From the NCBI GenBank assembly GCA_902579395.1, contig CACHGK010000002.1, positions 89,694 to 153,693 on the forward strand: a stretch of DNA of 64,000 nucleotides, written 5' to 3'. Origin of the DNA: an uncultured Alphaproteobacteria bacterium. Lineage in GTDB: Bacteria > Pseudomonadota > Alphaproteobacteria > Methylaequorales > Methylaequoraceae. Below the pieces are notes generated by a model. The model did not search any database. It was not told the DNA's origin and saw only the letters and a program-made list of their open reading frames with translations. Both the position numbers and the translations under genes were made by a program. Shown here one piece after another: positions 1 through 64,000 of the stretch; position 1 is the first letter of the stretch, and each line of letters begins with the position of its first letter.

Positions 1-1
1 A

Positions 2-190
2 AACGCAATTTCAATTTTGATTCTTTTCATCTCAATTTTTTTTCATTCTAATATTGGAATTAGTTCCATAATAGACGATTATTTTCATAATGAATTTTTA
101 AGAAAAAAAATTTTAATTTTTAAAAACTTTTTCTTTGTCATTCTTTTTTTTATAACAATATTTAGTGTAGTGAATTTAGCTATAAAATGA
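2..190 (+). CDS. sdhD: Succinate dehydrogenase membrane anchor subunit, 3' part (runs off window start; not in ORF track)
   Basis: Manual translation of frame 2: [35 protein letters not shown]...LAIK*. Has the H-x3-G-x3-IIDDY-x-H motif of SdhD; TGA overlaps the sdhA ATG (ATGA). Confidence 0.9.
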
Positions 191-1968
191 GTAAATTTGA
201 GAAAATAGAATTTGATGTCGTTGTTGTAGGTGCTGGCGGATCAGGATTAAGAGCTGTAATGGGATGCGCCTCAGCAGGTCTAAAAACAGCATGTGTTTCC
301 AAAGTTTTTCCTACAAGAAGCCACACAGTAGCTGCTCAAGGAGGAATAAGTGCAGCTTTGGGTAATATGGGAGAAGACGATTGGAAATGGCACATGTATG
401 ATACAGTTAAGGGTTCAGATTGGTTGGGAGATCAAGACGCAATTGCTTTCATGTGCAAAGAGGCACCAGATGCTGTGATTGAGCTGGAACATTTTGGTGT
501 CCCATTTTCAAGAACCGAAAAAGGGAAGATATATCAAAGACCATTTGGTGGAATGACCACACATTTTGGAGAAGGTATTGCTCAAAGAACATGCGCAGCT
601 GCTGATAGAACTGGTCATGCAATGCTTCATACCTTGTATCAACAATCTCTTTCCAATGAGGCTAAGTTTTTCATTGAATATTTTGCAATAGATTTAGTTA
701 TGAACGAGAAAAATGAATGTTGCGGTGTTCTTACATTTAGTCTTCATGATGGAAAGTTTTACTTTTTCTCGGCTAAAATGGTAATATTGGCTACCGGTGG
801 TTACGGTAGAGCTTATTTTTCCTGTACTTCGGCACATACATGTACAGGTGATGGTGGAGGAATGATTGTTAGAGCCGGTCTTCCACTGCAAGATATGGAG
901 TTCACTCAGTTTCATCCTACTGGTATATATGGTGTGGGAGTTTTGATAACTGAGGGAGCAAGAGGTGAAGGAGGATATTTGACTAATTCAGAGGGTGAAA
1001 GATTCATGGAAAGATATGCTCCAAATGCTAAAGACCTTGCTAGCAGAGATGTTGTTTCAAGGTCCATGACAACTGAAATAATGGAAGGTAGAGGTTGCGG
1101 TCCAAGAAAAGATCACATCCACTTAAATCTTCATCATCTAGATACAAAAGTTCTTCAAGAAAAACTTCCAGGAATCACAGAGTCTGCAAAAATTTTTGCA
1201 GGTGTTGATGTTAAGAAAAACCCAATCCCAGTTCAACCTACAGTACACTATAATATGGGAGGTATACCAACAAATATTCATGGAGAGGTCCTTAATTTAG
1301 ACTCTAAAGGTAGAGATAAAGTTGTTACTGGCCTTATGTCAATTGGTGAAGCCGCCTGTGTATCAGTTCATGGCGCCAATAGATTAGGATCTAACTCTCT
1401 CCTAGATTTAGTCGTTTTCGGTAAGTCTGCAGCAAAAAGATGTTCTCAAATCCTTGACACTAAAAAGGCAAATCCCAAAATATCTAATAATTTTATTGAT
1501 AAACTGATTCTTAATTTTCATAAAATAAAAGGCTCAAATGGTGATAAAAGTGTTTCCAGCATAAGGTTGGAAATGCAACACACTATGCAAAATTTTTGTC
1601 CAGTATATAGGTCTGAGGAAAAAATGATTGAGGGTAAAAAGAAGCTTTTATCCCTAATGGACGATTTCAATAACATTAAAATACACGACAAAAGTTTAAT
1701 TTGGAATACTGAAGTCATAGAAGCTTTAGAGTTGAAAAATCTTCTGTCACAGTGCATAGTGAGCATTGAAAGTGCATTGAATAGAAAAGAAAGTAGAGGG
1801 GCGCATTCTAGAATAGATTATTCAGAAAGGAATGATCAGAAATGGTTGAAACACTCTATGATCTGGGTTGATGAAAAAGGTTTAACAAAAACAAAATATA
1901 GAGATGTAAATCTCAAAACTAATACAAAAGAAATAAAAACCATTGAACCAAAAGCAAGAGTTTACTAA
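187..1968 (+). CDS. sdhA: Succinate dehydrogenase flavoprotein subunit
   Basis: [12 protein letters not shown] motif, [10 protein letters not shown] covalent-FAD His motif, [11 protein letters not shown]. Confidence 0.98.
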
Positions 1969-1977
1969 TTTATACCT

Positions 1978-2736
1978 ATGGTACAGTTAACACTTCCAAA
2001 ACATTCACAGATCTCAAAAGGCAAAACATTTGGAGAAGATGGTGATAATAAAATTGCATTCAACGTTTACAGATGGAATAGAGAGTCGAAAGAGAACCCT
2101 AGAATTGATAAATTCTTCATCGATAAGTCAAAGCTCGGTCCAATGGTGCTAGATGCATTAATGTTTATAAAAAATCAAATTGATCCTTCATTAACATTCA
2201 GAAGGTCCTGCAGAGAGGGAATTTGTGGATCTTGCTCAATGAATGTTAACGGAACTAATACGCTTGCCTGCTTAAAACCAATTATTGGGAAAGAAATAAA
2301 TATATACCCTCTGCCACATATGAGGGTGCTTAAAGATCTTATTCCAGACTTATCAGACTTTTATGAGCAATATAAGTCAATTAAACCCTGGATTAAGAAC
2401 GGATCAAAACCCAAAAAAGAAAATATTCAATCACCTGAAGATCGAAAAAAGTTGGATGGACTCTACGAATGCGTTCTGTGTGCATGTTGTTCTACGTCTT
2501 GTCCTAGTTATTGGTGGAATGGAGATAAGTTCTTAGGACCAGCAATACTTTTACAGGCTTATAGATTTATTGTTGACAGCAGAGATAAAAATAAAAAAGA
2601 AAGATTAGAGCAGTTAAAAGATAAGTTTAAGCTCTACAGATGTCATACTATAATGAATTGCACAAAAACATGTCCGAAGAATCTAAATCCTGCAAAAGCT
2701 ATATCTGAAATTAAGAAGTTACAAGTTTCCTCATAA
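1978..2736 (+). CDS. sdhB: Succinate dehydrogenase iron-sulfur subunit
   Basis: [22 protein letters not shown] and [12 protein letters not shown] Fe-S motifs; follows sdhA. Confidence 0.98.
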
Positions 2737-2738
2737 TT

Positions 2739-3761
2739 TTGAAAAATCTAAAATTTAAAACACTCTCCTACATTAAAAATTATAATCATGTAACTCCCAA
2801 CACTTTTCAAGTTAATGCAGCAACTGAAATAGAGGAAACATTAATTAACAACCAAAAATTAAATATTTTTAAAAACTCAAAATTCAATAAAAAAGGGATC
2901 TACATTCATGGATCAGTTGGTGTCGGTAAATCAGTCTTACTTTGTGCTTTAAATAAAGTATTTCCAAACTCTAAATTAATACACTTTAATGATTTAATAT
3001 TTAAACTTCAGTCAAAAAATAGATCTTCCTCTCACCACATTGAAATCTTAAAAAAAAAAAAATTACTTTTAATTGACGAATTTTTTATAAATAATCTTAC
3101 AATTTATATTCTTTTTAAGAATTTTTTAGAATATTTCGAAAATTTAAAAGTAACTATTATTATGAGTGGTAACAATAAATTATCAAAAATTTATAATGAT
3201 CCAGTTAACCCTAAATTATGTAAAGAAATTAATGATAAATTGAGAAGTTTTTTTTCTATTATTCAAATAAAATCTAAGGTTGATTATAGAGAAAAATATA
3301 AGATTAATCAGGATTTTTTTTTTATTAGACAACGCAAGAATAACCCTCAAAGCAAACTTATTAAAAATCTCTGCTCTGCATCAAAACCTGCTGAACAATT
3401 TTTTCATAGAGAAGGAAATAGCTTCAAATTAGAAAAAATTTACGGGAATATAATTGATCTTAATTTTAAGGATTTCTTTTCCAAAAACTTTGCATTTCAA
3501 GACTATGAAATCATTGCAAAAAATATAAGAATTTTTGTTATTAGAGATATTGTTAAAATGAATGAAAATTCGAAAAACTTATTATCAAGGTTTATTTCTT
3601 TTATAGATGTATTATATGAGAATAAAAATATACTTTCTATTTCAACAAATGTAGAATTAATTGAATTGTATTCTGGAAAAACAAATGCTAATGAATTTAA
3701 GAGAACAATATCTAGACTAAAAGAAATGGGTTCGAGTGATTACATTAATAAATATCTTTAG
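2739..3761 (+). CDS. zapE: AFG1/ZapE-family ATPase (divergent)
   Basis: GIYIHGSVGVGKS Walker A, LLLIDEF Walker B, RFISFIDVLYE, FKRTISRLKEM; usual position between sdhB and mdh. Confidence 0.85.
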   Translation: MKNLKFKTLSYIKNYNHVTPNTFQVNAATEIEETLINNQKLNIFKNSKFNKKGIYIHGSVGVGKSVLLCALNKVFPNSKLIHFNDLIFKLQSKNRSSSHHIEILKKKKLLLIDEFFINNLTIYILFKNFLEYFENLKVTIIMSGNNKLSKIYNDPVNPKLCKEINDKLRSFFSIIQIKSKVDYREKYKINQDFFFIRQRKNNPQSKLIKNLCSASKPAEQFFHREGNSFKLEKIYGNIIDLNFKDFFSKNFAFQDYEIIAKNIRIFVIRDIVKMNENSKNLLSRFISFIDVLYENKNILSISTNVELIELYSGKTNANEFKRTISRLKEMGSSDYINKYL

Positions 3762-3778
3762 AAATTAAAAAAGAATCA

Positions 3779-4723
3779 ATGAAATCCTTACATCAAAATT
3801 TTAAAAATATTGAAGAAGAGATAATTTTTTTGAAGAAAAAAAGGAAAGCGATTATCTTATCTCACTTCTATCAAGATGAAGATATTCAAGATATAGCTGA
3901 CTTTATTGGTGACTCACTTGATCTATCAAAGAAAGCGCAAAACACTAACGCTGATGTAATTGTTTTCTGTGGTGTTAGGTTTATGGCTGAAGTTGCAAAG
4001 ATACTTAGTCCAAATAAAAAAGTTATTATACCTGACATAAGAGCTGGATGTTCACTAGAGGAATCGTGCAAAGTCGAGGATTTCAAAAAATTTAAGTTTG
4101 AAAACCCTCATCATATTGTACTATCCTATATAAATTGTTCTGCTGAAATAAAGGCAGAGTCTGATATAATTGTTACTTCTTCAAATGCAGCCAAAATTAT
4201 AAATAGTCTTCCAAAGGACCAAAAGATTATTTTTGCTCCAGATAAACATTTGGGAGGTTATTTAAATAGAATAACAGGAAGAAAAATGAAGTTATGGAAT
4301 GGTACATGCATTGTACATGAGACATTTTCAGAAAGAGAACTTGTTAAAAAAAAAGTTAGACTTGCAAACAGTAAAATAATTGCTCATCCTGAATGTCCAG
4401 AAAATATTTTGAAGCATGCCGATTTTATAGGTTCCACATCAGCTCTTTTAAAGTTCATTTCTTCGGACAATTCAAAACAGTTTATTGTCGCAACAGAACC
4501 TCACATCATTCATCAGATGAAAAAAAACGAGCCATCGAAAGAATTTATTATTGCTCCTGGTAATGATGGAGATTGTTCATGTTCAAATTGTCCTTACATG
4601 GAACTCAATACACTTGAAAAACTAAGAAATTGCCTTTTAAACCTTTCCCCAGAAATTTCGATTAATAACGAACTGATTTTAAAAGCCAAGAAACCCTTAA
4701 ATTTCATGTTAAAATTAAGCTAA
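3779..4723 (+). CDS. nadA: Quinolinate synthase
   Basis: SHFYQ, GDSL, VFCGVRFMAE, AGCSL, YINCSA, CIVH, AHPEC, CPYM. Confidence 0.96.
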   Translation: MKSLHQNFKNIEEEIIFLKKKRKAIILSHFYQDEDIQDIADFIGDSLDLSKKAQNTNADVIVFCGVRFMAEVAKILSPNKKVIIPDIRAGCSLEESCKVEDFKKFKFENPHHIVLSYINCSAEIKAESDIIVTSSNAAKIINSLPKDQKIIFAPDKHLGGYLNRITGRKMKLWNGTCIVHETFSERELVKKKVRLANSKIIAHPECPENILKHADFIGSTSALLKFISSDNSKQFIVATEPHIIHQMKKNEPSKEFIIAPGNDGDCSCSNCPYMELNTLEKLRNCLLNLSPEISINNELILKAKKPLNFMLKLS

Positions 4724-4732
4724 AAAAAATTA

Positions 4733-5581
4733 GTGAATAAAAAGAACTTAATTAATTTATCCTATAAAAAACTAATCGAAGATCTTAAAGACGATCTTGA
4801 TGGAGATAATTTGAAAAACGATGTTACTTCAAATATTTTATTAAAAAATTCTGAAACGATAGAATGTATCATTTCTAATAGAGAATTTATGGTTATTTGT
4901 GGTGTCGAATTTATTACAAATTTCATTAAAAAAAAATTTCCTACAATAAGAACTAAATTTTTCTTCCAAGATGGTGAACCAATTAACATTAATTCCAAAT
5001 TGTTCACTTTACGGGGAAATGCAAAAATCATTTTAGGGGTTGAAAGAACAATTCTTAATTTTTTACAACACCTATCGAGTATATCAACAACAACTTTCCA
5101 ATTTGTGTCAAAATTAAAGCATTCAAACACTAAATTACTGAACACTAGAAAAACAACAACAGGATTGAGAAAGCTTGAAAAATATGCTTCCGTTATTGGA
5201 GGAGCAGTAAACCACAGAATGGGATTATACGATGACATTCTTGTAAAAGATAATCACATTAAAATCTTAGGTGGCATTCAAGAAACATTAAAATTTATCA
5301 ATAATAATAAAATTACTAAATATAAAATAGAATGTGAGAGTTTTAGAGAAGTTTTATTCTCTATATCAAAAGGGGCACATTATATCCTTTTAGATAATAT
5401 GAAGATTTCAGAGATAAAAAAATGTCTTATTTTAAAAACAAAAAATATTATATTTGAAATAACTGGTGGAATAACATTAGACAATATCTCAAAATATTCA
5501 CAGCTTGGGGCCGATTATATCTCGACAAGTAAAATTACAAATTCTCCTAATTCTGTAGATATTGGTTTAGACATAATATAG
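4733..5581 (+). CDS. nadC: Nicotinate-nucleotide pyrophosphorylase (quinolinate phosphoribosyltransferase)
   Basis: ERTILNFLQHLS, TRKT, NHRMGLYD, KDNH, ILLDNM; follows nadA. Confidence 0.93.
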   Translation: MNKKNLINLSYKKLIEDLKDDLDGDNLKNDVTSNILLKNSETIECIISNREFMVICGVEFITNFIKKKFPTIRTKFFFQDGEPININSKLFTLRGNAKIILGVERTILNFLQHLSSISTTTFQFVSKLKHSNTKLLNTRKTTTGLRKLEKYASVIGGAVNHRMGLYDDILVKDNHIKILGGIQETLKFINNNKITKYKIECESFREVLFSISKGAHYILLDNMKISEIKKCLILKTKNIIFEITGGITLDNISKYSQLGADYISTSKITNSPNSVDIGLDII

Positions 5582-5607
5582 AATTGAAAAGTTCAAGAGG
5601 AAGAGAT

Positions 5608-6555
5608 TTGAAAAAAATAAGTTTGATCGGAGCAGGTAATATTGGAACTATACTTGCTTATAATCTATCTAGAAAACACCTAGGAAATATCCTTATGGTT
5701 GACATAATTGAAGGGCTAGCCGAAGGAAAATGTCTCGATTTAGCACAAAGTTTTCCAGTGGAAAACATCAATACAACAGTTGAAGGTTCCTCTGATATAT
5801 CGAAAATTGAAGGGAGTTCTGTTGTAATTATAACCGCAGGAATAGCGAGAAAACCAGGAATGAGTAGAGACGATTTAATCGAAACAAATCTGTCGATAAT
5901 GAAAAATATAGGTAATGCAATAAAAAAATACGCATCTTCAGCTTTTGTAATTTGTGTTACAAATCCTCTTGACGCCATGGTTTGGTCTCTGAAACAAATA
6001 AGTGGATTGAAATCTAATATGATCACAGGAATGGCTGGTATTCTGGATTCAGCTCGTTTTAGATTTTTCCTTTCACAAAAACTAAATATCTCTGTAGAAA
6101 ATATTCAAACATTAGTTCTTGGAGGACATGGTGACACGATGGTGCCATTATTAGATTATACCTCAGTTAGCGGAATTCCGATTAAAAATCTTATTGATAT
6201 GAAAAAAATAGAAAAAAAAGATATTGATCAAATTGTTAGTAGGACCAGAAATGGAGGAGGTGAAATTGTTGCTTTAATGAAAAATAGTTCTGCTTTTTTC
6301 TCGCCTGCTTGTAGTGCTATAGAAATGCTAGAATCTTATTTATTAGATCAGAAAAAAATCTTACCATGCTCCGCATGTTTGAATGGTGAATATGGCGTTA
6401 AAGATTTATTTGTTGGTGTGCCAGTTATAATAGGTAAGAACGGCGTAGAAGAAATTATTGAACTTAAATTATCGAGCGAATCTCAAAAACAATTTACAAA
6501 ATCAGTCCAATCCGTGTCAGATTTAGTCAAAAAATGTAAAAAATTACTAGTCTAA
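5608..6555 (+). CDS. mdh: Malate dehydrogenase (LDH-like); TTG start at 5608 preferred over 5584
   Basis: KISLIGAGNIG, TAGIARKPGMSRDDL, TNPLDAM, LGGHGDTMVP; GAGGAAG Shine-Dalgarno-like sequence before 5608. Confidence 0.95.
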   Translation: MKKISLIGAGNIGTILAYNLSRKHLGNILMVDIIEGLAEGKCLDLAQSFPVENINTTVEGSSDISKIEGSSVVIITAGIARKPGMSRDDLIETNLSIMKNIGNAIKKYASSAFVICVTNPLDAMVWSLKQISGLKSNMITGMAGILDSARFRFFLSQKLNISVENIQTLVLGGHGDTMVPLLDYTSVSGIPIKNLIDMKKIEKKDIDQIVSRTRNGGGEIVALMKNSSAFFSPACSAIEMLESYLLDQKKILPCSACLNGEYGVKDLFVGVPVIIGKNGVEEIIELKLSSESQKQFTKSVQSVSDLVKKCKKLLV

Positions 6556-6581
6556 TAAAAAAAATTCATATATATTTTCGC

Positions 6582-6627
6582 TTTCAGACTTTTAACTTAT
6601 CTTTGTAGTTTAAAATCAAGTCTGAAA
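6582..6627. promoter_or_regulatory. Inverted repeat (hairpin or operator) in the mdh-sucC intergenic region
   Basis: Perfect 10-bp arms TTTCAGACTT (6582-6591) and AAGTCTGAAA (6618-6627), with further inner pairing; ends 19 nt before the sucC ATG. Function inferred. Confidence 0.5.
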
Positions 6628-6646
6628 ATAATTTTTGAGGATTTAA

Positions 6647-7816
6647 ATGGATATTCATGAATACCAAGCCAAACAACTATTAGGCAAATATGGAGTAAAT
6701 ATCCCACCGGGTGAAGTCGTTTATCAGACGCACGAAGCAGAAAATATAGTAACATGGTTGAATGAGGATAAGATTGTAGTAAAAGCTCAAGTCCATGCAG
6801 GTGGTCGAGGAAAATCAGGTGGGGTGAAAGTTTGCTCTAATGATGAAGAAGTAATTCAAACTGTTGATAAAATGATAGGCATGAAGATTATAACACCCCA
6901 AACTTCGGAGGATGGTAAAGTAGTGAGAAGAGTCTACTTGGAAAAAGGGTATCAAATCAAAAATGAACTTTATCTATGTATTACAATTGATAGAGAAACT
7001 GGTGGTAATACAATAATCTACTCAAAAAAGGGTGGAGTAAACATCGAAGAAGTCTCTGAAAAAACCCCAGATGAAATCTATAACATGAAGATAGCACCAG
7101 GCTCTGATTTGTTGACTCATCATGCTAGAACAATTGTTTATAATTTAGGATTAACTGGTTCTGTTGCAAAGCAAGCTCAAAAAAATATTCTTGCTATTTA
7201 TAAGGCATTTGTTTCACTTGACGCAGCAATGATTGAGATTAACCCTTTTGCAATAACAAATGAAAATGAGGTGGTTATTTTAGATTGTAAAGCATCTTTT
7301 GATGACAATGCTTTATATAGACAAAGAAGCGTGGCTGAGATGAAAGACGAAAATGAATACGATCCATTAGAATTAGAGGCAGCTAGACATGACCTTAATT
7401 ATGTTAAGCTGGATGGTAATATAGGACTTATGGTTAATGGTGCTGGTTTGTCAATGGCCACTATGGACATTATAAAATATTATGGAGGAGAAGCAGCTAA
7501 CTTTATGGATGTTGCAGGCGCAGCAACTCCTGAAAGGGTGGCTGCAGCTTTTAAATTGATATATAAAGATCCAGATGTTCAAGGAATTCTTATTAATATT
7601 TTTGGAGGTATGATGAGATGTAATGATATAGCTACTGGTCTTGTAAATGCATCGAAAGAGGTAGGTTTAGATAAACCGTTAGTTGTTAGATTGGAAGGAA
7701 CAAATGTAGATATGGGTAAGGACATTTTAAAAAACTCAGGTTTTCCTATAAAACCTGTTGATACAATGGAACAAGCAGCAAAAGACGTCGTTCAAATGGT
7801 AAAGGAAAAAAAATAG
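6647..7816 (+). CDS. sucC: Succinyl-CoA synthetase-family CoA ligase beta subunit (divergent substrate pocket)
   Basis: [51 protein letters not shown]. Confidence 0.85.
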
Positions 7817-8691
7817 TGGCTGTATTACTTACAAGAGATTCAAAAATTATCTGTCAGGGATTTACAGGAGCTCAAGGCACCTTCCACTCCGAGCGCGCTA
7901 TAGCATACAACACAAATATTGTAGGAGGTGTCACACCAGAAAAAGGTGGATCTAAGCATCTAAATGTCCCAGTTTTTAATACCGTTGCTGAAGCAAAAAA
8001 ATCAACAGGTTGTAATGCAAGTGGTGTTTTTGTACCTCCCCCTTTTGCAGCTGATGCAATTTTAGAATCAGTTGAAGCAGAACTTGATCTTGTTGTATGT
8101 ATAACAGATGGGATTCCAACTAGTGACATGCAAAGAGTAAGAAGAGAAATGAAAGGTTGTAAAACAAGGTTAGTCGGACCAAACTGTCCAGGTGTTTTAA
8201 CTCCAGGTGTCGGAAAAATTGGAATTATACCTGGTCACATTTGTAAACCAGGCAGAATAGGTGTTGTATCAAGATCTGGGACTTTGTCATACGAATCTGC
8301 AGTTCAAACTGCCGAACTTGGACAATCAACTATTATTGGAATAGGTGGTGATCCAGTTAATGGCACTAATTTTGTTGACGCTCTCGAATTATTCTTAAAT
8401 GATTCTGACACTGATGGAATAGTATTAATTGGAGAAATAGGTGGTACTGCTGAAATAGATGGTGCAAACTTTATTAAGTCTTGGAAAGGTAAATTTAAAA
8501 AACCAGTAGCTGCATTTGTTGCTGGTGCAGCAGCTCCAAAGGGAAGAAAGTTAGGTCATGCAGGGGCAATTGTTAATAGTGGGGATGAAACAGCTGATGC
8601 TAAAAAAGACGCTCTTAAATCAGCTGGTGTAAATGTAGCAGACACCATAACAAGAATTGGCGACGCGATGAGAGAAGCAATGAAAATTTAA
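7816..8691 (+). CDS. sucD: Succinyl-CoA synthetase-family CoA ligase alpha subunit
   Basis: [37 protein letters not shown] phospho-His motif. Confidence 0.88.
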
Positions 8692-8692
8692 A

Positions 8693-9217
8693 ATGGGTAC
8701 AAACGCTATCATATCATATTTAGGTGAAAATAAACCTAATCTTATTTCTCAAATAACCTCCTTCCTTACTGATATGGATGGTCAGTTTTCTGGAGTCACA
8801 TTCGCCACATTAGGAAGAGTCTGTGAATTAACGATGGTTTATCAAAAATCAGACAAACTGGAAATTGATGAAATCAAAAATGGACTGGAAAAGCTAGAAT
8901 CTGCCAAAAACGGAGAATTTCAAATTAAACTTCTGGAATCTTACACTGATGTTGGGCCTACATCAAAAATCTCTCATAGAATTGTTCTTTCTGGTGAAGA
9001 CCAAAAAGGTCTTTTAAATAAAATCATCAAAACGCTCAATGATAATAATGCTCTAATAATTCGAATGAATACTGAAAAAATTGCATTTCCTGATAAAACT
9101 CAATACATATGTAGATTCGCAATTTCAATAAGAGAAGAAAATGCTCCAGAGTGCTTATCACAAATGGTAAAAGTTGCAGGTGAAATGAAACTTACATTCA
9201 GGTATGAAACATCGTGA
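8693..9217 (+). CDS. Tandem-ACT-domain protein, GcvR-like (amino-acid/metabolite binding)
   Basis: Two ACT-like repeats (ISYLGENKPNLISQITSFL and IVLSGEDQKGLLNKIIKTL); 174 aa fits the GcvR architecture; 1 nt after the sucD stop. Confidence 0.7.
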   Translation: MGTNAIISYLGENKPNLISQITSFLTDMDGQFSGVTFATLGRVCELTMVYQKSDKLEIDEIKNGLEKLESAKNGEFQIKLLESYTDVGPTSKISHRIVLSGEDQKGLLNKIIKTLNDNNALIIRMNTEKIAFPDKTQYICRFAISIREENAPECLSQMVKVAGEMKLTFRYETS

Positions 9218-9218
9218 T

Positions 9219-10127
9219 TTATTCTGATCTGGGATGATTTTTTTCCAAAATCTTCTTCAAGTGATCATTACTCACTGCAGTGTACTTCTGAGTTGTTGAC
9301 AAAGATGAGTGACCAAGTAATTCTTGAATTGACCTTAAGTCTACAAAATTTTGAAGAAGAAGAGTTGCAAAACTATGTCTCAAAGAATGAGGTGTAGTAT
9401 TATTTGGTAAAATTATTCTTTTTCTGATTTGTCTTATTAACCTTTGAATAATTTCTGACTTAAGTCTACCACCTCTTTTACCTAGATAAATATAATCATT
9501 TTCGGAAAAATCAAATGGACATTCCTCTGTCATCTGGTTTATAAATATTTTTAATTCATGAGCTATTGGTATTAAACGAATTTTTTTTCCTTTTCCTAAA
9601 ACCCTTAAATCAACTGCGTCTATATCTTTTAGCTTTAGACTTAAAACTTCACTAATTCTGAGCCCATATCCCCACATTAAGATTATGAGAGATAAATTTC
9701 TCATCCTAATCCATTTTATTTTTTCATTTTTAACCTCATCAATTATTTTGAATATTTGATTCTCAGACAATGGTCTCGGTAAAGTTTCTATGAATTTTGG
9801 ACCCTTTATCAATAACAATTTTGAGCTTTTAATTATTTTTTTTTGAATTAAGTAAGTCACAAAACTTTTTAATGAAGATAGAGCACGAGCATTAGATCTA
9901 TGGCCTTTTCCTTTTTTTATTCTTTCAAAGAACCACGCAGATACGTCGTCCTCTTGTAATTGAGAAATCATAAGTGTTGTTACATTGGAATTTCTGTAAC
10001 TCTGTAAGAATTTTAGGAAAGATAAAAGATCTGACTCGTAAGAAATAATTGTATTGAAAGAGAGTCTTTTTTCATTTTTTATCCATGATTTCCATCCAGC
10101 GAGAATAGTTGATAAATTATTTATCAT
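9219..10127 (-). CDS. xerC: Tyrosine recombinase XerC
   Basis: GYGLRISE, GKGKKIR, TPHSLRHSFAT, IQELLGHSSLSTTQKYT; conserved DUF484/priA neighbourhood. Confidence 0.92.
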   Translation of the reverse strand: MINNLSTILAGWKSWIKNEKRLSFNTIISYESDLLSFLKFLQSYRNSNVTTLMISQLQEDDVSAWFFERIKKGKGHRSNARALSSLKSFVTYLIQKKIIKSSKLLLIKGPKFIETLPRPLSENQIFKIIDEVKNEKIKWIRMRNLSLIILMWGYGLRISEVLSLKLKDIDAVDLRVLGKGKKIRLIPIAHELKIFINQMTEECPFDFSENDYIYLGKRGGRLKSEIIQRLIRQIRKRIILPNNTTPHSLRHSFATLLLQNFVDLRSIQELLGHSSLSTTQKYTAVSNDHLKKILEKNHPRSE

Positions 10128-10779
10128 TTGAAAGTTTTATTAATTGTTCTTGCAATACATTGGAAAGAAATAAGATCAAATCATAGGCTTTGTTATCAAT
10201 AAAATGCTTATCACTACTTCCAAAAACTAAAAGTGATTTTGAACCAAGAATTTTTTTACTTAAAGAAAAAATCGCATTAGAGTAAATTTTTTTATCTAAA
10301 TTATTAAAAATTCCACTTTTGTGCTCTACCGCATCTACTATCAATTGTGACTCTTCGAAATATATTTTCTCAATATCCTCTGAATTTTTATGAATAAAAT
10401 GAAAACTTTTAGAAAATCTATCTTCACTTGTAACAATATTTATAATTTCAAGATTAAAAACTTTTGGTAAAATATCTATAATGTGTTTTGTGAGCTCTTG
10501 GAATTTAGATATCCTTAAAATATTAATTACTGTTTTATGAATTTTATTTTGAGTTAAAAAATTATAGTGAGCATTATCAATAATATTTTTCTGCTTATTT
10601 TTAAGATTTTCAATTATCCAGTCCTTAAATTGTATTACGTTCGTACTATCCTTATCAAAGACTCTAGTATAAGAGGGGAAAAGAATTTCATCTAACAGAC
10701 TTGAATTTTCAATAAAAAATTTAGGATTATTTTTTAAAAATTCAATTACATGTTCATCTTTAATTTTTTTTTTAATCAT
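10117..10779 (-). CDS. DUF484 (YigA-like) family protein
   Basis: N-terminal VIEFLKNNPKFF motif and LLVFGS near C-terminus; directly upstream of xerC, as typical for DUF484. Confidence 0.75.
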   Translation of the reverse strand: MIKKKIKDEHVIEFLKNNPKFFIENSSLLDEILFPSYTRVFDKDSTNVIQFKDWIIENLKNKQKNIIDNAHYNFLTQNKIHKTVINILRISKFQELTKHIIDILPKVFNLEIINIVTSEDRFSKSFHFIHKNSEDIEKIYFEESQLIVDAVEHKSGIFNNLDKKIYSNAIFSLSKKILGSKSLLVFGSSDKHFIDNKAYDLILFLSNVLQEQLIKLSNDK

Positions 10780-10848
10780 TCACTATAATAATATTTTATT
10801 AAAGAGATTAAACAATATTTTCATTAAATAATTTGTTATTATCCTAAA

Positions 10849-12810
10849 ATGATATACGAGATTTTATTACCACTCCCCCTCAATAAAACATTTTCATACC
10901 AACACCCCTTTCCTTTCAAATCATCCGATAAATTACTAATAGGTTCTTTGGTAGAAGTTGAGTTCAACAAAAAAATTCTTGTTGGTCTAGTTTCTAATAT
11001 CATAGATTCTGAAAGTTCGAATAGACCTCTCAAAAAAATTAAAAAAATTTGTAACCCTTTTTTTAATAAAGAAATAATTGAAAGTATTAATTTCATATCT
11101 CATTACACTTGTAATAAAAAATCATTAATATTAAAATTATTCCTTTCTGGTTTTTCTAATAGAACTGATTTTTTAAAAATAAAAAGTTTAAAAAAAAATA
11201 AAAAACTTTCTCTGAATACCGATCAAAAGTCAGCTGTAAAATATTTACTAGAAACAAATTTTAAAAAGTTCACAGTGGTACTTCTTGAAGGCGTAACAGG
11301 ATCTGGAAAAACAAGAGTTTATATGAACAAAGCGGAAGAAGTTATTGAGGCTGGTTTTCAATGTTTAATTCTAGTGCCCGAAATAATTTTAACTACTCAA
11401 TGGGTAAAAGAAATTGAAGAAGATTATGGACTTGATGCATTAGTTTACCACTCTTCGATTAAAAAAAAAGAAAGAGAGAAAATCTGGTTTAATGTTAATC
11501 AAAATAAAATAAAATTGATCATAGGCACAAGATCAGCACTTTTTCTTCCATTTTCAAAACTCGGTCTAATTGTTGTGGATGAAGAGCATGACAACTCATA
11601 CAAACAAGAGGAACAAACAATTATAAATGCAAGAGATTTTTCAATTTTAAGGGCCAGAAACTCAAATTGTATGATTATTTTGAGCTCTGCAACACCATCA
11701 ATAGAATCCAGCTACAATGTAAAAATTAAAAAATTCAAACACCTACAATTATCAGAAAGAGTAAATAATCTCTCTCTTCCAAAAATTAATATTATAGATA
11801 TGAGAAACCAAAAAGATTTAATTTCTAGAGATATAATGGAAATAGTAAGTAAGAATATAAAAAATGGCTATCAAACATTAATATATATAAATAAAAGAGG
11901 TTACGCACCATTTGTGATTTGTAAAAATTGTGGTTACACTAAAAACTGTGAGAAATGCAATACATCTCTTGTTCTTCACGATTTAAAAAATAAAAAGGGA
12001 TATTTACTTTGTCATCATTGTAATTACAGAGAAGATTTCCTTAATATATGCGAAACATGCGGTTCTGAGGATAAATTTTCATTCTCCGGAGTGGGAGTTG
12101 AAAAAATTCATGAATTAATCTCTAACGAATTTCCACAATCAGAATCATGTATTTTATCTAGTGACACAATCAAAAATCACGAAAAATTTAAAGATTTGAT
12201 AACTAAAATCATATCAAATAAAATTAATATTATAATTGGAACTCAACTTATCACCAAAGGTCACAATTTCCCGTTTCTAAAAACAGTGATAATTTTAAAT
12301 ATTGATAACCTTCTTAATGACATAAATTTTCGTTCATATGAAAAAACATTTCAACAAATAATACAAGTTTCAGGCAGAGCTGGAAGAAAGAAACTACAAG
12401 GAGAGGTTTTTATTCAAACTTTTCAACCAAATCATCAAGTTATAAAACTATGTAAATCTCAAAACATCAAAAATTTCACTAAATGGGAAATAGAATCAAG
12501 AAAAAAAAATCTACAACCTCCATTCAAGAGTTACATTTCACTAATTTTGATTTCGAAACTCGAAAAAGAGTTGATATCGTTTTCCAACATTATTTCAGAA
12601 AAAATTAAAAAAACATTTAATGAATTAACTGTTTATGGTCCTGCACCAGCTCTGTTGTATAAAAAAAATCTTGATTTTAGATATAGAATATTATTAAAAC
12701 TTGAAAAATCTTCTAAGATTCAAAATAATATTAAGACTTTTCTAATAAATTTACAAACGCCGAGTAAAGTAAGATTATACATTGATGTAGATCCAATAAA
12801 CTTTATATAA
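10849..12810 (+). CDS. priA: Primosomal protein N' (replication restart helicase)
   Basis: LEGVTGSGKT, VDEEHD, SSATPS, four CxxC Zn knuckles, QVSGRAGR, C-terminal IDVDP. Confidence 0.96.
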   Translation: MIYEILLPLPLNKTFSYQHPFPFKSSDKLLIGSLVEVEFNKKILVGLVSNIIDSESSNRPLKKIKKICNPFFNKEIIESINFISHYTCNKKSLILKLFLSGFSNRTDFLKIKSLKKNKKLSLNTDQKSAVKYLLETNFKKFTVVLLEGVTGSGKTRVYMNKAEEVIEAGFQCLILVPEIILTTQWVKEIEEDYGLDALVYHSSIKKKEREKIWFNVNQNKIKLIIGTRSALFLPFSKLGLIVVDEEHDNSYKQEEQTIINARDFSILRARNSNCMIILSSATPSIESSYNVKIKKFKHLQLSERVNNLSLPKINIIDMRNQKDLISRDIMEIVSKNIKNGYQTLIYINKRGYAPFVICKNCGYTKNCEKCNTSLVLHDLKNKKGYLLCHHCNYREDFLNICETCGSEDKFSFSGVGVEKIHELISNEFPQSESCILSSDTIKNHEKFKDLITKIISNKINIIIGTQLITKGHNFPFLKTVIILNIDNLLNDINFRSYEKTFQQIIQVSGRAGRKKLQGEVFIQTFQPNHQVIKLCKSQNIKNFTKWEIESRKKNLQPPFKSYISLILISKLEKELISFSNIISEKIKKTFNELTVYGPAPALLYKKNLDFRYRILLKLEKSSKIQNNIKTFLINLQTPSKVRLYIDVDPINFI

Positions 12811-12877
12811 TAAATTTTCAAATATTGATAAGAACATTTTCTTATGCTAATAACAAAGTTAAATTGTAGAGATAGAC

Positions 12878-13420
12878 TTGACTAAGACATCACAAAATAT
12901 TAATGAGATATGTACCAGATATGCTAAAGCTCTGATTCTATCTTCGCAAGAAAAGAATCAATTAAAAAGTGTTATGGCCGATTTCAATAACTTCAGAAAT
13001 ACAGTTAATAAATCTGAAGATCTTTTGAGGTTTATAGAGAACCCACTCATAAATTCTCAAAAAAAATCGAAAGTCATAAGTATCATCATTAAATCTCTAT
13101 CCTACACAGAAACTTTTCAGGGTTTTATTAAAATTCTCACTAGGCACGGAAAAATTTCTCTTTTTGAAAAAGTTTTTTTTAAATTTAATAATATTATTGA
13201 CCAAGATGAGGGTATTACTGAAATCTTCATTACTACAGCAAACCCATTAGAAACCAAAACTGAACAAAAAATCAAAAAGAAACTTTCTGAATCTCTAGAC
13301 TTAAAGATTAAACTCACAAAAATTGTTGATACTGAAATTATTGGAGGCGTAATAATAAAAATAAAATCCATAATGATAGACAATTCATTAAAATCAAAAC
13401 TAATAGATTTCAAAATTTAA
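12878..13420 (+). CDS. atpH: ATP synthase F1 delta subunit
   Basis: RYAKAL, VDTEIIGGVIIKI, IDNSLKSKL; first gene of the F1 operon. Confidence 0.93.
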   Translation: MTKTSQNINEICTRYAKALILSSQEKNQLKSVMADFNNFRNTVNKSEDLLRFIENPLINSQKKSKVISIIIKSLSYTETFQGFIKILTRHGKISLFEKVFFKFNNIIDQDEGITEIFITTANPLETKTEQKIKKKLSESLDLKIKLTKIVDTEIIGGVIIKIKSIMIDNSLKSKLIDFKI

Positions 13421-13435
13421 AGAAAGGTAAATTTA

Positions 13436-14972
13436 ATGACAATTGATGCATCTGAAATATCAGAAATACTTAAATCCGAAATAAAAGATCTAGGGGATAA
13501 CCCAAAAGTTTCCGAAGTTGGAACTGTTCTAACAGTAGGCGATGGTATAGCAAGAGTGTACGGACTAGACAATGTTCAAGCTGGTGAAATGGTAGAATTT
13601 CCTGGGAAAGTAAAAGGGATGGCCCTTAATTTGGAAGACGACAACGTAGGTGTGGTTATTTTTGGAAGTGATAAATCTATCAAAGAGGGAGATGTGGTTA
13701 AAAGAACAGAATCTATAGTTGAAGTCCCAACAGGCAAATCGCTACTTGGAAGGGTTGTTGACGGGCTGGGCAATCCAATTGATGGAAAAGGACCACTGAA
13801 AAATATAAATTTTAGAAGAGCTGAATTAAAAGCACCTGGAATCATTCCCAGAAAATCAGTTCATGAACCGATGCAAACTGGTATTAAGGCAATAGACAGT
13901 CTTATACCAATAGGTCGTGGTCAAAGGGAATTGATCATTGGAGACAGACAAACTGGTAAAACATCAGTAATTGTGGACACCATAATCAATCAAAAAGAAG
14001 TAAATGAGTCGGATGATGAATCAAAAAAACTTTATTGTATATATGTATCAATTGGTCAAAAAAGATCTACTGTAGCTCAGATTGTTAAGACACTTGAAGA
14101 CAATAACGCCATGAAGTACTCTATTGTAGTTGCTGCAACAGCCTCCGATCCGGCGCCACTTCAATTCTTGGCTCCTTACACTGGATGTGCCATGGGAGAA
14201 TATTTTAGAGATAACGGAATGCATGCGGTTATTTTTTACGATGATTTATCAAAGCAAGCTGTAGCATACAGACAAATGTCTTTATTACTTAGAAGACCTC
14301 CTGGAAGAGAAGCATTTCCTGGTGATGTCTTTTATATTCACTCAAGATTACTTGAAAGGGCAGCTAAAATGGGAGAGGAAAATGGTTTGGGTTCTCTAAC
14401 ATCTCTACCAGTGATTGAGACCCAAGCGGGTGATGTCTCAGCATATATACCCACTAATGTTATCTCGATAACTGATGGTCAAATTTTCTTAGAAACTGAA
14501 TTATTTTTTAAAGGCATCAGACCTGCTGTTAATGTAGGTCTTTCTGTAAGTAGAGTTGGGTCTGCGGCTCAAATAAAAGCTATGAAACAAGTATCTGGTT
14601 CTATCAAACTTGATCTTGCTCAATTTAGAGAAATGGAGTCATTTTCTCAATTTGCATCAGACCTTGATCAATCAACCAGAAATCTTCTTGAAAGAGGAAG
14701 GAGGTTAACAGAAATTTTAAAACAACCTCAATACTCCCCCCTTAAAGTAGAAGAACAAGTTGTAGTTATTTTTTCTGGAGTAAAAGGTTTTTTAGATAAT
14801 ATTGAAATCTCAGATATCACAAAGTTTGAGTCGTATCTTCTCAAAAAAGTAAGAACTGATGGAAAAATTATTCTTGAAGAAATAAAGAAAAAGCAGGCAA
14901 TAAGTGATGACTTGGAAAAAAAACTTAATATATTTTTAGAAAAAACAGCTAAAAATTTCCTAGAGGAAAATA

Positions 14973-14986
<14 letters not shown>
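13436..14986 (+). CDS. atpA: ATP synthase F1 alpha subunit
   Basis: [21 protein letters not shown]. Confidence 0.99.
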
Positions 14987-17287
<2,301 letters not shown>

Positions 17288-17293
17288 ATTGCA

Positions 17294-17626
17294 ATGACTT
17301 TGAATTTAGAAATAATTTCACCACAAAATATTTTTTACAGCCAGGAAGTCGAGTTAGTTATTCTTCCAGGCATTGAGGGTGATTTTGGTGTTTTAAAAAA
17401 CCACATGCCCTTATTAACTTATTTAAGACTTGGGATAATATATGTATATAAACAAAAAAAACTTATGAATTCTTTTTTAGTTAATGGTGGTATAGTTGAA
17501 GTCTTAGATAATAAATGCACATTATTGACCGAAGATATTTTAGAGTCAAAAGATTTTAAAGTTCAATCTGATAGCAATATAGAAAAACTTAAATTAAAGT
17601 TGACGAAAAATTTACACTACAAATGA
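17294..17626 (+). CDS. atpC: ATP synthase F1 epsilon subunit (short C-terminus)
   Basis: LEIISP, LPGIEGDFGVLKNHMPL, VNGGIVEV; follows atpD. Confidence 0.92.
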   Translation: MTLNLEIISPQNIFYSQEVELVILPGIEGDFGVLKNHMPLLTYLRLGIIYVYKQKKLMNSFLVNGGIVEVLDNKCTLLTEDILESKDFKVQSDSNIEKLKLKLTKNLHYK

Positions 17627-18099
17627 TCAACAAACTTTTTAAACTCATTTATAACTGAGGTATAAAGTTTTTTTTTAAATGGAACAACCAACTCAATTGA
17701 TTCAAATGGATTTATCCATTTCCACTCACAAAATTCAGGTTTACCAAAACCTTTAATATTTATCTGATTGTCATTACCTTCAAATCGGCAGGCAAACCAT
17801 ATTTGTTTTTGTCCTACGTACTTACCTTTCCAAATAACACTTATTAACTCTTTTGGAAGTTTATATTTTAGCCACTTTTTAGTTTTACCAATTATTTTAT
17901 AATCAGTTTTTAGCCCGGTCTCCTCCATCAGTTCTCTTTTCATTGCTTTTTCGGGTGTTTCTTTATGATCAATTCCTCCTTGGGGCATTTGCCAGTAATC
18001 ATTTTTATAATCTAATCTTTTTCCTACCCAGAGTTTATTTTCACTATTGATGAGAAAAATACCTACTCCTCTTCGATAATTCACAACATTCATTATCAT
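17617..18099 (-). CDS. rppH: RNA pyrophosphohydrolase (Nudix)
   Basis: YRRGVGI, WQMPQGGID...RELMEETG, GQKQIWF, VVPFKK. Confidence 0.93.
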   Translation of the reverse strand: MIMNVVNYRRGVGIFLINSENKLWVGKRLDYKNDYWQMPQGGIDHKETPEKAMKRELMEETGLKTDYKIIGKTKKWLKYKLPKELISVIWKGKYVGQKQIWFACRFEGNDNQINIKGFGKPEFCEWKWINPFESIELVVPFKKKLYTSVINEFKKFVDHL

Positions 18100-18108
18100 A
18101 AATTATAT

Positions 18109-19362
18109 TTAATTTATTGGTTTTTTTACTAAATTTAGAGCCAAAATTAGATCAAAAGCTCTAGTCAGTTGATAATCATCTACATCGTCTTCTGCATTTT
18201 GAGATTCAGTTTGATTTTTATCACCTGTATCACTTTTTGATTGTTCATTATCAATTGCACCTCTTAAATCAGATTCTTTTCTGGTCGACCTTTCTTCAAC
18301 TTTCTTTAACTCAACTTGTTCAACTAAAATATCAGGATCAATACCAGTTTTTTGGATTGATTTTCCTGATGGAGTATAATATTTTGCTGTTGTTAGCTTT
18401 AAAGCAACATCTTCACCAGAGGGAATTATTGTTTGAACAGATCCTTTACCAAAAGATTTGGTTCCCATTATAATAGCCCTTTTATGATCTTGTAATGCAC
18501 CAGCAACAATCTCAGATGCTGAAGCACTGCCTTGGTTAATTAAAACAACCAAGGGCAAACCATTTATCAGATCACTCTTAACTGCATTGTATCTACTTCC
18601 TTGTTTTCCATTCCTTCCTCTTGTTGATACAATTTCTCCTCTCTCAAGGAAGATATCTGTTACATTAACAGCCTGATCTAGAAGCCCTCCCGGATTATTT
18701 CTTAAATCAAGAACATACCCGATTAAATTCTTATTTTTAAAACTTTTGATGGAATTTATTATTTCTCTGTCAACTTTTTGGTTAAATGACGATACCCTAA
18801 TATAGCCTATGTTGTTTTCAACATTTGCCTTTACAGCCTTTAATTGAATTATGGCTCTGGTAATTGTAATTTGTAAATTTTCATTTTCGTTTCTGTTTAC
18901 AGTGAGTTTTATTTTCGACCCAACTTTCCCCCTCATTATGGATACAGCTTCTGATAATGTCATTCCTAGAACAGGTTCATCGTCAAGATGAGTAATCAAA
19001 TCTCCCGCCTTAATACCTGCTTTTGCGGCTGGAGTATCATCTATTGGTGAGATAACTTTAACAAAACCGTTTTCAAGAGTGACTTCTATTCCTAACCCAC
19101 CAAATTCTCCTTTAGTTTGAACTTTAAGTTCATTTAATTCATCATAGTTCAAATAAGTTGAATGTGGATCAAGTGAACTTAACATTCCTTCGATAGCTGA
19201 TTCTATAAGTTCTTTAGATGTAACGTCTTCCACATAATTATTTTTAATTTTTTCAAAAGCCTCTCCAAATAAGTTTAAATATTTATAAACATCTCTGTCC
19301 TCTTCAGCTGAAGAGAGAAATGGAAAATAGCAAAAGAACAATAAAGTAAATAATTTTTTCAT
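18109..19362 (-). CDS. ctpA: Carboxy-terminal processing protease (S41)
   Basis: LDPHS, PDZ GGLGIEV, LDLRNNPGGLL, SASASEIV, FGKGSVQ. Confidence 0.93.
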   Translation of the reverse strand: MKKLFTLLFFCYFPFLSSAEEDRDVYKYLNLFGEAFEKIKNNYVEDVTSKELIESAIEGMLSSLDPHSTYLNYDELNELKVQTKGEFGGLGIEVTLENGFVKVISPIDDTPAAKAGIKAGDLITHLDDEPVLGMTLSEAVSIMRGKVGSKIKLTVNRNENENLQITITRAIIQLKAVKANVENNIGYIRVSSFNQKVDREIINSIKSFKNKNLIGYVLDLRNNPGGLLDQAVNVTDIFLERGEIVSTRGRNGKQGSRYNAVKSDLINGLPLVVLINQGSASASEIVAGALQDHKRAIIMGTKSFGKGSVQTIIPSGEDVALKLTTAKYYTPSGKSIQKTGIDPDILVEQVELKKVEERSTRKESDLRGAIDNEQSKSDTGDKNQTESQNAEDDVDDYQLTRAFDLILALNLVKKPIN

Positions 19363-19394
19363 AATATATATATAGTGTTGATTATGCAGTTTTT

Positions 19395-20405
19395 TTATAA
19401 TATCTCAACTTTTGATTTTGGATCAACAATTTTTCCATTTTCTCTTAACTCAAAATAAAGCTGACTTTTGATATTAGATGAAATTTTTGCGATAGGCTCT
19501 CCAACTAGAACCTCATTTCCAGTAGAAATAAGTAAGTTTCTCATTCCTATTAATACAGACGTAAAACCTTTATCATTTTTTATCATTACTAAATTACCAA
19601 AACTCTTAAATTTATTTGCATAAACAACAGTTCCATTCATTGGAGACATAACAAATGAATCCTCTTTCACTACAAAAACCATTCCGTTTTTAAGTTTGTG
19701 TTGATCTTTTCCCTCCCCAAAATCAGATAGTACCTGTCCCATTACTGGCATCCTAATTTTTAATCTAATTTTTGAAATAATTTTTCTTTTTGTTTGAGTC
19801 GCGTTGACAAGATCGTTCAAATTTTTTGCTTTTTTTCTTAATTTATTTGCTTCAATCTTTAACTTTTTATTAGGTTTTACTTTCTTTTGGAGCTTGGCCA
19901 CCTCAATAATTTTTTTCTCTAGCTTATTTAGTTTCTGGTTGAGAGCCCTTTTTTTTCTTTTATAATTTTCCAATTCCTTGGCAAGATCTTTGTCGATAGA
20001 TTTTAAGCTTTCAAGATTCAAAAAATATTCATTGATGCCAGTTTTTACTTTTTTTAAAAAAAACTCCCTTAAAATCTGCTTAGTAATCAGGTCATCTGAT
20101 GAATTATTAAAACTTTTTGAAATCCTAGTGAATTGATTAGTATAAAATTTGTCTTGTAGGAAAAAAATTATTCTTCTTCCTAATAAGTCTTTGTCTTTGA
20201 TTTGTCTGTTAAATATTATTTTTTTTTGGGTATTCTTGTCTATATCTATCTTAATTTTTTCTAATTCTTTATTATTTTTTAGTATTTCGTTATGAATCTG
20301 AACAGTTTGTTTCTTTAAACCATTCAATTTAAGTTTTATTTTAGGTTCTTCTGGAGAGGATTCTTTGTAAAAAAAAATGCAAATTAAGAAAAAAAATATT
20401 TTCAT
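19395..20405 (-). CDS. envC: Murein hydrolase activator EnvC-like (coiled coil plus degenerate M23 domain)
   Basis: Signal peptide, long coiled coil, C-terminal SPMNGTVVYA...FGNLVMI...LYFELRENGKIVDP; between gpmI and ctpA. Confidence 0.8.
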   Translation of the reverse strand: MKIFFFLICIFFYKESSPEEPKIKLKLNGLKKQTVQIHNEILKNNKELEKIKIDIDKNTQKKIIFNRQIKDKDLLGRRIIFFLQDKFYTNQFTRISKSFNNSSDDLITKQILREFFLKKVKTGINEYFLNLESLKSIDKDLAKELENYKRKKRALNQKLNKLEKKIIEVAKLQKKVKPNKKLKIEANKLRKKAKNLNDLVNATQTKRKIISKIRLKIRMPVMGQVLSDFGEGKDQHKLKNGMVFVVKEDSFVMSPMNGTVVYANKFKSFGNLVMIKNDKGFTSVLIGMRNLLISTGNEVLVGEPIAKISSNIKSQLYFELRENGKIVDPKSKVEIL

Positions 20406-21907
20406 TTTATTAAAGGAATCCCATCCATTTCTGTTGGAATCTTCACATTTAACATTTTCAGGATTGTAGGCGCTATATCTGCCAAATTTCCCGACTTGAC
20501 GTTAAAGTTTACATTATCACAGATAATAAAAGGAACTGGATTAATTGAGTGAGTGGTACATGCTAAATTTTTTTTATTATCATACATATTATCTGCATTT
20601 CCATGATCTGATGTAATAATGAGCGAATATCCATTGTCTTTACAACTCTCATATATTTCACCCAAACATTTATCAACAACTTCAACAGCTTTTATTGTTG
20701 CTTGAATGTCCCCTGTGTGACCTACCATATCGGGATTAGCAAAATTTGTAACTATCAAGTCATGTTTTTTTTTCTGTAAATTCTCTAAAACTTTATCTTT
20801 AACTTCAAATGCTGACATTTCAGGCTTTCGATCATATGTTTCAACTCTCGGAGAGGGAACTAAAATTCTATCCTCTCCTTCAAATTTTTCCTCTACTCCC
20901 CCATTAAAAAAATAAGTAACATGAGCATATTTCTCTGTCTCAGCAATACGTAATTGTTTCAGTCCATTTGATGAAATAACTTCCCCAATAGTATTTTTTA
21001 TCTCAATACTTTCAAAAATTGGTTTAATTTTTTTTCTTAATCTCTTTGAATATTCAACCATACTAATAGGATTGAAAAATTGAGGTTTAATTTTTCTATC
21101 AAAAAAATTAAAATCTTCGTCAAAAATTGAGGATAAAATTTCTCTCACTCTGTCTGCTCTGTAATTAGTTATAAAAAAACCATCTCCATCCAATGCTCCT
21201 TTATAATTTGCGAAATTAGTTGCTTCGAAAAATTCGTCCGTTACATGTTTATCATAACTTTCCTGGATAGCCATTAAATGGTCTTCTTTTTTAGGAGCCC
21301 CTCCCTCTATTATTGCTTTGTAAGCTTTTTCAATCCTCTCCCATCTATTATCACGATCTAAGGCAAAAAAACGTCCTATTAAGCTGGTCACTTTTATATT
21401 TTGCCTTTTTCCTATTTTTTTTAATAATAATTTTACATTTTCAAATCCACCTAAAGGAGAACTATCTCTTCCATCTAAAATACAATGAATAAAAATTTTT
21501 GGATTATTCTTATTTAAAATTTCTATCAATTCAAACAAATGATTCTGATGTCCATGAACTCCTCCATCTGAAATTAAACCTATAACATGTATTCTTTTGC
21601 ATTTTTTAATAACTTCATTAATAATTTCTTTATTTCTTATTGTGTTATTTCTAAAAGCTTCTGATATTCGCATAATATCTTGAAGGATAATTCTTCCTGC
21701 ACCAATATTTGTATGTCCAACCTCAGAATTCCCAAATTGTCCTTTTGGAAGACCAACACTATTCTCCGAAGCTTTCAATTTAATGAATCCAAACTTTTGT
21801 GATAATAACTTAAAATTTTTAATTCTTGCCTTAAAGATAGCGTTTTGCGAATGATTTTCTCCTAAGCCCCATCCATCAAGAATACATAACAAGATCCTTT
21901 TTGACAT
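20402..21907 (-). CDS. gpmI: 2,3-bisphosphoglycerate-independent phosphoglycerate mutase
   Basis: ILDGWG, GNSEVGH, AETEKYAHVTYFFNGG, NPDMVGHTG, TSDHGN. Confidence 0.97.
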   Translation of the reverse strand: MSKRILLCILDGWGLGENHSQNAIFKARIKNFKLLSQKFGFIKLKASENSVGLPKGQFGNSEVGHTNIGAGRIILQDIMRISEAFRNNTIRNKEIINEVIKKCKRIHVIGLISDGGVHGHQNHLFELIEILNKNNPKIFIHCILDGRDSSPLGGFENVKLLLKKIGKRQNIKVTSLIGRFFALDRDNRWERIEKAYKAIIEGGAPKKEDHLMAIQESYDKHVTDEFFEATNFANYKGALDGDGFFITNYRADRVREILSSIFDEDFNFFDRKIKPQFFNPISMVEYSKRLRKKIKPIFESIEIKNTIGEVISSNGLKQLRIAETEKYAHVTYFFNGGVEEKFEGEDRILVPSPRVETYDRKPEMSAFEVKDKVLENLQKKKHDLIVTNFANPDMVGHTGDIQATIKAVEVVDKCLGEIYESCKDNGYSLIITSDHGNADNMYDNKKNLACTTHSINPVPFIICDNVNFNVKSGNLADIAPTILKMLNVKIPTEMDGIPLIK

Positions 21908-21915
21908 ATATTTTC

Positions 21916-22362
21916 TTATTTATGATATTGAGAATTTTTTATAATTTCGAAAGCCCTATATATTTGTTCGATTAACATAACTCTAACCAATAAATGAGGC
22001 CATGTCTGATTCCCGAAAGAAATAGTTTGAAATGAATTTTTAAAATAATCATCTAATCCCTCCTCTCCACCAATTATAAAATTTAATCTTTTGTAGCCAT
22101 TATCTATCTTGGATTTAAGAGTTTTAGAGAATTGGAAACTGGTCATACTATCTCCAAATTGGTCTAATGTTATAACATAATCATCTTTATCAATATGCTT
22201 CAATATCTCGTCTTTCTCTAGTTTTTTTTTTTTTTCTTTTGAAAATAATTTTAATTCAATCAAATCTGTATTCACACTTATCCTTTTTTTATAATAATCA
22301 AATATTGATCTATGTGGTTGATTTAATTTAAATTTACCTATTGATAAAATATTAATTTTCAT
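21916..22362 (-). CDS. rlmH: 23S rRNA pseudouridine-1915 N3-methyltransferase
   Basis: FIIGGEEG, TWPHLLVRVMLIEQIYRA, C-terminal YHK. Confidence 0.95.
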   Translation of the reverse strand: MKINILSIGKFKLNQPHRSIFDYYKKRISVNTDLIELKLFSKEKKKKLEKDEILKHIDKDDYVITLDQFGDSMTSFQFSKTLKSKIDNGYKRLNFIIGGEEGLDDYFKNSFQTISFGNQTWPHLLVRVMLIEQIYRAFEIIKNSQYHK

Positions 22363-22365
22363 TCT

Positions 22366-22722
22366 TTAACCAAATCCTACTTTTTCTTCTTTCAAATCGT
22401 TGTTTTTCCAAATCTTTTCCAGTGCATAATGCTCTCTCGTCTCAGGTTTAAAAACGTTAAGTATTACATCTCCAAAATCAACTATTAGCCAATCTGTTGA
22501 CTTTAAACCCTCTGTGGAAATAACATTCTTTTTATTTGATTTGACTACATTATTTACAATTGCGTTTATGTGTCGTGAAGACGTCCCACTTACAATTATC
22601 ATATAATCAGCCAGAGCACTTCTATTTTTAACATTGATAACTTCAATATTAAAACCCTTTGATTTTTCAAGATCTTTAACAATTTTCTTTAAAAGGTTTT
22701 TAACCAATGATTTTTTTTTCAT
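22366..22722 (-). CDS. rsfS: Ribosomal silencing factor (Iojap)
   Basis: ADYMIIVSGTSSRH, WLIVDFGDVILNVF, REHYALEKIW. Confidence 0.95.
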   Translation of the reverse strand: MKKKSLVKNLLKKIVKDLEKSKGFNIEVINVKNRSALADYMIIVSGTSSRHINAIVNNVVKSNKKNVISTEGLKSTDWLIVDFGDVILNVFKPETREHYALEKIWKNNDLKEEKVGFG

Positions 22723-23288
22723 CTATTTTTTCTAATTTTTGATGAAGATTTATGATTTTTAAGACCACTAATGAATGACCACATTGGAAGAGAAATATTT
22801 TTCGTTTTTTCTGATATAAAATTTTTAATTCTTGCTTTCCTAAAAAAATGCAATGCTTTACTTTTTGTAATATTAAAAGAGTAAGATGGACGATCAAAAA
22901 TTGCAATCGGAATATTATAAAAAATTTCTTTCCAATGTTTCCATAAATGCAATTTCTCAACATTATCAGCACCCATTAGCCATATAAATTTTTTTTTTTT
23001 AAATTTTTCTTTAAGATAAAAAATCGTATCAATAGCATATAAATTTTTTTCTTCATCAACCTCTACAACTTTGATTTTTCTTCCATCTAAAAAATTCTTT
23101 ACCAGTTTAACTCTTTTTTTATAATTACTACTTTTAGCTTTAAGTGGATTTTTTTTTGTGACAATCCACCATACTTCAAGAAGGTCAAGTTTTTTTAAGG
23201 CATATTTACTTATAAAAATATGACCATCATGCGGTGGGTCAAAAGTTCCACCAAGAATACCAATATATTTTTTATTAAAAGTACTCAA
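22719..23288 (-). CDS. nadD: Nicotinate-nucleotide adenylyltransferase
   Basis: GILGGTFDPPHDGH, WLMGADN, SSSKIR. Confidence 0.93.
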   Translation of the reverse strand: MSTFNKKYIGILGGTFDPPHDGHIFISKYALKKLDLLEVWWIVTKKNPLKAKSSNYKKRVKLVKNFLDGRKIKVVEVDEEKNLYAIDTIFYLKEKFKKKKFIWLMGADNVEKLHLWKHWKEIFYNIPIAIFDRPSYSFNITKSKALHFFRKARIKNFISEKTKNISLPMWSFISGLKNHKSSSKIRKNR

Positions 23289-23289
23289 A

Positions 23290-24550
23290 CTATGGTCTAA
23301 CTTGTCCTTTCCCCCTAACTTTATATTTGAAACTGGTTAATTGAGCCACACCAACTGGTCCTCTAGCATGGACTTTTGATGTTGAGATTCCAATTTCCGC
23401 TCCCATTCCAAACTCTCCTCCATCAGCAAACTGTGTTGAGGTATTGTGCATTACAATTCCACTGTCAACATTATTCAGAAAGTATTCTGCTACCTCTGAG
23501 TCTTCTGAAATTATAGCATCTGTATGACCAGATCCAAATTGATTAACGTGCTTGATAGCCTCTTCTGGTCCTTTTTGAATTGTTTTAATTGAGACTATTT
23601 TATCAAGATATTCAGTAGACCAATCTTCAAGGCTTGCAGGTAAAACAAATGAATCTATTTTTCTTACATGATCGTCACCTCGAATTTCACAACCTAATTT
23701 TTTTAAAGAGTTTATGACTTTAGGAATATGTGATTCTAAAACTTCTTCATCACATAAAATTGTTTCTGTAGCCCCACAAATACCAGGTCTTCTCATTTTG
23801 GCATTTACAACAACTCTCTCGCAAATATCTGGATCAGATGACTTGTGAATATAAGTGTGACAAATACCATCAAGATGTTTAATTACATGCACCCGACTTT
23901 CTTCACTTACTCTCTCAATCAAGGATCTCCCACCTCTTGGGATTATAACATCTATAAATTTATCCATTTTTAACATTACACCTACTGCCAACCTATCAGT
24001 TGTTGGAATATTTTGTAATGCCCCATCAGGCAAGCCAAATTTTTCCATTGATTGTTTTATCAATTTTACTAATTTGTTTGAGGATCTAAAACTCTCTTTC
24101 CCCCCCCTAAGAATGAGAGTGTTTCCTGATTTAAGACATAAAGCTGCTGCATCCGCAGCAACATTAGGTCTGGATTCGTAAATAACTCCAATAACACCCA
24201 AAGGTATTGAAACTCTCTCAATTTTTAATCCATTTGGTCTACTCCATCGTCCAAGAACTTTTCCAATGGGATCTTCGAGTTTTGCAATATCAATTAGTCC
24301 TTCACAAATGTTGTCAATTCTACCAGAATCTAGCAGAAGTCTGTCTAACAAGGCTGAGTTTAGACTACTTTTGTGTTCTTCAATATCTTTCGAATTTTCT
24401 TCAATTAAGGATTCTTTATTATTTCTTATATTTTCTGCTGCTTGAATTATAACTTGATTCTTTACTTTTGTTGGAAGCAAAGAAACATCCAATGAAGAAT
24501 TTTTTGCTTTGGCTCCAATTTCTAAAACTTCTTTTTCGATCTGATTCTTT

Positions 24551-24558
<8 letters not shown>
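23290..24558 (-). CDS. proA: Gamma-glutamyl phosphate reductase
   Basis: PLGVIGVIYESRPNV, ICGATE, FADGGEFGMGAEIGIST, ARGPVG. Confidence 0.97.
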
Positions 24559-26655
<2,097 letters not shown>

Positions 26656-26664
26656 TTAAATAAA

Positions 26665-26922
26665 TTATTTTTTTAGATCAACATTGACAAAGGATTTACT
26701 TCCTGATTTTTTCTCAAATGAAACTATACCTTTTTCTAAAGCAAATATAGTGTGGTCCTTTCCAATTGAAACATTCCTACCCGGATTAAATTTGGTTCCT
26801 CTTTGCCTTATAATAATATTTCCTGGGATTACTGACTCACCTCCGTACTTTTTTACACCAAGACGTCTACCTGCACTATCTCTCCCATTTCTTGTGCTAC
26901 CTCCAGCTTTTTTATGAGCCAT
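26665..26922 (-). CDS. rpmA: 50S ribosomal protein L27
   Basis: [16 protein letters not shown]. Confidence 0.99.
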
Positions 26923-27310
26923 TTTTATCTCCTTTAGTTAACGACTTATTCGTTTCAGGTTGATTAGTATTTTTTGGTTCAGACTGCGGTTTGCTTAACT
27001 TAATCTCTTCAATTTTAATTAAAGTAAGATCTTGTCTGTGACCTATTTTTCTTCTGTAATTATGTCTTCTTTTTTTCTTAAAAACTATGATTTTTTTATC
27101 TCTAATTTGATCAATAACTTTTGCAGTTATTGAAACACCTTTAACAATCGGAGAACCAATATACGCTTCACCTTTTTCATTTTTCATAAAAATAATTTCA
27201 TCAAAGGTAATTAAGTCGTCTTTTTTTTGGTTATTTAATTTTGGCAATTTAAGGAAATCTCCAACTTTGACTTTATATTGTTTTCCTCTATTTTGAAAAA
27301 TTACTGTCAT
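26912..27310 (-). CDS. rplU: 50S ribosomal protein L21
   Basis: [23 protein letters not shown]. Confidence 0.97.
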
Positions 27311-27472
27311 CTTGCCTACTATTGGTTATAATTTTTTGATTATAATTATTCATTTTTATACAATGTGAATTTGAATTTTCAAGAAATATTTATCAATTTC
27401 TTAACTTTAAGTAATTTTTATTATCATATTATTATTTTTTATGTTATCAAAATTTAAAAATCAAAGTTTTAT

Positions 27473-28645
27473 ATGAATGATATAGTAATTACTTCCGCAA
27501 AGAGATCACCCATTGGAAAATTCATGGGAAGCCTATCAGGTTTTTCTGCCGCCGAACTTGGTAGTATGGCCATTAATTCAATCCTTTCCGATACAGGTGT
27601 TTCAAGAGATAAAATTGACCAGGTTATTATGGGACAAGTTTTGACTGGAGGTTCTGGTCAAAATCCTGCAAGACAAGCATCTATGTTATCAAACCTTCCT
27701 GAAAAGGTAAGTGCTTTAACAATTAATCAAGTTTGCGGTTCAGGTTTAAGATCAATTTCGATTGCAGCCCAATCAATTAAATTTAATGAAAGCAATATAA
27801 TCATAGCTGGGGGCCAAGAAAGTATGTCTAATGCCCATCACACAATTAATGTTAGAAACGGACTTAAAATGGGTGACGGAAAGTTAAAGGACAGCATGAT
27901 CATAGATGGCTTGTGGTGCGCAATGAATGATTACCACATGGGCACAACAGCTGAAAACATCGCTGAAAAATTTAAAATCACTAAAAAAGATCAAGATGAG
28001 TTTGCAACTCTTTCACAAAATAAAGCTGAGAATGCTCAAAAAAATGGATATTTTAAGAATGAGATATTTCCAGTCACAATAAAAACTAAAAAAGAGGAAA
28101 TCTGTTTTGATCAAGACGAATTTCCAAGACACGGCACCACTTTTGAAAAAATCAATTCACTTAAACCAGTTTTTGATAAAAATGGATCTGTAACAGCAGG
28201 AAATGCCTCAGGTTTAAATGACGGTTCTGCAGCTGTAATGATTATGCATGAAAAAAAAGCAGCAGAGATGAATTTGAAACCAATTGCTAAAATAGTTTCA
28301 TCTTCAACTGTAGGAGTTGATCCTGCTATTATGGGAATAGGCCCTGTGCCGGCGGTAAAAAATGCATTAGAGTCTGCAAATTGGGTCTTAGAAGATTTAG
28401 ATTTGATTGAAGCAAACGAAGCATTCGCTGCACAATCACTTGCTGTTTCTAAAGAGTTAAACCTTAATATGGACATAGTAAACGTTAACGGTGGTGCAAT
28501 TGCCTTAGGTCATCCTATCGGAGCTTCAGGCGCAAGAATTCTGGTTACATTAATACATGAAATGATAAGACAAGATAAAAAAAAGGGCGTAGCTACATTA
28601 TGTATCGGTGGAGGACAAGGTGTGGCAATGTGTATTGAAAGGTAG
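27473..28645 (+). CDS. phaA: Acetyl-CoA acetyltransferase (beta-ketothiolase)
   Basis: QNPARQA, QVCGSG, NEAFA, GHPIGASG, LCIGGGQG. Confidence 0.92.
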   Translation: MNDIVITSAKRSPIGKFMGSLSGFSAAELGSMAINSILSDTGVSRDKIDQVIMGQVLTGGSGQNPARQASMLSNLPEKVSALTINQVCGSGLRSISIAAQSIKFNESNIIIAGGQESMSNAHHTINVRNGLKMGDGKLKDSMIIDGLWCAMNDYHMGTTAENIAEKFKITKKDQDEFATLSQNKAENAQKNGYFKNEIFPVTIKTKKEEICFDQDEFPRHGTTFEKINSLKPVFDKNGSVTAGNASGLNDGSAAVMIMHEKKAAEMNLKPIAKIVSSSTVGVDPAIMGIGPVPAVKNALESANWVLEDLDLIEANEAFAAQSLAVSKELNLNMDIVNVNGGAIALGHPIGASGARILVTLIHEMIRQDKKKGVATLCIGGGQGVAMCIER

Positions 28646-28647
28646 TT

Positions 28648-29370
28648 ATGAGTAAAATTGCATTAGTTACTGGAGGAACCAGGGGTATTGGAGAGTCAAT
28701 ATCAAAAAAACTAAAATCCTCAGGCATTCATGTTATAGCTAACTATGCAAGCAATGACGATTCTGCTAAAAAATTTGCATCAGAATCCAATATTGATGTA
28801 GTAAAATGGGACGTTAGTAGCTTTGGTGAATGTGAAAAAAATGTTTCCCAGATTTATGAAAAATATAAAAATATCGATATTTTAGTTAATAACGCAGGTA
28901 TTACTAGGGATGCACCTCTTCACAAAATGTCTTTGGAAAATTGGGAAAAAGTCGTGAGTGTCAACTTAAATTCAGTTTTTAATATGACATCTTTAGTTAT
29001 TAATAAAATGAGAGAAAATCAATTTGGAAGAATAGTCCACATCTCTTCTATTAATGGTCAAAAAGGCCAATTTGGTCAGACAAATTATGCTGCAACAAAA
29101 TCAGCACTTATTGGATTTTCAAAATCCCTAGCTTTAGAAAGTGCAAGTAAAGGTATCACATCTAATGTTATCTGCCCAGGGTACATCAATACAGAAATGG
29201 TGGCAGCAATTCGAGAGGATATTTTAAAATCAATCATAGATACAATCCCTAACAAAAGATTGGGTGAATCAGACGAAATTGCCGAAATGGTTCAATATCT
29301 TATTTCAGAAAAAGCAAGTTACATAAACGGATCAACTATTTCAATAAATGGCGGATTGTGGATGGATTAG
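28648..29370 (+). CDS. phaB: Acetoacetyl-CoA reductase
   Basis: TGGTRGIG, NNAGITRD, SSINGQKGQFGQTNYAATK; follows the thiolase. Confidence 0.92.
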   Translation: MSKIALVTGGTRGIGESISKKLKSSGIHVIANYASNDDSAKKFASESNIDVVKWDVSSFGECEKNVSQIYEKYKNIDILVNNAGITRDAPLHKMSLENWEKVVSVNLNSVFNMTSLVINKMRENQFGRIVHISSINGQKGQFGQTNYAATKSALIGFSKSLALESASKGITSNVICPGYINTEMVAAIREDILKSIIDTIPNKRLGESDEIAEMVQYLISEKASYINGSTISINGGLWMD

Positions 29371-30155
29371 AATTCATCCTTCATCTTTCGTAATTTCTTA
29401 AAATTTTCCTCGTCCGATATATTTTTTATTCCTATTAAATCTAAAAATTTTTTGTCATCAAATTTCATAAATGGATTTAATTCAATTTCTTCACTTATTG
29501 TAGATGGAATGGTTGGCTCAGACTTTTCTCTTTTTTTTTGTATTTGTTGAATTTTTTTCTTTAATTTTTCATCAGTCGAATTTAAATGAAATGCAAATTT
29601 TGCATTTGACTCAGTATATTCATGGCCACAATATAATTTAGTATTACCAGGCAAAGATCTAAGTTTCAAAATTGATTCTACCATTTGCTCACAAGAACCT
29701 TCAAATAGTCTTCCACAACCTAAGGAAAATAGTGTATCTCCAGAAAATAATGTCGAATTATCCTCAAAGTGATAACAAATATGACCAACAGTGTGCCCTG
29801 GCGTTTCTATCACTATTAAATCATTGTTCCCAACACTGAATGTTTCTGAATCTTTAAGCTCAATATCTATACCTGGAATTCTATCTCTATCGTGATAATT
29901 ACCGACAATCTTACATTCATATTTTTTTTTTAGTAAAAGATTACCCCCTACATGATCAATATGATGATGAGTACTTAAAATATAATCTAATTTAAGATCA
30001 TTCTCTTTTAAACATTTGTCTATTTCATCAAAATTACCAGGATCAATGCATGCTGTAATTGCAGAATTTTCATCTGAAATTAAATAAGAATAATTATCTG
30101 TCAATATTGGTATTTGTATAATTTTAAACAGCTTATTTTCCTTTTTTTGATACAC
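29367..30155 (-). CDS. gloB: Hydroxyacylglutathione hydrolase (glyoxalase II)
   Basis: THHHIDHVGG, TPGHT, GDTLFSLGCGRLFEG, CGHEYT. Confidence 0.95.
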   Translation of the reverse strand: MYQKKENKLFKIIQIPILTDNYSYLISDENSAITACIDPGNFDEIDKCLKENDLKLDYILSTHHHIDHVGGNLLLKKKYECKIVGNYHDRDRIPGIDIELKDSETFSVGNNDLIVIETPGHTVGHICYHFEDNSTLFSGDTLFSLGCGRLFEGSCEQMVESILKLRSLPGNTKLYCGHEYTESNAKFAFHLNSTDEKLKKKIQQIQKKREKSEPTIPSTISEEIELNPFMKFDDKKFLDLIGIKNISDEENFKKLRKMKDEF

Positions 30156-30741
30156 AAAATAAAACTTGGTATGCTATTAAATTTGATAAAAAATTGTTTT
30201 TCATTTCAATTCCTTTTTCATTAAGACAAATTAGTCGAAGGATATTAATATCATTTGTACGACAGAAAATCTTAAAATCTTGAATCGAGCACAAATGAAT
30301 ATTTGGTGTATTATACCAGTCGTATGGCAGAATCTTATTCTTTGGCATCAACCCACTAAATAAAAAATCTTTTCTTACCTTCCAATATGCAAAATTTGGG
30401 AAAGAAATAATTGCTCTTTTGCCAATCCTTATGAGATTTTTAATTACAATATCTGGATAAATCATTGCTTGTATTGTTTGACTAAGAATTACCGTACTAA
30501 AAGCATTATTTGGATAATCTTCTAAATCAAAATTCGCATCACCTTGAATAACTGACAACCCTTTCTTTACACACTGATTCACACCTAATTGTTTTATTTC
30601 AATTCCTCTACAGTCAGCGCTTTTTTTTTTTGAGAGATAATCCAATAAAACACCATTACCACAACCAACATCTAATATCTTTTCATTGTTGTGAATCAAC
30701 TGAGAAATTACATATAGATCGTTTCTTAAAATGCTTTTCAT
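30133..30741 (-). CDS. metW: Methionine biosynthesis protein MetW
   Basis: LDVGCGNG, ISFPNFAYW, WYNTPNIHL; follows metX. Confidence 0.93.
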   Translation of the reverse strand: MKSILRNDLYVISQLIHNNEKILDVGCGNGVLLDYLSKKKSADCRGIEIKQLGVNQCVKKGLSVIQGDANFDLEDYPNNAFSTVILSQTIQAMIYPDIVIKNLIRIGKRAIISFPNFAYWKVRKDFLFSGLMPKNKILPYDWYNTPNIHLCSIQDFKIFCRTNDINILRLICLNEKGIEMKNNFLSNLIAYQVLFCVSKKGK

Positions 30742-31859
30742 ATTCTTTGTTGAATTATTTGTCCTTCTATAAATCCTCTCAATGTAGCATGAAATTCTGG
30801 TTCATCTAATAAAAAAGCATCATGTCCCTTATCTGTTTTTACCTCTACAAAACTGACCATGGAGTTTGAGCTATTTAAAGACTTAATGATTATTTTTGTT
30901 TCTGATGTCGGAAATAACCAATCAGATGTAAATGTAAAGAAACAAAACTTCACATTTGTATTTTTAAAAACTTTGGGCAGTCCCCCTTTTTTAACCGATA
31001 AATCAAAATAATCCATTGCTTTTGTAATATATAAATAACTGTTTGCGTCAAATCTTTGCACAAATGAACTACCTTGATGTTTCAAATAACTCTCTATTTG
31101 AAAATCTGTATCAAAATTAAAAGAAAAGAAGTCACTATTTTGTAAATTTCTTCCAAATTTTCTCTGCAAAGCAGTTTCCGATAGATATGTTATATGCGCT
31201 ATCATCCTAGCGACCGACAAACCTCCTTTTGGGTTGGTTTTATTTTTATAGTAGTTACCTTTATTCCAACTTAAGTCAGCCATTATGGCTTGCCTACCTA
31301 TCTCATGAAAAGCAATGTTCTGAGCAGAATGTCTATATGATGTAGCAATCGGAATTGCTGCATTAATCTTTTTGTTAAATTTTGTTGCCCATTCAAGAAC
31401 TTGCATGCCTCCCATAGATCCTCCTATTACTGCAAATAGTTTTTTTATTCCTAAACTTGAAACTAATTTTTCCTGAACTCTAACCATATCACTAATAGTA
31501 ATCACCGGAAACATTAATCCATATGGTTTTTGTGTTTTAGGGTTTATTGAAGAAGGACCAGTACTGCCCATGCACCCACCTAATACATTACAACAGATAA
31601 CAAAGAAAATATTTGTGTCTATCACTTTTCCAGGTCCAATTAGAATATTCCACCATCCTTTTTTATTTGTGATTGGATTGATACCTGTACAATATTGGTC
31701 CCCAGATAATGCATGACATACTAAAATTGCATTAGATTTATTTTTATTCAATTTTCCGAAAGTTTTATAAGCTATTTCACATAAATTTATGTATTTTCCT
31801 GAATCAAGCTTAACTGGATCTTTTAATTTAAGCGTCTCATATGCTTTTTTAACTTTCAT
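30738..31859 (-). CDS. metX: Homoserine O-acetyltransferase
   Basis: CHALSGD, NVLGGCMGSTGP, GGSMGGMQ, RFDANSY, GHDAFL. Confidence 0.95.
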   Translation of the reverse strand: MKVKKAYETLKLKDPVKLDSGKYINLCEIAYKTFGKLNKNKSNAILVCHALSGDQYCTGINPITNKKGWWNILIGPGKVIDTNIFFVICCNVLGGCMGSTGPSSINPKTQKPYGLMFPVITISDMVRVQEKLVSSLGIKKLFAVIGGSMGGMQVLEWATKFNKKINAAIPIATSYRHSAQNIAFHEIGRQAIMADLSWNKGNYYKNKTNPKGGLSVARMIAHITYLSETALQRKFGRNLQNSDFFSFNFDTDFQIESYLKHQGSSFVQRFDANSYLYITKAMDYFDLSVKKGGLPKVFKNTNVKFCFFTFTSDWLFPTSETKIIIKSLNSSNSMVSFVEVKTDKGHDAFLLDEPEFHATLRGFIEGQIIQQRI

Positions 31860-31880
31860 TTTACTTTTGTTTAAAATAAT

Positions 31881-31922
31881 TTGACTTAAAACGCATCATA
31901 ACTATGTTGAATAAGTAGTCAA
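31881..31922. promoter_or_regulatory. Candidate overlapping divergent sigma70 promoters for hisC (+) and metX (-)
   Basis: Plus strand: TTGACT(31881-86)-16 nt-TATGTT(31903-08). Minus strand: TTGACT(31922-17)-16 nt-TATGAT(31900-895). Confidence 0.45.
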
Positions 31923-31949
31923 AATAAATTTATTTTGAAAGCAAGTTAT

Positions 31950-33047
31950 ATGGCTAAATTTAACATTGAAGATTTTATTAAACCTTCAATAAACCAAATT
32001 GAAAAGTATTTACCTGGCAAGTCTGCAGATTTTGGAAATAAAGATTTTATAAAATTGTCCTCCAATGAATCACCTTTTACTGCTCCAAAAAGAGTATTTC
32101 AAAAAGCTGCGGATTTATTGATTTCATCAAATTTTTATCCTGACGGAGATTCAATACTTCTGAAGAAATCATTAGCTAAGAAATATAAATTAGAATCAAA
32201 AAATATCGTTTGTGGTAATGGATCTGATGATATCTTGTCAATAATAGCACAAACCTTTTCAACTGAGGGCTGTGAAGTTATATGCAGTGAGTATGGATTT
32301 ATTTACTATCCGATTATAGCCAAAGCTGCAGGGTGCAGAGTGATCACTGCACAATCAAATAATTTAGGTGTTTCATGCGAAAATATTTTGGAAAAAATTA
32401 ATAACAAAACTAGAATAATTTTTATTGCAAACCCTAATAACCCTACTGGAACCATTATTTTTAAGGAAGAGCTTATTAAATTTTTAAAAAAAGTACCTAA
32501 AAATATCATTGTTGTTTTGGACGGGGCCTATTCCGAATTCATAACTGACAAAAGGTACACAGATGGTATAGATTTGATTAAAGATTTTGAAAATTTAATT
32601 GTAACAAGAACTTTTTCAAAGATTTACGCACTTGCCGGACTTAGACTTGGATGGGCTTATGCAAATAAAAAAATAATTGAATTACTTGAGAAAGTTAGAG
32701 GACCTTTTAATGTGAATCTCATAGCACAAAACATCGGCATGTTAATTCTCAAGGAAAATAATTTCATAAAAAATTCAATAAAACATAACGATAAGTGGAG
32801 AAAAATACTCCCTGAGAGATTGAATAATCTTGGTTTAATTTCTTACGAATCTTTTGCTAATTTTGTCTTAGTAAAAATTGACAAAAAAAAATATTCAAAA
32901 AAATATATTCTAAATTCATTACAAAAAAGAAAAATTTTAGTTAGAGATTTAAATAATTATAAATTATTTGATTTCTTTAGAGTATCAATAGGTTCTTCTC
33001 CTAATTTAAATAAGTTTCTTAAAGAAATAGAATTAATAGTCAGATAA
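31950..33047 (+). CDS. hisC: Histidinol-phosphate aminotransferase (ATG at 31950 preferred over TTG 31935)
   Basis: KLSSNE, GNGSDD, ANPNNPTG, TRTFSKIYALAGLRLGW. Confidence 0.95.
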   Translation: MAKFNIEDFIKPSINQIEKYLPGKSADFGNKDFIKLSSNESPFTAPKRVFQKAADLLISSNFYPDGDSILLKKSLAKKYKLESKNIVCGNGSDDILSIIAQTFSTEGCEVICSEYGFIYYPIIAKAAGCRVITAQSNNLGVSCENILEKINNKTRIIFIANPNNPTGTIIFKEELIKFLKKVPKNIIVVLDGAYSEFITDKRYTDGIDLIKDFENLIVTRTFSKIYALAGLRLGWAYANKKIIELLEKVRGPFNVNLIAQNIGMLILKENNFIKNSIKHNDKWRKILPERLNNLGLISYESFANFVLVKIDKKKYSKKYILNSLQKRKILVRDLNNYKLFDFFRVSIGSSPNLNKFLKEIELIVR

Positions 33048-33055
33048 AATAAACT

Positions 33056-33925
33056 TTGATGTTTAAAGAAATTACTATAATAGGTCCCGGTCTTATCGGA
33101 GCTTCTTTAGCTCTTGCTATAAGATCCAAAAAAATATGTAACAAAATTATTGGAATTGATTCCTCAAAAAAAAATTTAGATGATGCTATAAATAGAAATA
33201 TTATTGATGAGGCGAGAAAGGATATTGATGCAAGGATAAGTTCTAGCTCGATAATCTTTATTTGCACACCGGTTAGTTCAATTGACAATATAATAAAAAA
33301 AATATCTTATTTCTCAAATAAAAATCAAATTATTACGGATGTTGGATCTGTAAAAAATATCTTTTCAAAAAGAACACTGTCAAATAATGGTCTCAGGTAT
33401 TCTTTAGTTCCAGGCCACCCTATTGCAGGCACTGAGCATTCTGGAGCTAGAAATGCAGAAATAGATTTATTTAAAAATAAATGGTGCATCTTAACACCCT
33501 ATAAAAAAAGGAGTAAAAGTGTAAAAATAATTTCAAAAATCTATAAGAAAATAGGAATGAAAGTTTCAGTAATGTCGACTCTAGAACATGATAAAATAAT
33601 GTCAATAACATCTCATCTTCCACATCTGATTGCTTTTACCATAGTAGGCACAGCATTTAATCTAAATATTAAAAAAAAAAATGAACTTATTAATTTTTCA
33701 GCTGGAGGATTTAAAGATTTCACTAGAATAGGTTCCTCAGATCCCAAAATGTGGACCGATATTTTTATTAAAAATAAAAAATATTTAATGAAGACACTTG
33801 AACTTTTTTTGAAAGATATTGAAGTAATTAAAAGGGACATTAAAAATAACAAAGTTGAGGAAATATTTAACCTTCTAAAAAGAACAAAAAAGATAAGAAA
33901 GAGTATTTTAGAAAAAGGAATTTAA
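33056..33925 (+). CDS. tyrC: Prephenate/arogenate (cyclohexadienyl) dehydrogenase
   Basis: IIGPGLIGAS, TDVGSVK, GHPIAGTE, SHLPH, GFKDFTRI; follows hisC. Confidence 0.9.
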   Translation: MMFKEITIIGPGLIGASLALAIRSKKICNKIIGIDSSKKNLDDAINRNIIDEARKDIDARISSSSIIFICTPVSSIDNIIKKISYFSNKNQIITDVGSVKNIFSKRTLSNNGLRYSLVPGHPIAGTEHSGARNAEIDLFKNKWCILTPYKKRSKSVKIISKIYKKIGMKVSVMSTLEHDKIMSITSHLPHLIAFTIVGTAFNLNIKKKNELINFSAGGFKDFTRIGSSDPKMWTDIFIKNKKYLMKTLELFLKDIEVIKRDIKNNKVEEIFNLLKRTKKIRKSILEKGI

Positions 33926-33932
33926 ATGGTTT

Positions 33933-34619
33933 TTAATAAAATGATTTCTTAAGAATATCTATGATTTTTTCTTTGCTGGATACATTTTTAATTAATGGAA
34001 AAATTTTTACATTTATTGTACCGCTTTTTTTTGAAAATTTTTTGTTGATCCAGTGATCACCAGAATTCAATTTTATTGGAAGAATTGGAATTTTTAAAAA
34101 TTTATGAATTGCAAAAAAGCCTGGATTAATCTTTCCAGTTTCTCCAGGGGATAATCTTGTACCTTCTGGAAAGATAACAAAAACTTTCTTTTGATTCTTA
34201 GTTAATCTTCTTGCAGATCTGAGGACTGTCTTTAAAGACTTAAAAGTTTTATTTCTTTCAACGAAAATAAATCCTAATCTATTGAAATATCCTCTTAAAA
34301 TCGGTATTTGCTTTAGTTCATCTTTTAAAATATAAACAGACCCAGGAAACAAAGAACCAAAAAAGAATGTTTCCCAAGCCGATTGATGATTGCTCGCTAC
34401 AATAAATGACCCTTCTTTGGGGATATTTTCCAAACCTGAAATAAAGTAGTCGATCCCTAAAATAATTTTTGATAGCTTTATTACCGATCTCGTCCATAAA
34501 TTTGACAGATATACTACAAACTTGTAACTAAATAGTTGGACTGGTGAGAATGTTAAAAAGAAACACACCGTTCCAAAATAAAAAAATATATAAAATATAA
34601 AACTTCTAAAAAAGTTCAT
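33933..34619 (-). CDS. plsC: 1-acyl-sn-glycerol-3-phosphate acyltransferase family
   Basis: SNHQSAWET, IFPEGTR. Confidence 0.88.
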   Translation of the reverse strand: MNFFRSFIFYIFFYFGTVCFFLTFSPVQLFSYKFVVYLSNLWTRSVIKLSKIILGIDYFISGLENIPKEGSFIVASNHQSAWETFFFGSLFPGSVYILKDELKQIPILRGYFNRLGFIFVERNKTFKSLKTVLRSARRLTKNQKKVFVIFPEGTRLSPGETGKINPGFFAIHKFLKIPILPIKLNSGDHWINKKFSKKSGTINVKIFPLIKNVSSKEKIIDILKKSFY

Positions 34620-35208
34620 TGCGATGAAAAAAAGTATAAATAATTTTGAAATACTCTAGTGTTATAATTCTAGCGTGAAAAATAAAGTTTTCATTAAATA
34701 CTATTTTATAATCTGCAGGTATAAGAAATATTTCTTTATCAGTAATTAAATTGTTAAAAATTAAAAAACTCCTTGGCAAGTGGTAATAAGAACTAACTAA
34801 AGTTATTTTTTCAATTTTTTGATTGAGATTTAGCCATTTTGCAACCTCTAGAGCATTTTCATAGGTATTTTTTGAATTTTTGTCATATATTATACAACAA
34901 TTATTGTTTACTAATTGTTTATCTATATCATCTTTAATTTCAAATTCTGATTCTTTAAAAACACCTGAAATAAATAAATAATCACCGTAATTTCTTTTAA
35001 ATAATTCTATTCCTTTCTTTATTCTCCCTTTACCACCAGTTAAAACAATAATTGCTGAATTAGATTTATTTGAAAGTTCATCTGTGAGATAGATTTTTTT
35101 TGGGAATATATTAAATAAAATAATTAGCCACCAAATAAATGCTAATAAGTTTATTAATAAAAAAATAACAATTAATTTCTTAAAATTTGTCAAAAAATCT
35201 TTTCTCAA
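34606..35208 (-). CDS. YdcF/DUF218 (ElyC-like) membrane-anchored protein
   Basis: IIVLTGGKGRI, LFISG, NTYENA, LVSSYYHLPRS, EYFK; usual position between ftsX and plsC. Confidence 0.85.
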   Translation of the reverse strand: MRKDFLTNFKKLIVIFLLINLLAFIWWLIILFNIFPKKIYLTDELSNKSNSAIIVLTGGKGRIKKGIELFKRNYGDYLFISGVFKESEFEIKDDIDKQLVNNNCCIIYDKNSKNTYENALEVAKWLNLNQKIEKITLVSSYYHLPRSFLIFNNLITDKEIFLIPADYKIVFNENFIFHARIITLEYFKIIYTFFHRNELF

Positions 35209-36076
35209 AAAAATAAAATAAGTATGACATCAAAAAAAATAACAATAAAACTAAAAATAAAAGAATAAAAGTTACTAAAGTAATTAAAGTCTTGATATTG
35301 ATTTCAAAAAAAAATGATGTATTAAAAAAATCAAAATTAACTCCAAATAATTTTATAAGTAAAATGCTAACGAAATAAACGAAAATTATGCTTAAAATTG
35401 CACCAGGGATAATCTTCCTAATAACACTTTGCGAAATATTTTTAGACAATTCAAAGCTACTTGCACCCATAATCTGTAACATTTCTAAAAATTTGAAATT
35501 GCTCACCAATGCAGCTTTCACAACATTCATTACTAAAAAAGAAAATAATATCACAATTACTGAAGACATCATGAAAATTATAAGTTTAATTCTGCTCACT
35601 AAGGATGATATTTCAAAAAGTTCGTCTTGATGAGAATATTTTTCTGTAAGTCTATTTTCAGAAAGATTAATTATTTGTGCGTAGATATTATCAACATATT
35701 CCCTATCACCTGTTTCAATCTGAAAAATAAAAGGTAGCCTCAGTCCTGACATATCAGAAAAATTTGTAAGCCCTAAACTTTCCTTAATAAGATCGTTTTG
35801 AATTATTTTGTATTTAAGTTTATTTTCATTAGATAAAAAATCTTCAATATTCTCTGTAATATTTAAAGGTATTTTTTTTTCGTCAGAATAATTACTAATA
35901 ATAAAAGTTGTTTTTTTTGATTCAGACTCCAGCCAAATACTAGAAAAGGTATAAAAATTAAAATATATTGCAATATGAATTGTGATCAAACTTATTACAA
36001 CAAAAGATAAACCATGAAAAAATTTTTCCTCTTCTTTTAGTAAAGTTTTTTTTAATAGTTCTTGTACTTGTATCAT
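35180..36076 (-). CDS. ftsX: Cell-division permease FtsX-like (highly divergent)
   Basis: One N-terminal plus three C-terminal TM segments, LEMLQIMGAS motif; ftsE-ftsX-ydcF-plsC synteny. Confidence 0.7.
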   Translation of the reverse strand: MIQVQELLKKTLLKEEEKFFHGLSFVVISLITIHIAIYFNFYTFSSIWLESESKKTTFIISNYSDEKKIPLNITENIEDFLSNENKLKYKIIQNDLIKESLGLTNFSDMSGLRLPFIFQIETGDREYVDNIYAQIINLSENRLTEKYSHQDELFEISSLVSRIKLIIFMMSSVIVILFSFLVMNVVKAALVSNFKFLEMLQIMGASSFELSKNISQSVIRKIIPGAILSIIFVYFVSILLIKLFGVNFDFFNTSFFFEINIKTLITLVTFILLFLVLLLFFLMSYLFYFFEKRFFDKF

Positions 36077-36085
36077 TTTAAATCT

Positions 36086-36715
36086 CTATAATTCAAAAAG
36101 TTTATAATCTTTTTTTATCTCGGGCAAATTATTAGCTGTCATTATAATAGTTGTTCCAATCTTACTTAATGATTCAAACAAAAAGAATATTTTTTTTTTC
36201 GATTCTTGGTCAAGATAAGTTTCAGGCTGATCTGCAACTATAATACTAGGATTATTTATAAGTGCTCTTGCAATAACTACTTTCTGTTTTTGACTATTAG
36301 ATAGATTTGTTACTTTTTCATCTTTTATATCATTGAGCTCAAGCCAACCGGAAATTTCAGACATTCTATTAATAAATTCTGATTCAGAATTTTGAATTTG
36401 ACTTGCAAGTTCAATGTTTTGGAAAACAGAAAAGAATGGAATTAAATAATCATTCTGAAGTATTATTCCCATTTTTTTTCTAAACTCATTTATTTCTTTC
36501 TTTGAGTTATTAGAAATTTTTCTTCCTTTTAAATACAAATTTCCTGAAGATGGCAAAACTTTTAGATAAAATAATTTTAGAAGAAGTGATTTTCCAGTAG
36601 CATTTGAACCTTTAATCACCAAAAAATCGCCTTTTCTTATTTTAAGACTAATATTTTGTATCGATTTTTTTTTTGAAATTATTGAAATTCGGTCTAAGAA
36701 AAAAATATTTTCCAT
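36086..36715 (-). CDS. ftsE: FtsE-like ABC ATPase with degenerate catalytic motifs
   Basis: GSNATGKS Walker A, LSNSQKQKVVIARALINNP, ADQP; synteny with ftsX. Confidence 0.75.
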   Translation of the reverse strand: MENIFFLDRISIISKKKSIQNISLKIRKGDFLVIKGSNATGKSLLLKLFYLKVLPSSGNLYLKGRKISNNSKKEINEFRKKMGIILQNDYLIPFFSVFQNIELASQIQNSESEFINRMSEISGWLELNDIKDEKVTNLSNSQKQKVVIARALINNPSIIVADQPETYLDQESKKKIFFLFESLSKIGTTIIMTANNLPEIKKDYKLFEL

Positions 36716-36717
36716 TA

Positions 36718-37947
36718 TTATTTGTTTGAAACTTTAATTTTTTGTTTTTTTATAAATAACTCATTAACCTTTCCTCTTAAATTATATTCCGAGGCCATAC
36801 ATGAACTATAAGCACCAGTAGAGCATATTACAATCAGGTCATCCTTTTTAAACTGCTGCGTTCTTATATTTTTTCCAAAAATATCTCCAGTTTCGCAAAT
36901 TGGTCCAACAATGTCGTAATATTTATAAGTGTTATTATCAGTCAAATTAACAGGTAATATATTATGAAAAGCACCATATAGGGCCGGTCTTATAAGGTTA
37001 TTCATCCCGGCGTCGATAATTAAGAAATTCTTCTTTTTTCCTCTCTTAACCCTTATTACTCTTGAAAGAATTATCCCAGAAGATCCAACTAATGAACGTC
37101 CTGGCTCAATAATAATATCAATTCCAAGGTCTGAAAAAAGACCTTCGATTAACCTTGAATACTCATTAAGGTCAATTAGTCTATTTTTTTCATTATATCG
37201 TATTCCAGCACCACCTCCCAAGTCTGCTAGGGATATTTTAAATCCTGATTTAATTAAAAACTTTATTTGATTTCGAATTTTTTTAAATGCTCTTTTAAAA
37301 GGAGTTAACGATTCTATCTGTGATCCAATGTGAACAGATAATCCAATTAAATTTATATATTTATTATCTTTATATTTTTTGAAAACTTCAAGAATCTGAT
37401 CATCAGGAATTCCAAATTTATCTTCTGATCTTCCTGTTGAAATTTTTTCATGAGTTTTAGCATTGATATCTGGATTAACTCTTAAACAAATTTTTATTTT
37501 TTGTTTTCTTTTTTTACAAATATAATCAATTTCATCAAGTTCCTCGACACTTTCAACATTAATTTGTTTAATTTTCTTTTTAATTGCAAGTTCAATTTCA
37601 TAGGAAGTTTTACCAACACCTGAAAAAACAATTTTGTTAGGATTAACCCCATTAGCTATGGATTTTTCTAATTCTCCGAATGAAACCACATCTATACCAG
37701 ATCCCAATTTTGAAAGAATTTTTATAATTTCCGAATTAAAATTAGCTTTCATTGCATAGCAAATCAAAGGTCTGATTTTTTTAAAAGAATTTTTTAATAG
37801 CTTATAATTTGATTCAATTTCCGAAACTGAATAACAATAAGAAGGTGTTTTATACTTATTAGCTAGTTTATCTAAAGGAGTGTCTTCAAAAAATAGTTTT
37901 CCATTTTTGTAATTAAGGAATTTATTATAATCTTTAGCGTTATTCAT
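36718..37947 (-). CDS. lysA: Diaminopimelate decarboxylase (start re-assigned to ATG 37947)
   Basis: YAMKAN, HIGSQI, DLGGG, EPGR, GPICETGD; the upstream part of the track ORF is occupied by a lipoprotein gene in another frame. Confidence 0.95.
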   Translation of the reverse strand: MNNAKDYNKFLNYKNGKLFFEDTPLDKLANKYKTPSYCYSVSEIESNYKLLKNSFKKIRPLICYAMKANFNSEIIKILSKLGSGIDVVSFGELEKSIANGVNPNKIVFSGVGKTSYEIELAIKKKIKQINVESVEELDEIDYICKKRKQKIKICLRVNPDINAKTHEKISTGRSEDKFGIPDDQILEVFKKYKDNKYINLIGLSVHIGSQIESLTPFKRAFKKIRNQIKFLIKSGFKISLADLGGGAGIRYNEKNRLIDLNEYSRLIEGLFSDLGIDIIIEPGRSLVGSSGIILSRVIRVKRGKKKNFLIIDAGMNNLIRPALYGAFHNILPVNLTDNNTYKYYDIVGPICETGDIFGKNIRTQQFKKDDLIVICSTGAYSSCMASEYNLRGKVNELFIKKQKIKVSNK

Positions 37948-38068
37948 TTTGGGCAGGATATTCTCTAGGGAAATCACTTTCTGGATATCTGTCCAGATTA
38001 GACTTCTTTCCACATGAATATATGGTAAACAATAATATGATAGCAAATAATTTAAAATAAACTCTCAT
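37940..38068 (-). CDS. Small lipoprotein, LptM/YifL-like (42 aa; not in ORF track)
   Basis: Manual translation MRVYFKLFAIILLFTIYSCGKKSNLDRYPESDFPREYPAQNE*: signal peptide, lipobox-like IYSC, then CGKK-x-x-L; between argH and lysA. Confidence 0.8.
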   Translation of the reverse strand: MRVYFKLFAIILLFTIYSCGKKSNLDRYPESDFPREYPAQNE

Positions 38069-38073
38069 GACAA

Positions 38074-39462
38074 CTATATTTTTTTCTTAGCTCTTTTTAT
38101 GGCTTTTTTAATTTGATTAAATTCGGTCCCTCCGTATGATTTTTTCTTGGAAATTGAACTTTCTATTGATAAATAATTAAAAATATCTTCATTAATTTTA
38201 GGTTCAATGGACTTTAATTCCATTAAACTTAATTCACTCAATAACTTATTTTTTTTTTCTGCTAATAAAACAATTTTACCGGTTATATGATGAGCCTCTC
38301 TAAAGGTGATTTTTGTATTTTTAACTATCCAATCTGCTATATCCGTCGCCGTGGTATAGCCTTTATTAGCCAAATCATACATCTTCTTCTTATTAATCTT
38401 TATAGAGGCCAACATTTCATTAACAATGTCCAAAAGAAGATTAATTGTTTCATAAGCATCAAAGACAGGTTCTTTGTCTTCCTGAAGATCTTTACTGTAA
38501 CCAGTTGGCAGTCCTTTTTGGATAATTAACAAATTTAATAATGAAGAGTAAATTCTACCACATTTAGATCTAACTAATTCTGCTGCATCTGGATTTTTCT
38601 TTTGCGGCATTATTGACGATCCTGTACACAATTTATCTGGAAATTTTATAAGTTCATAAGCACTGCTTGACCAAATAATAAAATCTTCAGAAAGTCTTGA
38701 AAAGTGCATGCTCAATATAGACAGCATGCTAAGAAATTCAATTGCAAAATCTCTGTCTGAAACACTATCAAGAGAATTTTCAGTTGGTTTAATAAAACCT
38801 AGATCTTTTGCTAAAAACTCTCTACTTATTTCACAAAAGTTTGTTCCAGCTAAAGCACCAGAACCCAAAGGGCATTCATTTATATTTTCTAGTAGTTGTT
38901 TTGCTCTTTTTTTATCTCTTTCAAACATTTCAAAAAAGGACATCAAATAATGAGAATAAGAAATTGGTTGCGCGTTTTGTGAATGGGTAAATCCAGGCAT
39001 TATTACGTCAACATTTTTTTCTGAACTTCTAATAATTGTTTTTTGAATTATTTTTAATTTTAAAATAATTTCTTTCAACTTACTTTTGATCCAAAGTTTA
39101 AGATCAGTTGCAACTTGATCATTTCTTGATTTACCTGTGTGAATCTTTCCTGCTAGTCTCCCAATTTTCTTTTTTAAGGCCATCTCGACATTCATATGAA
39201 TATCCTCATGGTCATTAGAAAATTTAAAATTTTTATTTTGAACTTCCAACAAAATCTCACTTAATGCATTGCAAATTTTTTTAAATTCTTTGTCACTTAT
39301 TATTTTAGATTTACGAAGGGATTTTGCATATGATTTATTAAGTTGGATATCTTCAAAAACAAGCTGATAGTCAAAGTTAATTGAATTGTTAATTTTTTTT
39401 AGTAAATCGGAAGATTCCTTTTTAAACCTACCTCCCCAAACTAAATTTGTTGTTTTTTTCAT
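38074..39462 (-). CDS. argH: Argininosuccinate lyase
   Basis: WGGRF, HTGKSRNDQ, GSSIMPQKKNPD, DLQEDKE. Confidence 0.97.
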   Translation of the reverse strand: MKKTTNLVWGGRFKKESSDLLKKINNSINFDYQLVFEDIQLNKSYAKSLRKSKIISDKEFKKICNALSEILLEVQNKNFKFSNDHEDIHMNVEMALKKKIGRLAGKIHTGKSRNDQVATDLKLWIKSKLKEIILKLKIIQKTIIRSSEKNVDVIMPGFTHSQNAQPISYSHYLMSFFEMFERDKKRAKQLLENINECPLGSGALAGTNFCEISREFLAKDLGFIKPTENSLDSVSDRDFAIEFLSMLSILSMHFSRLSEDFIIWSSSAYELIKFPDKLCTGSSIMPQKKNPDAAELVRSKCGRIYSSLLNLLIIQKGLPTGYSKDLQEDKEPVFDAYETINLLLDIVNEMLASIKINKKKMYDLANKGYTTATDIADWIVKNTKITFREAHHITGKIVLLAEKKNKLLSELSLMELKSIEPKINEDIFNYLSIESSISKKKSYGGTEFNQIKKAIKRAKKKI

Positions 39463-39480
39463 ATATGCTATTATGTATGT

Positions 39481-39987
39481 ATGAGATTATTCTTTTTCTT
39501 AATTATAATTATTTCAAATTTATCTCATTCATATGAGAACAATCAACTATTATTACATAATCAACCAAAAAAAATAGGTTGTATAGAGTTTAAAACTCTA
39601 GAGGGAAATACAGTAAACTTTTTTCAAAAAAATTCTGACAAAAAATTATATCTTTTAAATTTTTGGGCCACTTGGTGTCCTCCTTGTATCAAAGAAATCC
39701 CTGAATTAATAAAATTGGAACAGAAATATAAAAAAGAAATTGTTGTGGTTTTTATTTCTGTTGATTCAAACCCTTCAAAAGTAATACCAAAATTCATAAA
39801 AAAGCATAAATTAAATAATCTAAATCTTTTTATTGATAATAAACTTACACTTTCTCAAAAACTTGGTGTAAAGAGAATGCCAACCACTCTTTTGATAAAT
39901 GATAAACTACAAGAAATTTCTAAAATTGAGGGATATATCGACTGGCTTAATGAAGATGTTTTAATAGAGTTAAATGAGCTTTTATAA
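39481..39987 (+). CDS. TlpA/ResA-family thiol-disulfide oxidoreductase
   Basis: LNFWATWCPPCIKEIP, MPTT; divergent from argH. Confidence 0.9.
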   Translation: MRLFFFLIIIISNLSHSYENNQLLLHNQPKKIGCIEFKTLEGNTVNFFQKNSDKKLYLLNFWATWCPPCIKEIPELIKLEQKYKKEIVVVFISVDSNPSKVIPKFIKKHKLNNLNLFIDNKLTLSQKLGVKRMPTTLLINDKLQEISKIEGYIDWLNEDVLIELNELL

Positions 39988-40917
39988 TTTTTCTTCGAGT
40001 TGAGGCAACACTTCAAAGAGATCCCCAACTAAACCATAGTCAGAAAAATTAAATATTGGTGCCTCTTCGTCTTTATTAATACACGCAATGAATTTTGAAT
40101 CTTTTATGCCAGCTATATGTTGAATTGCTCCTGAAATTCCTACAGCAATATATAAATCTGGTGCTACAATCTTACCAGTTTGTCCTACTTGCCAATCATT
40201 TGGAACAAATCCAGCATCTACTGCAGCCCTGCTTGCTCCCATTGCTGCACCAAGTTTATCTGCTATTCCTTCTAAGAGTCTAAAATTATCGCCATTCTGC
40301 ATTCCTCTTCCACCTGAAATAACTATTTTAGCACTTGTAAGTTCTGGTCTGTCAGATTTTGATTGATCATATTTTACGAAACTAACGTTACCATTTACAT
40401 CTATATCCAATACCAATTCTTGAGAATCTATTTCAGAATTTTTTCCACAAGGTTCAAAACATGTTGGTCTTACAGTAATTACTTTGACTTTATCATTAGA
40501 TCTTACCTTTGCTATTGCATTACCAGCATAAATTGGTCTTTCAAAAGTATCTGAGCTAATAATATTTGTTATATCTGAAATTTGCTGAACATCTAAGAGC
40601 GCAGAAAGTTTTGGGGACATATTTTTACCAAACGTCGTTGAGGGAGACAAGATGTGTGAAAAATCTTTTCCATCTATAAACTTTGCAATAGCACTAGATA
40701 AGTTTTCTGCTATTGGGTTCTCAAACATTTTGTCATCAACAGTATAAATCTTTTTTAGATGATCACATTTCTTCAAATCATTTACAGCTGAATTCATATC
40801 TTTTCCAAGAATAATAGCCTCTACATTGTCTTCAATTTTCTTGGCAGCACTAATTGTTGATAACGATGATTGTTTAATTGTATTATTATCGTGTTCTATC
40901 ACTACTAAAATTGTCAT
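39982..40917 (-). CDS. etfA: Electron transfer flavoprotein alpha subunit
   Basis: [27 protein letters not shown]. Confidence 0.97.
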
Positions 40918-41669
40918 AATATTTTTGCCTCATTTTTAAGTTTGTTAACTAGCGATTCAACATCTTGAACCTTTATCCCAGGCTTTCGTTCAGGTGGTTC
41001 ATTAACTTCAAGTATATCAAGCCTATTTTTAATATCTATACCGAAGGTTTGAATTTCAACCACTTCTATTTTTTTTTGTTTAGCTTTCATAATATTTGGA
41101 AGTGAAGCATAACGTGGCTCATTTAAACGGAGATCAGTTGTTATGACACAAGGGATAGCTATTCTAATTGTCTCAAGACCACCATCAACTTCACGGGTTA
41201 CATCAATTGTATTATCATCATTTTTTTTTACTTCAGAGGCAAATGTTGCCTGAGGATATCCAAGAAGTGTTGCAACAATTTGACCTGTTTGATTGCAATC
41301 ATCATCTATTGCTTGTTTTCCTAGTATTACCATGTCAGGACTTTCTTTTTTGCAGATTGTTTGAATTATTTTTCCAACATTTAATGGTTCAATCTGTTCA
41401 TTGTCTGTCTTTACAAGAATTCCTCTATCACCACCCATGGCCAATCCAGATCTAATAGTTTCTTGGGATTTATCAGTTCCTATTGATAAAACAATAATTT
41501 CATCTATCAATCCCTTTTCTTTCATTCTTACTGCCTCTTCAACTGCGATTTCATCAAAAGGGTTCATCGACATTTTTACGTTTTCTGTCTCTACACCTGT
41601 TTTGTCAGCTTTGACTCTAATCTTGACGTTGTAATCTATTACTCTTTTTACACAAACTAATGCTTTCAT
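40914..41669 (-). CDS. etfB: Electron transfer flavoprotein beta subunit
   Basis: VKRVIDY, MNPFDEIAVEEA, GKQAIDDD, NEPRYASLPNIMKAK. Confidence 0.97.
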   Translation of the reverse strand: MKALVCVKRVIDYNVKIRVKADKTGVETENVKMSMNPFDEIAVEEAVRMKEKGLIDEIIVLSIGTDKSQETIRSGLAMGGDRGILVKTDNEQIEPLNVGKIIQTICKKESPDMVILGKQAIDDDCNQTGQIVATLLGYPQATFASEVKKNDDNTIDVTREVDGGLETIRIAIPCVITTDLRLNEPRYASLPNIMKAKQKKIEVVEIQTFGIDIKNRLDILEVNEPPERKPGIKVQDVESLVNKLKNEAKIL

Positions 41670-41685
41670 TCTTTTAACCTACTTT

Positions 41686-42234
41686 TCATTCTTTATTTGG
41701 GATCCAAAGTATATCACCATCTTTTTTATTCTCAAACCTTGCGGCAACAAAAAGAAAATCTGAAAGTCTATTTGTATACTTGAGAATATCTGAATTAACT
41801 TTTTCTTTTTTATCTAACTCAACTATTGATCTCTCAGCTCTTCTAATTAATGACCTTGCAAGATGAAGGAAAGAAGAGGATTTGCTTCCACTAGGCAATA
41901 TAAAAGATTTCAAAGTACTTAAATCTTTGTTAATTTTATCTATTTCTGCTTCGAGAAACTCAATTCTTTTTTTTGATAAAGTTACATGTTTTTTAGAATT
42001 TTCTGGGAAACATAAATCAGCACCAATATCAAACAGATCGTTTTGTATACTTCTTAAAACTAATGTAATTTCCTTAGATGAAAAAACCATTGAAACACCA
42101 ATGCATGAGTTTGCTTCATCGATATCCCCGTAGGCTCTAATCCTTGTATCACTTTTTTTTACTCTAGAACCATCACCTAAACTTGTTAAACCTTTATCTC
42201 CACCACGAGTATAAATTTTATCAAGTTTAACCAA
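41686..42234 (-). CDS. PduO-type ATP:cob(I)alamin adenosyltransferase
   Basis: KIYTRGGDKG, AYGDIDEANS, QNDLFDIG, RRAER, NRLSDFLF. Confidence 0.93.
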   Translation of the reverse strand: MVKLDKIYTRGGDKGLTSLGDGSRVKKSDTRIRAYGDIDEANSCIGVSMVFSSKEITLVLRSIQNDLFDIGADLCFPENSKKHVTLSKKRIEFLEAEIDKINKDLSTLKSFILPSGSKSSSFLHLARSLIRRAERSIVELDKKEKVNSDILKYTNRLSDFLFVAARFENKKDGDILWIPNKE

Positions 42235-42243
42235 ATGATTCCC

Positions 42244-42438
42244 TTAAGATTTTAGAATTAAAGCTACTGTTAATATAACTAAAGTGACGAATTGAATTGC
42301 AACTCTATATCGCATAAATAGATTAATTTTATTATTTTCTGAATCTCCAGATTTGGCTGTATGAAAAAGGCCGATAAGTAAAGTCAGGAATGTCGCAATC
42401 AAGCATATGACAATTATGAAATTAAGCAAAAAATCCAT
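42244..42438 (-). CDS. HIG1-like twin-transmembrane-helix small protein
   Basis: Two TM helices with N-x-FMRYRVAIQ motif; upstream of pduO-etfBA. Confidence 0.8.
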   Translation of the reverse strand: MDFLLNFIIVICLIATFLTLLIGLFHTAKSGDSENNKINLFMRYRVAIQFVTLVILTVALILKS

Positions 42439-44124
42439 TTATCTTACAAGAAGACCTTTTACAATTATTTGTGCCTGTATCTCTGCTGCTCCCTCAAAAA
42501 TATTAAGTATTCTTGAGTCGCATAATACTCTACTTACGGGATATTCTAGTGCGTACCCGTTGCCGCCATGTATTTGCAATGCACTGTCTGAGTTACTCCA
42601 TGCTACTCTGGCTGCTAAGAGTTTAGCCATACCCGCTTCAATATCACATCTTATATCATTATCTTTTTCTCTTGCTGAAAAAAGTGTTATTTGTCTGGCT
42701 ACAGTGGTTTCCATGGCCATCCAAGCCAATTTACTAAAGATTCTAGGAAACTTTATTATTTGTTTTCCAAATTGACTTCTGTCTTTTGAATATTGAAGAG
42801 CTAACTCAAGAGCATTTTGAGCAACTCCAACTGCTCTCGCTGCAGTTTGAATTCTTGCTGATTCAAAAGTTTCCATCAATTGTTTAAATCCATTTCCTTC
42901 TTCTTCGCCAAGCAAATCATTTTTAGAGACTTTAATACCGTCTAGAGCTATTTCATATTCTTTCATTCCTCGATAACCAAGGACTTCAATCTCTCCACCA
43001 GACATTCCCTCCATAGGAAAAGGATTTTCACAATTACCTCTTGGTTTTTCAACCAGAAACATGCTCAGTCCTTTATAACCTTTTTGGTCTGGATTGGTCC
43101 GTGCAAGAACTGTCATCAGATCAGATCTAGCACCGTGAGTTATCCAAGTTTTGTTTCCTGTTATAACATATTCATCACCAGATTTAACAGCTCTAGTAGA
43201 TAAACTACCTAAATCAGAGCCTGTATTAGGCTCAGTAAAAACAGCTGTGGTCAAAAGCTCACCACTTGCTATACCAGGTAAATATTTTTTTTTCTGCTCT
43301 TCTGTTCCACCTAATCTAATTAATTCACCAGCAATTTCTGCTCTTGTTCCAAGCGAACCTGCAGCTAGGAAACCCCTTGACAATTCTTCAGTAACAACAC
43401 ACATGGCGACTTTTCCCATACCTAGGCCTCCATAATTCTCTGGTATTGCAATACTGAAAACTCCTAGTTCTGCCATTTTCTTTAATGTTTCGTCTGGAAT
43501 TAGATCATCTTTGAGATGCCATTCATTTGCATGGGGTAAAATTTCTTCCTCAGTGAATTTTTTGAATTGATCTTGAATCATTTCCAATGTTTCGTCATTA
43601 AGACCGAGATTTGCAAACATGTCTTTGTCTAGGGAATCTACTATTACCTTCTTTATTTTATCGGAAAGGCCGATCTCAATCATATCATTGATTTCATTGT
43701 CTTGTAGAAAGTTGAAATCATTGTCTTTTAAACCCAAATCATGAGGTCTAATTATTTCTGATTGACTCATCATGATTCCGTTACTCATTTGAGTTAAGTA
43801 TTCTGCAAATGCAAATATTGTTATAGAGGCATCAATTTCAGAATCTTTGTTTTCTTGAGTTAGTCTAGAGTACCAATTGTATGTCTCTCTCAAACCTATT
43901 CTATATGTTTCAAACCAAGCGAATCCGTGAGTTTGGAATTGATTGAGCTCTAAAAGTTGGTTATCTATTCTGTCATCTTTTGTTAACGTTGATTTCAAGA
44001 AATCTTTAGTTTTTTTTGAAACGACTTCAAGCTCTTTTAATATTTTAGTAAAGACATCTTTATTTGAGCTAATGTACTGTTTAAAATTTATAACTTCGGA
44101 GTTTATATTTACTGAGCTATCCAT
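42439..44124 (-). CDS. mcd: Acyl-CoA dehydrogenase, probable (2S)-methylsuccinyl-CoA dehydrogenase
   Basis: 561 aa with N-terminal extension (QFQTHGFAW), AVFTEPNTGSDL, EIEVLGYRGMKEY, IFEGAAEIQA; adjacent to ccr and ecm. Confidence 0.85.
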   Translation of the reverse strand: MDSSVNINSEVINFKQYISSNKDVFTKILKELEVVSKKTKDFLKSTLTKDDRIDNQLLELNQFQTHGFAWFETYRIGLRETYNWYSRLTQENKDSEIDASITIFAFAEYLTQMSNGIMMSQSEIIRPHDLGLKDNDFNFLQDNEINDMIEIGLSDKIKKVIVDSLDKDMFANLGLNDETLEMIQDQFKKFTEEEILPHANEWHLKDDLIPDETLKKMAELGVFSIAIPENYGGLGMGKVAMCVVTEELSRGFLAAGSLGTRAEIAGELIRLGGTEEQKKKYLPGIASGELLTTAVFTEPNTGSDLGSLSTRAVKSGDEYVITGNKTWITHGARSDLMTVLARTNPDQKGYKGLSMFLVEKPRGNCENPFPMEGMSGGEIEVLGYRGMKEYEIALDGIKVSKNDLLGEEEGNGFKQLMETFESARIQTAARAVGVAQNALELALQYSKDRSQFGKQIIKFPRIFSKLAWMAMETTVARQITLFSAREKDNDIRCDIEAGMAKLLAARVAWSNSDSALQIHGGNGYALEYPVSRVLCDSRILNIFEGAAEIQAQIIVKGLLVR

Positions 44125-44167
44125 AACTATTCATATTTAAGGTTAATATATTCTTTTTCAAGTACAT

Positions 44168-45397
44168 TTATAATTCATTTAGGCTTTTCATTCCAGTCTT
44201 TTTTGCTTGAACAAGAGCTGCCATATTACCAGGTAAATGTTTATTATTCATCATCTTTGTATGCGCTGCAGGAATTTTATCCCATGGGAAACACTCTGAC
44301 ATCAAAGGATCAATAAGTTTATTTATCATCATGTCATTAGCCTGATTAGCTTGATAGAGGTTTGCAAAATGACTTCCTTGGATTCTTTTTTGTCTCATCC
44401 AAATGTATCTTGCATCCATAGTGAGGTTATATCCTGATGTGCCTGCACATATCACGACCATTCCGCCAGTCTTAACTAGATAGCATGAAACAGGAAAGGT
44501 CGACTCTCCAGGATGTTCAAATACGATATCAACATCTTTTTTCCCAGTTATATTCCAAATATCTTTTCCAAGAACTCTACATTTTTTTATAAAGTCTGCA
44601 TATTCTTCTTGATTTTTAACATCTGGTAGCTTGCCAAAGCATTCGTATTTTTTTCTGTTAAGTACACCTGTTGCACCTAATTTTTCTACAAAAGGAATCT
44701 TATCATCATCAGAAATAATACCGATGGCATTAGCTCCAACTGCTTTACATATTTGAACAGCCATGCTTCCTATACCACCAGAGGCACCCCAAACTAAAAC
44801 ATTCATCCCCGGCTTAAGTGCATGTGGTGGGTGTCCAAAGAGCATCCTAAAAGCTGTTGCAAGAGTCAGAGTATAACAACCACTTTCTTCCCAAGACAGA
44901 TGTGGTGGTTTTTTTAATAGCTGTCTAGATTGAACAGTCGTAAATTGTGCAAAAGATCCATCATTAGTTTCATATCCCCAAATTCTTTGAGACTTTGAAT
45001 ACATTGGCTCTCCACCATTACATTCCTCGTCATCACCGTCATCCCTATTACAATGAATTATAACTTCATCTCCGACTTTCCATCTTTTTACATTCTCTCC
45101 GACAGCCCATACAATTCCAGAAGCATCTGAACCTCCAATATGATACCCAGTATCTTTTCCAATTACTGAGATAGGTATTCCTTGAGAAGCCCAAACGTTA
45201 TTATAGTTTATGCCAACGGCCATAACCATAACCATAACCTCGTCTTTACCAGGTATTTGAACAGGCATTTTTTCAATTTGCATTGCTTGTTCTGGAACAC
45301 CAAGCCTTTCTTCTCTAATCACCCAAGCATACATCTCCTCTGGAATGTCGCCCAAACTTGGAATTTCACCAATCTCGTAAATTTTCTTTGCAGTCAT
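44168..45397 (-). CDS. ccr: Crotonyl-CoA carboxylase/reductase
   Basis: GINYNNVWA, HIGGSDASG, IWGYETNDGSFAQF, QKRIQGSHFAN (CO2-binding Asn/Glu/His positions of ECRs present). Confidence 0.93.
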   Translation of the reverse strand: MTAKKIYEIGEIPSLGDIPEEMYAWVIREERLGVPEQAMQIEKMPVQIPGKDEVMVMVMAVGINYNNVWASQGIPISVIGKDTGYHIGGSDASGIVWAVGENVKRWKVGDEVIIHCNRDDGDDEECNGGEPMYSKSQRIWGYETNDGSFAQFTTVQSRQLLKKPPHLSWEESGCYTLTLATAFRMLFGHPPHALKPGMNVLVWGASGGIGSMAVQICKAVGANAIGIISDDDKIPFVEKLGATGVLNRKKYECFGKLPDVKNQEEYADFIKKCRVLGKDIWNITGKKDVDIVFEHPGESTFPVSCYLVKTGGMVVICAGTSGYNLTMDARYIWMRQKRIQGSHFANLYQANQANDMMINKLIDPLMSECFPWDKIPAAHTKMMNNKHLPGNMAALVQAKKTGMKSLNEL

Positions 45398-45499
45398 AAC
45401 TATTCCTATGATATTTTAAGAAAACTTTATACCACTAAAAATAAAAAATACATAAAATTTCTTGTTAGCAATTAAAAATAATACTATTTATGATTCAAA

Positions 45500-47482
45500 A
45501 TGACTAAAATCAAAGACAAACCATGGATGATTAGAACATACGCTGGTCACTCTTCAGCTTCAGATTCAAACAAACTTTATAGAGAAAATCTTACCAAAGG
45601 GCAAACGGGCTTATCTGTAGCTTTTGATTTACCTACTCAAACTGGTTACGATTCAGACCATATTTTATCCAAAGGAGAGGTTGGGAAAGTTGGTGTGCCC
45701 ATAAGTCATATTGGAAATATGCAGACTTTATTTAACAAAATTCCATTAGATAAGATGAATACATCAATGACTATAAATGCGCCTGCGCCTTGGCTTCTCG
45801 CGCTCTATATAGCAACAGCCGAAAAACAAGGTGTAGACAAAAAAAACCTATCTGGAACAACTCAAAATGATATTACAAAAGAATATTTATCCAGAGGAAC
45901 ATATATTTTTCCACCTGAACCTAGTTTGAAGTTGACAACTGACGTTATTAAATATACCACAAGCGAAATTCCAAAATGGAATCCAATCAATATTTGTTCC
46001 TACCATCTTCAAGAGGCTGGAGCTACCCCAGAACAAGAGTTGTCATTTGCCCTAGCAACGGCGATAGGAGTATTAGAATACCTCTATAATTCTGAAAATA
46101 TTGAAAAATTACAATTTGAAAAAATTGTTGGCAGAATAAGTTTTTTTGTAAATTCAGGAATGAAATTTATAACAGAAACTGCAAAAATGGCTTGTTTCAC
46201 AGAACTTTGGGACCAGATTTGTAAAGATAGATTTAATATATCAAACCCAAAATATAGAAGATTTAGGTATGGAATGCAGGTAAATTCTTTGGGATTAACC
46301 GAGTTACAACCAGAAAACAACGTTTATAGGATTCTTATACAAATGTTACCAGTTGTTATAGCTAAGAATTCTAGAGCAAGGGCAGTTCAACTCCCAGCAT
46401 GGAACGAAGCACTTGGATTACCAAGACCTTGGGACCAACAGTGGAGTTTAAGATTACAACAAATAATGGCCTATGAAACAGATTTACTTGAATTTTCAGA
46501 TATTTTTGAAGGTTCAAAAGTTTTGAAGGATCAAATAAGATTATTGAAAAAATCAGCAATATCTGAACTGAAAAAAATTGATAAAATTGGTGGATTAGTA
46601 GAGGCCATTGAAAGTGGTTATTTGAAAAGTAAATTAGTCGAATCCCAAACAAAAAGGCAAAAGAATATTGAAACAGGTGATCAAAAAGTAGTTGGTGTAA
46701 ATTGTTTTTCTGAGGGAGAGAACTCCCCCCTTATAAATGAAAAGGACGGTGGCTTTATGAAAGTCGATGACAGAGCAGAAAAACAACAAATAAATAATGT
46801 AAAAAAATGGAAATCTCAAAGAAACAATAAAAAAACTCAGGAATGTCTTTCAAAATTAAAAAAAGTGGCATCGGCTGGCGAAAACATAATGGAAATTTCT
46901 GTTGAATGTGCTCATCAAGGGGTTACAACAGGTGAATGGTCAAATGTCATGAGAGAAGTTTTTGGTGAATATAGGGCACCAACTGGAATTGTGTCATCTC
47001 ACATTTCAAGTAGCAATTTTGATGAATCGGACATTGAACAAAACCAAAAAGAAATAAATAAAATTTCAATCAAACTAAAGAGAAGGCCAAAAATGCTAGT
47101 AGGTAAACCAGGTTTAGACGGACATTCAAATGGGGCTGAACAAATTGCAGTTAGAGCTAGAGACATTGGCTTAGAGGTTGTTTACGATGGAATAAGATCA
47201 ACACCCGAACAACTGGTTGTTGCAGCTGTTGAAGAAGGCGTTCATATTATTGGTTTATCGATTCTATCAGGTTCTCATGTTCACCTAGTTAAAGTTATAA
47301 TGAACCTTTTAAAAAAAAATAATTATCAAAAAATACCAGTTGTAGTGGGAGGTATAATCCCCCCCAAAGATGAAAAAAAACTTTTATCCTTTGGAGTTAA
47401 AGCAGTATTTACTCCAAAAGATTTTAGAATTGAAGAAATAATGAAACAAATAACAGACATTTTAAAAAAAGCATATGGGTAA
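45500..47482 (+). CDS. ecm: Ethylmalonyl-CoA mutase (MeaA), B12-dependent
   Basis: PWMIRTYAGHS, GLSVAFDLPTQTGYD, RAVQLPAWNEALGLP, GKPGLDGHSNGAEQI (DxHxxG); divergent from ccr. Confidence 0.93.
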   Translation: MTKIKDKPWMIRTYAGHSSASDSNKLYRENLTKGQTGLSVAFDLPTQTGYDSDHILSKGEVGKVGVPISHIGNMQTLFNKIPLDKMNTSMTINAPAPWLLALYIATAEKQGVDKKNLSGTTQNDITKEYLSRGTYIFPPEPSLKLTTDVIKYTTSEIPKWNPINICSYHLQEAGATPEQELSFALATAIGVLEYLYNSENIEKLQFEKIVGRISFFVNSGMKFITETAKMACFTELWDQICKDRFNISNPKYRRFRYGMQVNSLGLTELQPENNVYRILIQMLPVVIAKNSRARAVQLPAWNEALGLPRPWDQQWSLRLQQIMAYETDLLEFSDIFEGSKVLKDQIRLLKKSAISELKKIDKIGGLVEAIESGYLKSKLVESQTKRQKNIETGDQKVVGVNCFSEGENSPLINEKDGGFMKVDDRAEKQQINNVKKWKSQRNNKKTQECLSKLKKVASAGENIMEISVECAHQGVTTGEWSNVMREVFGEYRAPTGIVSSHISSSNFDESDIEQNQKEINKISIKLKRRPKMLVGKPGLDGHSNGAEQIAVRARDIGLEVVYDGIRSTPEQLVVAAVEEGVHIIGLSILSGSHVHLVKVIMNLLKKNNYQKIPVVVGGIIPPKDEKKLLSFGVKAVFTPKDFRIEEIMKQITDILKKAYG

Positions 47483-48325
47483 AAAAAAACTCTAGAATTA
47501 GCTATTGAACTCCTAAGGCAACTTAATGCGTTTGATTTATCTAGTTATGTCCCAGTGACTTTTAAAAAAAAAAAAATAGGCTGGATAAATACCTATAATG
47601 AACATGATTTACCATTTTCATTGAGATCAGAATCTAACATTGATATTGAAAAATTAATTAACATAACACATAAAAATGGTTGTGAAGAAAATCCAGAATT
47701 GTGTCCAATATTTAATTATGAATCTTTAAATCCAAAAATTAAATTTAATCACAACCGTATATTCTGTAAATCTAAAATTTTTGATATTGAACGAAAACTT
47801 TTATCAAAATATGGATTACCAGCCTACGGTGTTCACTGCAATGTTTGGAGCAAAACCGGTAAGTCTATTCTTATTCATTTAGCTAAGAGATCAAAAAATC
47901 TAAAAAAATTTCCTGGAATGTATGACAATTTAATAGCTGGTGGTCAACCAGTAGACATCTCAATTAAGGATAATCTTTATAAAGAAGCATTTGAAGAAGC
48001 TGGACTGGGGTCTAACCAAATGTGTTCGATGGAAAGGAGTAAAACTGTTCACTACATTCATAATGAAAACAAAAAATTGAATTCATCAGTTATTTTTATC
48101 TATCAATTAGAGAAGACAGAAAAAATGTATTTTAAGAATATGGACGGCGAAGTTGAAGATTTTGTTTCAATTGAAATAGATAATTTATATCAAATACTTG
48201 AACAAAAAAAATTAAAACCAAATTGCATTATTCCAATTATCGATTTTTTTATTCTAAAAAAAAGTGATTTTATATCTAAAAAAGCTATGCTTGAAATCAC
48301 CAAACTTATGAAAGCTTATGACTGA
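47475..48325 (+). CDS. Nudix hydrolase with DUF4743-like N-terminus; 5' end interrupted by a frameshift in an A9 tract (track ORF starts at 47555)
   Basis: YGVHCN, FPGMYDNLIAGGQP...KEAFEEAGL, DGEVEDF, KPNC. Main frame is open upstream as TLELAIELLRQLNAFDLSSYVPV, but ATG 47475 is in another frame. Confidence 0.8.
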
Positions 48326-48974
48326 TTTTAAAAACATACCCTTAATTAAACCTCAAAATAACTTAGATATAAAAAATGCAATTATTTTTTTGCATGGCTA
48401 CGGAGCCAATGGAAAAGATTTGATAAATATAGGTCATGAATGGAAAGAAAAACATCCACACACGGTATTTATCTCTCCGAATGCTCCATTTAATTGTGAC
48501 TGGGGAGGAGATGCTTATCAGTGGTTTGACTTAACATCAATTGCTCCAGAAAAAATTGGTGAAGGACTTGAAAAAGCAGGTCCAATTTTAAATAAGTACA
48601 TTGAAGACGTAAAATTGAAATTTTCTTTAAAAGACGATGAAATCATTTTTTTTGGATTTTCACAGGGTGCAATGATGGGGTTATATCATTTATGTAAAAG
48701 AGAAAATAAGTGCGCTGGTCTCCTTGCTTACTCTGGATTATTGTATGAAAATAAAGACTTTGAAGGTCAGATAAAGGCTAGATTTCCTATTAGAATCTTC
48801 CATGGAAGAGATGATGAAGTAATCGACCATCAATACTCTCTTAAATCATATGAAAAACTAAAATCACTTGGATTTGATGTTGAGCTTAAAATCCAAGACT
48901 ATCTTGGACATGGGATTAATCATGAAGGTTTAAATTTTGGATTAAACTTTGTTAATAAAATTTTTAACATTTAA
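48318..48974 (+). CDS. Phospholipase/carboxylesterase (alpha/beta hydrolase)
   Basis: FLHGYGANG, GFSQG nucleophile, HGRDDEVI, GHGI. Confidence 0.9.
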   Translation: MTDFKNIPLIKPQNNLDIKNAIIFLHGYGANGKDLINIGHEWKEKHPHTVFISPNAPFNCDWGGDAYQWFDLTSIAPEKIGEGLEKAGPILNKYIEDVKLKFSLKDDEIIFFGFSQGAMMGLYHLCKRENKCAGLLAYSGLLYENKDFEGQIKARFPIRIFHGRDDEVIDHQYSLKSYEKLKSLGFDVELKIQDYLGHGINHEGLNFGLNFVNKIFNI

Positions 48975-49014
48975 ATTTTTTATAATTGCACAATATATAT
49001 GTTAAGGTGTTTTT

Positions 49015-49575
49015 ATGAGTTTAGCTTCAAATAACTGTCCAGCACTTGTTTTAAATGCTGACTATCAACCTCTAAGTTATTTTCCTTTGTCCACCTGGTC
49101 ATGGAAAGATGCTCTTAAAGCGGTATTTTTAGAGAGAGTCAATGTTGTTTCCGAGTATAATCAGGTAGTGAGATCGCCATCAATTGAGATAAAGCTTCCC
49201 AGTGTAGTTTCTTTAAAAGATTATATCCCTTTACCTGAAAAGGCCGCCTTTACAAGATTTAATGTTTTCTTAAGAGATAAATTTATTTGTCAGTATTGTC
49301 ATAACAGTTTTAAAGTAGAGGAATTGACATTTGATCATGTAACCCCTAAATCCAAAGGCGGAAAAACTTCATGGGAAAATGTAGTTACTGCTTGCAGAAA
49401 GTGTAACACACATAAAGGAAATAAATCACTTAAAAAGATTGGTTTAATTCTTAAAAAAAAACCTCATTCACCCAATAATTTTGAACTTAAAGAAATTGGA
49501 AGAATGTTTCCCCCTAATTTTCTTCACAAGAGTTGGAATGACTATCTTTACTGGGATTCCGAACTGGAACCTTAA
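49015..49575 (+). CDS. HNH endonuclease family protein
   Basis: LVLNADYQPL, RDKFICQYC, TFDHVTPKSKGG, WENVVTACRKCN. Confidence 0.9.
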   Translation: MSLASNNCPALVLNADYQPLSYFPLSTWSWKDALKAVFLERVNVVSEYNQVVRSPSIEIKLPSVVSLKDYIPLPEKAAFTRFNVFLRDKFICQYCHNSFKVEELTFDHVTPKSKGGKTSWENVVTACRKCNTHKGNKSLKKIGLILKKKPHSPNNFELKEIGRMFPPNFLHKSWNDYLYWDSELEP

Positions 49576-49576
49576 A

Positions 49577-50101
49577 TCAATACTTTTTCGAAACTTTGAT
49601 TGCAAATTTCGTTAGTTCTCTTGTAAATCTTTTGAATAATTTTACTCCACTTTGCCTCATGTTTGAATTTTCAGCAAAATGTCTGTGATCATCTTCATCT
49701 GCACGAAATTTTTTAATTTTCTTTAAAAGTTTATTTTCTACACCTTTTTGCTCAAGAAACTTAATTTGTTCCTCATAGTGTTCAACTATAACTTCTTCTA
49801 CAGCTTCTGTGCATGCATGAACATATTTTTCTCCTATTATTGACGTAAACACTCCTAAAAAATAACCTCCATAATGCCAGACTGGACTAAGCAGAGTTGG
49901 TCTAGTTCTTCTATTGATCATTTCCTCATTAAAAAATTCATAATGTTCGTATTCTTCTTTTATAATTCTTTTTAATTCTTTTTTTAGATCATCTTTTTTG
50001 CAAAACTTTATTTGACCTGAATAAATTCTTTGGGCTCCATATTCCCCTGCATGATTTACCCTAATGATCTCATCTATTTTCTTTTTAATGACTTTTTCCA
50101 T
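49577..50101 (-). CDS. coq7: Demethoxyubiquinone hydroxylase (di-iron)
   Basis: RVNHAGEYGAQRIY, EEYEH, TEAVEEVIVEHY, DEDDH. Confidence 0.92.
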   Translation of the reverse strand: MEKVIKKKIDEIIRVNHAGEYGAQRIYSGQIKFCKKDDLKKELKRIIKEEYEHYEFFNEEMINRRTRPTLLSPVWHYGGYFLGVFTSIIGEKYVHACTEAVEEVIVEHYEEQIKFLEQKGVENKLLKKIKKFRADEDDHRHFAENSNMRQSGVKLFKRFTRELTKFAIKVSKKY

Positions 50102-50600
50102 AATTCTTTAAAATAAATATGCTTAATATTATAAATCCTATTGAAATGATCAAGTTAAGATTAGCAAGTGATAAACCATAAATAGAAAATGATATTTCGT
50201 CACATTTTGTAATTGGAACCTCCTCAAGGAAATTTCTAAGATCTTCGATATTTTCAAAGTCTGTGTTTGTTGAAGTACAACCAATATCATAGCTTATAAG
50301 CTTCCTCTCAACTAAACTATGAAACCCTGAAATAAAAATACTAGAGGTTAAAATAATAATAGAAAAATAAACTAACTTTCTTGCTGGCCCTCTTAAAAAC
50401 GAAAAAAATGATAACAAAATTAAAAAAAAATAAGGAATGCGTTGGTAAATACATAACTTACATGGCGGATGATTAAAAAAATATTCAAGTATATAAGCAG
50501 ACAACAAAGTAAAAAATGACAAGAGGAATAGTAGTATGAAATAATTATTCATATTTAAACTACTAAAATATATTTTTGTATCTTTTAACATAAATTCCAA
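50085..50600 (-). CDS. dsbB: Disulfide bond formation protein B family (start may be ATG 50552)
   Basis: PCKLCIYQR, second Cys pair, GLSLA, four TM segments. Confidence 0.85.
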   Translation of the reverse strand: MEFMLKDTKIYFSSLNMNNYFILLFLLSFFTLLSAYILEYFFNHPPCKLCIYQRIPYFFLILLSFFSFLRGPARKLVYFSIIILTSSIFISGFHSLVERKLISYDIGCTSTNTDFENIEDLRNFLEEVPITKCDEISFSIYGLSLANLNLIISIGFIILSIFILKNYGKSH

Positions 50601-50656
50601 ATCATTCTTTTACTATTTTGTTGATTAAATTAAAATTAAAATTGTAAACTCCTGAC

Positions 50657-51376
50657 ATGATAAAAAATTTCAAAGATAGATATATTAAAAACTTATTCTT
50701 CTATCATATTTACAGATATTTCAAATATAAAATCAACTATTTTAGATCATATGGTGCCACAGGAGAGGACGTTCTAATAAATAAGATTTTTAAAAACAAA
50801 ATAGGTCTTTATATAGATATTGGTGCTCTTCACCCTATAAATGGTTCACTAACATACAATTTATACAACAAAGGTTGGCGAGGTTTCAATTTTGATATTG
50901 TTGAAAAAAATATCAAATTATTCAATATTTTTAGAAAAAGAGATAAATCAATAAATATAGCCTTATCTTCAAAATCTGGTTTTATCAATTCATATATTTT
51001 TGATTCTGGTTCTGGTTTAAATACGTTAGAACAAAAATGGGCTGACAAATGGTCTGGCATTCTAAATAAAAAATACAAAATTCACAAAATTAAGAAAACC
51101 TCACTGAATCAAGCCATAAAGAAATATAAAATACCAAAAAATATTGAGTTACTAAATATCGATGTTGAAGGTCATGAGATAGATGTTTTGAAAGGAATAA
51201 ATTTTAAATTATTTAGACCAAAAATAATTACGATAGAGATACATGTTGGGAGCACTGAAGAAATTTTTAACACACAAGTTTATAAAGCTTTAAAGAAAGC
51301 AAATTACAAATTAATCTCTCAATATTATCATACTTCTTTTTTTAAAGCTGATGAATTTTTAATTAAAGGTCTTTAA
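50657..51376 (+). CDS. FkbM-family methyltransferase
   Basis: YIDIGALHP, KGWRG, LLNIDVEGHEIDVLKG, RPKIITIE. Confidence 0.85.
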   Translation: MIKNFKDRYIKNLFFYHIYRYFKYKINYFRSYGATGEDVLINKIFKNKIGLYIDIGALHPINGSLTYNLYNKGWRGFNFDIVEKNIKLFNIFRKRDKSINIALSSKSGFINSYIFDSGSGLNTLEQKWADKWSGILNKKYKIHKIKKTSLNQAIKKYKIPKNIELLNIDVEGHEIDVLKGINFKLFRPKIITIEIHVGSTEEIFNTQVYKALKKANYKLISQYYHTSFFKADEFLIKGL

Positions 51377-51418
51377 AAACAATTCTAAAACTATAAATTG
51401 ATCCTATAAAGTTCTAAT

Positions 51419-51505
51419 GCCCCTATGGCGGAATTGGTAGACGCGACGGATTCAAAATCCGTTGAACTTCGGTTCATGTCCGTTCGAGTCGGACTAGGGG
51501 TACCA
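51419..51505 (+). tRNA. tRNA-Leu (anticodon CAA), 87 nt, CCA encoded
   Basis: Acceptor GCCCCTA/TAGGGGT + ACCA; D-arm GGCGGAATTGGTAGACGC; anticodon arm ACGGA-TTCAAAA-TCCGT; long variable arm TGAAC-TTCG-GTTCA; T-arm GTCCG-TTCGAGT-CGGAC. Confidence 0.97.
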
Positions 51506-51577
51506 TCTAAACTCAATGTAGGTAAGGGTTTTAGACTATACATATCGTTTTGAAAACAAACATTGAACCTAACAAAA

Positions 51578-51602
51578 TGTTTGATAGTGTTTGATACTAA
51601 TG
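51578..51602 (+). repeat. Tandem TGTTTGATA repeats, left end of cassette 1 (putative integrase arm-type sites)
   Basis: TGTTTGATA at 51578-51586 and TGTTTGATACTAATG at 51588-51602; same motif recurs at 53183-53207 and 56369-56376. Confidence 0.65.
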
Positions 51603-51707
51603 ACTCGCACAGACTACACAAGAATTTCACAAGGTTTATCAATTTATAAACAAGCGAGAAGTCTCCACTGGTTTGCTCACATGCCACGTTATTATTTCTT
51701 AAATTAA
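51600..51707 (+). pseudogene. Probable N-terminal remnant of a tyrosine integrase (35 codons)
   Basis: MTRTDYTRISQGLSIYKQARSLHWFAHMPRYYFLN*: GL-x-IY-x4-S-x2-W pattern resembles arm-binding beta-sheet N-termini; sits where an integrase gene is expected. Not verified by search. Confidence 0.5.
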
Positions 51708-51739
51708 ATTATTTGGCATATAATTTGCTGATTTTATAA

Positions 51740-52972
51740 ATGAATCAGTTAAGCCCAGAATCATTTGAAAAATTTAAATGTATTGGATCAAGCTGCCCAC
51801 AATCTTGTTGCGTTGGCTGGAAAATACTCATAGATGAAAATACATATGATAAATATAATAACTCTGAAGATAAGAAAATTAAATCTGTTGCAAATAAGTA
51901 TATAAAAAGACTTGAAAATACTAACGACTTTATTGCTGAAATTTCTTTAAAAGATAATTCTTGTCCTTTTTTAGGAGCTGACAAATTATGTGAAGTCCAA
52001 AAAAAATATGGTCATGATTATTTATCTCCTTCCTGCTCTAACTATCCAAGAAAATCAATAAATTTTGGTACCAAAAAATTAAAAACTTTAGATTTATCAT
52101 GTCCAGAGGCAGCTAGGTTAGTCTTATTTGATAAAAATCCTTTAAATCTTTATGAGGATAGAATCTATAAAACTAAGCTTCCTATTAGAATTAATAGTAA
52201 AAAGGAATTAGATAATTACAAAATAGTTGGTGAAAAAATTTTTAATCTTTCTTTATCATTATTAAATGATAATAAAGTTTCTACTCCTGTTGCATTATGC
52301 GTTACTAAGAAATTAATGGAGGAACAAAAGAATTTAGAATATTTTCCTGGTAAACTTGATGATATTTATAACTATTTTTTAAAAATTTTCTTAGAGAATA
52401 ATTTTTTAGATTTTGACACCACTTCCATAAAAATTAATTTTTTTCGAGATCTATATGAATATCGTAATAAACAATTATTTGATAAAAAAAATACCAAAAA
52501 AATTGGGATATCTGAGAAGTTTACAAATGAATGGAATCTTGCGTATGAAAATTTAATTAATAAATTCAATAGCTCTAAAAAAAGATTTGAAAATTTAAAA
52601 GAAATAGAAAAGCTTTATTACATTGAGTTAAATAAAGAAAAAGTGAATTTTATAAATAATTACCTCATCAATGAATTCCTTGGTAATTCAAGCATGTTTT
52701 ATTTCAAAGTTGCTTATATTGAAAAAAGGATAGAAATAATTTTATTAGTTGCTGTAATAGCTAAATTTTTAATTTTGGGAAAGTTATCAGAAGATAAATA
52801 TATTTCTCAAGATGAAATCACAAAGGCATTTTATCTTGCTAAAAGAAATATTCGTTTTTTTACTAACTTTAGACCAAATACAGAATATAAGTTTAGAGAT
52901 GAAATAGAGACAATTTTAAAGAAAATAGATAACAATGATCTTTTTAACTCATTGTTGTTCTTATTTATTTGA
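51740..52972 (+). CDS. fliB: FliB-like flagellin lysine-N-methylase (Cys-rich, putative Fe-S)
   Basis: FKCIGSSCPQSCCVGWKILID, CPFL-x4-LCEVQ-x2-YG-x2-YLS-x2-C-x2-YPR, LSCPEAARL. Confidence 0.8.
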   Translation: MNQLSPESFEKFKCIGSSCPQSCCVGWKILIDENTYDKYNNSEDKKIKSVANKYIKRLENTNDFIAEISLKDNSCPFLGADKLCEVQKKYGHDYLSPSCSNYPRKSINFGTKKLKTLDLSCPEAARLVLFDKNPLNLYEDRIYKTKLPIRINSKKELDNYKIVGEKIFNLSLSLLNDNKVSTPVALCVTKKLMEEQKNLEYFPGKLDDIYNYFLKIFLENNFLDFDTTSIKINFFRDLYEYRNKQLFDKKNTKKIGISEKFTNEWNLAYENLINKFNSSKKRFENLKEIEKLYYIELNKEKVNFINNYLINEFLGNSSMFYFKVAYIEKRIEIILLVAVIAKFLILGKLSEDKYISQDEITKAFYLAKRNIRFFTNFRPNTEYKFRDEIETILKKIDNNDLFNSLLFLFI

Positions 52973-53139
52973 ATGTAATTTTTTCTTATACGCTTGAGAT
53001 GCAATTAAACTTAATAATAAGTAATAGCTACCTTGCCACCATCCTAGCCAGAAAGAAAAGTAATTCCTAATCTATAACAACTCAATTAACTCTACTTAAA
53101 GATACAACCCTACCCCCCCTTGATTTTTAAGGTGATTGA

Positions 53140-53207
53140 TTTAACATTCATAGGGATATTTTTAGAGATTTTGAAAAAAAAAGTTTGATACTAATGTTTG
53201 ATACTAA
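53140..53207 (+). repeat. Conserved cassette right-end block plus tandem GTTTGATACTAA(T) repeats
   Basis: 53140-53190 aligns with 56328-56376 (6 mismatches and a 2-nt A-tract gap by manual alignment); GTTTGATACTAAT 53183-53195 and GTTTGATACTAA 53196-53207. Confidence 0.85.
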
Positions 53208-53223
53208 AATTTATTTGTATTTA

Positions 53224-53236
53224 AATCAATGACTTA
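53224..53236 (+). promoter_or_regulatory. IHF-binding consensus site between arm repeats and att core
   Basis: AATCAATGACTTA matches WATCAANNNNTTR exactly; 15 nt before the tRNA-fragment repeat. Confidence 0.55.
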
Positions 53237-53251
53237 CAACCAAACGCAACT

Positions 53252-53308
53252 GATTCAAAATCCGTTGAACTTCGGTTCATGTCCGTTCGAGTCGGACTAG
53301 GGGTACCA
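53252..53308 (+). repeat. tRNA-Leu 3' fragment copy 2 (attR-like), 57 bp
   Basis: Identical to 51449-51505 (GATTCAAAATCC...GGGGTACCA). Confidence 0.97.
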
Positions 53309-53331
53309 AAAACGAAAAAATTTATTAAATT

Positions 53332-54300
53332 TTACAAGGTTAATAATTTTTCATAAATTTTTCTACTTCTTCTATATAGCTCTTTATCGAAGTGAGATAT
53401 ATTTGTAGTATGAGAAATTTTAAAAAAATCATTTTTATAATAATATCTAAGATCTAGTTTTTTAAATATTTTTTTCCACATGATTTTAGAATTTAATTTT
53501 TCATAATTTATAAAAATAACATGTTTTTTTTCTTCATAATCTTTTAATACTTTACTGTAAAACAAAAACCATTGTTCTAACCAATAATTGATTGAATCAA
53601 ATTTTTTATAACTTTTAGAAAATGACCATGGTTTATGATCTAACCCAAACTCATAATGACCTAGCCAATTCATATATCTTCTTACAAATAAATCTTCAGT
53701 TTGAATTTTACTAAACTTTTTATGAATCTTTAATAGGGATAAAGAAGTTTGCAGAGGCTCCCTAAAAATAAATAAGAAAGATGCTTTGGGAAAAATACTA
53801 TGAATTTTATTAATTCTATTATAATTGTAGTTGTTTTTACTTAGATATCTTTTCTTAGTATTCTTAAGTAAAATTAAACTGATATAGCTTTCAAATTCGA
53901 TAATACTTTGTTCATTAGAAAATGTCTTCCAGAAAACTTCTTCCAAAGCTTCAGGTGAAGAAAAACTGTATTTGATACCATCATTATGTTTTCTTTCTAA
54001 TGAAATTTCTTTTTTTTTTATTTTTGAGGTACAAAATGACCAAATATTTGGACTTAAAACAAATGGCATATCATTGAAAGTTGATGAAGCAAATTGAGCA
54101 CTAGCATAAATATAATTTAAAATAATAGTAGTACCTGATCTTGGCAAACCCGTTATAAAAACATGTCTTCTATCATCACAATATTTATTTGATGATCTCA
54201 AGAATAATTCTTTTTCTATTTTAAAAGAGTAATACCTCAAGAATTTATTCGAAAGAATAAAACTATGAAGTTTTCTCTCTAAAAATTTATAGTTATGCAT
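53332..54300 (-). CDS. PAPS-dependent sulfotransferase family protein
   Basis: VFITGLPRSGTT 5'-PSB loop, FIFREPLQTSLS 3'-PB motif, INYEKL. Confidence 0.85.
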   Translation of the reverse strand: MHNYKFLERKLHSFILSNKFLRYYSFKIEKELFLRSSNKYCDDRRHVFITGLPRSGTTIILNYIYASAQFASSTFNDMPFVLSPNIWSFCTSKIKKKEISLERKHNDGIKYSFSSPEALEEVFWKTFSNEQSIIEFESYISLILLKNTKKRYLSKNNYNYNRINKIHSIFPKASFLFIFREPLQTSLSLLKIHKKFSKIQTEDLFVRRYMNWLGHYEFGLDHKPWSFSKSYKKFDSINYWLEQWFLFYSKVLKDYEEKKHVIFINYEKLNSKIMWKKIFKKLDLRYYYKNDFFKISHTTNISHFDKELYRRSRKIYEKLLTL

Positions 54301-54646
54301 TTTTAAATATTTTTAATAAGATTATTGATACTATGATTGCTATTATTAAGCCTTTAAAAGAAAAAACAATAATTTCTATTTCTGGTTTAATAAAAATCAT
54401 TATTAAATAAATTACCATTAAAATAAAAAGAACCAAAATTTGATATGTTGATTTTTTGAAAAGTTCTGAGCAAAGGCCAATTATTAATTTCTCCTTTTTT
54501 TTCTCTTCAAAACCTTTATTCAGAATGACCCTTTTTAGTGATAATATTAAATTATAATTATCTTTCAGTGATTCAAAAAAATTTGATTTTTTTATAATAA
54601 ATATAATTGTTGTTATAAATATTACATAAATTATGTAATTTAGCAT
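54293..54646 (-). CDS. Hypothetical membrane protein (about 3 TM)
   Basis: Hydrophobic segments; overlaps the sulfotransferase start, consistent with an operon. Confidence 0.65.
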   Translation of the reverse strand: MLNYIIYVIFITTIIFIIKKSNFFESLKDNYNLILSLKRVILNKGFEEKKKEKLIIGLCSELFKKSTYQILVLFILMVIYLIMIFIKPEIEIIVFSFKGLIIAIIVSIILLKIFKNA

Positions 54647-54676
54647 TTTACTTATACAGATAAATAAATAAAAAAA

Positions 54677-54859
54677 TCATTTCTTTTTATTTTTTAAAAA
54701 TCTTTTAATTGGAAAATATAGGATCGCTATTAATCCTATGAAAAAAGCTAATATTATCCCTGCTATAGAGGCTATTAATCCTCCTGCCATTCCAGGCCCA
54801 ATATAAGCATTCGTAAAAAAAGGTATTAAAACATTTAAAAAAAAAATTAATTTGTACAT
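54677..54859 (-). CDS. Small membrane protein with AYIGPG motif
   Basis: 60 aa: signal-like segment, AYIGPGMAGG, TM helix, basic tail; overlaps the upstream gene's stop. Confidence 0.7.
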   Translation of the reverse strand: MYKLIFFLNVLIPFFTNAYIGPGMAGGLIASIAGIILAFFIGLIAILYFPIKRFLKNKKK

Positions 54860-56241
54860 GATTTTGATTTTATTAATTTTATTTGATTTCTCAGTTTATT
54901 ATTCATTTTTAAAACTCTTGAAAAACCTAATCCATAATTAGTACCATTTTTTGCCTTATTTACATATTCAAGGGTTAATTCTCCATTTTTATCAAAAAAT
55001 AGTAGCCTTCCAGATTGAGTTTCTTCAATAAATAAACTTCCATCATCTAAGATTTCGGATAGACCTGCAACACTTGTTCTAACGTTATTTTCATTAATAC
55101 CCTTTGAAAATTTTTTGTTAAACTTTTTAGTTTCAAAATTATAAATTAGAATTTCGATATTTCCAATATCTGGATCGCCTAAAAAATGTATTCTTGCATT
55201 ATTAATTCTCTCTCCTTTATAGAAATAAATATTATTATTAAAAATTGAAATTTCTTTATCTGAAATAATGTCAACATCATGTTGATTTGAAAATGGACCA
55301 GTAATAGAGCTAATGATTTTATTAGTTGAAGGCCTATATAAAATAATCATATTTTGTGATCTTAAACTTAAAAATAAATCTCCTTTTTTCCAATATTTAC
55401 CATTCTGCTCAACTGGTTGTATATCGTTTAGATGAATTGGGTCTCCATGAAATACATAATTAGAAAAAACTAGATGCTCTAATTTATTATCTAGTAAGAT
55501 TTGTGATACGGATTTTTGATATAATATTTTCCCTTCTTTAGAAACTTTCGTTATTGCATCATCAAAAAAATCACCATACTTATTTCCTACTTTTTTTTCG
55601 TCCAGTGAATAAGGAAATATTCTTGAGGGTACCCAGTAGTTTTCATTAGAATCTACTTCATTAGAATGATGAAAATGATCTATATCATTTATCCATTTTA
55701 ATTTATTACATGCATCAATTTTAATCAATGCCGATCCATTTGCGTGAAAGAGTAAACCACCATCACTCGTAATCAGAGGTGAATGTATTTTAAATCTATT
55801 TTCATGAAGATCTCTTTCTAAAAGTAAATACTCCTCTCTTTTCTGATCAATCAGACTATTTATATATTTTATATCAGGATTCCATCTTTGGATTACTTTT
55901 TGATCCTCTAGATTAATAAGTTCAACTACACTTTCACTAATATTACCATCATATCTTGAAAGTAATAAAAAATAATTCTTCTGTTTAAAAGAACCAACAA
56001 AACCATCTTTATCTTTAAATCTTTTACCCACTCCTAGGTCAACTCCAGGATCTTTAGCAACATGTAAAATTTTTTTTATATTCATTGGAATCTCAGCAAG
56101 AAAAACTGCAAACTTTGAAATAGGACCGAGCTTCACAGTGCCTACTAATTCTTGTCTGACTAAAACACCAAAAAAAATTGCAAATAAAATTGAACAAAGT
56201 ATTGCAAGATATAAAATCCAAATCTCTATTTTTTTAAACAT
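54847..56241 (-). CDS. Arylsulfotransferase (ASST)-like beta-propeller protein, membrane-anchored
   Basis: HFHHSNE, DPIHLNDIQP, LFLSLRS, NQHDVD, ISIFNN motifs; N-terminal TM. Confidence 0.78.
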   Translation of the reverse strand: MFKKIEIWILYLAILCSILFAIFFGVLVRQELVGTVKLGPISKFAVFLAEIPMNIKKILHVAKDPGVDLGVGKRFKDKDGFVGSFKQKNYFLLLSRYDGNISESVVELINLEDQKVIQRWNPDIKYINSLIDQKREEYLLLERDLHENRFKIHSPLITSDGGLLFHANGSALIKIDACNKLKWINDIDHFHHSNEVDSNENYWVPSRIFPYSLDEKKVGNKYGDFFDDAITKVSKEGKILYQKSVSQILLDNKLEHLVFSNYVFHGDPIHLNDIQPVEQNGKYWKKGDLFLSLRSQNMIILYRPSTNKIISSITGPFSNQHDVDIISDKEISIFNNNIYFYKGERINNARIHFLGDPDIGNIEILIYNFETKKFNKKFSKGINENNVRTSVAGLSEILDDGSLFIEETQSGRLLFFDKNGELTLEYVNKAKNGTNYGLGFSRVLKMNNKLRNQIKLIKSKSCTN

Positions 56242-56327
56242 TTTGAATTTCCAATAATGTGTCTATTAATAATTTCCTGTTATTTTAAACTAACTTTAGT
56301 CGATAATCTACTAATAGGAATTTGAAT

Positions 56328-56376
56328 TTTAATATTCATGGAGATATTCCTACAGATTTTGAAAAAAAGTTTGATA
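56328..56376 (+). repeat. Second copy of the cassette right-end block
   Basis: TTTAATATTCATGGAGATATTCCTACAGATTTTGAAAAAAAGTTTGATA, homologous to 53140-53190. Confidence 0.85.
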
Positions 56377-56420
56377 GAAAAAACCTTATGTAATCAAATT
56401 AATAACATACATTATACATA

Positions 56421-56480
56421 ACGGATTCAAAATCCGTTGAACTTCGATTCATGTCCGTTCGAGTCGGACTAGGGGTACCA
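56421..56480 (+). repeat. tRNA-Leu 3' fragment copy 3 (attR-like), 60 bp
   Basis: Matches 51446-51505 with one G>A mismatch at 56447 (variable arm). Confidence 0.97.
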
Positions 56481-56581
56481 TGAAATTAATTGTCTTTTCC
56501 TGAATAAATTTTTATGATTAGATTCTGACTTAACCTTATTCCTAAAGATAATTTTTAAAAAGTGTGATAGTAAAGTTTATT

Positions 56582-57346
56582 ATGACAAGACATAGAGGAA
56601 AATTTAATATAAACAACCCTGAACCTTATGAACTAAGCAGATCAAGAATAGAAAACTTTATAAAATGTCCAGCTTGTTTTTTTATGCAGCAGGTTGAAGG
56701 TATTGAGTTTCCAAGTATGCCAGGTTTCAACATCAATGAAGCTACGGATATTTTGTTAAAAAAAGATTTTGATTATTATAGAGAAAAAAAAAAAACTCAT
56801 CCATTTTTAGAAAACCACGGTTTTTCTCACCTTATACCGTTTCAACATAAACATTTTGAACTGTGGACTCAAAGTATGCATTTTGGTGCTGAAAACAGAA
56901 TGCATTATGATCATTTGGAGTCAAATATTAGAGTGGGAGGTGGGCTTGATGATGTATGGTTGAATACAAAAACATCTAAAATCCACATAGTTGATTATAA
57001 AAGTACATCACAAAAAAAAAATAACGGTCCTATAAATTTAAACGATAAATGGAAAGAAGCTTACAAGAGACAAATGGATCTATACGTTTGGGTAATGAAA
57101 AGGAAAGGTTTTAATGTTGATGAAATAGGGTTTTTTTTATACTGCGATGGCAACAGATTTACAGATCAAAGCTTTTTAAATAATAAAAACGCAATGATGG
57201 AATTCAAAATTACTTTAATAGAATACAAAACAAATCTTTCATGGATTGAAGTAACACTGAATAACATTCACAGTTGCTTAAGGTTGGACAAACGACCTAA
57301 ACATTCAGAAAATTGTGAATACGGTATTTTTATTAATCAAATTTAA
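56582..57346 (+). CDS. PD-(D/E)XK nuclease, solo Cas4/AddB-like (ATG 56582 preferred over GTG 56564)
   Basis: LSRSRIENFIKCPACFF, GGLDDVW, IVDYKST, YKRQMDLY, C-terminal CEY. Confidence 0.8.
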   Translation: MTRHRGKFNINNPEPYELSRSRIENFIKCPACFFMQQVEGIEFPSMPGFNINEATDILLKKDFDYYREKKKTHPFLENHGFSHLIPFQHKHFELWTQSMHFGAENRMHYDHLESNIRVGGGLDDVWLNTKTSKIHIVDYKSTSQKKNNGPINLNDKWKEAYKRQMDLYVWVMKRKGFNVDEIGFFLYCDGNRFTDQSFLNNKNAMMEFKITLIEYKTNLSWIEVTLNNIHSCLRLDKRPKHSENCEYGIFINQI

Positions 57347-57444
57347 GAAAACTTTGAAACCATTTTAGAAAATTAATGCAGTCAAAGGTTCTAGACCTAA
57401 CGTAATTGATCAAGTGAAGTTAATGATCTTCTTTACATAGAAAA

Positions 57445-59934
57445 TTATCCATTTCTTAATAGAGAGTATGCGTTAGTATTTACATACTTCCTATTTGAAA
57501 TCAATAATGTAAAGATTAGTATTATTAAAAATAAACCAGAAATAATAAAAGAAACAGAGAGAGAAAAATACCAGTTAATATTTAAAAAGTTTACTATAAA
57601 GATGTAAGAAAAAATTACAGAAAATATTAATGAAGATATAATTATTGGAATAAAAACTATTAAAGATTCAAAAATTAGTAACTTTATAATACTAGATTTT
57701 TCAAAACCAAGAATTCTTAAGACTATGTTTTGATAAATCTTAAGATTCCCAATTACACTTACAGCATTTGATATTACGATTAGTCCGATAAAAATAACTA
57801 CGCCCGAAATTAAAATACTTGCAATAAATAATTTGTTTAAAAAATTTCTTGTTTTATTTATGTAATCCGACAGTTTAATATAAGTAATGGTTGGTAATGT
57901 TGTTATTAAATTGCTGAAATTGACTAATTTATCATGCTTAAACTTCACAGCAGATAAATATTCGTGAGGAATTTTCGAAGCGAACTTTGGATTAAATAAA
58001 ATTGCAAAATTTATGTTCAGATCTCTGTAATCAACTTTTCGAAAGTTCTCAATAATCCCTGAAACTGAATTACCATAAATGTTAAATGTAATGGAGTCAC
58101 CTATTTTAAGTTTTAGATCACTAGCAACTTTGTAATCTAATGAAAGTTTTAATTTATATTCTTTATCTGAATCCCACCACTTGCCCATGACAATTGGATT
58201 ATTGGTTGGAGGCTCATCTGACCAAGATATTCTTCTTTCTCCATTAATAAACCAAAAACTTTTATTTTTTTCATCAATTATTTCCTTTGGTTTTCTGTTA
58301 TTTATAGCCTCTATTCTTGCAGATATCATTGGGAAAATTTCTTTGTTTGCTTCATCATCAATCTCACGAATTTGATCTGAGAATATATTTAATTCATTTT
58401 TTTGAATTCCTAAAAAGAAGTAATCAGGAGCGTTTTCAGGTATTGAAGTATTTAATTCCTTATTAATATTAGAAGACAAAAATCCCAGAAAAAATATAAC
58501 CGTTATACCTAATCCCATTGTCATTATTATTGTCGAATTAAGACTACGATATGCTTTTAGATTTTTAATTCCCATTTTTATAGATATGTTTTCAATATTT
58601 TTAATTTTATTTAAAATTAATATGTAGAACTTCGATAAAATGAAATAGAAAAAACCAATTATAATAAAAAAAGAGAAGAATATTGCTGTTTGCAGAGGCT
58701 TAACATTATATAGACAGAAAAAAATAATAAATATTAATAAAAATATGCTAATTTCAATGATCGATTTTCTACTCAAATTTAAATTCAAGTTTGAATTACT
58801 GCTTCTAAATAAATTGGATACTTTAATTTGTTCAATACTATCTAAAACAGGTTTAGCAAATATAAAAAATATTAAAATGCTAAAGAACTGAATTTTCAAA
58901 TACTCGTAGAATTTAAATTTAACCTTAAGATGAATATTTAAAAAATCTAGAAGATACTGATCTAAGATTGAAACCAAGAATAAACTAAAAGTATAAGCAA
59001 AAAATGAACAAAGGATCAGAATTATTAAACTTTGAATGTAGTATAATAATTTAATATTTTTAGAACTGAGTCCTAATGACTTAAAGATTGCAATTTTGAA
59101 CTGATTGTTAGTTAAAAATGAAAATAATGAGTTTTTTAATCCAATGCCAGAAATAAGAATAGCTGAGGCTGATATAATAGTTAAAAAATAAATAAAATTT
59201 TCAATGGCTTTTTTTAGATTCTGATTGATATCCTCAGGATATTTTATTTCAAGATTTTTATATTTGCTTAAGTTATTAAGAAATTTTTCATTATTATCCT
59301 TATTTATCAGTTTATATTTAAAAATAAAAAAACTTCCAAGATTATCAATTTTTAAATCCTTAAAGCTAGATTCATTTATTAACGCTTGATCTCCGAAAAG
59401 AAATGCACCCCCAATATCTGGGAGACTCTCAATAACTCCAATAACTTCAAACTCACTATTTTGTATTTTAATTCTTTCACCTAGTTGTAAATCAAGATTG
59501 TTCTGAGTAGTTTTATCAATCAAAATACTATTTGGTTTGGTCTTAAGTATTTGAAGTGAATTTGGAGGCTCAACGATTACATTACCAATCAGCGGATAAG
59601 AACTATCTATTACTTTTACTCTGATTGTTTTACTTTTTTCATTTTTGGTTCTCATAATTGAAGTAAATTCAATTACCTTTGTTAAAAAGAATTCCTCTTT
59701 TAATTTATCTAATAAATTTAAATCTAAAGCTTCATTTTTCGTTGATAGTTCTAAATCGCCTCCAAGTAAAACTCTTGAATTATTTTTTATCTCATTTTCT
59801 ATGCCATTTTTTAAAATTGTAACGGAAGAAAAAATTACAAAACTTATAAAAATTGTAAAAAAAACTTTTGTAATCTTTGATTTATTCTTATTTAATTCGT
59901 GTATTAAAAATTGAAGATATTTTGGAAAAGTCAT
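57445..59934 (-). CDS. ABC transporter permease, YbbP-like (two FtsX/MacB-type repeats)
   Basis: LLGGDLEL, IAIFKSLG, APDYFFLGIQ, RKVDY-x4-INF, LRILG; 829 aa; follows the ABC ATPase. Confidence 0.85.
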   Translation of the reverse strand: MTFPKYLQFLIHELNKNKSKITKVFFTIFISFVIFSSVTILKNGIENEIKNNSRVLLGGDLELSTKNEALDLNLLDKLKEEFFLTKVIEFTSIMRTKNEKSKTIRVKVIDSSYPLIGNVIVEPPNSLQILKTKPNSILIDKTTQNNLDLQLGERIKIQNSEFEVIGVIESLPDIGGAFLFGDQALINESSFKDLKIDNLGSFFIFKYKLINKDNNEKFLNNLSKYKNLEIKYPEDINQNLKKAIENFIYFLTIISASAILISGIGLKNSLFSFLTNNQFKIAIFKSLGLSSKNIKLLYYIQSLIILILCSFFAYTFSLFLVSILDQYLLDFLNIHLKVKFKFYEYLKIQFFSILIFFIFAKPVLDSIEQIKVSNLFRSSNSNLNLNLSRKSIIEISIFLLIFIIFFCLYNVKPLQTAIFFSFFIIIGFFYFILSKFYILILNKIKNIENISIKMGIKNLKAYRSLNSTIIMTMGLGITVIFFLGFLSSNINKELNTSIPENAPDYFFLGIQKNELNIFSDQIREIDDEANKEIFPMISARIEAINNRKPKEIIDEKNKSFWFINGERRISWSDEPPTNNPIVMGKWWDSDKEYKLKLSLDYKVASDLKLKIGDSITFNIYGNSVSGIIENFRKVDYRDLNINFAILFNPKFASKIPHEYLSAVKFKHDKLVNFSNLITTLPTITYIKLSDYINKTRNFLNKLFIASILISGVVIFIGLIVISNAVSVIGNLKIYQNIVLRILGFEKSSIIKLLIFESLIVFIPIIISSLIFSVIFSYIFIVNFLNINWYFSLSVSFIISGLFLIILIFTLLISNRKYVNTNAYSLLRNG

Positions 59935-59936
59935 TG

Positions 59937-60605
59937 TTAAACTTTTATTCGACCATCAATGATGTTTAAAATTCTATCACACTTTTTTGCCAATTCCATA
60001 TTATGAGTAACTAAAATTAAAGTAATTTTTTTTTTCTTAGAATATTTCAACAGCAAATCAGATACTAATTTTGTATTTTTTGTATCTAAGTTTCCAGTAG
60101 GTTCATCTGCCAAGATAATCTCTGGACCAAATGAAATCGCTCTAGCAATCGCAACTCTTTGTTGTTCACCACCTGATAATTCAGAAGGTAAATTATCTTT
60201 TCGATGATCTAGACCTATATCTGAAAGAAGCGAAGTAGCTTTTTTTTTTTCATTATTAATTTTATTTATTTGCATTGGAAACATTACATTTTCAATAGCA
60301 GTATAATTTGGTATTAAATAAAATTGCTGAAAAATTAATCCAATTCTTTTTTTTCTTATTTCAGTTTTTCTTTTTTCAGAAATTTTAGAGAAATCTTCCT
60401 GATTAAAAAATATTGAACCGCTTGTAGGTTTTTCTAAACCAGACATTAGCATCAAAAGGCTTGTTTTTCCTGAACCACTTTCACCCATTATAGCCACTCG
60501 TTCGTTAGTATTTATTTCAAAATTAATATTTTTTAAAACCTTGATTTCATGACCATTTAAATGATAGTTAAGATTTATGTTATCTAGTCTATACAAATTT
60601 TTCAT
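59937..60605 (-). CDS. ABC transporter ATP-binding protein, YbbA/LolD-like
   Basis: GESGSGKT, LSGGEQQRVAIARA, ILADEPTGNLD, VTHN. Confidence 0.92.
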   Translation of the reverse strand: MKNLYRLDNINLNYHLNGHEIKVLKNINFEINTNERVAIMGESGSGKTSLLMLMSGLEKPTSGSIFFNQEDFSKISEKRKTEIRKKRIGLIFQQFYLIPNYTAIENVMFPMQINKINNEKKKATSLLSDIGLDHRKDNLPSELSGGEQQRVAIARAISFGPEIILADEPTGNLDTKNTKLVSDLLLKYSKKKKITLILVTHNMELAKKCDRILNIIDGRIKV

Positions 60606-61218
60606 TTTTAGATTTATGTTTATTTTGATTATTGCAGTAAACCTTATACCAACAAAAGTTTATTGTAATCAAAAAATTGTATTGTTTGGTGATAGTTTAA
60701 TGGCTGGTTATGGTTTAGATCAAGAGTTTCATTTATCAACCATTTTGGAAAAAAATCTCAAAATTAAAGGATTCAATGTAAATGTAGTAAATGCAAGTGT
60801 ATCTGGAGATACAACATCTGGCGGACTTAATAGATTGAGTTGGTTAATTGAGAAAAAAGATATAGATATTATGGTTTTATGTCTTGGGGCCAATGATATG
60901 TTAAGAGGCATAAAACCTATTCATATAAAAAACAATTTGAATAAAATATTAGAAATTTTAAAAGAAAATAAGATAACTGTCCTTTTCGCAGGCATGATAT
61001 CTCAGGAAACATTTGGAGAAAGTTATAAGAAAGAATTTGATAGAATATATCCTGAACTGGCTTACAAATTTAAAGTTTCTTTTTTACCTTTTCTGCTAGA
61101 TGGTGTTGCACTTAATCCTGAACTAAATTTAAAAGATGGAAAACACCCTAACTCTAAAGGTGTAAATTTAATTAGTAAAAATTTAGAAAAGAAATTAATT
61201 GCACTTCTTGATCAATAG
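60577..61218 (+). CDS. tesA: Arylesterase / acyl-CoA thioesterase I (GDSL/SGNH); start may be ATG 60616
   Basis: FGDSLMAGYG, NASVSGDTTSGG, LGANDMLRG, DGKHPN; head-to-head with the ybbA-like gene. Confidence 0.88.
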   Translation: MLSSLYKFFIFRFMFILIIAVNLIPTKVYCNQKIVLFGDSLMAGYGLDQEFHLSTILEKNLKIKGFNVNVVNASVSGDTTSGGLNRLSWLIEKKDIDIMVLCLGANDMLRGIKPIHIKNNLNKILEILKENKITVLFAGMISQETFGESYKKEFDRIYPELAYKFKVSFLPFLLDGVALNPELNLKDGKHPNSKGVNLISKNLEKKLIALLDQ

Positions 61219-61349
61219 TCTGATTTACATATAAATATAATAACACTCAATTAATTGAAGTTTGAGATGTATAAGCTTATGATTTAAACTTGATGGTAAA
61301 AAAATTAATTTGAGAATCATCCGATCTTTAATTAAGGTTAACATATAAA

Positions 61350-62327
61350 ATGAAAAAACATATTGCAGTAATTGGTGCTGGTTTATCAGGAATCACGATT
61401 GCCTCAATCATTAAAGAAAAATTTAAAGTGGAAGTCTTCGAAAAATCAAGAGGGGTTGGTGGAAGAATGTCAACTAGAAAAGAACTTCCATTCATCTTTG
61501 ATCATGGAGCACAATTTTTTAAAATTGAATCAAATGATTTCAAGAATTTCGTTGCAGAATTGATTGCTCAACAAATTATTTGTCCATGGAAACTAAAGCT
61601 TGCATATTTTGAGGGAGATAATTTGAAGAAAATTAAAATGATACAAAAAAAACATAAATTTTATGTTGGAGTTCCAAGTATGGACTCGATTGTTAAATAT
61701 ATGTCAAAAGATCTGTGTGTTAATCTTAATACAAAAATTGAAAGAATCATTAAGAAAGGCGATAAATGGTATATATATGACCAAAATAAAAAGCGTCATG
61801 GTCACTATGATTGGATTATAATAAGTCTTCCAGCAGAACAATCTTTAGAATTGATAGCAAAAACAATATGCTTTCATTCATTAATTAAAAAAATTAAAAT
61901 GGTTGGGTGTATTAGTTTGATGGTAGGTTTGAATAAATCTTTAAATTTAGATTTTGACGCAGCTTTAATCAAAAATAAAGATATTGCATGGTTAGCTTTA
62001 AACAATTCTAAACCTCATAGAAAAAAAAATACTTGTTTGTTAATAAATTCCTCATACGAGTACGCAAAAAAAAATTCCAACTCCTCAAAGATTAAAGTCC
62101 AGAAACATTTACTGAATGAAACACGTAACCTAATAAATTCTAATTTATCAGATGCAGAACTTCTAAAAGTTCATCAATGGAAATATGTTGAAGCAAAGAA
62201 TCATCCTGCTGAAGATTATTTTATTGATCGGGACCAAAAAATAGGAGTTTGCGGTGACTGGTTTATTAACAGTAGAGTTGAAGGTGCGTTTCTAAGTGCA
62301 AAAAAACTATCAAATGAAATTCTTTAA
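61350..62327 (+). CDS. Renalase-like FAD/NAD(P)-dependent oxidoreductase
   Basis: IAVIGAGLSG, FEKSRGVGGRMSTR, FDHGAQFF, CGDW...RVEGAFLS. Confidence 0.85.
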   Translation: MKKHIAVIGAGLSGITIASIIKEKFKVEVFEKSRGVGGRMSTRKELPFIFDHGAQFFKIESNDFKNFVAELIAQQIICPWKLKLAYFEGDNLKKIKMIQKKHKFYVGVPSMDSIVKYMSKDLCVNLNTKIERIIKKGDKWYIYDQNKKRHGHYDWIIISLPAEQSLELIAKTICFHSLIKKIKMVGCISLMVGLNKSLNLDFDAALIKNKDIAWLALNNSKPHRKKNTCLLINSSYEYAKKNSNSSKIKVQKHLLNETRNLINSNLSDAELLKVHQWKYVEAKNHPAEDYFIDRDQKIGVCGDWFINSRVEGAFLSAKKLSNEIL

Positions 62328-62344
62328 TAACAATAAAAATTAAT

Positions 62345-64000
62345 TTACAAATCTAACCACGAATATTTTTCTTTAAATTTATCAAGAACAAAATAATAGT
62401 CATAATACTTATTTAAATGCTTTTTATTTATTCCTTCTTTGATCTGGTGTTTAGATGAAGTGTTTGTAAAAAAACTTTTTGTTGAAAAATCAAATATTTT
62501 ATTAGACCACTTTAAATTTAAAAAATTAAATAATTTTTTTGTCTCTTTTTCCTTGTTTGTGATAAGATTACTGTAATTTATTTCTAAAATATTAGTTTTA
62601 TATTTTTTGTTTAGAATTTTCATCAACTTTAAATACTCATCCGTATATTCTAAAATATCTTCTATTGTGTGTGCCCAAGGAACATTATCAAATTGTTGCT
62701 TAAATATTCCAATTATATTTTCCTTAATATCTCTTGTACAATGTATAAATTTTGCTTTAGGAAATATACTAATTATGAAATCCATAAAAACAAAGTTTTG
62801 AAGAGACTTATCAGTAAATCTTTTAAAATTTTGTAACTCACTAAAATGTTTACAATAAAAATCATAAAGTGAGTTATTATTAATTAAATCTTGATCGTGA
62901 ATAAAAGTATTTACAATATCTGATTCATCACAATCGAAAATTTCTTTGGGATTTTGAATAATTTTCTCAACTAGCGTTGACCCCGTTCGTGGCAAACCAA
63001 CTATAAATATTGGACTAACTGAATAATTTATAAATTTATCTTTTTGATAATTATCTTTTAACTTGAGATGGTGTTTATACATTCTCATCGGCATAAATTG
63101 TTTCACCAAATCTGATTGAGATGGCAATGATTTATATTTATTCTGAAAAAACTCAATTTTTGACAATCCTAAAAAATGTATTTCCTCACGAAAATTTTTA
63201 TCAAACTCATTTTTTTTCGACAATAATATTAAAGACAATATGAAATCTTTAAAATATAAATATCTGGAATTTAGATCTGATTGATACTTATACTTAAAAA
63301 GGAAATTATTATAATCACTTTCTAACTTTTCTTGTTGAAGATCTTTAGGTCCTAAACAACCTAAACATAATTTTTCATATAAACGATAGTTACCAGTTAT
63401 ATAGTCCATATTCTTATCTAAGAAATATATAATTTCAGCTTTGTCGTAAAATGTTGATATTAATTTATATTCCAAATAAACCAGTCTAACCTTTTCATTT
63501 TTAAATTTGGGATAAAATCTTTTAAGTTCACTTAATCCGGTAGGAGGATTATCTTTTTGAAAAGTAAGTATATAAGATTCAACTAAGTCTAAGTTATTGT
63601 ATTTCTCAATTAAATTTTTTAAAGCTTTTCTTCCCTTACTAAAATTCCCATAATGATATATTTCAATTAAAATTTTTTGCTGTTGCCCTCTAAAGTCATT
63701 TGGAAACTCTCTAATTGAAATTGAAATTAATTTTTCAGACAGTTTTAAATCATTAAATATTGTTTCAGCAATACTAGCTAGATAAAAAAAAAAGTTTGCA
63801 TTCCTTTTGTATTCTTTATCTAATTTATAACACTCTATAAATTTATAAATTTGTATTTTAGCTTCTTTTAGACGACCTGATTGTAATAAGGCTTGAATTT
63901 TAGCTGAGTATAAATCTAAGGAATGAGGATATATTTGAAATGCCCATTCAATTAGTTCTAAGGCAGATTCTAATTGTTTTGATTCAAGGGAAATAAAAAT
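62345..64000 (-). CDS. TPR-repeat sulfotransferase (5' end beyond the window; track ORF 62345-63475 is truncated)
   Basis: PIFIVGLPRTGSTLVE, FTDKSL, AKFIHCTR, TSSKHQI. The frame stays open from 63475 to 64000 and encodes TPR-like helices (ESALELIEWAFQIYPHSLDLYSAKIQALLQSGRLKEA). Confidence 0.85.
   Translation of the reverse strand: MFISLESKQLESALELIEWAFQIYPHSLDLYSAKIQALLQSGRLKEAKIQIYKFIECYKLDKEYKRNANFFFYLASIAETIFNDLKLSEKLISISIREFPNDFRGQQQKILIEIYHYGNFSKGRKALKNLIEKYNNLDLVESYILTFQKDNPPTGLSELKRFYPKFKNEKVRLVYLEYKLISTFYDKAEIIYFLDKNMDYITGNYRLYEKLCLGCLGPKDLQQEKLESDYNNFLFKYKYQSDLNSRYLYFKDFILSLILLSKKNEFDKNFREEIHFLGLSKIEFFQNKYKSLPSQSDLVKQFMPMRMYKHHLKLKDNYQKDKFINYSVSPIFIVGLPRTGSTLVEKIIQNPKEIFDCDESDIVNTFIHDQDLINNNSLYDFYCKHFSELQNFKRFTDKSLQNFVFMDFIISIFPKAKFIHCTRDIKENIIGIFKQQFDNVPWAHTIEDILEYTDEYLKLMKILNKKYKTNILEINYSNLITNKEKETKKLFNFLNLKWSNKIFDFSTKSFFTNTSSKHQIKEGINKKHLNKYYDYYFVLDKFKEKYSWLDL

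What the first reader, a model, noticed from the sequence alone, without database searches (positions are those of the whole stretch)
51419..56480. tRNA-Leu-anchored array of small integrase-less gene cassettes separated by tRNA 3'-half repeats (integron-like accretion)
Seen: the tRNA 3' portion, from the anticodon arm through CCA, is repeated at 53252-53308 (57/57 identical) and 56421-56480 (59/60), defining units of 1803 bp and 3172 bp that hold only cargo and no intact recombinase. All copies start at the symmetric anticodon stem-loop (GA-TTCAAAA-TC). Established: tyrosine integrases that cross over in the 7-nt anticodon loop restore the tRNA and displace its 3' part, and repeated events give tandem islands. 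Inference: these units are much smaller than typical islands, share end sequences, and may be a family of non-autonomous cassettes serially added at one tRNA by a trans-acting integrase. Best candidate for an undescribed system in this window, although tandem tRNA islands in general are known.
Basis: partly seen in the sequence, partly recalled or inferred. Interest (0 to 1): 0.85.

Follow-up and report, generated by a model that had tools for sequence, protein, structure and literature searches.

The report
Integrase-less gene cassettes stacked at tRNA-Leu
Behind one leucine tRNA gene of an uncultured marine alphaproteobacterium lies a stack of small gene packets, each ending in the same docking sequence plus a copy of the tRNA's back half; related species carry different packets in different orders, none with its own integration enzyme.

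Summary
tRNA-Leu(CAA) (51419-51505) is followed by two direct copies of its 3' part (57/57 and 59/60), bounding units of 1803 and 3172 bp. I found a third, decayed unit (56481-~57407).

The same architecture occurs across the whole family: 31 of 42 genomes have 2 or more matches to the tRNA 3' part. In 21 arrays I defined 48 units of 0.5-11.9 kb; 26 hold one ORF. Identical units sit at different array positions in different species. One 4.26-kb PhoA unit is 99.2-99.4% identical across two genera.

Units end in a conserved attP-like arm: a block, then 1-3 short direct repeats of three types, then a spacer and the core. The window's arm recurs in 44 of 78 other loci; its cargo recurs in 0 of 78.

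No recombinase lies in any array or in 55 metagenome contigs. The own genome has only XerC/D-like genes and a conserved integrase homologue that lacks the catalytic Arg/His residues.

Best reading: serially integrated, non-autonomous cassettes made by anticodon-loop tyrosine recombination, with the enzyme supplied in trans and unidentified. Homologous recombination between the arm-plus-core modules is the main rival. The general phenomenon (additive tRNA islands, tycheposons) is in print, so this is a new variant.

The parts
51419..51505 (+). tRNA-Leu(CAA), the anchor (attB/attL side). It is intact and 100% identical in 24 relatives.
51506..51660 (+). Left (P'-type) arm of unit 1. It is 95-96% identical to the left ends of two units with unrelated cargo (L043_u1, L050_u2) and holds two arm repeats (GTTTGATAG/C at 51579-51587 and 51589-51597).
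51740..52972 (+). Cargo of unit 1: a 410-aa flagellin-lysine-N-methylase (FliB)-like gene. Window 51680-52301 is 98.7% identical to a non-array locus of another species (G002:C16).
53052..53251 (+). Right (P-type) arm of unit 1: conserved ~200 nt, with the block at 53147-53180, arm repeats GTTTGATAC at 53183-53191 and 53196-53204, a spacer, and an end in AACGCAACT.
53252..53308 (+). First copy of the tRNA 3' part (positions 31-87, 57/57 identical), marking the end of unit 1.
53332..54300 (-). Cargo of unit 2: a sulfotransferase (PF13469).
54293..54859 (-). Cargo of unit 2: two small ORFs (117 aa and 60 aa) with no family above threshold.
54847..56241 (-). Cargo of unit 2: an arylsulfotransferase (ASST, PF14269).
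56286..56420 (+). Right arm of unit 2: block at 56335-56368 and a single arm repeat GTTTGATAG at 56369-56377.
56421..56480 (+). Second copy of the tRNA 3' part (positions 28-87, 59/60 identical), marking the end of unit 2.
56481..57410 (+). Third, decayed unit. Its left end is shared with L046_u2 (41 nt, 95%). An arm-like remnant lies around 56540-56580 (GTGTGATAG at 56562). Cargo is a PD-(D/E)XK nuclease gene at 56564-57346. A type-B right-arm remnant lies at 57345-57410, followed by a decayed core.
57445..61218 (.). Conserved right boundary of the island: MacB/FtsX-type ABC permease, ABC ATPase and GDSL hydrolase. These follow the arrays in 10 relatives.

Best explanation
This is a tRNA-Leu(CAA)-anchored additive genomic island built from small, non-autonomous integrative cassettes. 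Each cassette is cargo (often one gene) joined to a portable attP-derived module. The module is a ~200-nt arm with 1-3 short direct repeats, sometimes a ~155-nt left arm as well, plus the tRNA's 3' part from the anticodon stem to CCA.

Inferred mechanism:
1. A tyrosine integrase crosses over in the anticodon loop between a circular cassette and the tRNA gene.
2. This restores the tRNA and pushes earlier cassettes downstream, so the newest unit lies next to the tRNA and older att copies decay.
3. The integrase is not encoded in the array or, as far as can be seen, in this genome. It must come in trans from a transient element, a phage or vesicle-borne DNA. Alternatively it is now only historical, with later shuffling helped by homologous recombination between the repeated modules.

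Shown: the anatomy, the family-wide distribution, cassette sharing and reordering between species, polar decay, the absence of a cis recombinase, and recent horizontal spread. Inferred: the enzyme class, the crossover point, circular intermediates and present-day activity.
For: Anatomy:
- Three copies of the tRNA 3' part lie only at this locus.
- The core is flanked by an element-specific left junction (ACT instead of the tRNA's ACG) that extends the inverted symmetry of the anticodon stem.
- Arm repeats are enriched: 9 found against 1.4 expected, 0 of 100 shuffles reaching 9, and 6 of the 9 lie on the + strand at unit ends.

Family-wide pattern:
- In 21 arrays, 48 units were defined. Repeat starts fall at tRNA position 31 in 31 of 48 and at 28-32 in 41 of 48.
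- The block is present in 25 of 48 units, and an AACGCAACT-like end in 35 of 48.
- Arm types are A 21, B 10, C 8 and none 9 of 48. In 5 of the 6 units that have left-arm repeats, these match the unit's own right-arm type.

Mobility as units:
- The same cassettes occur at different array ranks in different species. The 1.13-kb unit is at ranks 2, 1, 1 and 4. The 0.66-kb unit is at rank 3 in one genome and rank 1 in another, on opposite sides of the PhoA unit.
- The 4.26-kb PhoA unit is 99.2-99.4% identical between genomes whose flanks are 89% identical or not alignable.
- The window's arm is found in 44 of 78 other loci and its cargo in 0 of 78.

Polarity: mean repeat identity by rank is 97.4, 97.4, 96.1, 93.6 and 84.2%. 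The last copy is less identical than the first in 11 of 14 arrays. The window's third unit has a decayed core.

No cis recombinase: best E = 0.044 in the 21 arrays, none in 15 further pieces, and best E = 0.39 in 55 metagenome contigs totalling 264,587 nt.

Analogy within the same family: tRNA-Thr(UGU) elements have a 48-nt att running from the anticodon stem to the 3' end. They carry an inward-facing 396-aa integrase whose start lies ~20 nt from two direct repeats.
Against: - No integrase for this att site was found anywhere: none in 42 family genomes, none in IMG/VR by four pattern scans, and none in INPHARED phages.
- No circular contig or core-to-core joint was seen.
- Three arm-repeat types coexist in single arrays. 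This is awkward for a single trans-acting enzyme.
- Many units lack a recognisable left arm, including the window's unit 2.
- Core SNPs do not travel with the cassettes as a simple integrase model predicts.
- Homologous recombination between the ~260-nt arm-plus-core modules could give the same sharp unit boundaries.
- Only one genome per species was available, so strain-level turnover was not measured.
Confidence: 0.6

Rival explanations
1. The arm-plus-core modules (~260 nt) now act only as portable homology. Cassettes are gained, lost and reordered by RecA-type homologous recombination between arrays of different cells. Site-specific integration was only the historical origin of the modules.
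For: - No integrase was found for this site in 42 genomes or 55 metagenome contigs.
- Cores look homogenised, and their SNPs do not follow the cassettes.
- Pseudo-tRNA copies do promote rearrangement: in G011 a stretch of Leu-type cassettes sits inverted behind the genuine tRNA-His.
- The HIMB59 island paper argues for homologous recombination as the exchange mechanism for islands at fixed positions in streamlined marine Alphaproteobacteria (passage of PMC10734472).
- Cargo can be swapped between the arms: the fliB-like gene is 98.7% identical to a non-array locus.
Against: - On the tRNA side only 57 nt of homology is available for the first crossover.
- Three arm types with different repeats at the same relative position, and left/right repeat matching in 5 of 6 units, look like protein-binding sites rather than neutral homology.
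- Polar decay of repeat identity fits insertion at the tRNA end better than insertion at any junction.
Confidence: 0.25
2. The units are deletion relics of larger integrase-bearing islands (tycheposon- or prophage-like) with no independent mobility. Shared units reflect common descent.
For: - On the reverse strand the conserved block reads ATG-TTA-AAT. These are the same first three codons as the inward-facing 396-aa tRNA-Thr integrase of the same family, at a comparable distance from the direct repeats. This is weak: a 9-nt match in AT-rich DNA.
- The tycheposon preprint describes degenerate remnants and scattered partial tRNAs in islands (passages).
Against: - Unrelated cargos join the arm at a common boundary ~205 nt from the core, not at the scattered end points that independent deletions would give.
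- The same units sit at different ranks and with different neighbours.
- A unit is 99.2-99.4% identical between genera whose flanks do not align.
- None of the 21 arrays holds even a fragment of an integrase.
Confidence: 0.08
3. An integron-like platform served by a resident enzyme. The family-specific DUF6538 integrase homologue, fixed beside tRNA-Leu(GAG), would be the dedicated recombinase of the tRNA-Leu(CAA) array.
For: - It is single-copy in 24 of 36 family genomes (many incomplete) and in none of the 24 genomes of other families.
- It lies directly after tRNA-Leu(GAG) in 12 of 12 loci.
- It is embedded in conserved synteny in 14 relatives.
- The frame is intact in most, and it is a true tyrosine-recombinase homologue (hhalign 96.9%, E = 1.5e-10).
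- Retaining such a gene in a 1.3-Mb streamlined genome suggests a host function.
Against: - Catalytic Arg I aligns to Ser/Thr in all 11 sequences. His II, Arg II and His III are also replaced.
- PF00589 does not reach threshold on it.
- It was not found in genera g2, g5, g6, g8 and g10, which still have arrays with 98-100% identical repeats, for example G019 at 96% completeness.
- No arm motifs lie near it.
- Its neighbouring tRNA has an unrelated anticodon arm.
Confidence: 0.05
4. The repeats are an assembly artefact or a chance similarity.
For: None. Metagenome contigs often break at the repeat, which shows only that it is repeated.
Against: - A 57/57 and a 59/60 match in a 1.3-Mb genome.
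- The same layout in 20 other assemblies and in 55 metagenome contigs.
- Long contigs span whole arrays, for example contigs of 703,833 and 233,220 nt.
Confidence: 0.01

Closest known systems
Additive flexible genomic islands at tRNA genes (Alteromonas, PMC4898812; 'Ca. Methylopumilus' fGI-2, PMC10872708; passages read)
   Same: A recombination hotspot at a tRNA. Gene cassettes vary in number and order. A tell-tale partial tRNA repeat follows each cassette. Identical cassettes occur in divergent species.
   Different: Here the units are mostly 0.5-4 kb, and 26 of 48 hold a single ORF. Each carries a defined, conserved ~200-nt arm with arm-type repeats. No integrase is seen in any array. The passages I read do not describe conserved arms or a systematic lack of integrases.
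Tycheposons of Prochlorococcus (bioRxiv 10.1101/2020.12.28.424599; passages read)
   Same: Streamlined marine host. Integration at tRNA genes leaving partial tRNAs. Tandem elements separated by a partial tRNA. Niche cargo such as phosphate acquisition. Islands grow from the tRNA outwards. A core-genome integrase relative exists there too.
   Different: Tycheposons are defined by their own site-specific integrase (inward-facing at one end) and hallmark replication genes, and are typically ~10-20 kb. The units here have neither. That preprint explains integrase-less island material by imprecise excision of transient elements, not by cassettes carrying their own att module.
Integrons (from general knowledge; Integron Finder is mentioned in PMC10872708)
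   Same: An array of small, often single-gene cassettes, each with its own recombination site. Insertion is at one end. Cassettes are shared across species. Cassettes lack a recombinase.
   Different: There is no adjacent intI or attI and no Pc promoter. The recombination site is a double-stranded tRNA-derived core plus arm, not a folded single-stranded attC: the arm folds no better than shuffles (z = +1.24). Genes lie on both strands.
CIMEs, cis-mobilizable elements of streptococcal ICE/IME systems (search listing only; the concept is recalled)
   Same: att-flanked elements with no recombination or transfer genes. They lie in tandem at a tRNA or gene 3' end and are thought to move after accretion with an element that encodes the cognate integrase.
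   Different: No cognate integrase-bearing partner is seen at this site. The units are far smaller and far more numerous, and form arrays of up to 5 or more. The host lacks conjugative elements as far as was searched.
tRNA-Thr(UGU) integrative elements of the same bacterial family
   Same: The att site runs from the anticodon stem to the tRNA 3' end. The arm has two direct repeats close to the element end. The host family is the same.
   Different: They carry an intact 396-aa integrase that is 92-100% identical across three genera. Their arm repeats and target tRNA are different.

Membership tests
tRNA-integrating element made by a tyrosine integrase (anticodon-loop type) | A direct repeat of the tRNA 3' part, starting in the anticodon stem-loop, bounds the insert, and the tRNA stays intact | tested here: met
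   (start at position 31 in 31 of 48 copies, at 28-32 in 41 of 48)
tRNA-integrating element made by a tyrosine integrase (anticodon-loop type) | The element encodes its own integrase | tested here: not met
   none in 21 arrays, 15 further pieces or 55 metagenome contigs
Additive flexible genomic island | Same chromosomal site in relatives, with cassettes that differ in number, kind and order | tested here: met
Additive flexible genomic island | Variation between strains of one species | not testable with these tools
   The collection holds one genome per species. Logan contigs were too short to tell.
Tycheposon | A site-specific integrase at one end, facing inward | tested here: not met
Tycheposon | Hallmark replication genes (primase, helicase, polymerase) | tested here: inconclusive
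   None appears among the 25 most frequent Pfam families of 88 cargo representatives. Only the top 25 of 158 families were shown.
Tycheposon | Integration at a tRNA with partial tRNA copies, and niche-adaptive cargo | tested here: met
   (PhoA, transferases, DNA methylases)
Integron | An intI integrase gene next to attI at the head of the array | tested here: not met
   the 3 kb upstream of the tRNA hold FkbM methyltransferase, DsbB and COQ7 genes and no recombinase
Integron | attC sites that fold as imperfect hairpins | tested here: not met
   z = +1.24; 178 of 200 shuffles fold at least as well; no RNA or structured family
Integron | Cassettes mostly promoterless and co-oriented behind Pc | tested here: not met
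   cargo lies on both strands (unit 1 on +, unit 2 on -)
CIME (cis-mobilizable element) | Flanked by att sites and lacking recombination and transfer genes | tested here: met
CIME (cis-mobilizable element) | A cognate integrase-bearing element that integrates alongside and mobilises it | tested here: not met
   Not found in 42 genomes, IMG/VR or phage records. Absence from incomplete genomes is not proof.
IMEX (elements that exploit XerCD) | Integration at a dif-like site | not tested
   The site is a tRNA anticodon arm. I ran no dif comparison and rejected this reading from recalled knowledge of dif only.

The most novel reading that the evidence does not exclude
A lineage-wide gene-cassette platform that needs no cassette-borne or adjacent integrase. 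A portable ~260-420-nt att module (arm, tRNA-Leu 3' half, and optionally a left arm) captures single chromosomal genes. An example is the fliB-like gene, 98.7% identical to a non-array locus of another species. The module docks these genes at tRNA-Leu(CAA) and moves them between species and genera. The recombinase would be one not yet recognised: a vesicle- or phage-borne integrase, or the conserved DUF6538 protein that lacks the canonical Arg-His-Arg residues. This would be a functional counterpart of integrons in genome-streamlined ocean bacteria. Some modules also carry an antisense tRNA-His-like copy, which may link the tRNA-Leu and tRNA-His islands.
Probability: 0.2. Interest if true: 0.85.

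Novelty: new variant of a known kind. Interest (0 to 1): 0.6.

Why it matters
How genome-streamlined ocean bacteria, which lack plasmids, conjugation and most prophages, keep a large flexible gene pool is an open question. This locus shows a very economical answer. Single genes are attached to a short, conserved docking module and stacked behind a tRNA. They are exchanged across species and genera at near-identity: PhoA alkaline phosphatase, DNA methylases, and sulfo-, glycosyl- and methyl-transferases.

If the cassettes are truly mobilised in trans, the system gives defined substrates for finding the missing recombinase: the arm, the core and three repeat types. It also gives a way to measure gene flux in wild populations. 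If they move by homologous recombination, the modules are a natural example of portable homology arms. Either result sharpens the models proposed for additive islands and tycheposons.

Tried and rejected
- Phage or viral parent: the arm/core junction, the core, and two block-plus-repeat patterns gave 0 hits in IMG/VR. blastn of the arm plus core gave no match in INPHARED phages. Exact-pattern scans miss diverged copies.
- Circular forms: two metagenome contigs start and end with the junction (L132, L154), but their ends differ beyond the core. They are array pieces, not circles.
- Reads: 20 marine metagenome runs from 11 studies hold parts of 51300-57500. Four were laid, as Logan contigs only. 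The pieces were mostly under 600 nt. All listed joints had sides of about 20-35 nt in AT-rich sequence, and none joined core to core. There is no verdict on excision. Depth was higher in the bins that hold the tRNA, arms and cores; I read nothing firm into that.
- Core-SNP linkage test: too few informative sites and no consistent linkage to the left or right cassette. Inconclusive.
- Structured-RNA reading of the arm: no Rfam family (best E = 0.58) and no unusual fold. Rejected.
- Promoter/terminator scan of 51300-57500: 40 promoter-like sites against 40.7 expected, and 0 terminators. Uninformative.
- Other recombinase classes in the own genome: PF00239, PF07508 and PF01797 gave no match. The genome is ~80% complete.
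- Extra integrases of relatives (396-457 aa) sit at tRNA-Thr(UGU) and tRNA-Ser(GGA), not at tRNA-Leu(CAA).
- PDB sequence search with the DUF6538 profile: 0 hits. No structure was predicted.
- PADLOC on the six window cargo proteins: no defence family.
- Taxon name: record titles say only 'uncultured Alphaproteobacteria bacterium' or 'Rickettsiales bacterium'. I suspected HIMB59/AEGEAN-169 from memory. However, the order here holds a single family, whereas the HIMB59 paper describes two families. I leave the taxon unnamed.
- Prior description: I searched for 'tycheposon'; additive / flexible genomic island / tRNA / cassettes / SAR11; cis-mobilizable element / accretion; and AEGEAN-169 / HIMB59 / genomic island / tRNA. 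I found no description of this array in what I read.

Full report
**1. The observation**

ARAGORN finds one tRNA in the window, tRNA-Leu(CAA) at 51419-51505 on the + strand. Rfam's tRNA model agrees. The repeat finder reports a three-copy direct family with spacings of 1803 and 3172 bp. Against the whole assembly (1,303,360 nt, 25 contigs, GC about 29.5%, ~80% complete), blastn-short finds only three long hits, all at this locus. They are the tRNA, a 57/57 copy of positions 31-87 (53252-53308) and a 59/60 copy of positions 28-87 (56421-56480).

The units hold only cargo:
- Unit 1: a FliB-like lysine-N-methylase gene (NF038110, 189 bits against a cut-off of 85).
- Unit 2: a sulfotransferase, two small ORFs and an arylsulfotransferase, all on the minus strand.

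**2. A third unit**

The stretch 56481-~57410 carries a PD-(D/E)XK nuclease gene. It ends in a sequence 82-84% identical to the right arms of units in three other genomes. The tRNA core after it has decayed beyond recognition. The MacB-type ABC transporter, ATPase and GDSL genes at 57445-61218 are the conserved right boundary: they follow the arrays in 10 relatives.

**3. Relatives**

The assembly belongs to an order that holds a single family of 42 species-level genomes in the collection. Record titles say only 'uncultured Alphaproteobacteria bacterium' (single-cell genomes) or 'Rickettsiales bacterium'.
- 31 of 42 genomes have 2 or more matches to the tRNA 3' part, and 21 of 42 have 3 or more. 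A few of these matches are other tRNA-Leu genes.
- I fetched 20 tRNA-Leu(CAA) loci. With the window they give 21 arrays, 20 of them with at least one partial copy. The one without ends 2.1 kb after the tRNA.
- Between successive copies I defined 48 units of 0.48-11.9 kb. 26 hold one ORF of 70 aa or more.
- The partial copies start at tRNA position 31 in 31 of 48 cases and at 28-32 in 41 of 48.

**4. The units behave as discrete cassettes**

All-against-all blastn shows the same units in different species at different ranks:
- A 1.13-kb unit at ranks 2, 1, 1 and 4.
- A 1.18-kb unit at ranks 1, 1 and 3.
- A 1.3-kb unit at ranks 1, 3 and 1.
- A 0.66-kb unit that lies after a 4.26-kb unit in one genome and before it in another.

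The 4.26-kb unit carries a PhoA alkaline phosphatase. It is 99.2-99.4% identical in three genomes from two genera (genus labels). The 3 kb upstream of the tRNA are 89% identical within one of those genera and not alignable between the two. That contrast means recent horizontal spread.

The window's own right arm (at least 80 nt beyond the core) recurs in 44 of 78 further loci (55 metagenome contigs and 23 genome contigs). Its left arm recurs in 4 and its three cargos in 0.

**5. Anatomy of the ends**

Most units end with a conserved block (present in 25 of 48 with up to 3 mismatches). This is followed by 1-3 direct repeats of a 9-10-nt motif and then ~45 nt ending in AACGCAACT or a near variant (35 of 48). 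The tRNA-identical core comes next.

The three repeat types are:
- A: GTKTGATAG, 21 units.
- B: CATTGAYAC, 10 units.
- C: GTGTGAGAG-like, 8 units.
- 9 units were untyped.

Unrelated cargos join the arm at a common point ~205 nt from the core. A subset of units, including the window's unit 1, also has a ~155-nt left arm carrying the same repeats. Left and right repeat types agree in 5 of 6 such units. In the window the motif GTKTGATAS occurs 9 times against 1.4 expected; 0 of 100 shuffles reach 9, and 6 of the 9 lie on the + strand at unit ends.

The junction base differs from the tRNA (ACT|GATTC against ACG|GATTC). It extends the inverted symmetry around the anticodon loop. The arm matches no RNA family and folds no better than shuffles. 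This layout of a symmetric core with arms bearing direct repeats is that of a tyrosine-integrase attP. That is established knowledge of lambda-type sites and an inference here.

**6. Polarity**

Mean identity of the partial copies to the tRNA falls with rank: 97.4, 97.4, 96.1, 93.6 and 84.2% for ranks 1 to 5. The last copy is less identical than the first in 11 of 14 arrays with two or more copies. The window fits this pattern (100%, 98.3%, then decayed). This is as expected if new units enter at the tRNA.

**7. The recombinase**

Pfam PF00589 finds two genes of ~305 aa in the own genome. They are XerC/D-sized; one lies in the window near 9267-9770.

I built a local profile from eight tyrosine recombinases of this family. 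It finds:
- Nothing in the six-frame translation of the 21 arrays (best E = 0.044).
- Nothing in 13 further array pieces. In the two tRNA-His loci scanned with them (L098, L104) it hits only the already known DUF6538 gene beside tRNA-Leu(GAG), none in the cassette stretches.
- Nothing in 264,587 nt of metagenome contigs (best E = 0.39).

Serine recombinases and Y1 transposases are not found in the own genome. Extra integrases of relatives lie at tRNA-Thr(UGU) and tRNA-Ser(GGA). The Thr type is instructive. Its att also runs from the anticodon stem (position 29) to the 3' end. The 396-aa integrase faces inward and starts ~20 nt from two direct repeats. It is 92-100% identical across three genera, so such elements are active in this family.

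The same local profile picked up a third gene in the own genome, C1:212448-213716.
- It has a DUF6538 domain (E = 1.3e-12) and starts 13 nt after tRNA-Leu(GAG).
- It is single-copy in 24 of 36 family genomes and in none of the 24 genomes of other families.
- It lies next to that tRNA in 12 of 12 loci and in conserved synteny in 14 relatives.
- It is a genuine recombinase homologue (hhalign 96.9%). However, Arg I aligns to Ser/Thr in all 11 sequences, and His II, Arg II and His III are also replaced.
- It was not found in five genera that still have fresh arrays.

I therefore give it little weight as the cassette enzyme.

**8. Cargo capture**

Window 51680-52301 (the fliB-like gene plus 60 nt upstream) is 98.7% identical to the start of an 11.8-kb contig of another species (G002:C16). 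That contig has no tRNA core or arm, and its far end is syntenic with own C3 at ~107-108 kb, where the own genome has a 33%-identical paralogue. The flanks of the two species are only 73-79% identical. The breakpoint lies just after the 155-nt left arm. So a chromosomal gene was recently placed between generic arms, or moved the other way. FliB-like genes are recurrent cargo in or next to other arrays.

**9. What it most likely is**

The best reading is a stack of non-autonomous integrative cassettes made by anticodon-loop site-specific recombination, with the enzyme supplied in trans and still unknown (confidence 0.6). The main rival (0.25) is that the arm-plus-core modules now serve as portable homology for ordinary recombination. 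The missing integrase, the homogenised cores and the inversion seen in G011 speak for that rival. The three repeat types, the left/right matching and the polar decay speak against it. Deletion relics of larger elements (0.08), a resident DUF6538 enzyme (0.05) and an artefact (0.01) are less likely.

**10. Comparison with what is known**

- Passages of PMC4898812 describe additive islands at Alteromonas tRNAs. There, cassettes are each followed by a partial tRNA repeat and are shared between species.
[quoted passage not shown] Methylopumilus'.
- The tycheposon preprint describes tandem elements separated by partial tRNAs, remnants, and related elements in Alpha-, Gamma- and Deltaproteobacteria. 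It defines tycheposons by their own integrase.
- The HIMB59 paper (abstract, passages and section 6) describes phosphate islands that explicitly lack tRNA boundaries.
- CIMEs are known to me only from a search listing and from memory.

The distinctive points here are: very small units; a defined conserved att module on each unit; three arm types; complete absence of a cis integrase across the family; and evidence of recent cargo capture. I rate it a new variant of a known kind, with interest 0.6.

**11. Limits**

- There is one genome per species, and many are 54-90% complete.
- The pattern scans are exact-match.
- Logan contigs were too short to show joints.
- Supplements of the papers could not be read.

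Noticed in passing
own genome G000:C1:212448-213716 (outside the window; locus L084:9449-10717, minus strand): A DUF6538-type tyrosine-recombinase homologue starts 13 nt after tRNA-Leu(GAG). It is family-specific, single-copy and in conserved synteny. The catalytic Arg I, His II, Arg II and His III are all replaced. It looks like a domesticated or inactivated integrase kept by a 1.3-Mb genome.
   Followed up: yes
own genome G000:C2:164747-164823 and about +6.7, +7.3 and +8.2 kb (about 11 kb beyond the window's right end): tRNA-His(GTG) anchors its own array of partial copies, which again start near position 31. In relatives tRNA-His lies 6.6 kb after tRNA-Leu(GAG)-int and is followed by a variable region. 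In the own genome it has moved to 23.5 kb downstream of tRNA-Leu(CAA).
   Followed up: partly
relatives' units L048_u2, L033_u1, L041_u3, L040_u1, L049_u1, L045_u2 (right ends); L098:11197-11265: One group of Leu(CAA) cassette arms carries an antisense, near full-length tRNA-His-like copy directly upstream of the arm block (94% identity to the real gene in L048_u2). In G011 a stretch of such cassettes sits inverted behind the genuine tRNA-His, as if the two had recombined.
   Followed up: partly
window 61350-62327 (+): A 325-aa NAD-binding/amine-oxidase-like gene lies beyond the island's right boundary here. In three other genomes its homologue (~75% nt identity) is a 1.3-kb cassette inside the tRNA-Leu array (L046_u1, L048_u3, L050_u1).
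   Followed up: partly
relatives: L053-L055, L179-L185 (tRNA-Thr(UGU) elements): A 396-aa integrase is 92-100% identical across three genera whose cores are ~70% identical. It lies next to a 48-nt partial tRNA-Thr. This is an integrative element now spreading in this family.
   Followed up: partly
window 50000-64000: GC drops to 24-27% from about 50 kb to the window's end, against about 29.5% for the genome. The region is rich in sulfo-, methyl- and glycosyl-transferase-type genes, including a TPR-sulfotransferase at 62345-64000 (-). It may be part of a larger flexible region.
   Followed up: no
window 42439-47482: Acyl-CoA dehydrogenase, a crotonyl-CoA-reductase-like zinc dehydrogenase (44168-45397, -) and a fused mutase with a B12-binding domain (45500-47482, +) lie together. 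These are ethylmalonyl-CoA-pathway-like genes in a 1.3-Mb genome.
   Followed up: no
window ~9267-9770 (-) = G000:C2:98960-99463: One of the two XerC/D-sized tyrosine recombinases of the genome lies inside the window, 42 kb from the array.
   Followed up: no
window 49015-49575 (+): A stand-alone 186-aa HNH endonuclease gene lies 1.8 kb upstream of the tRNA, among core genes.
   Followed up: no
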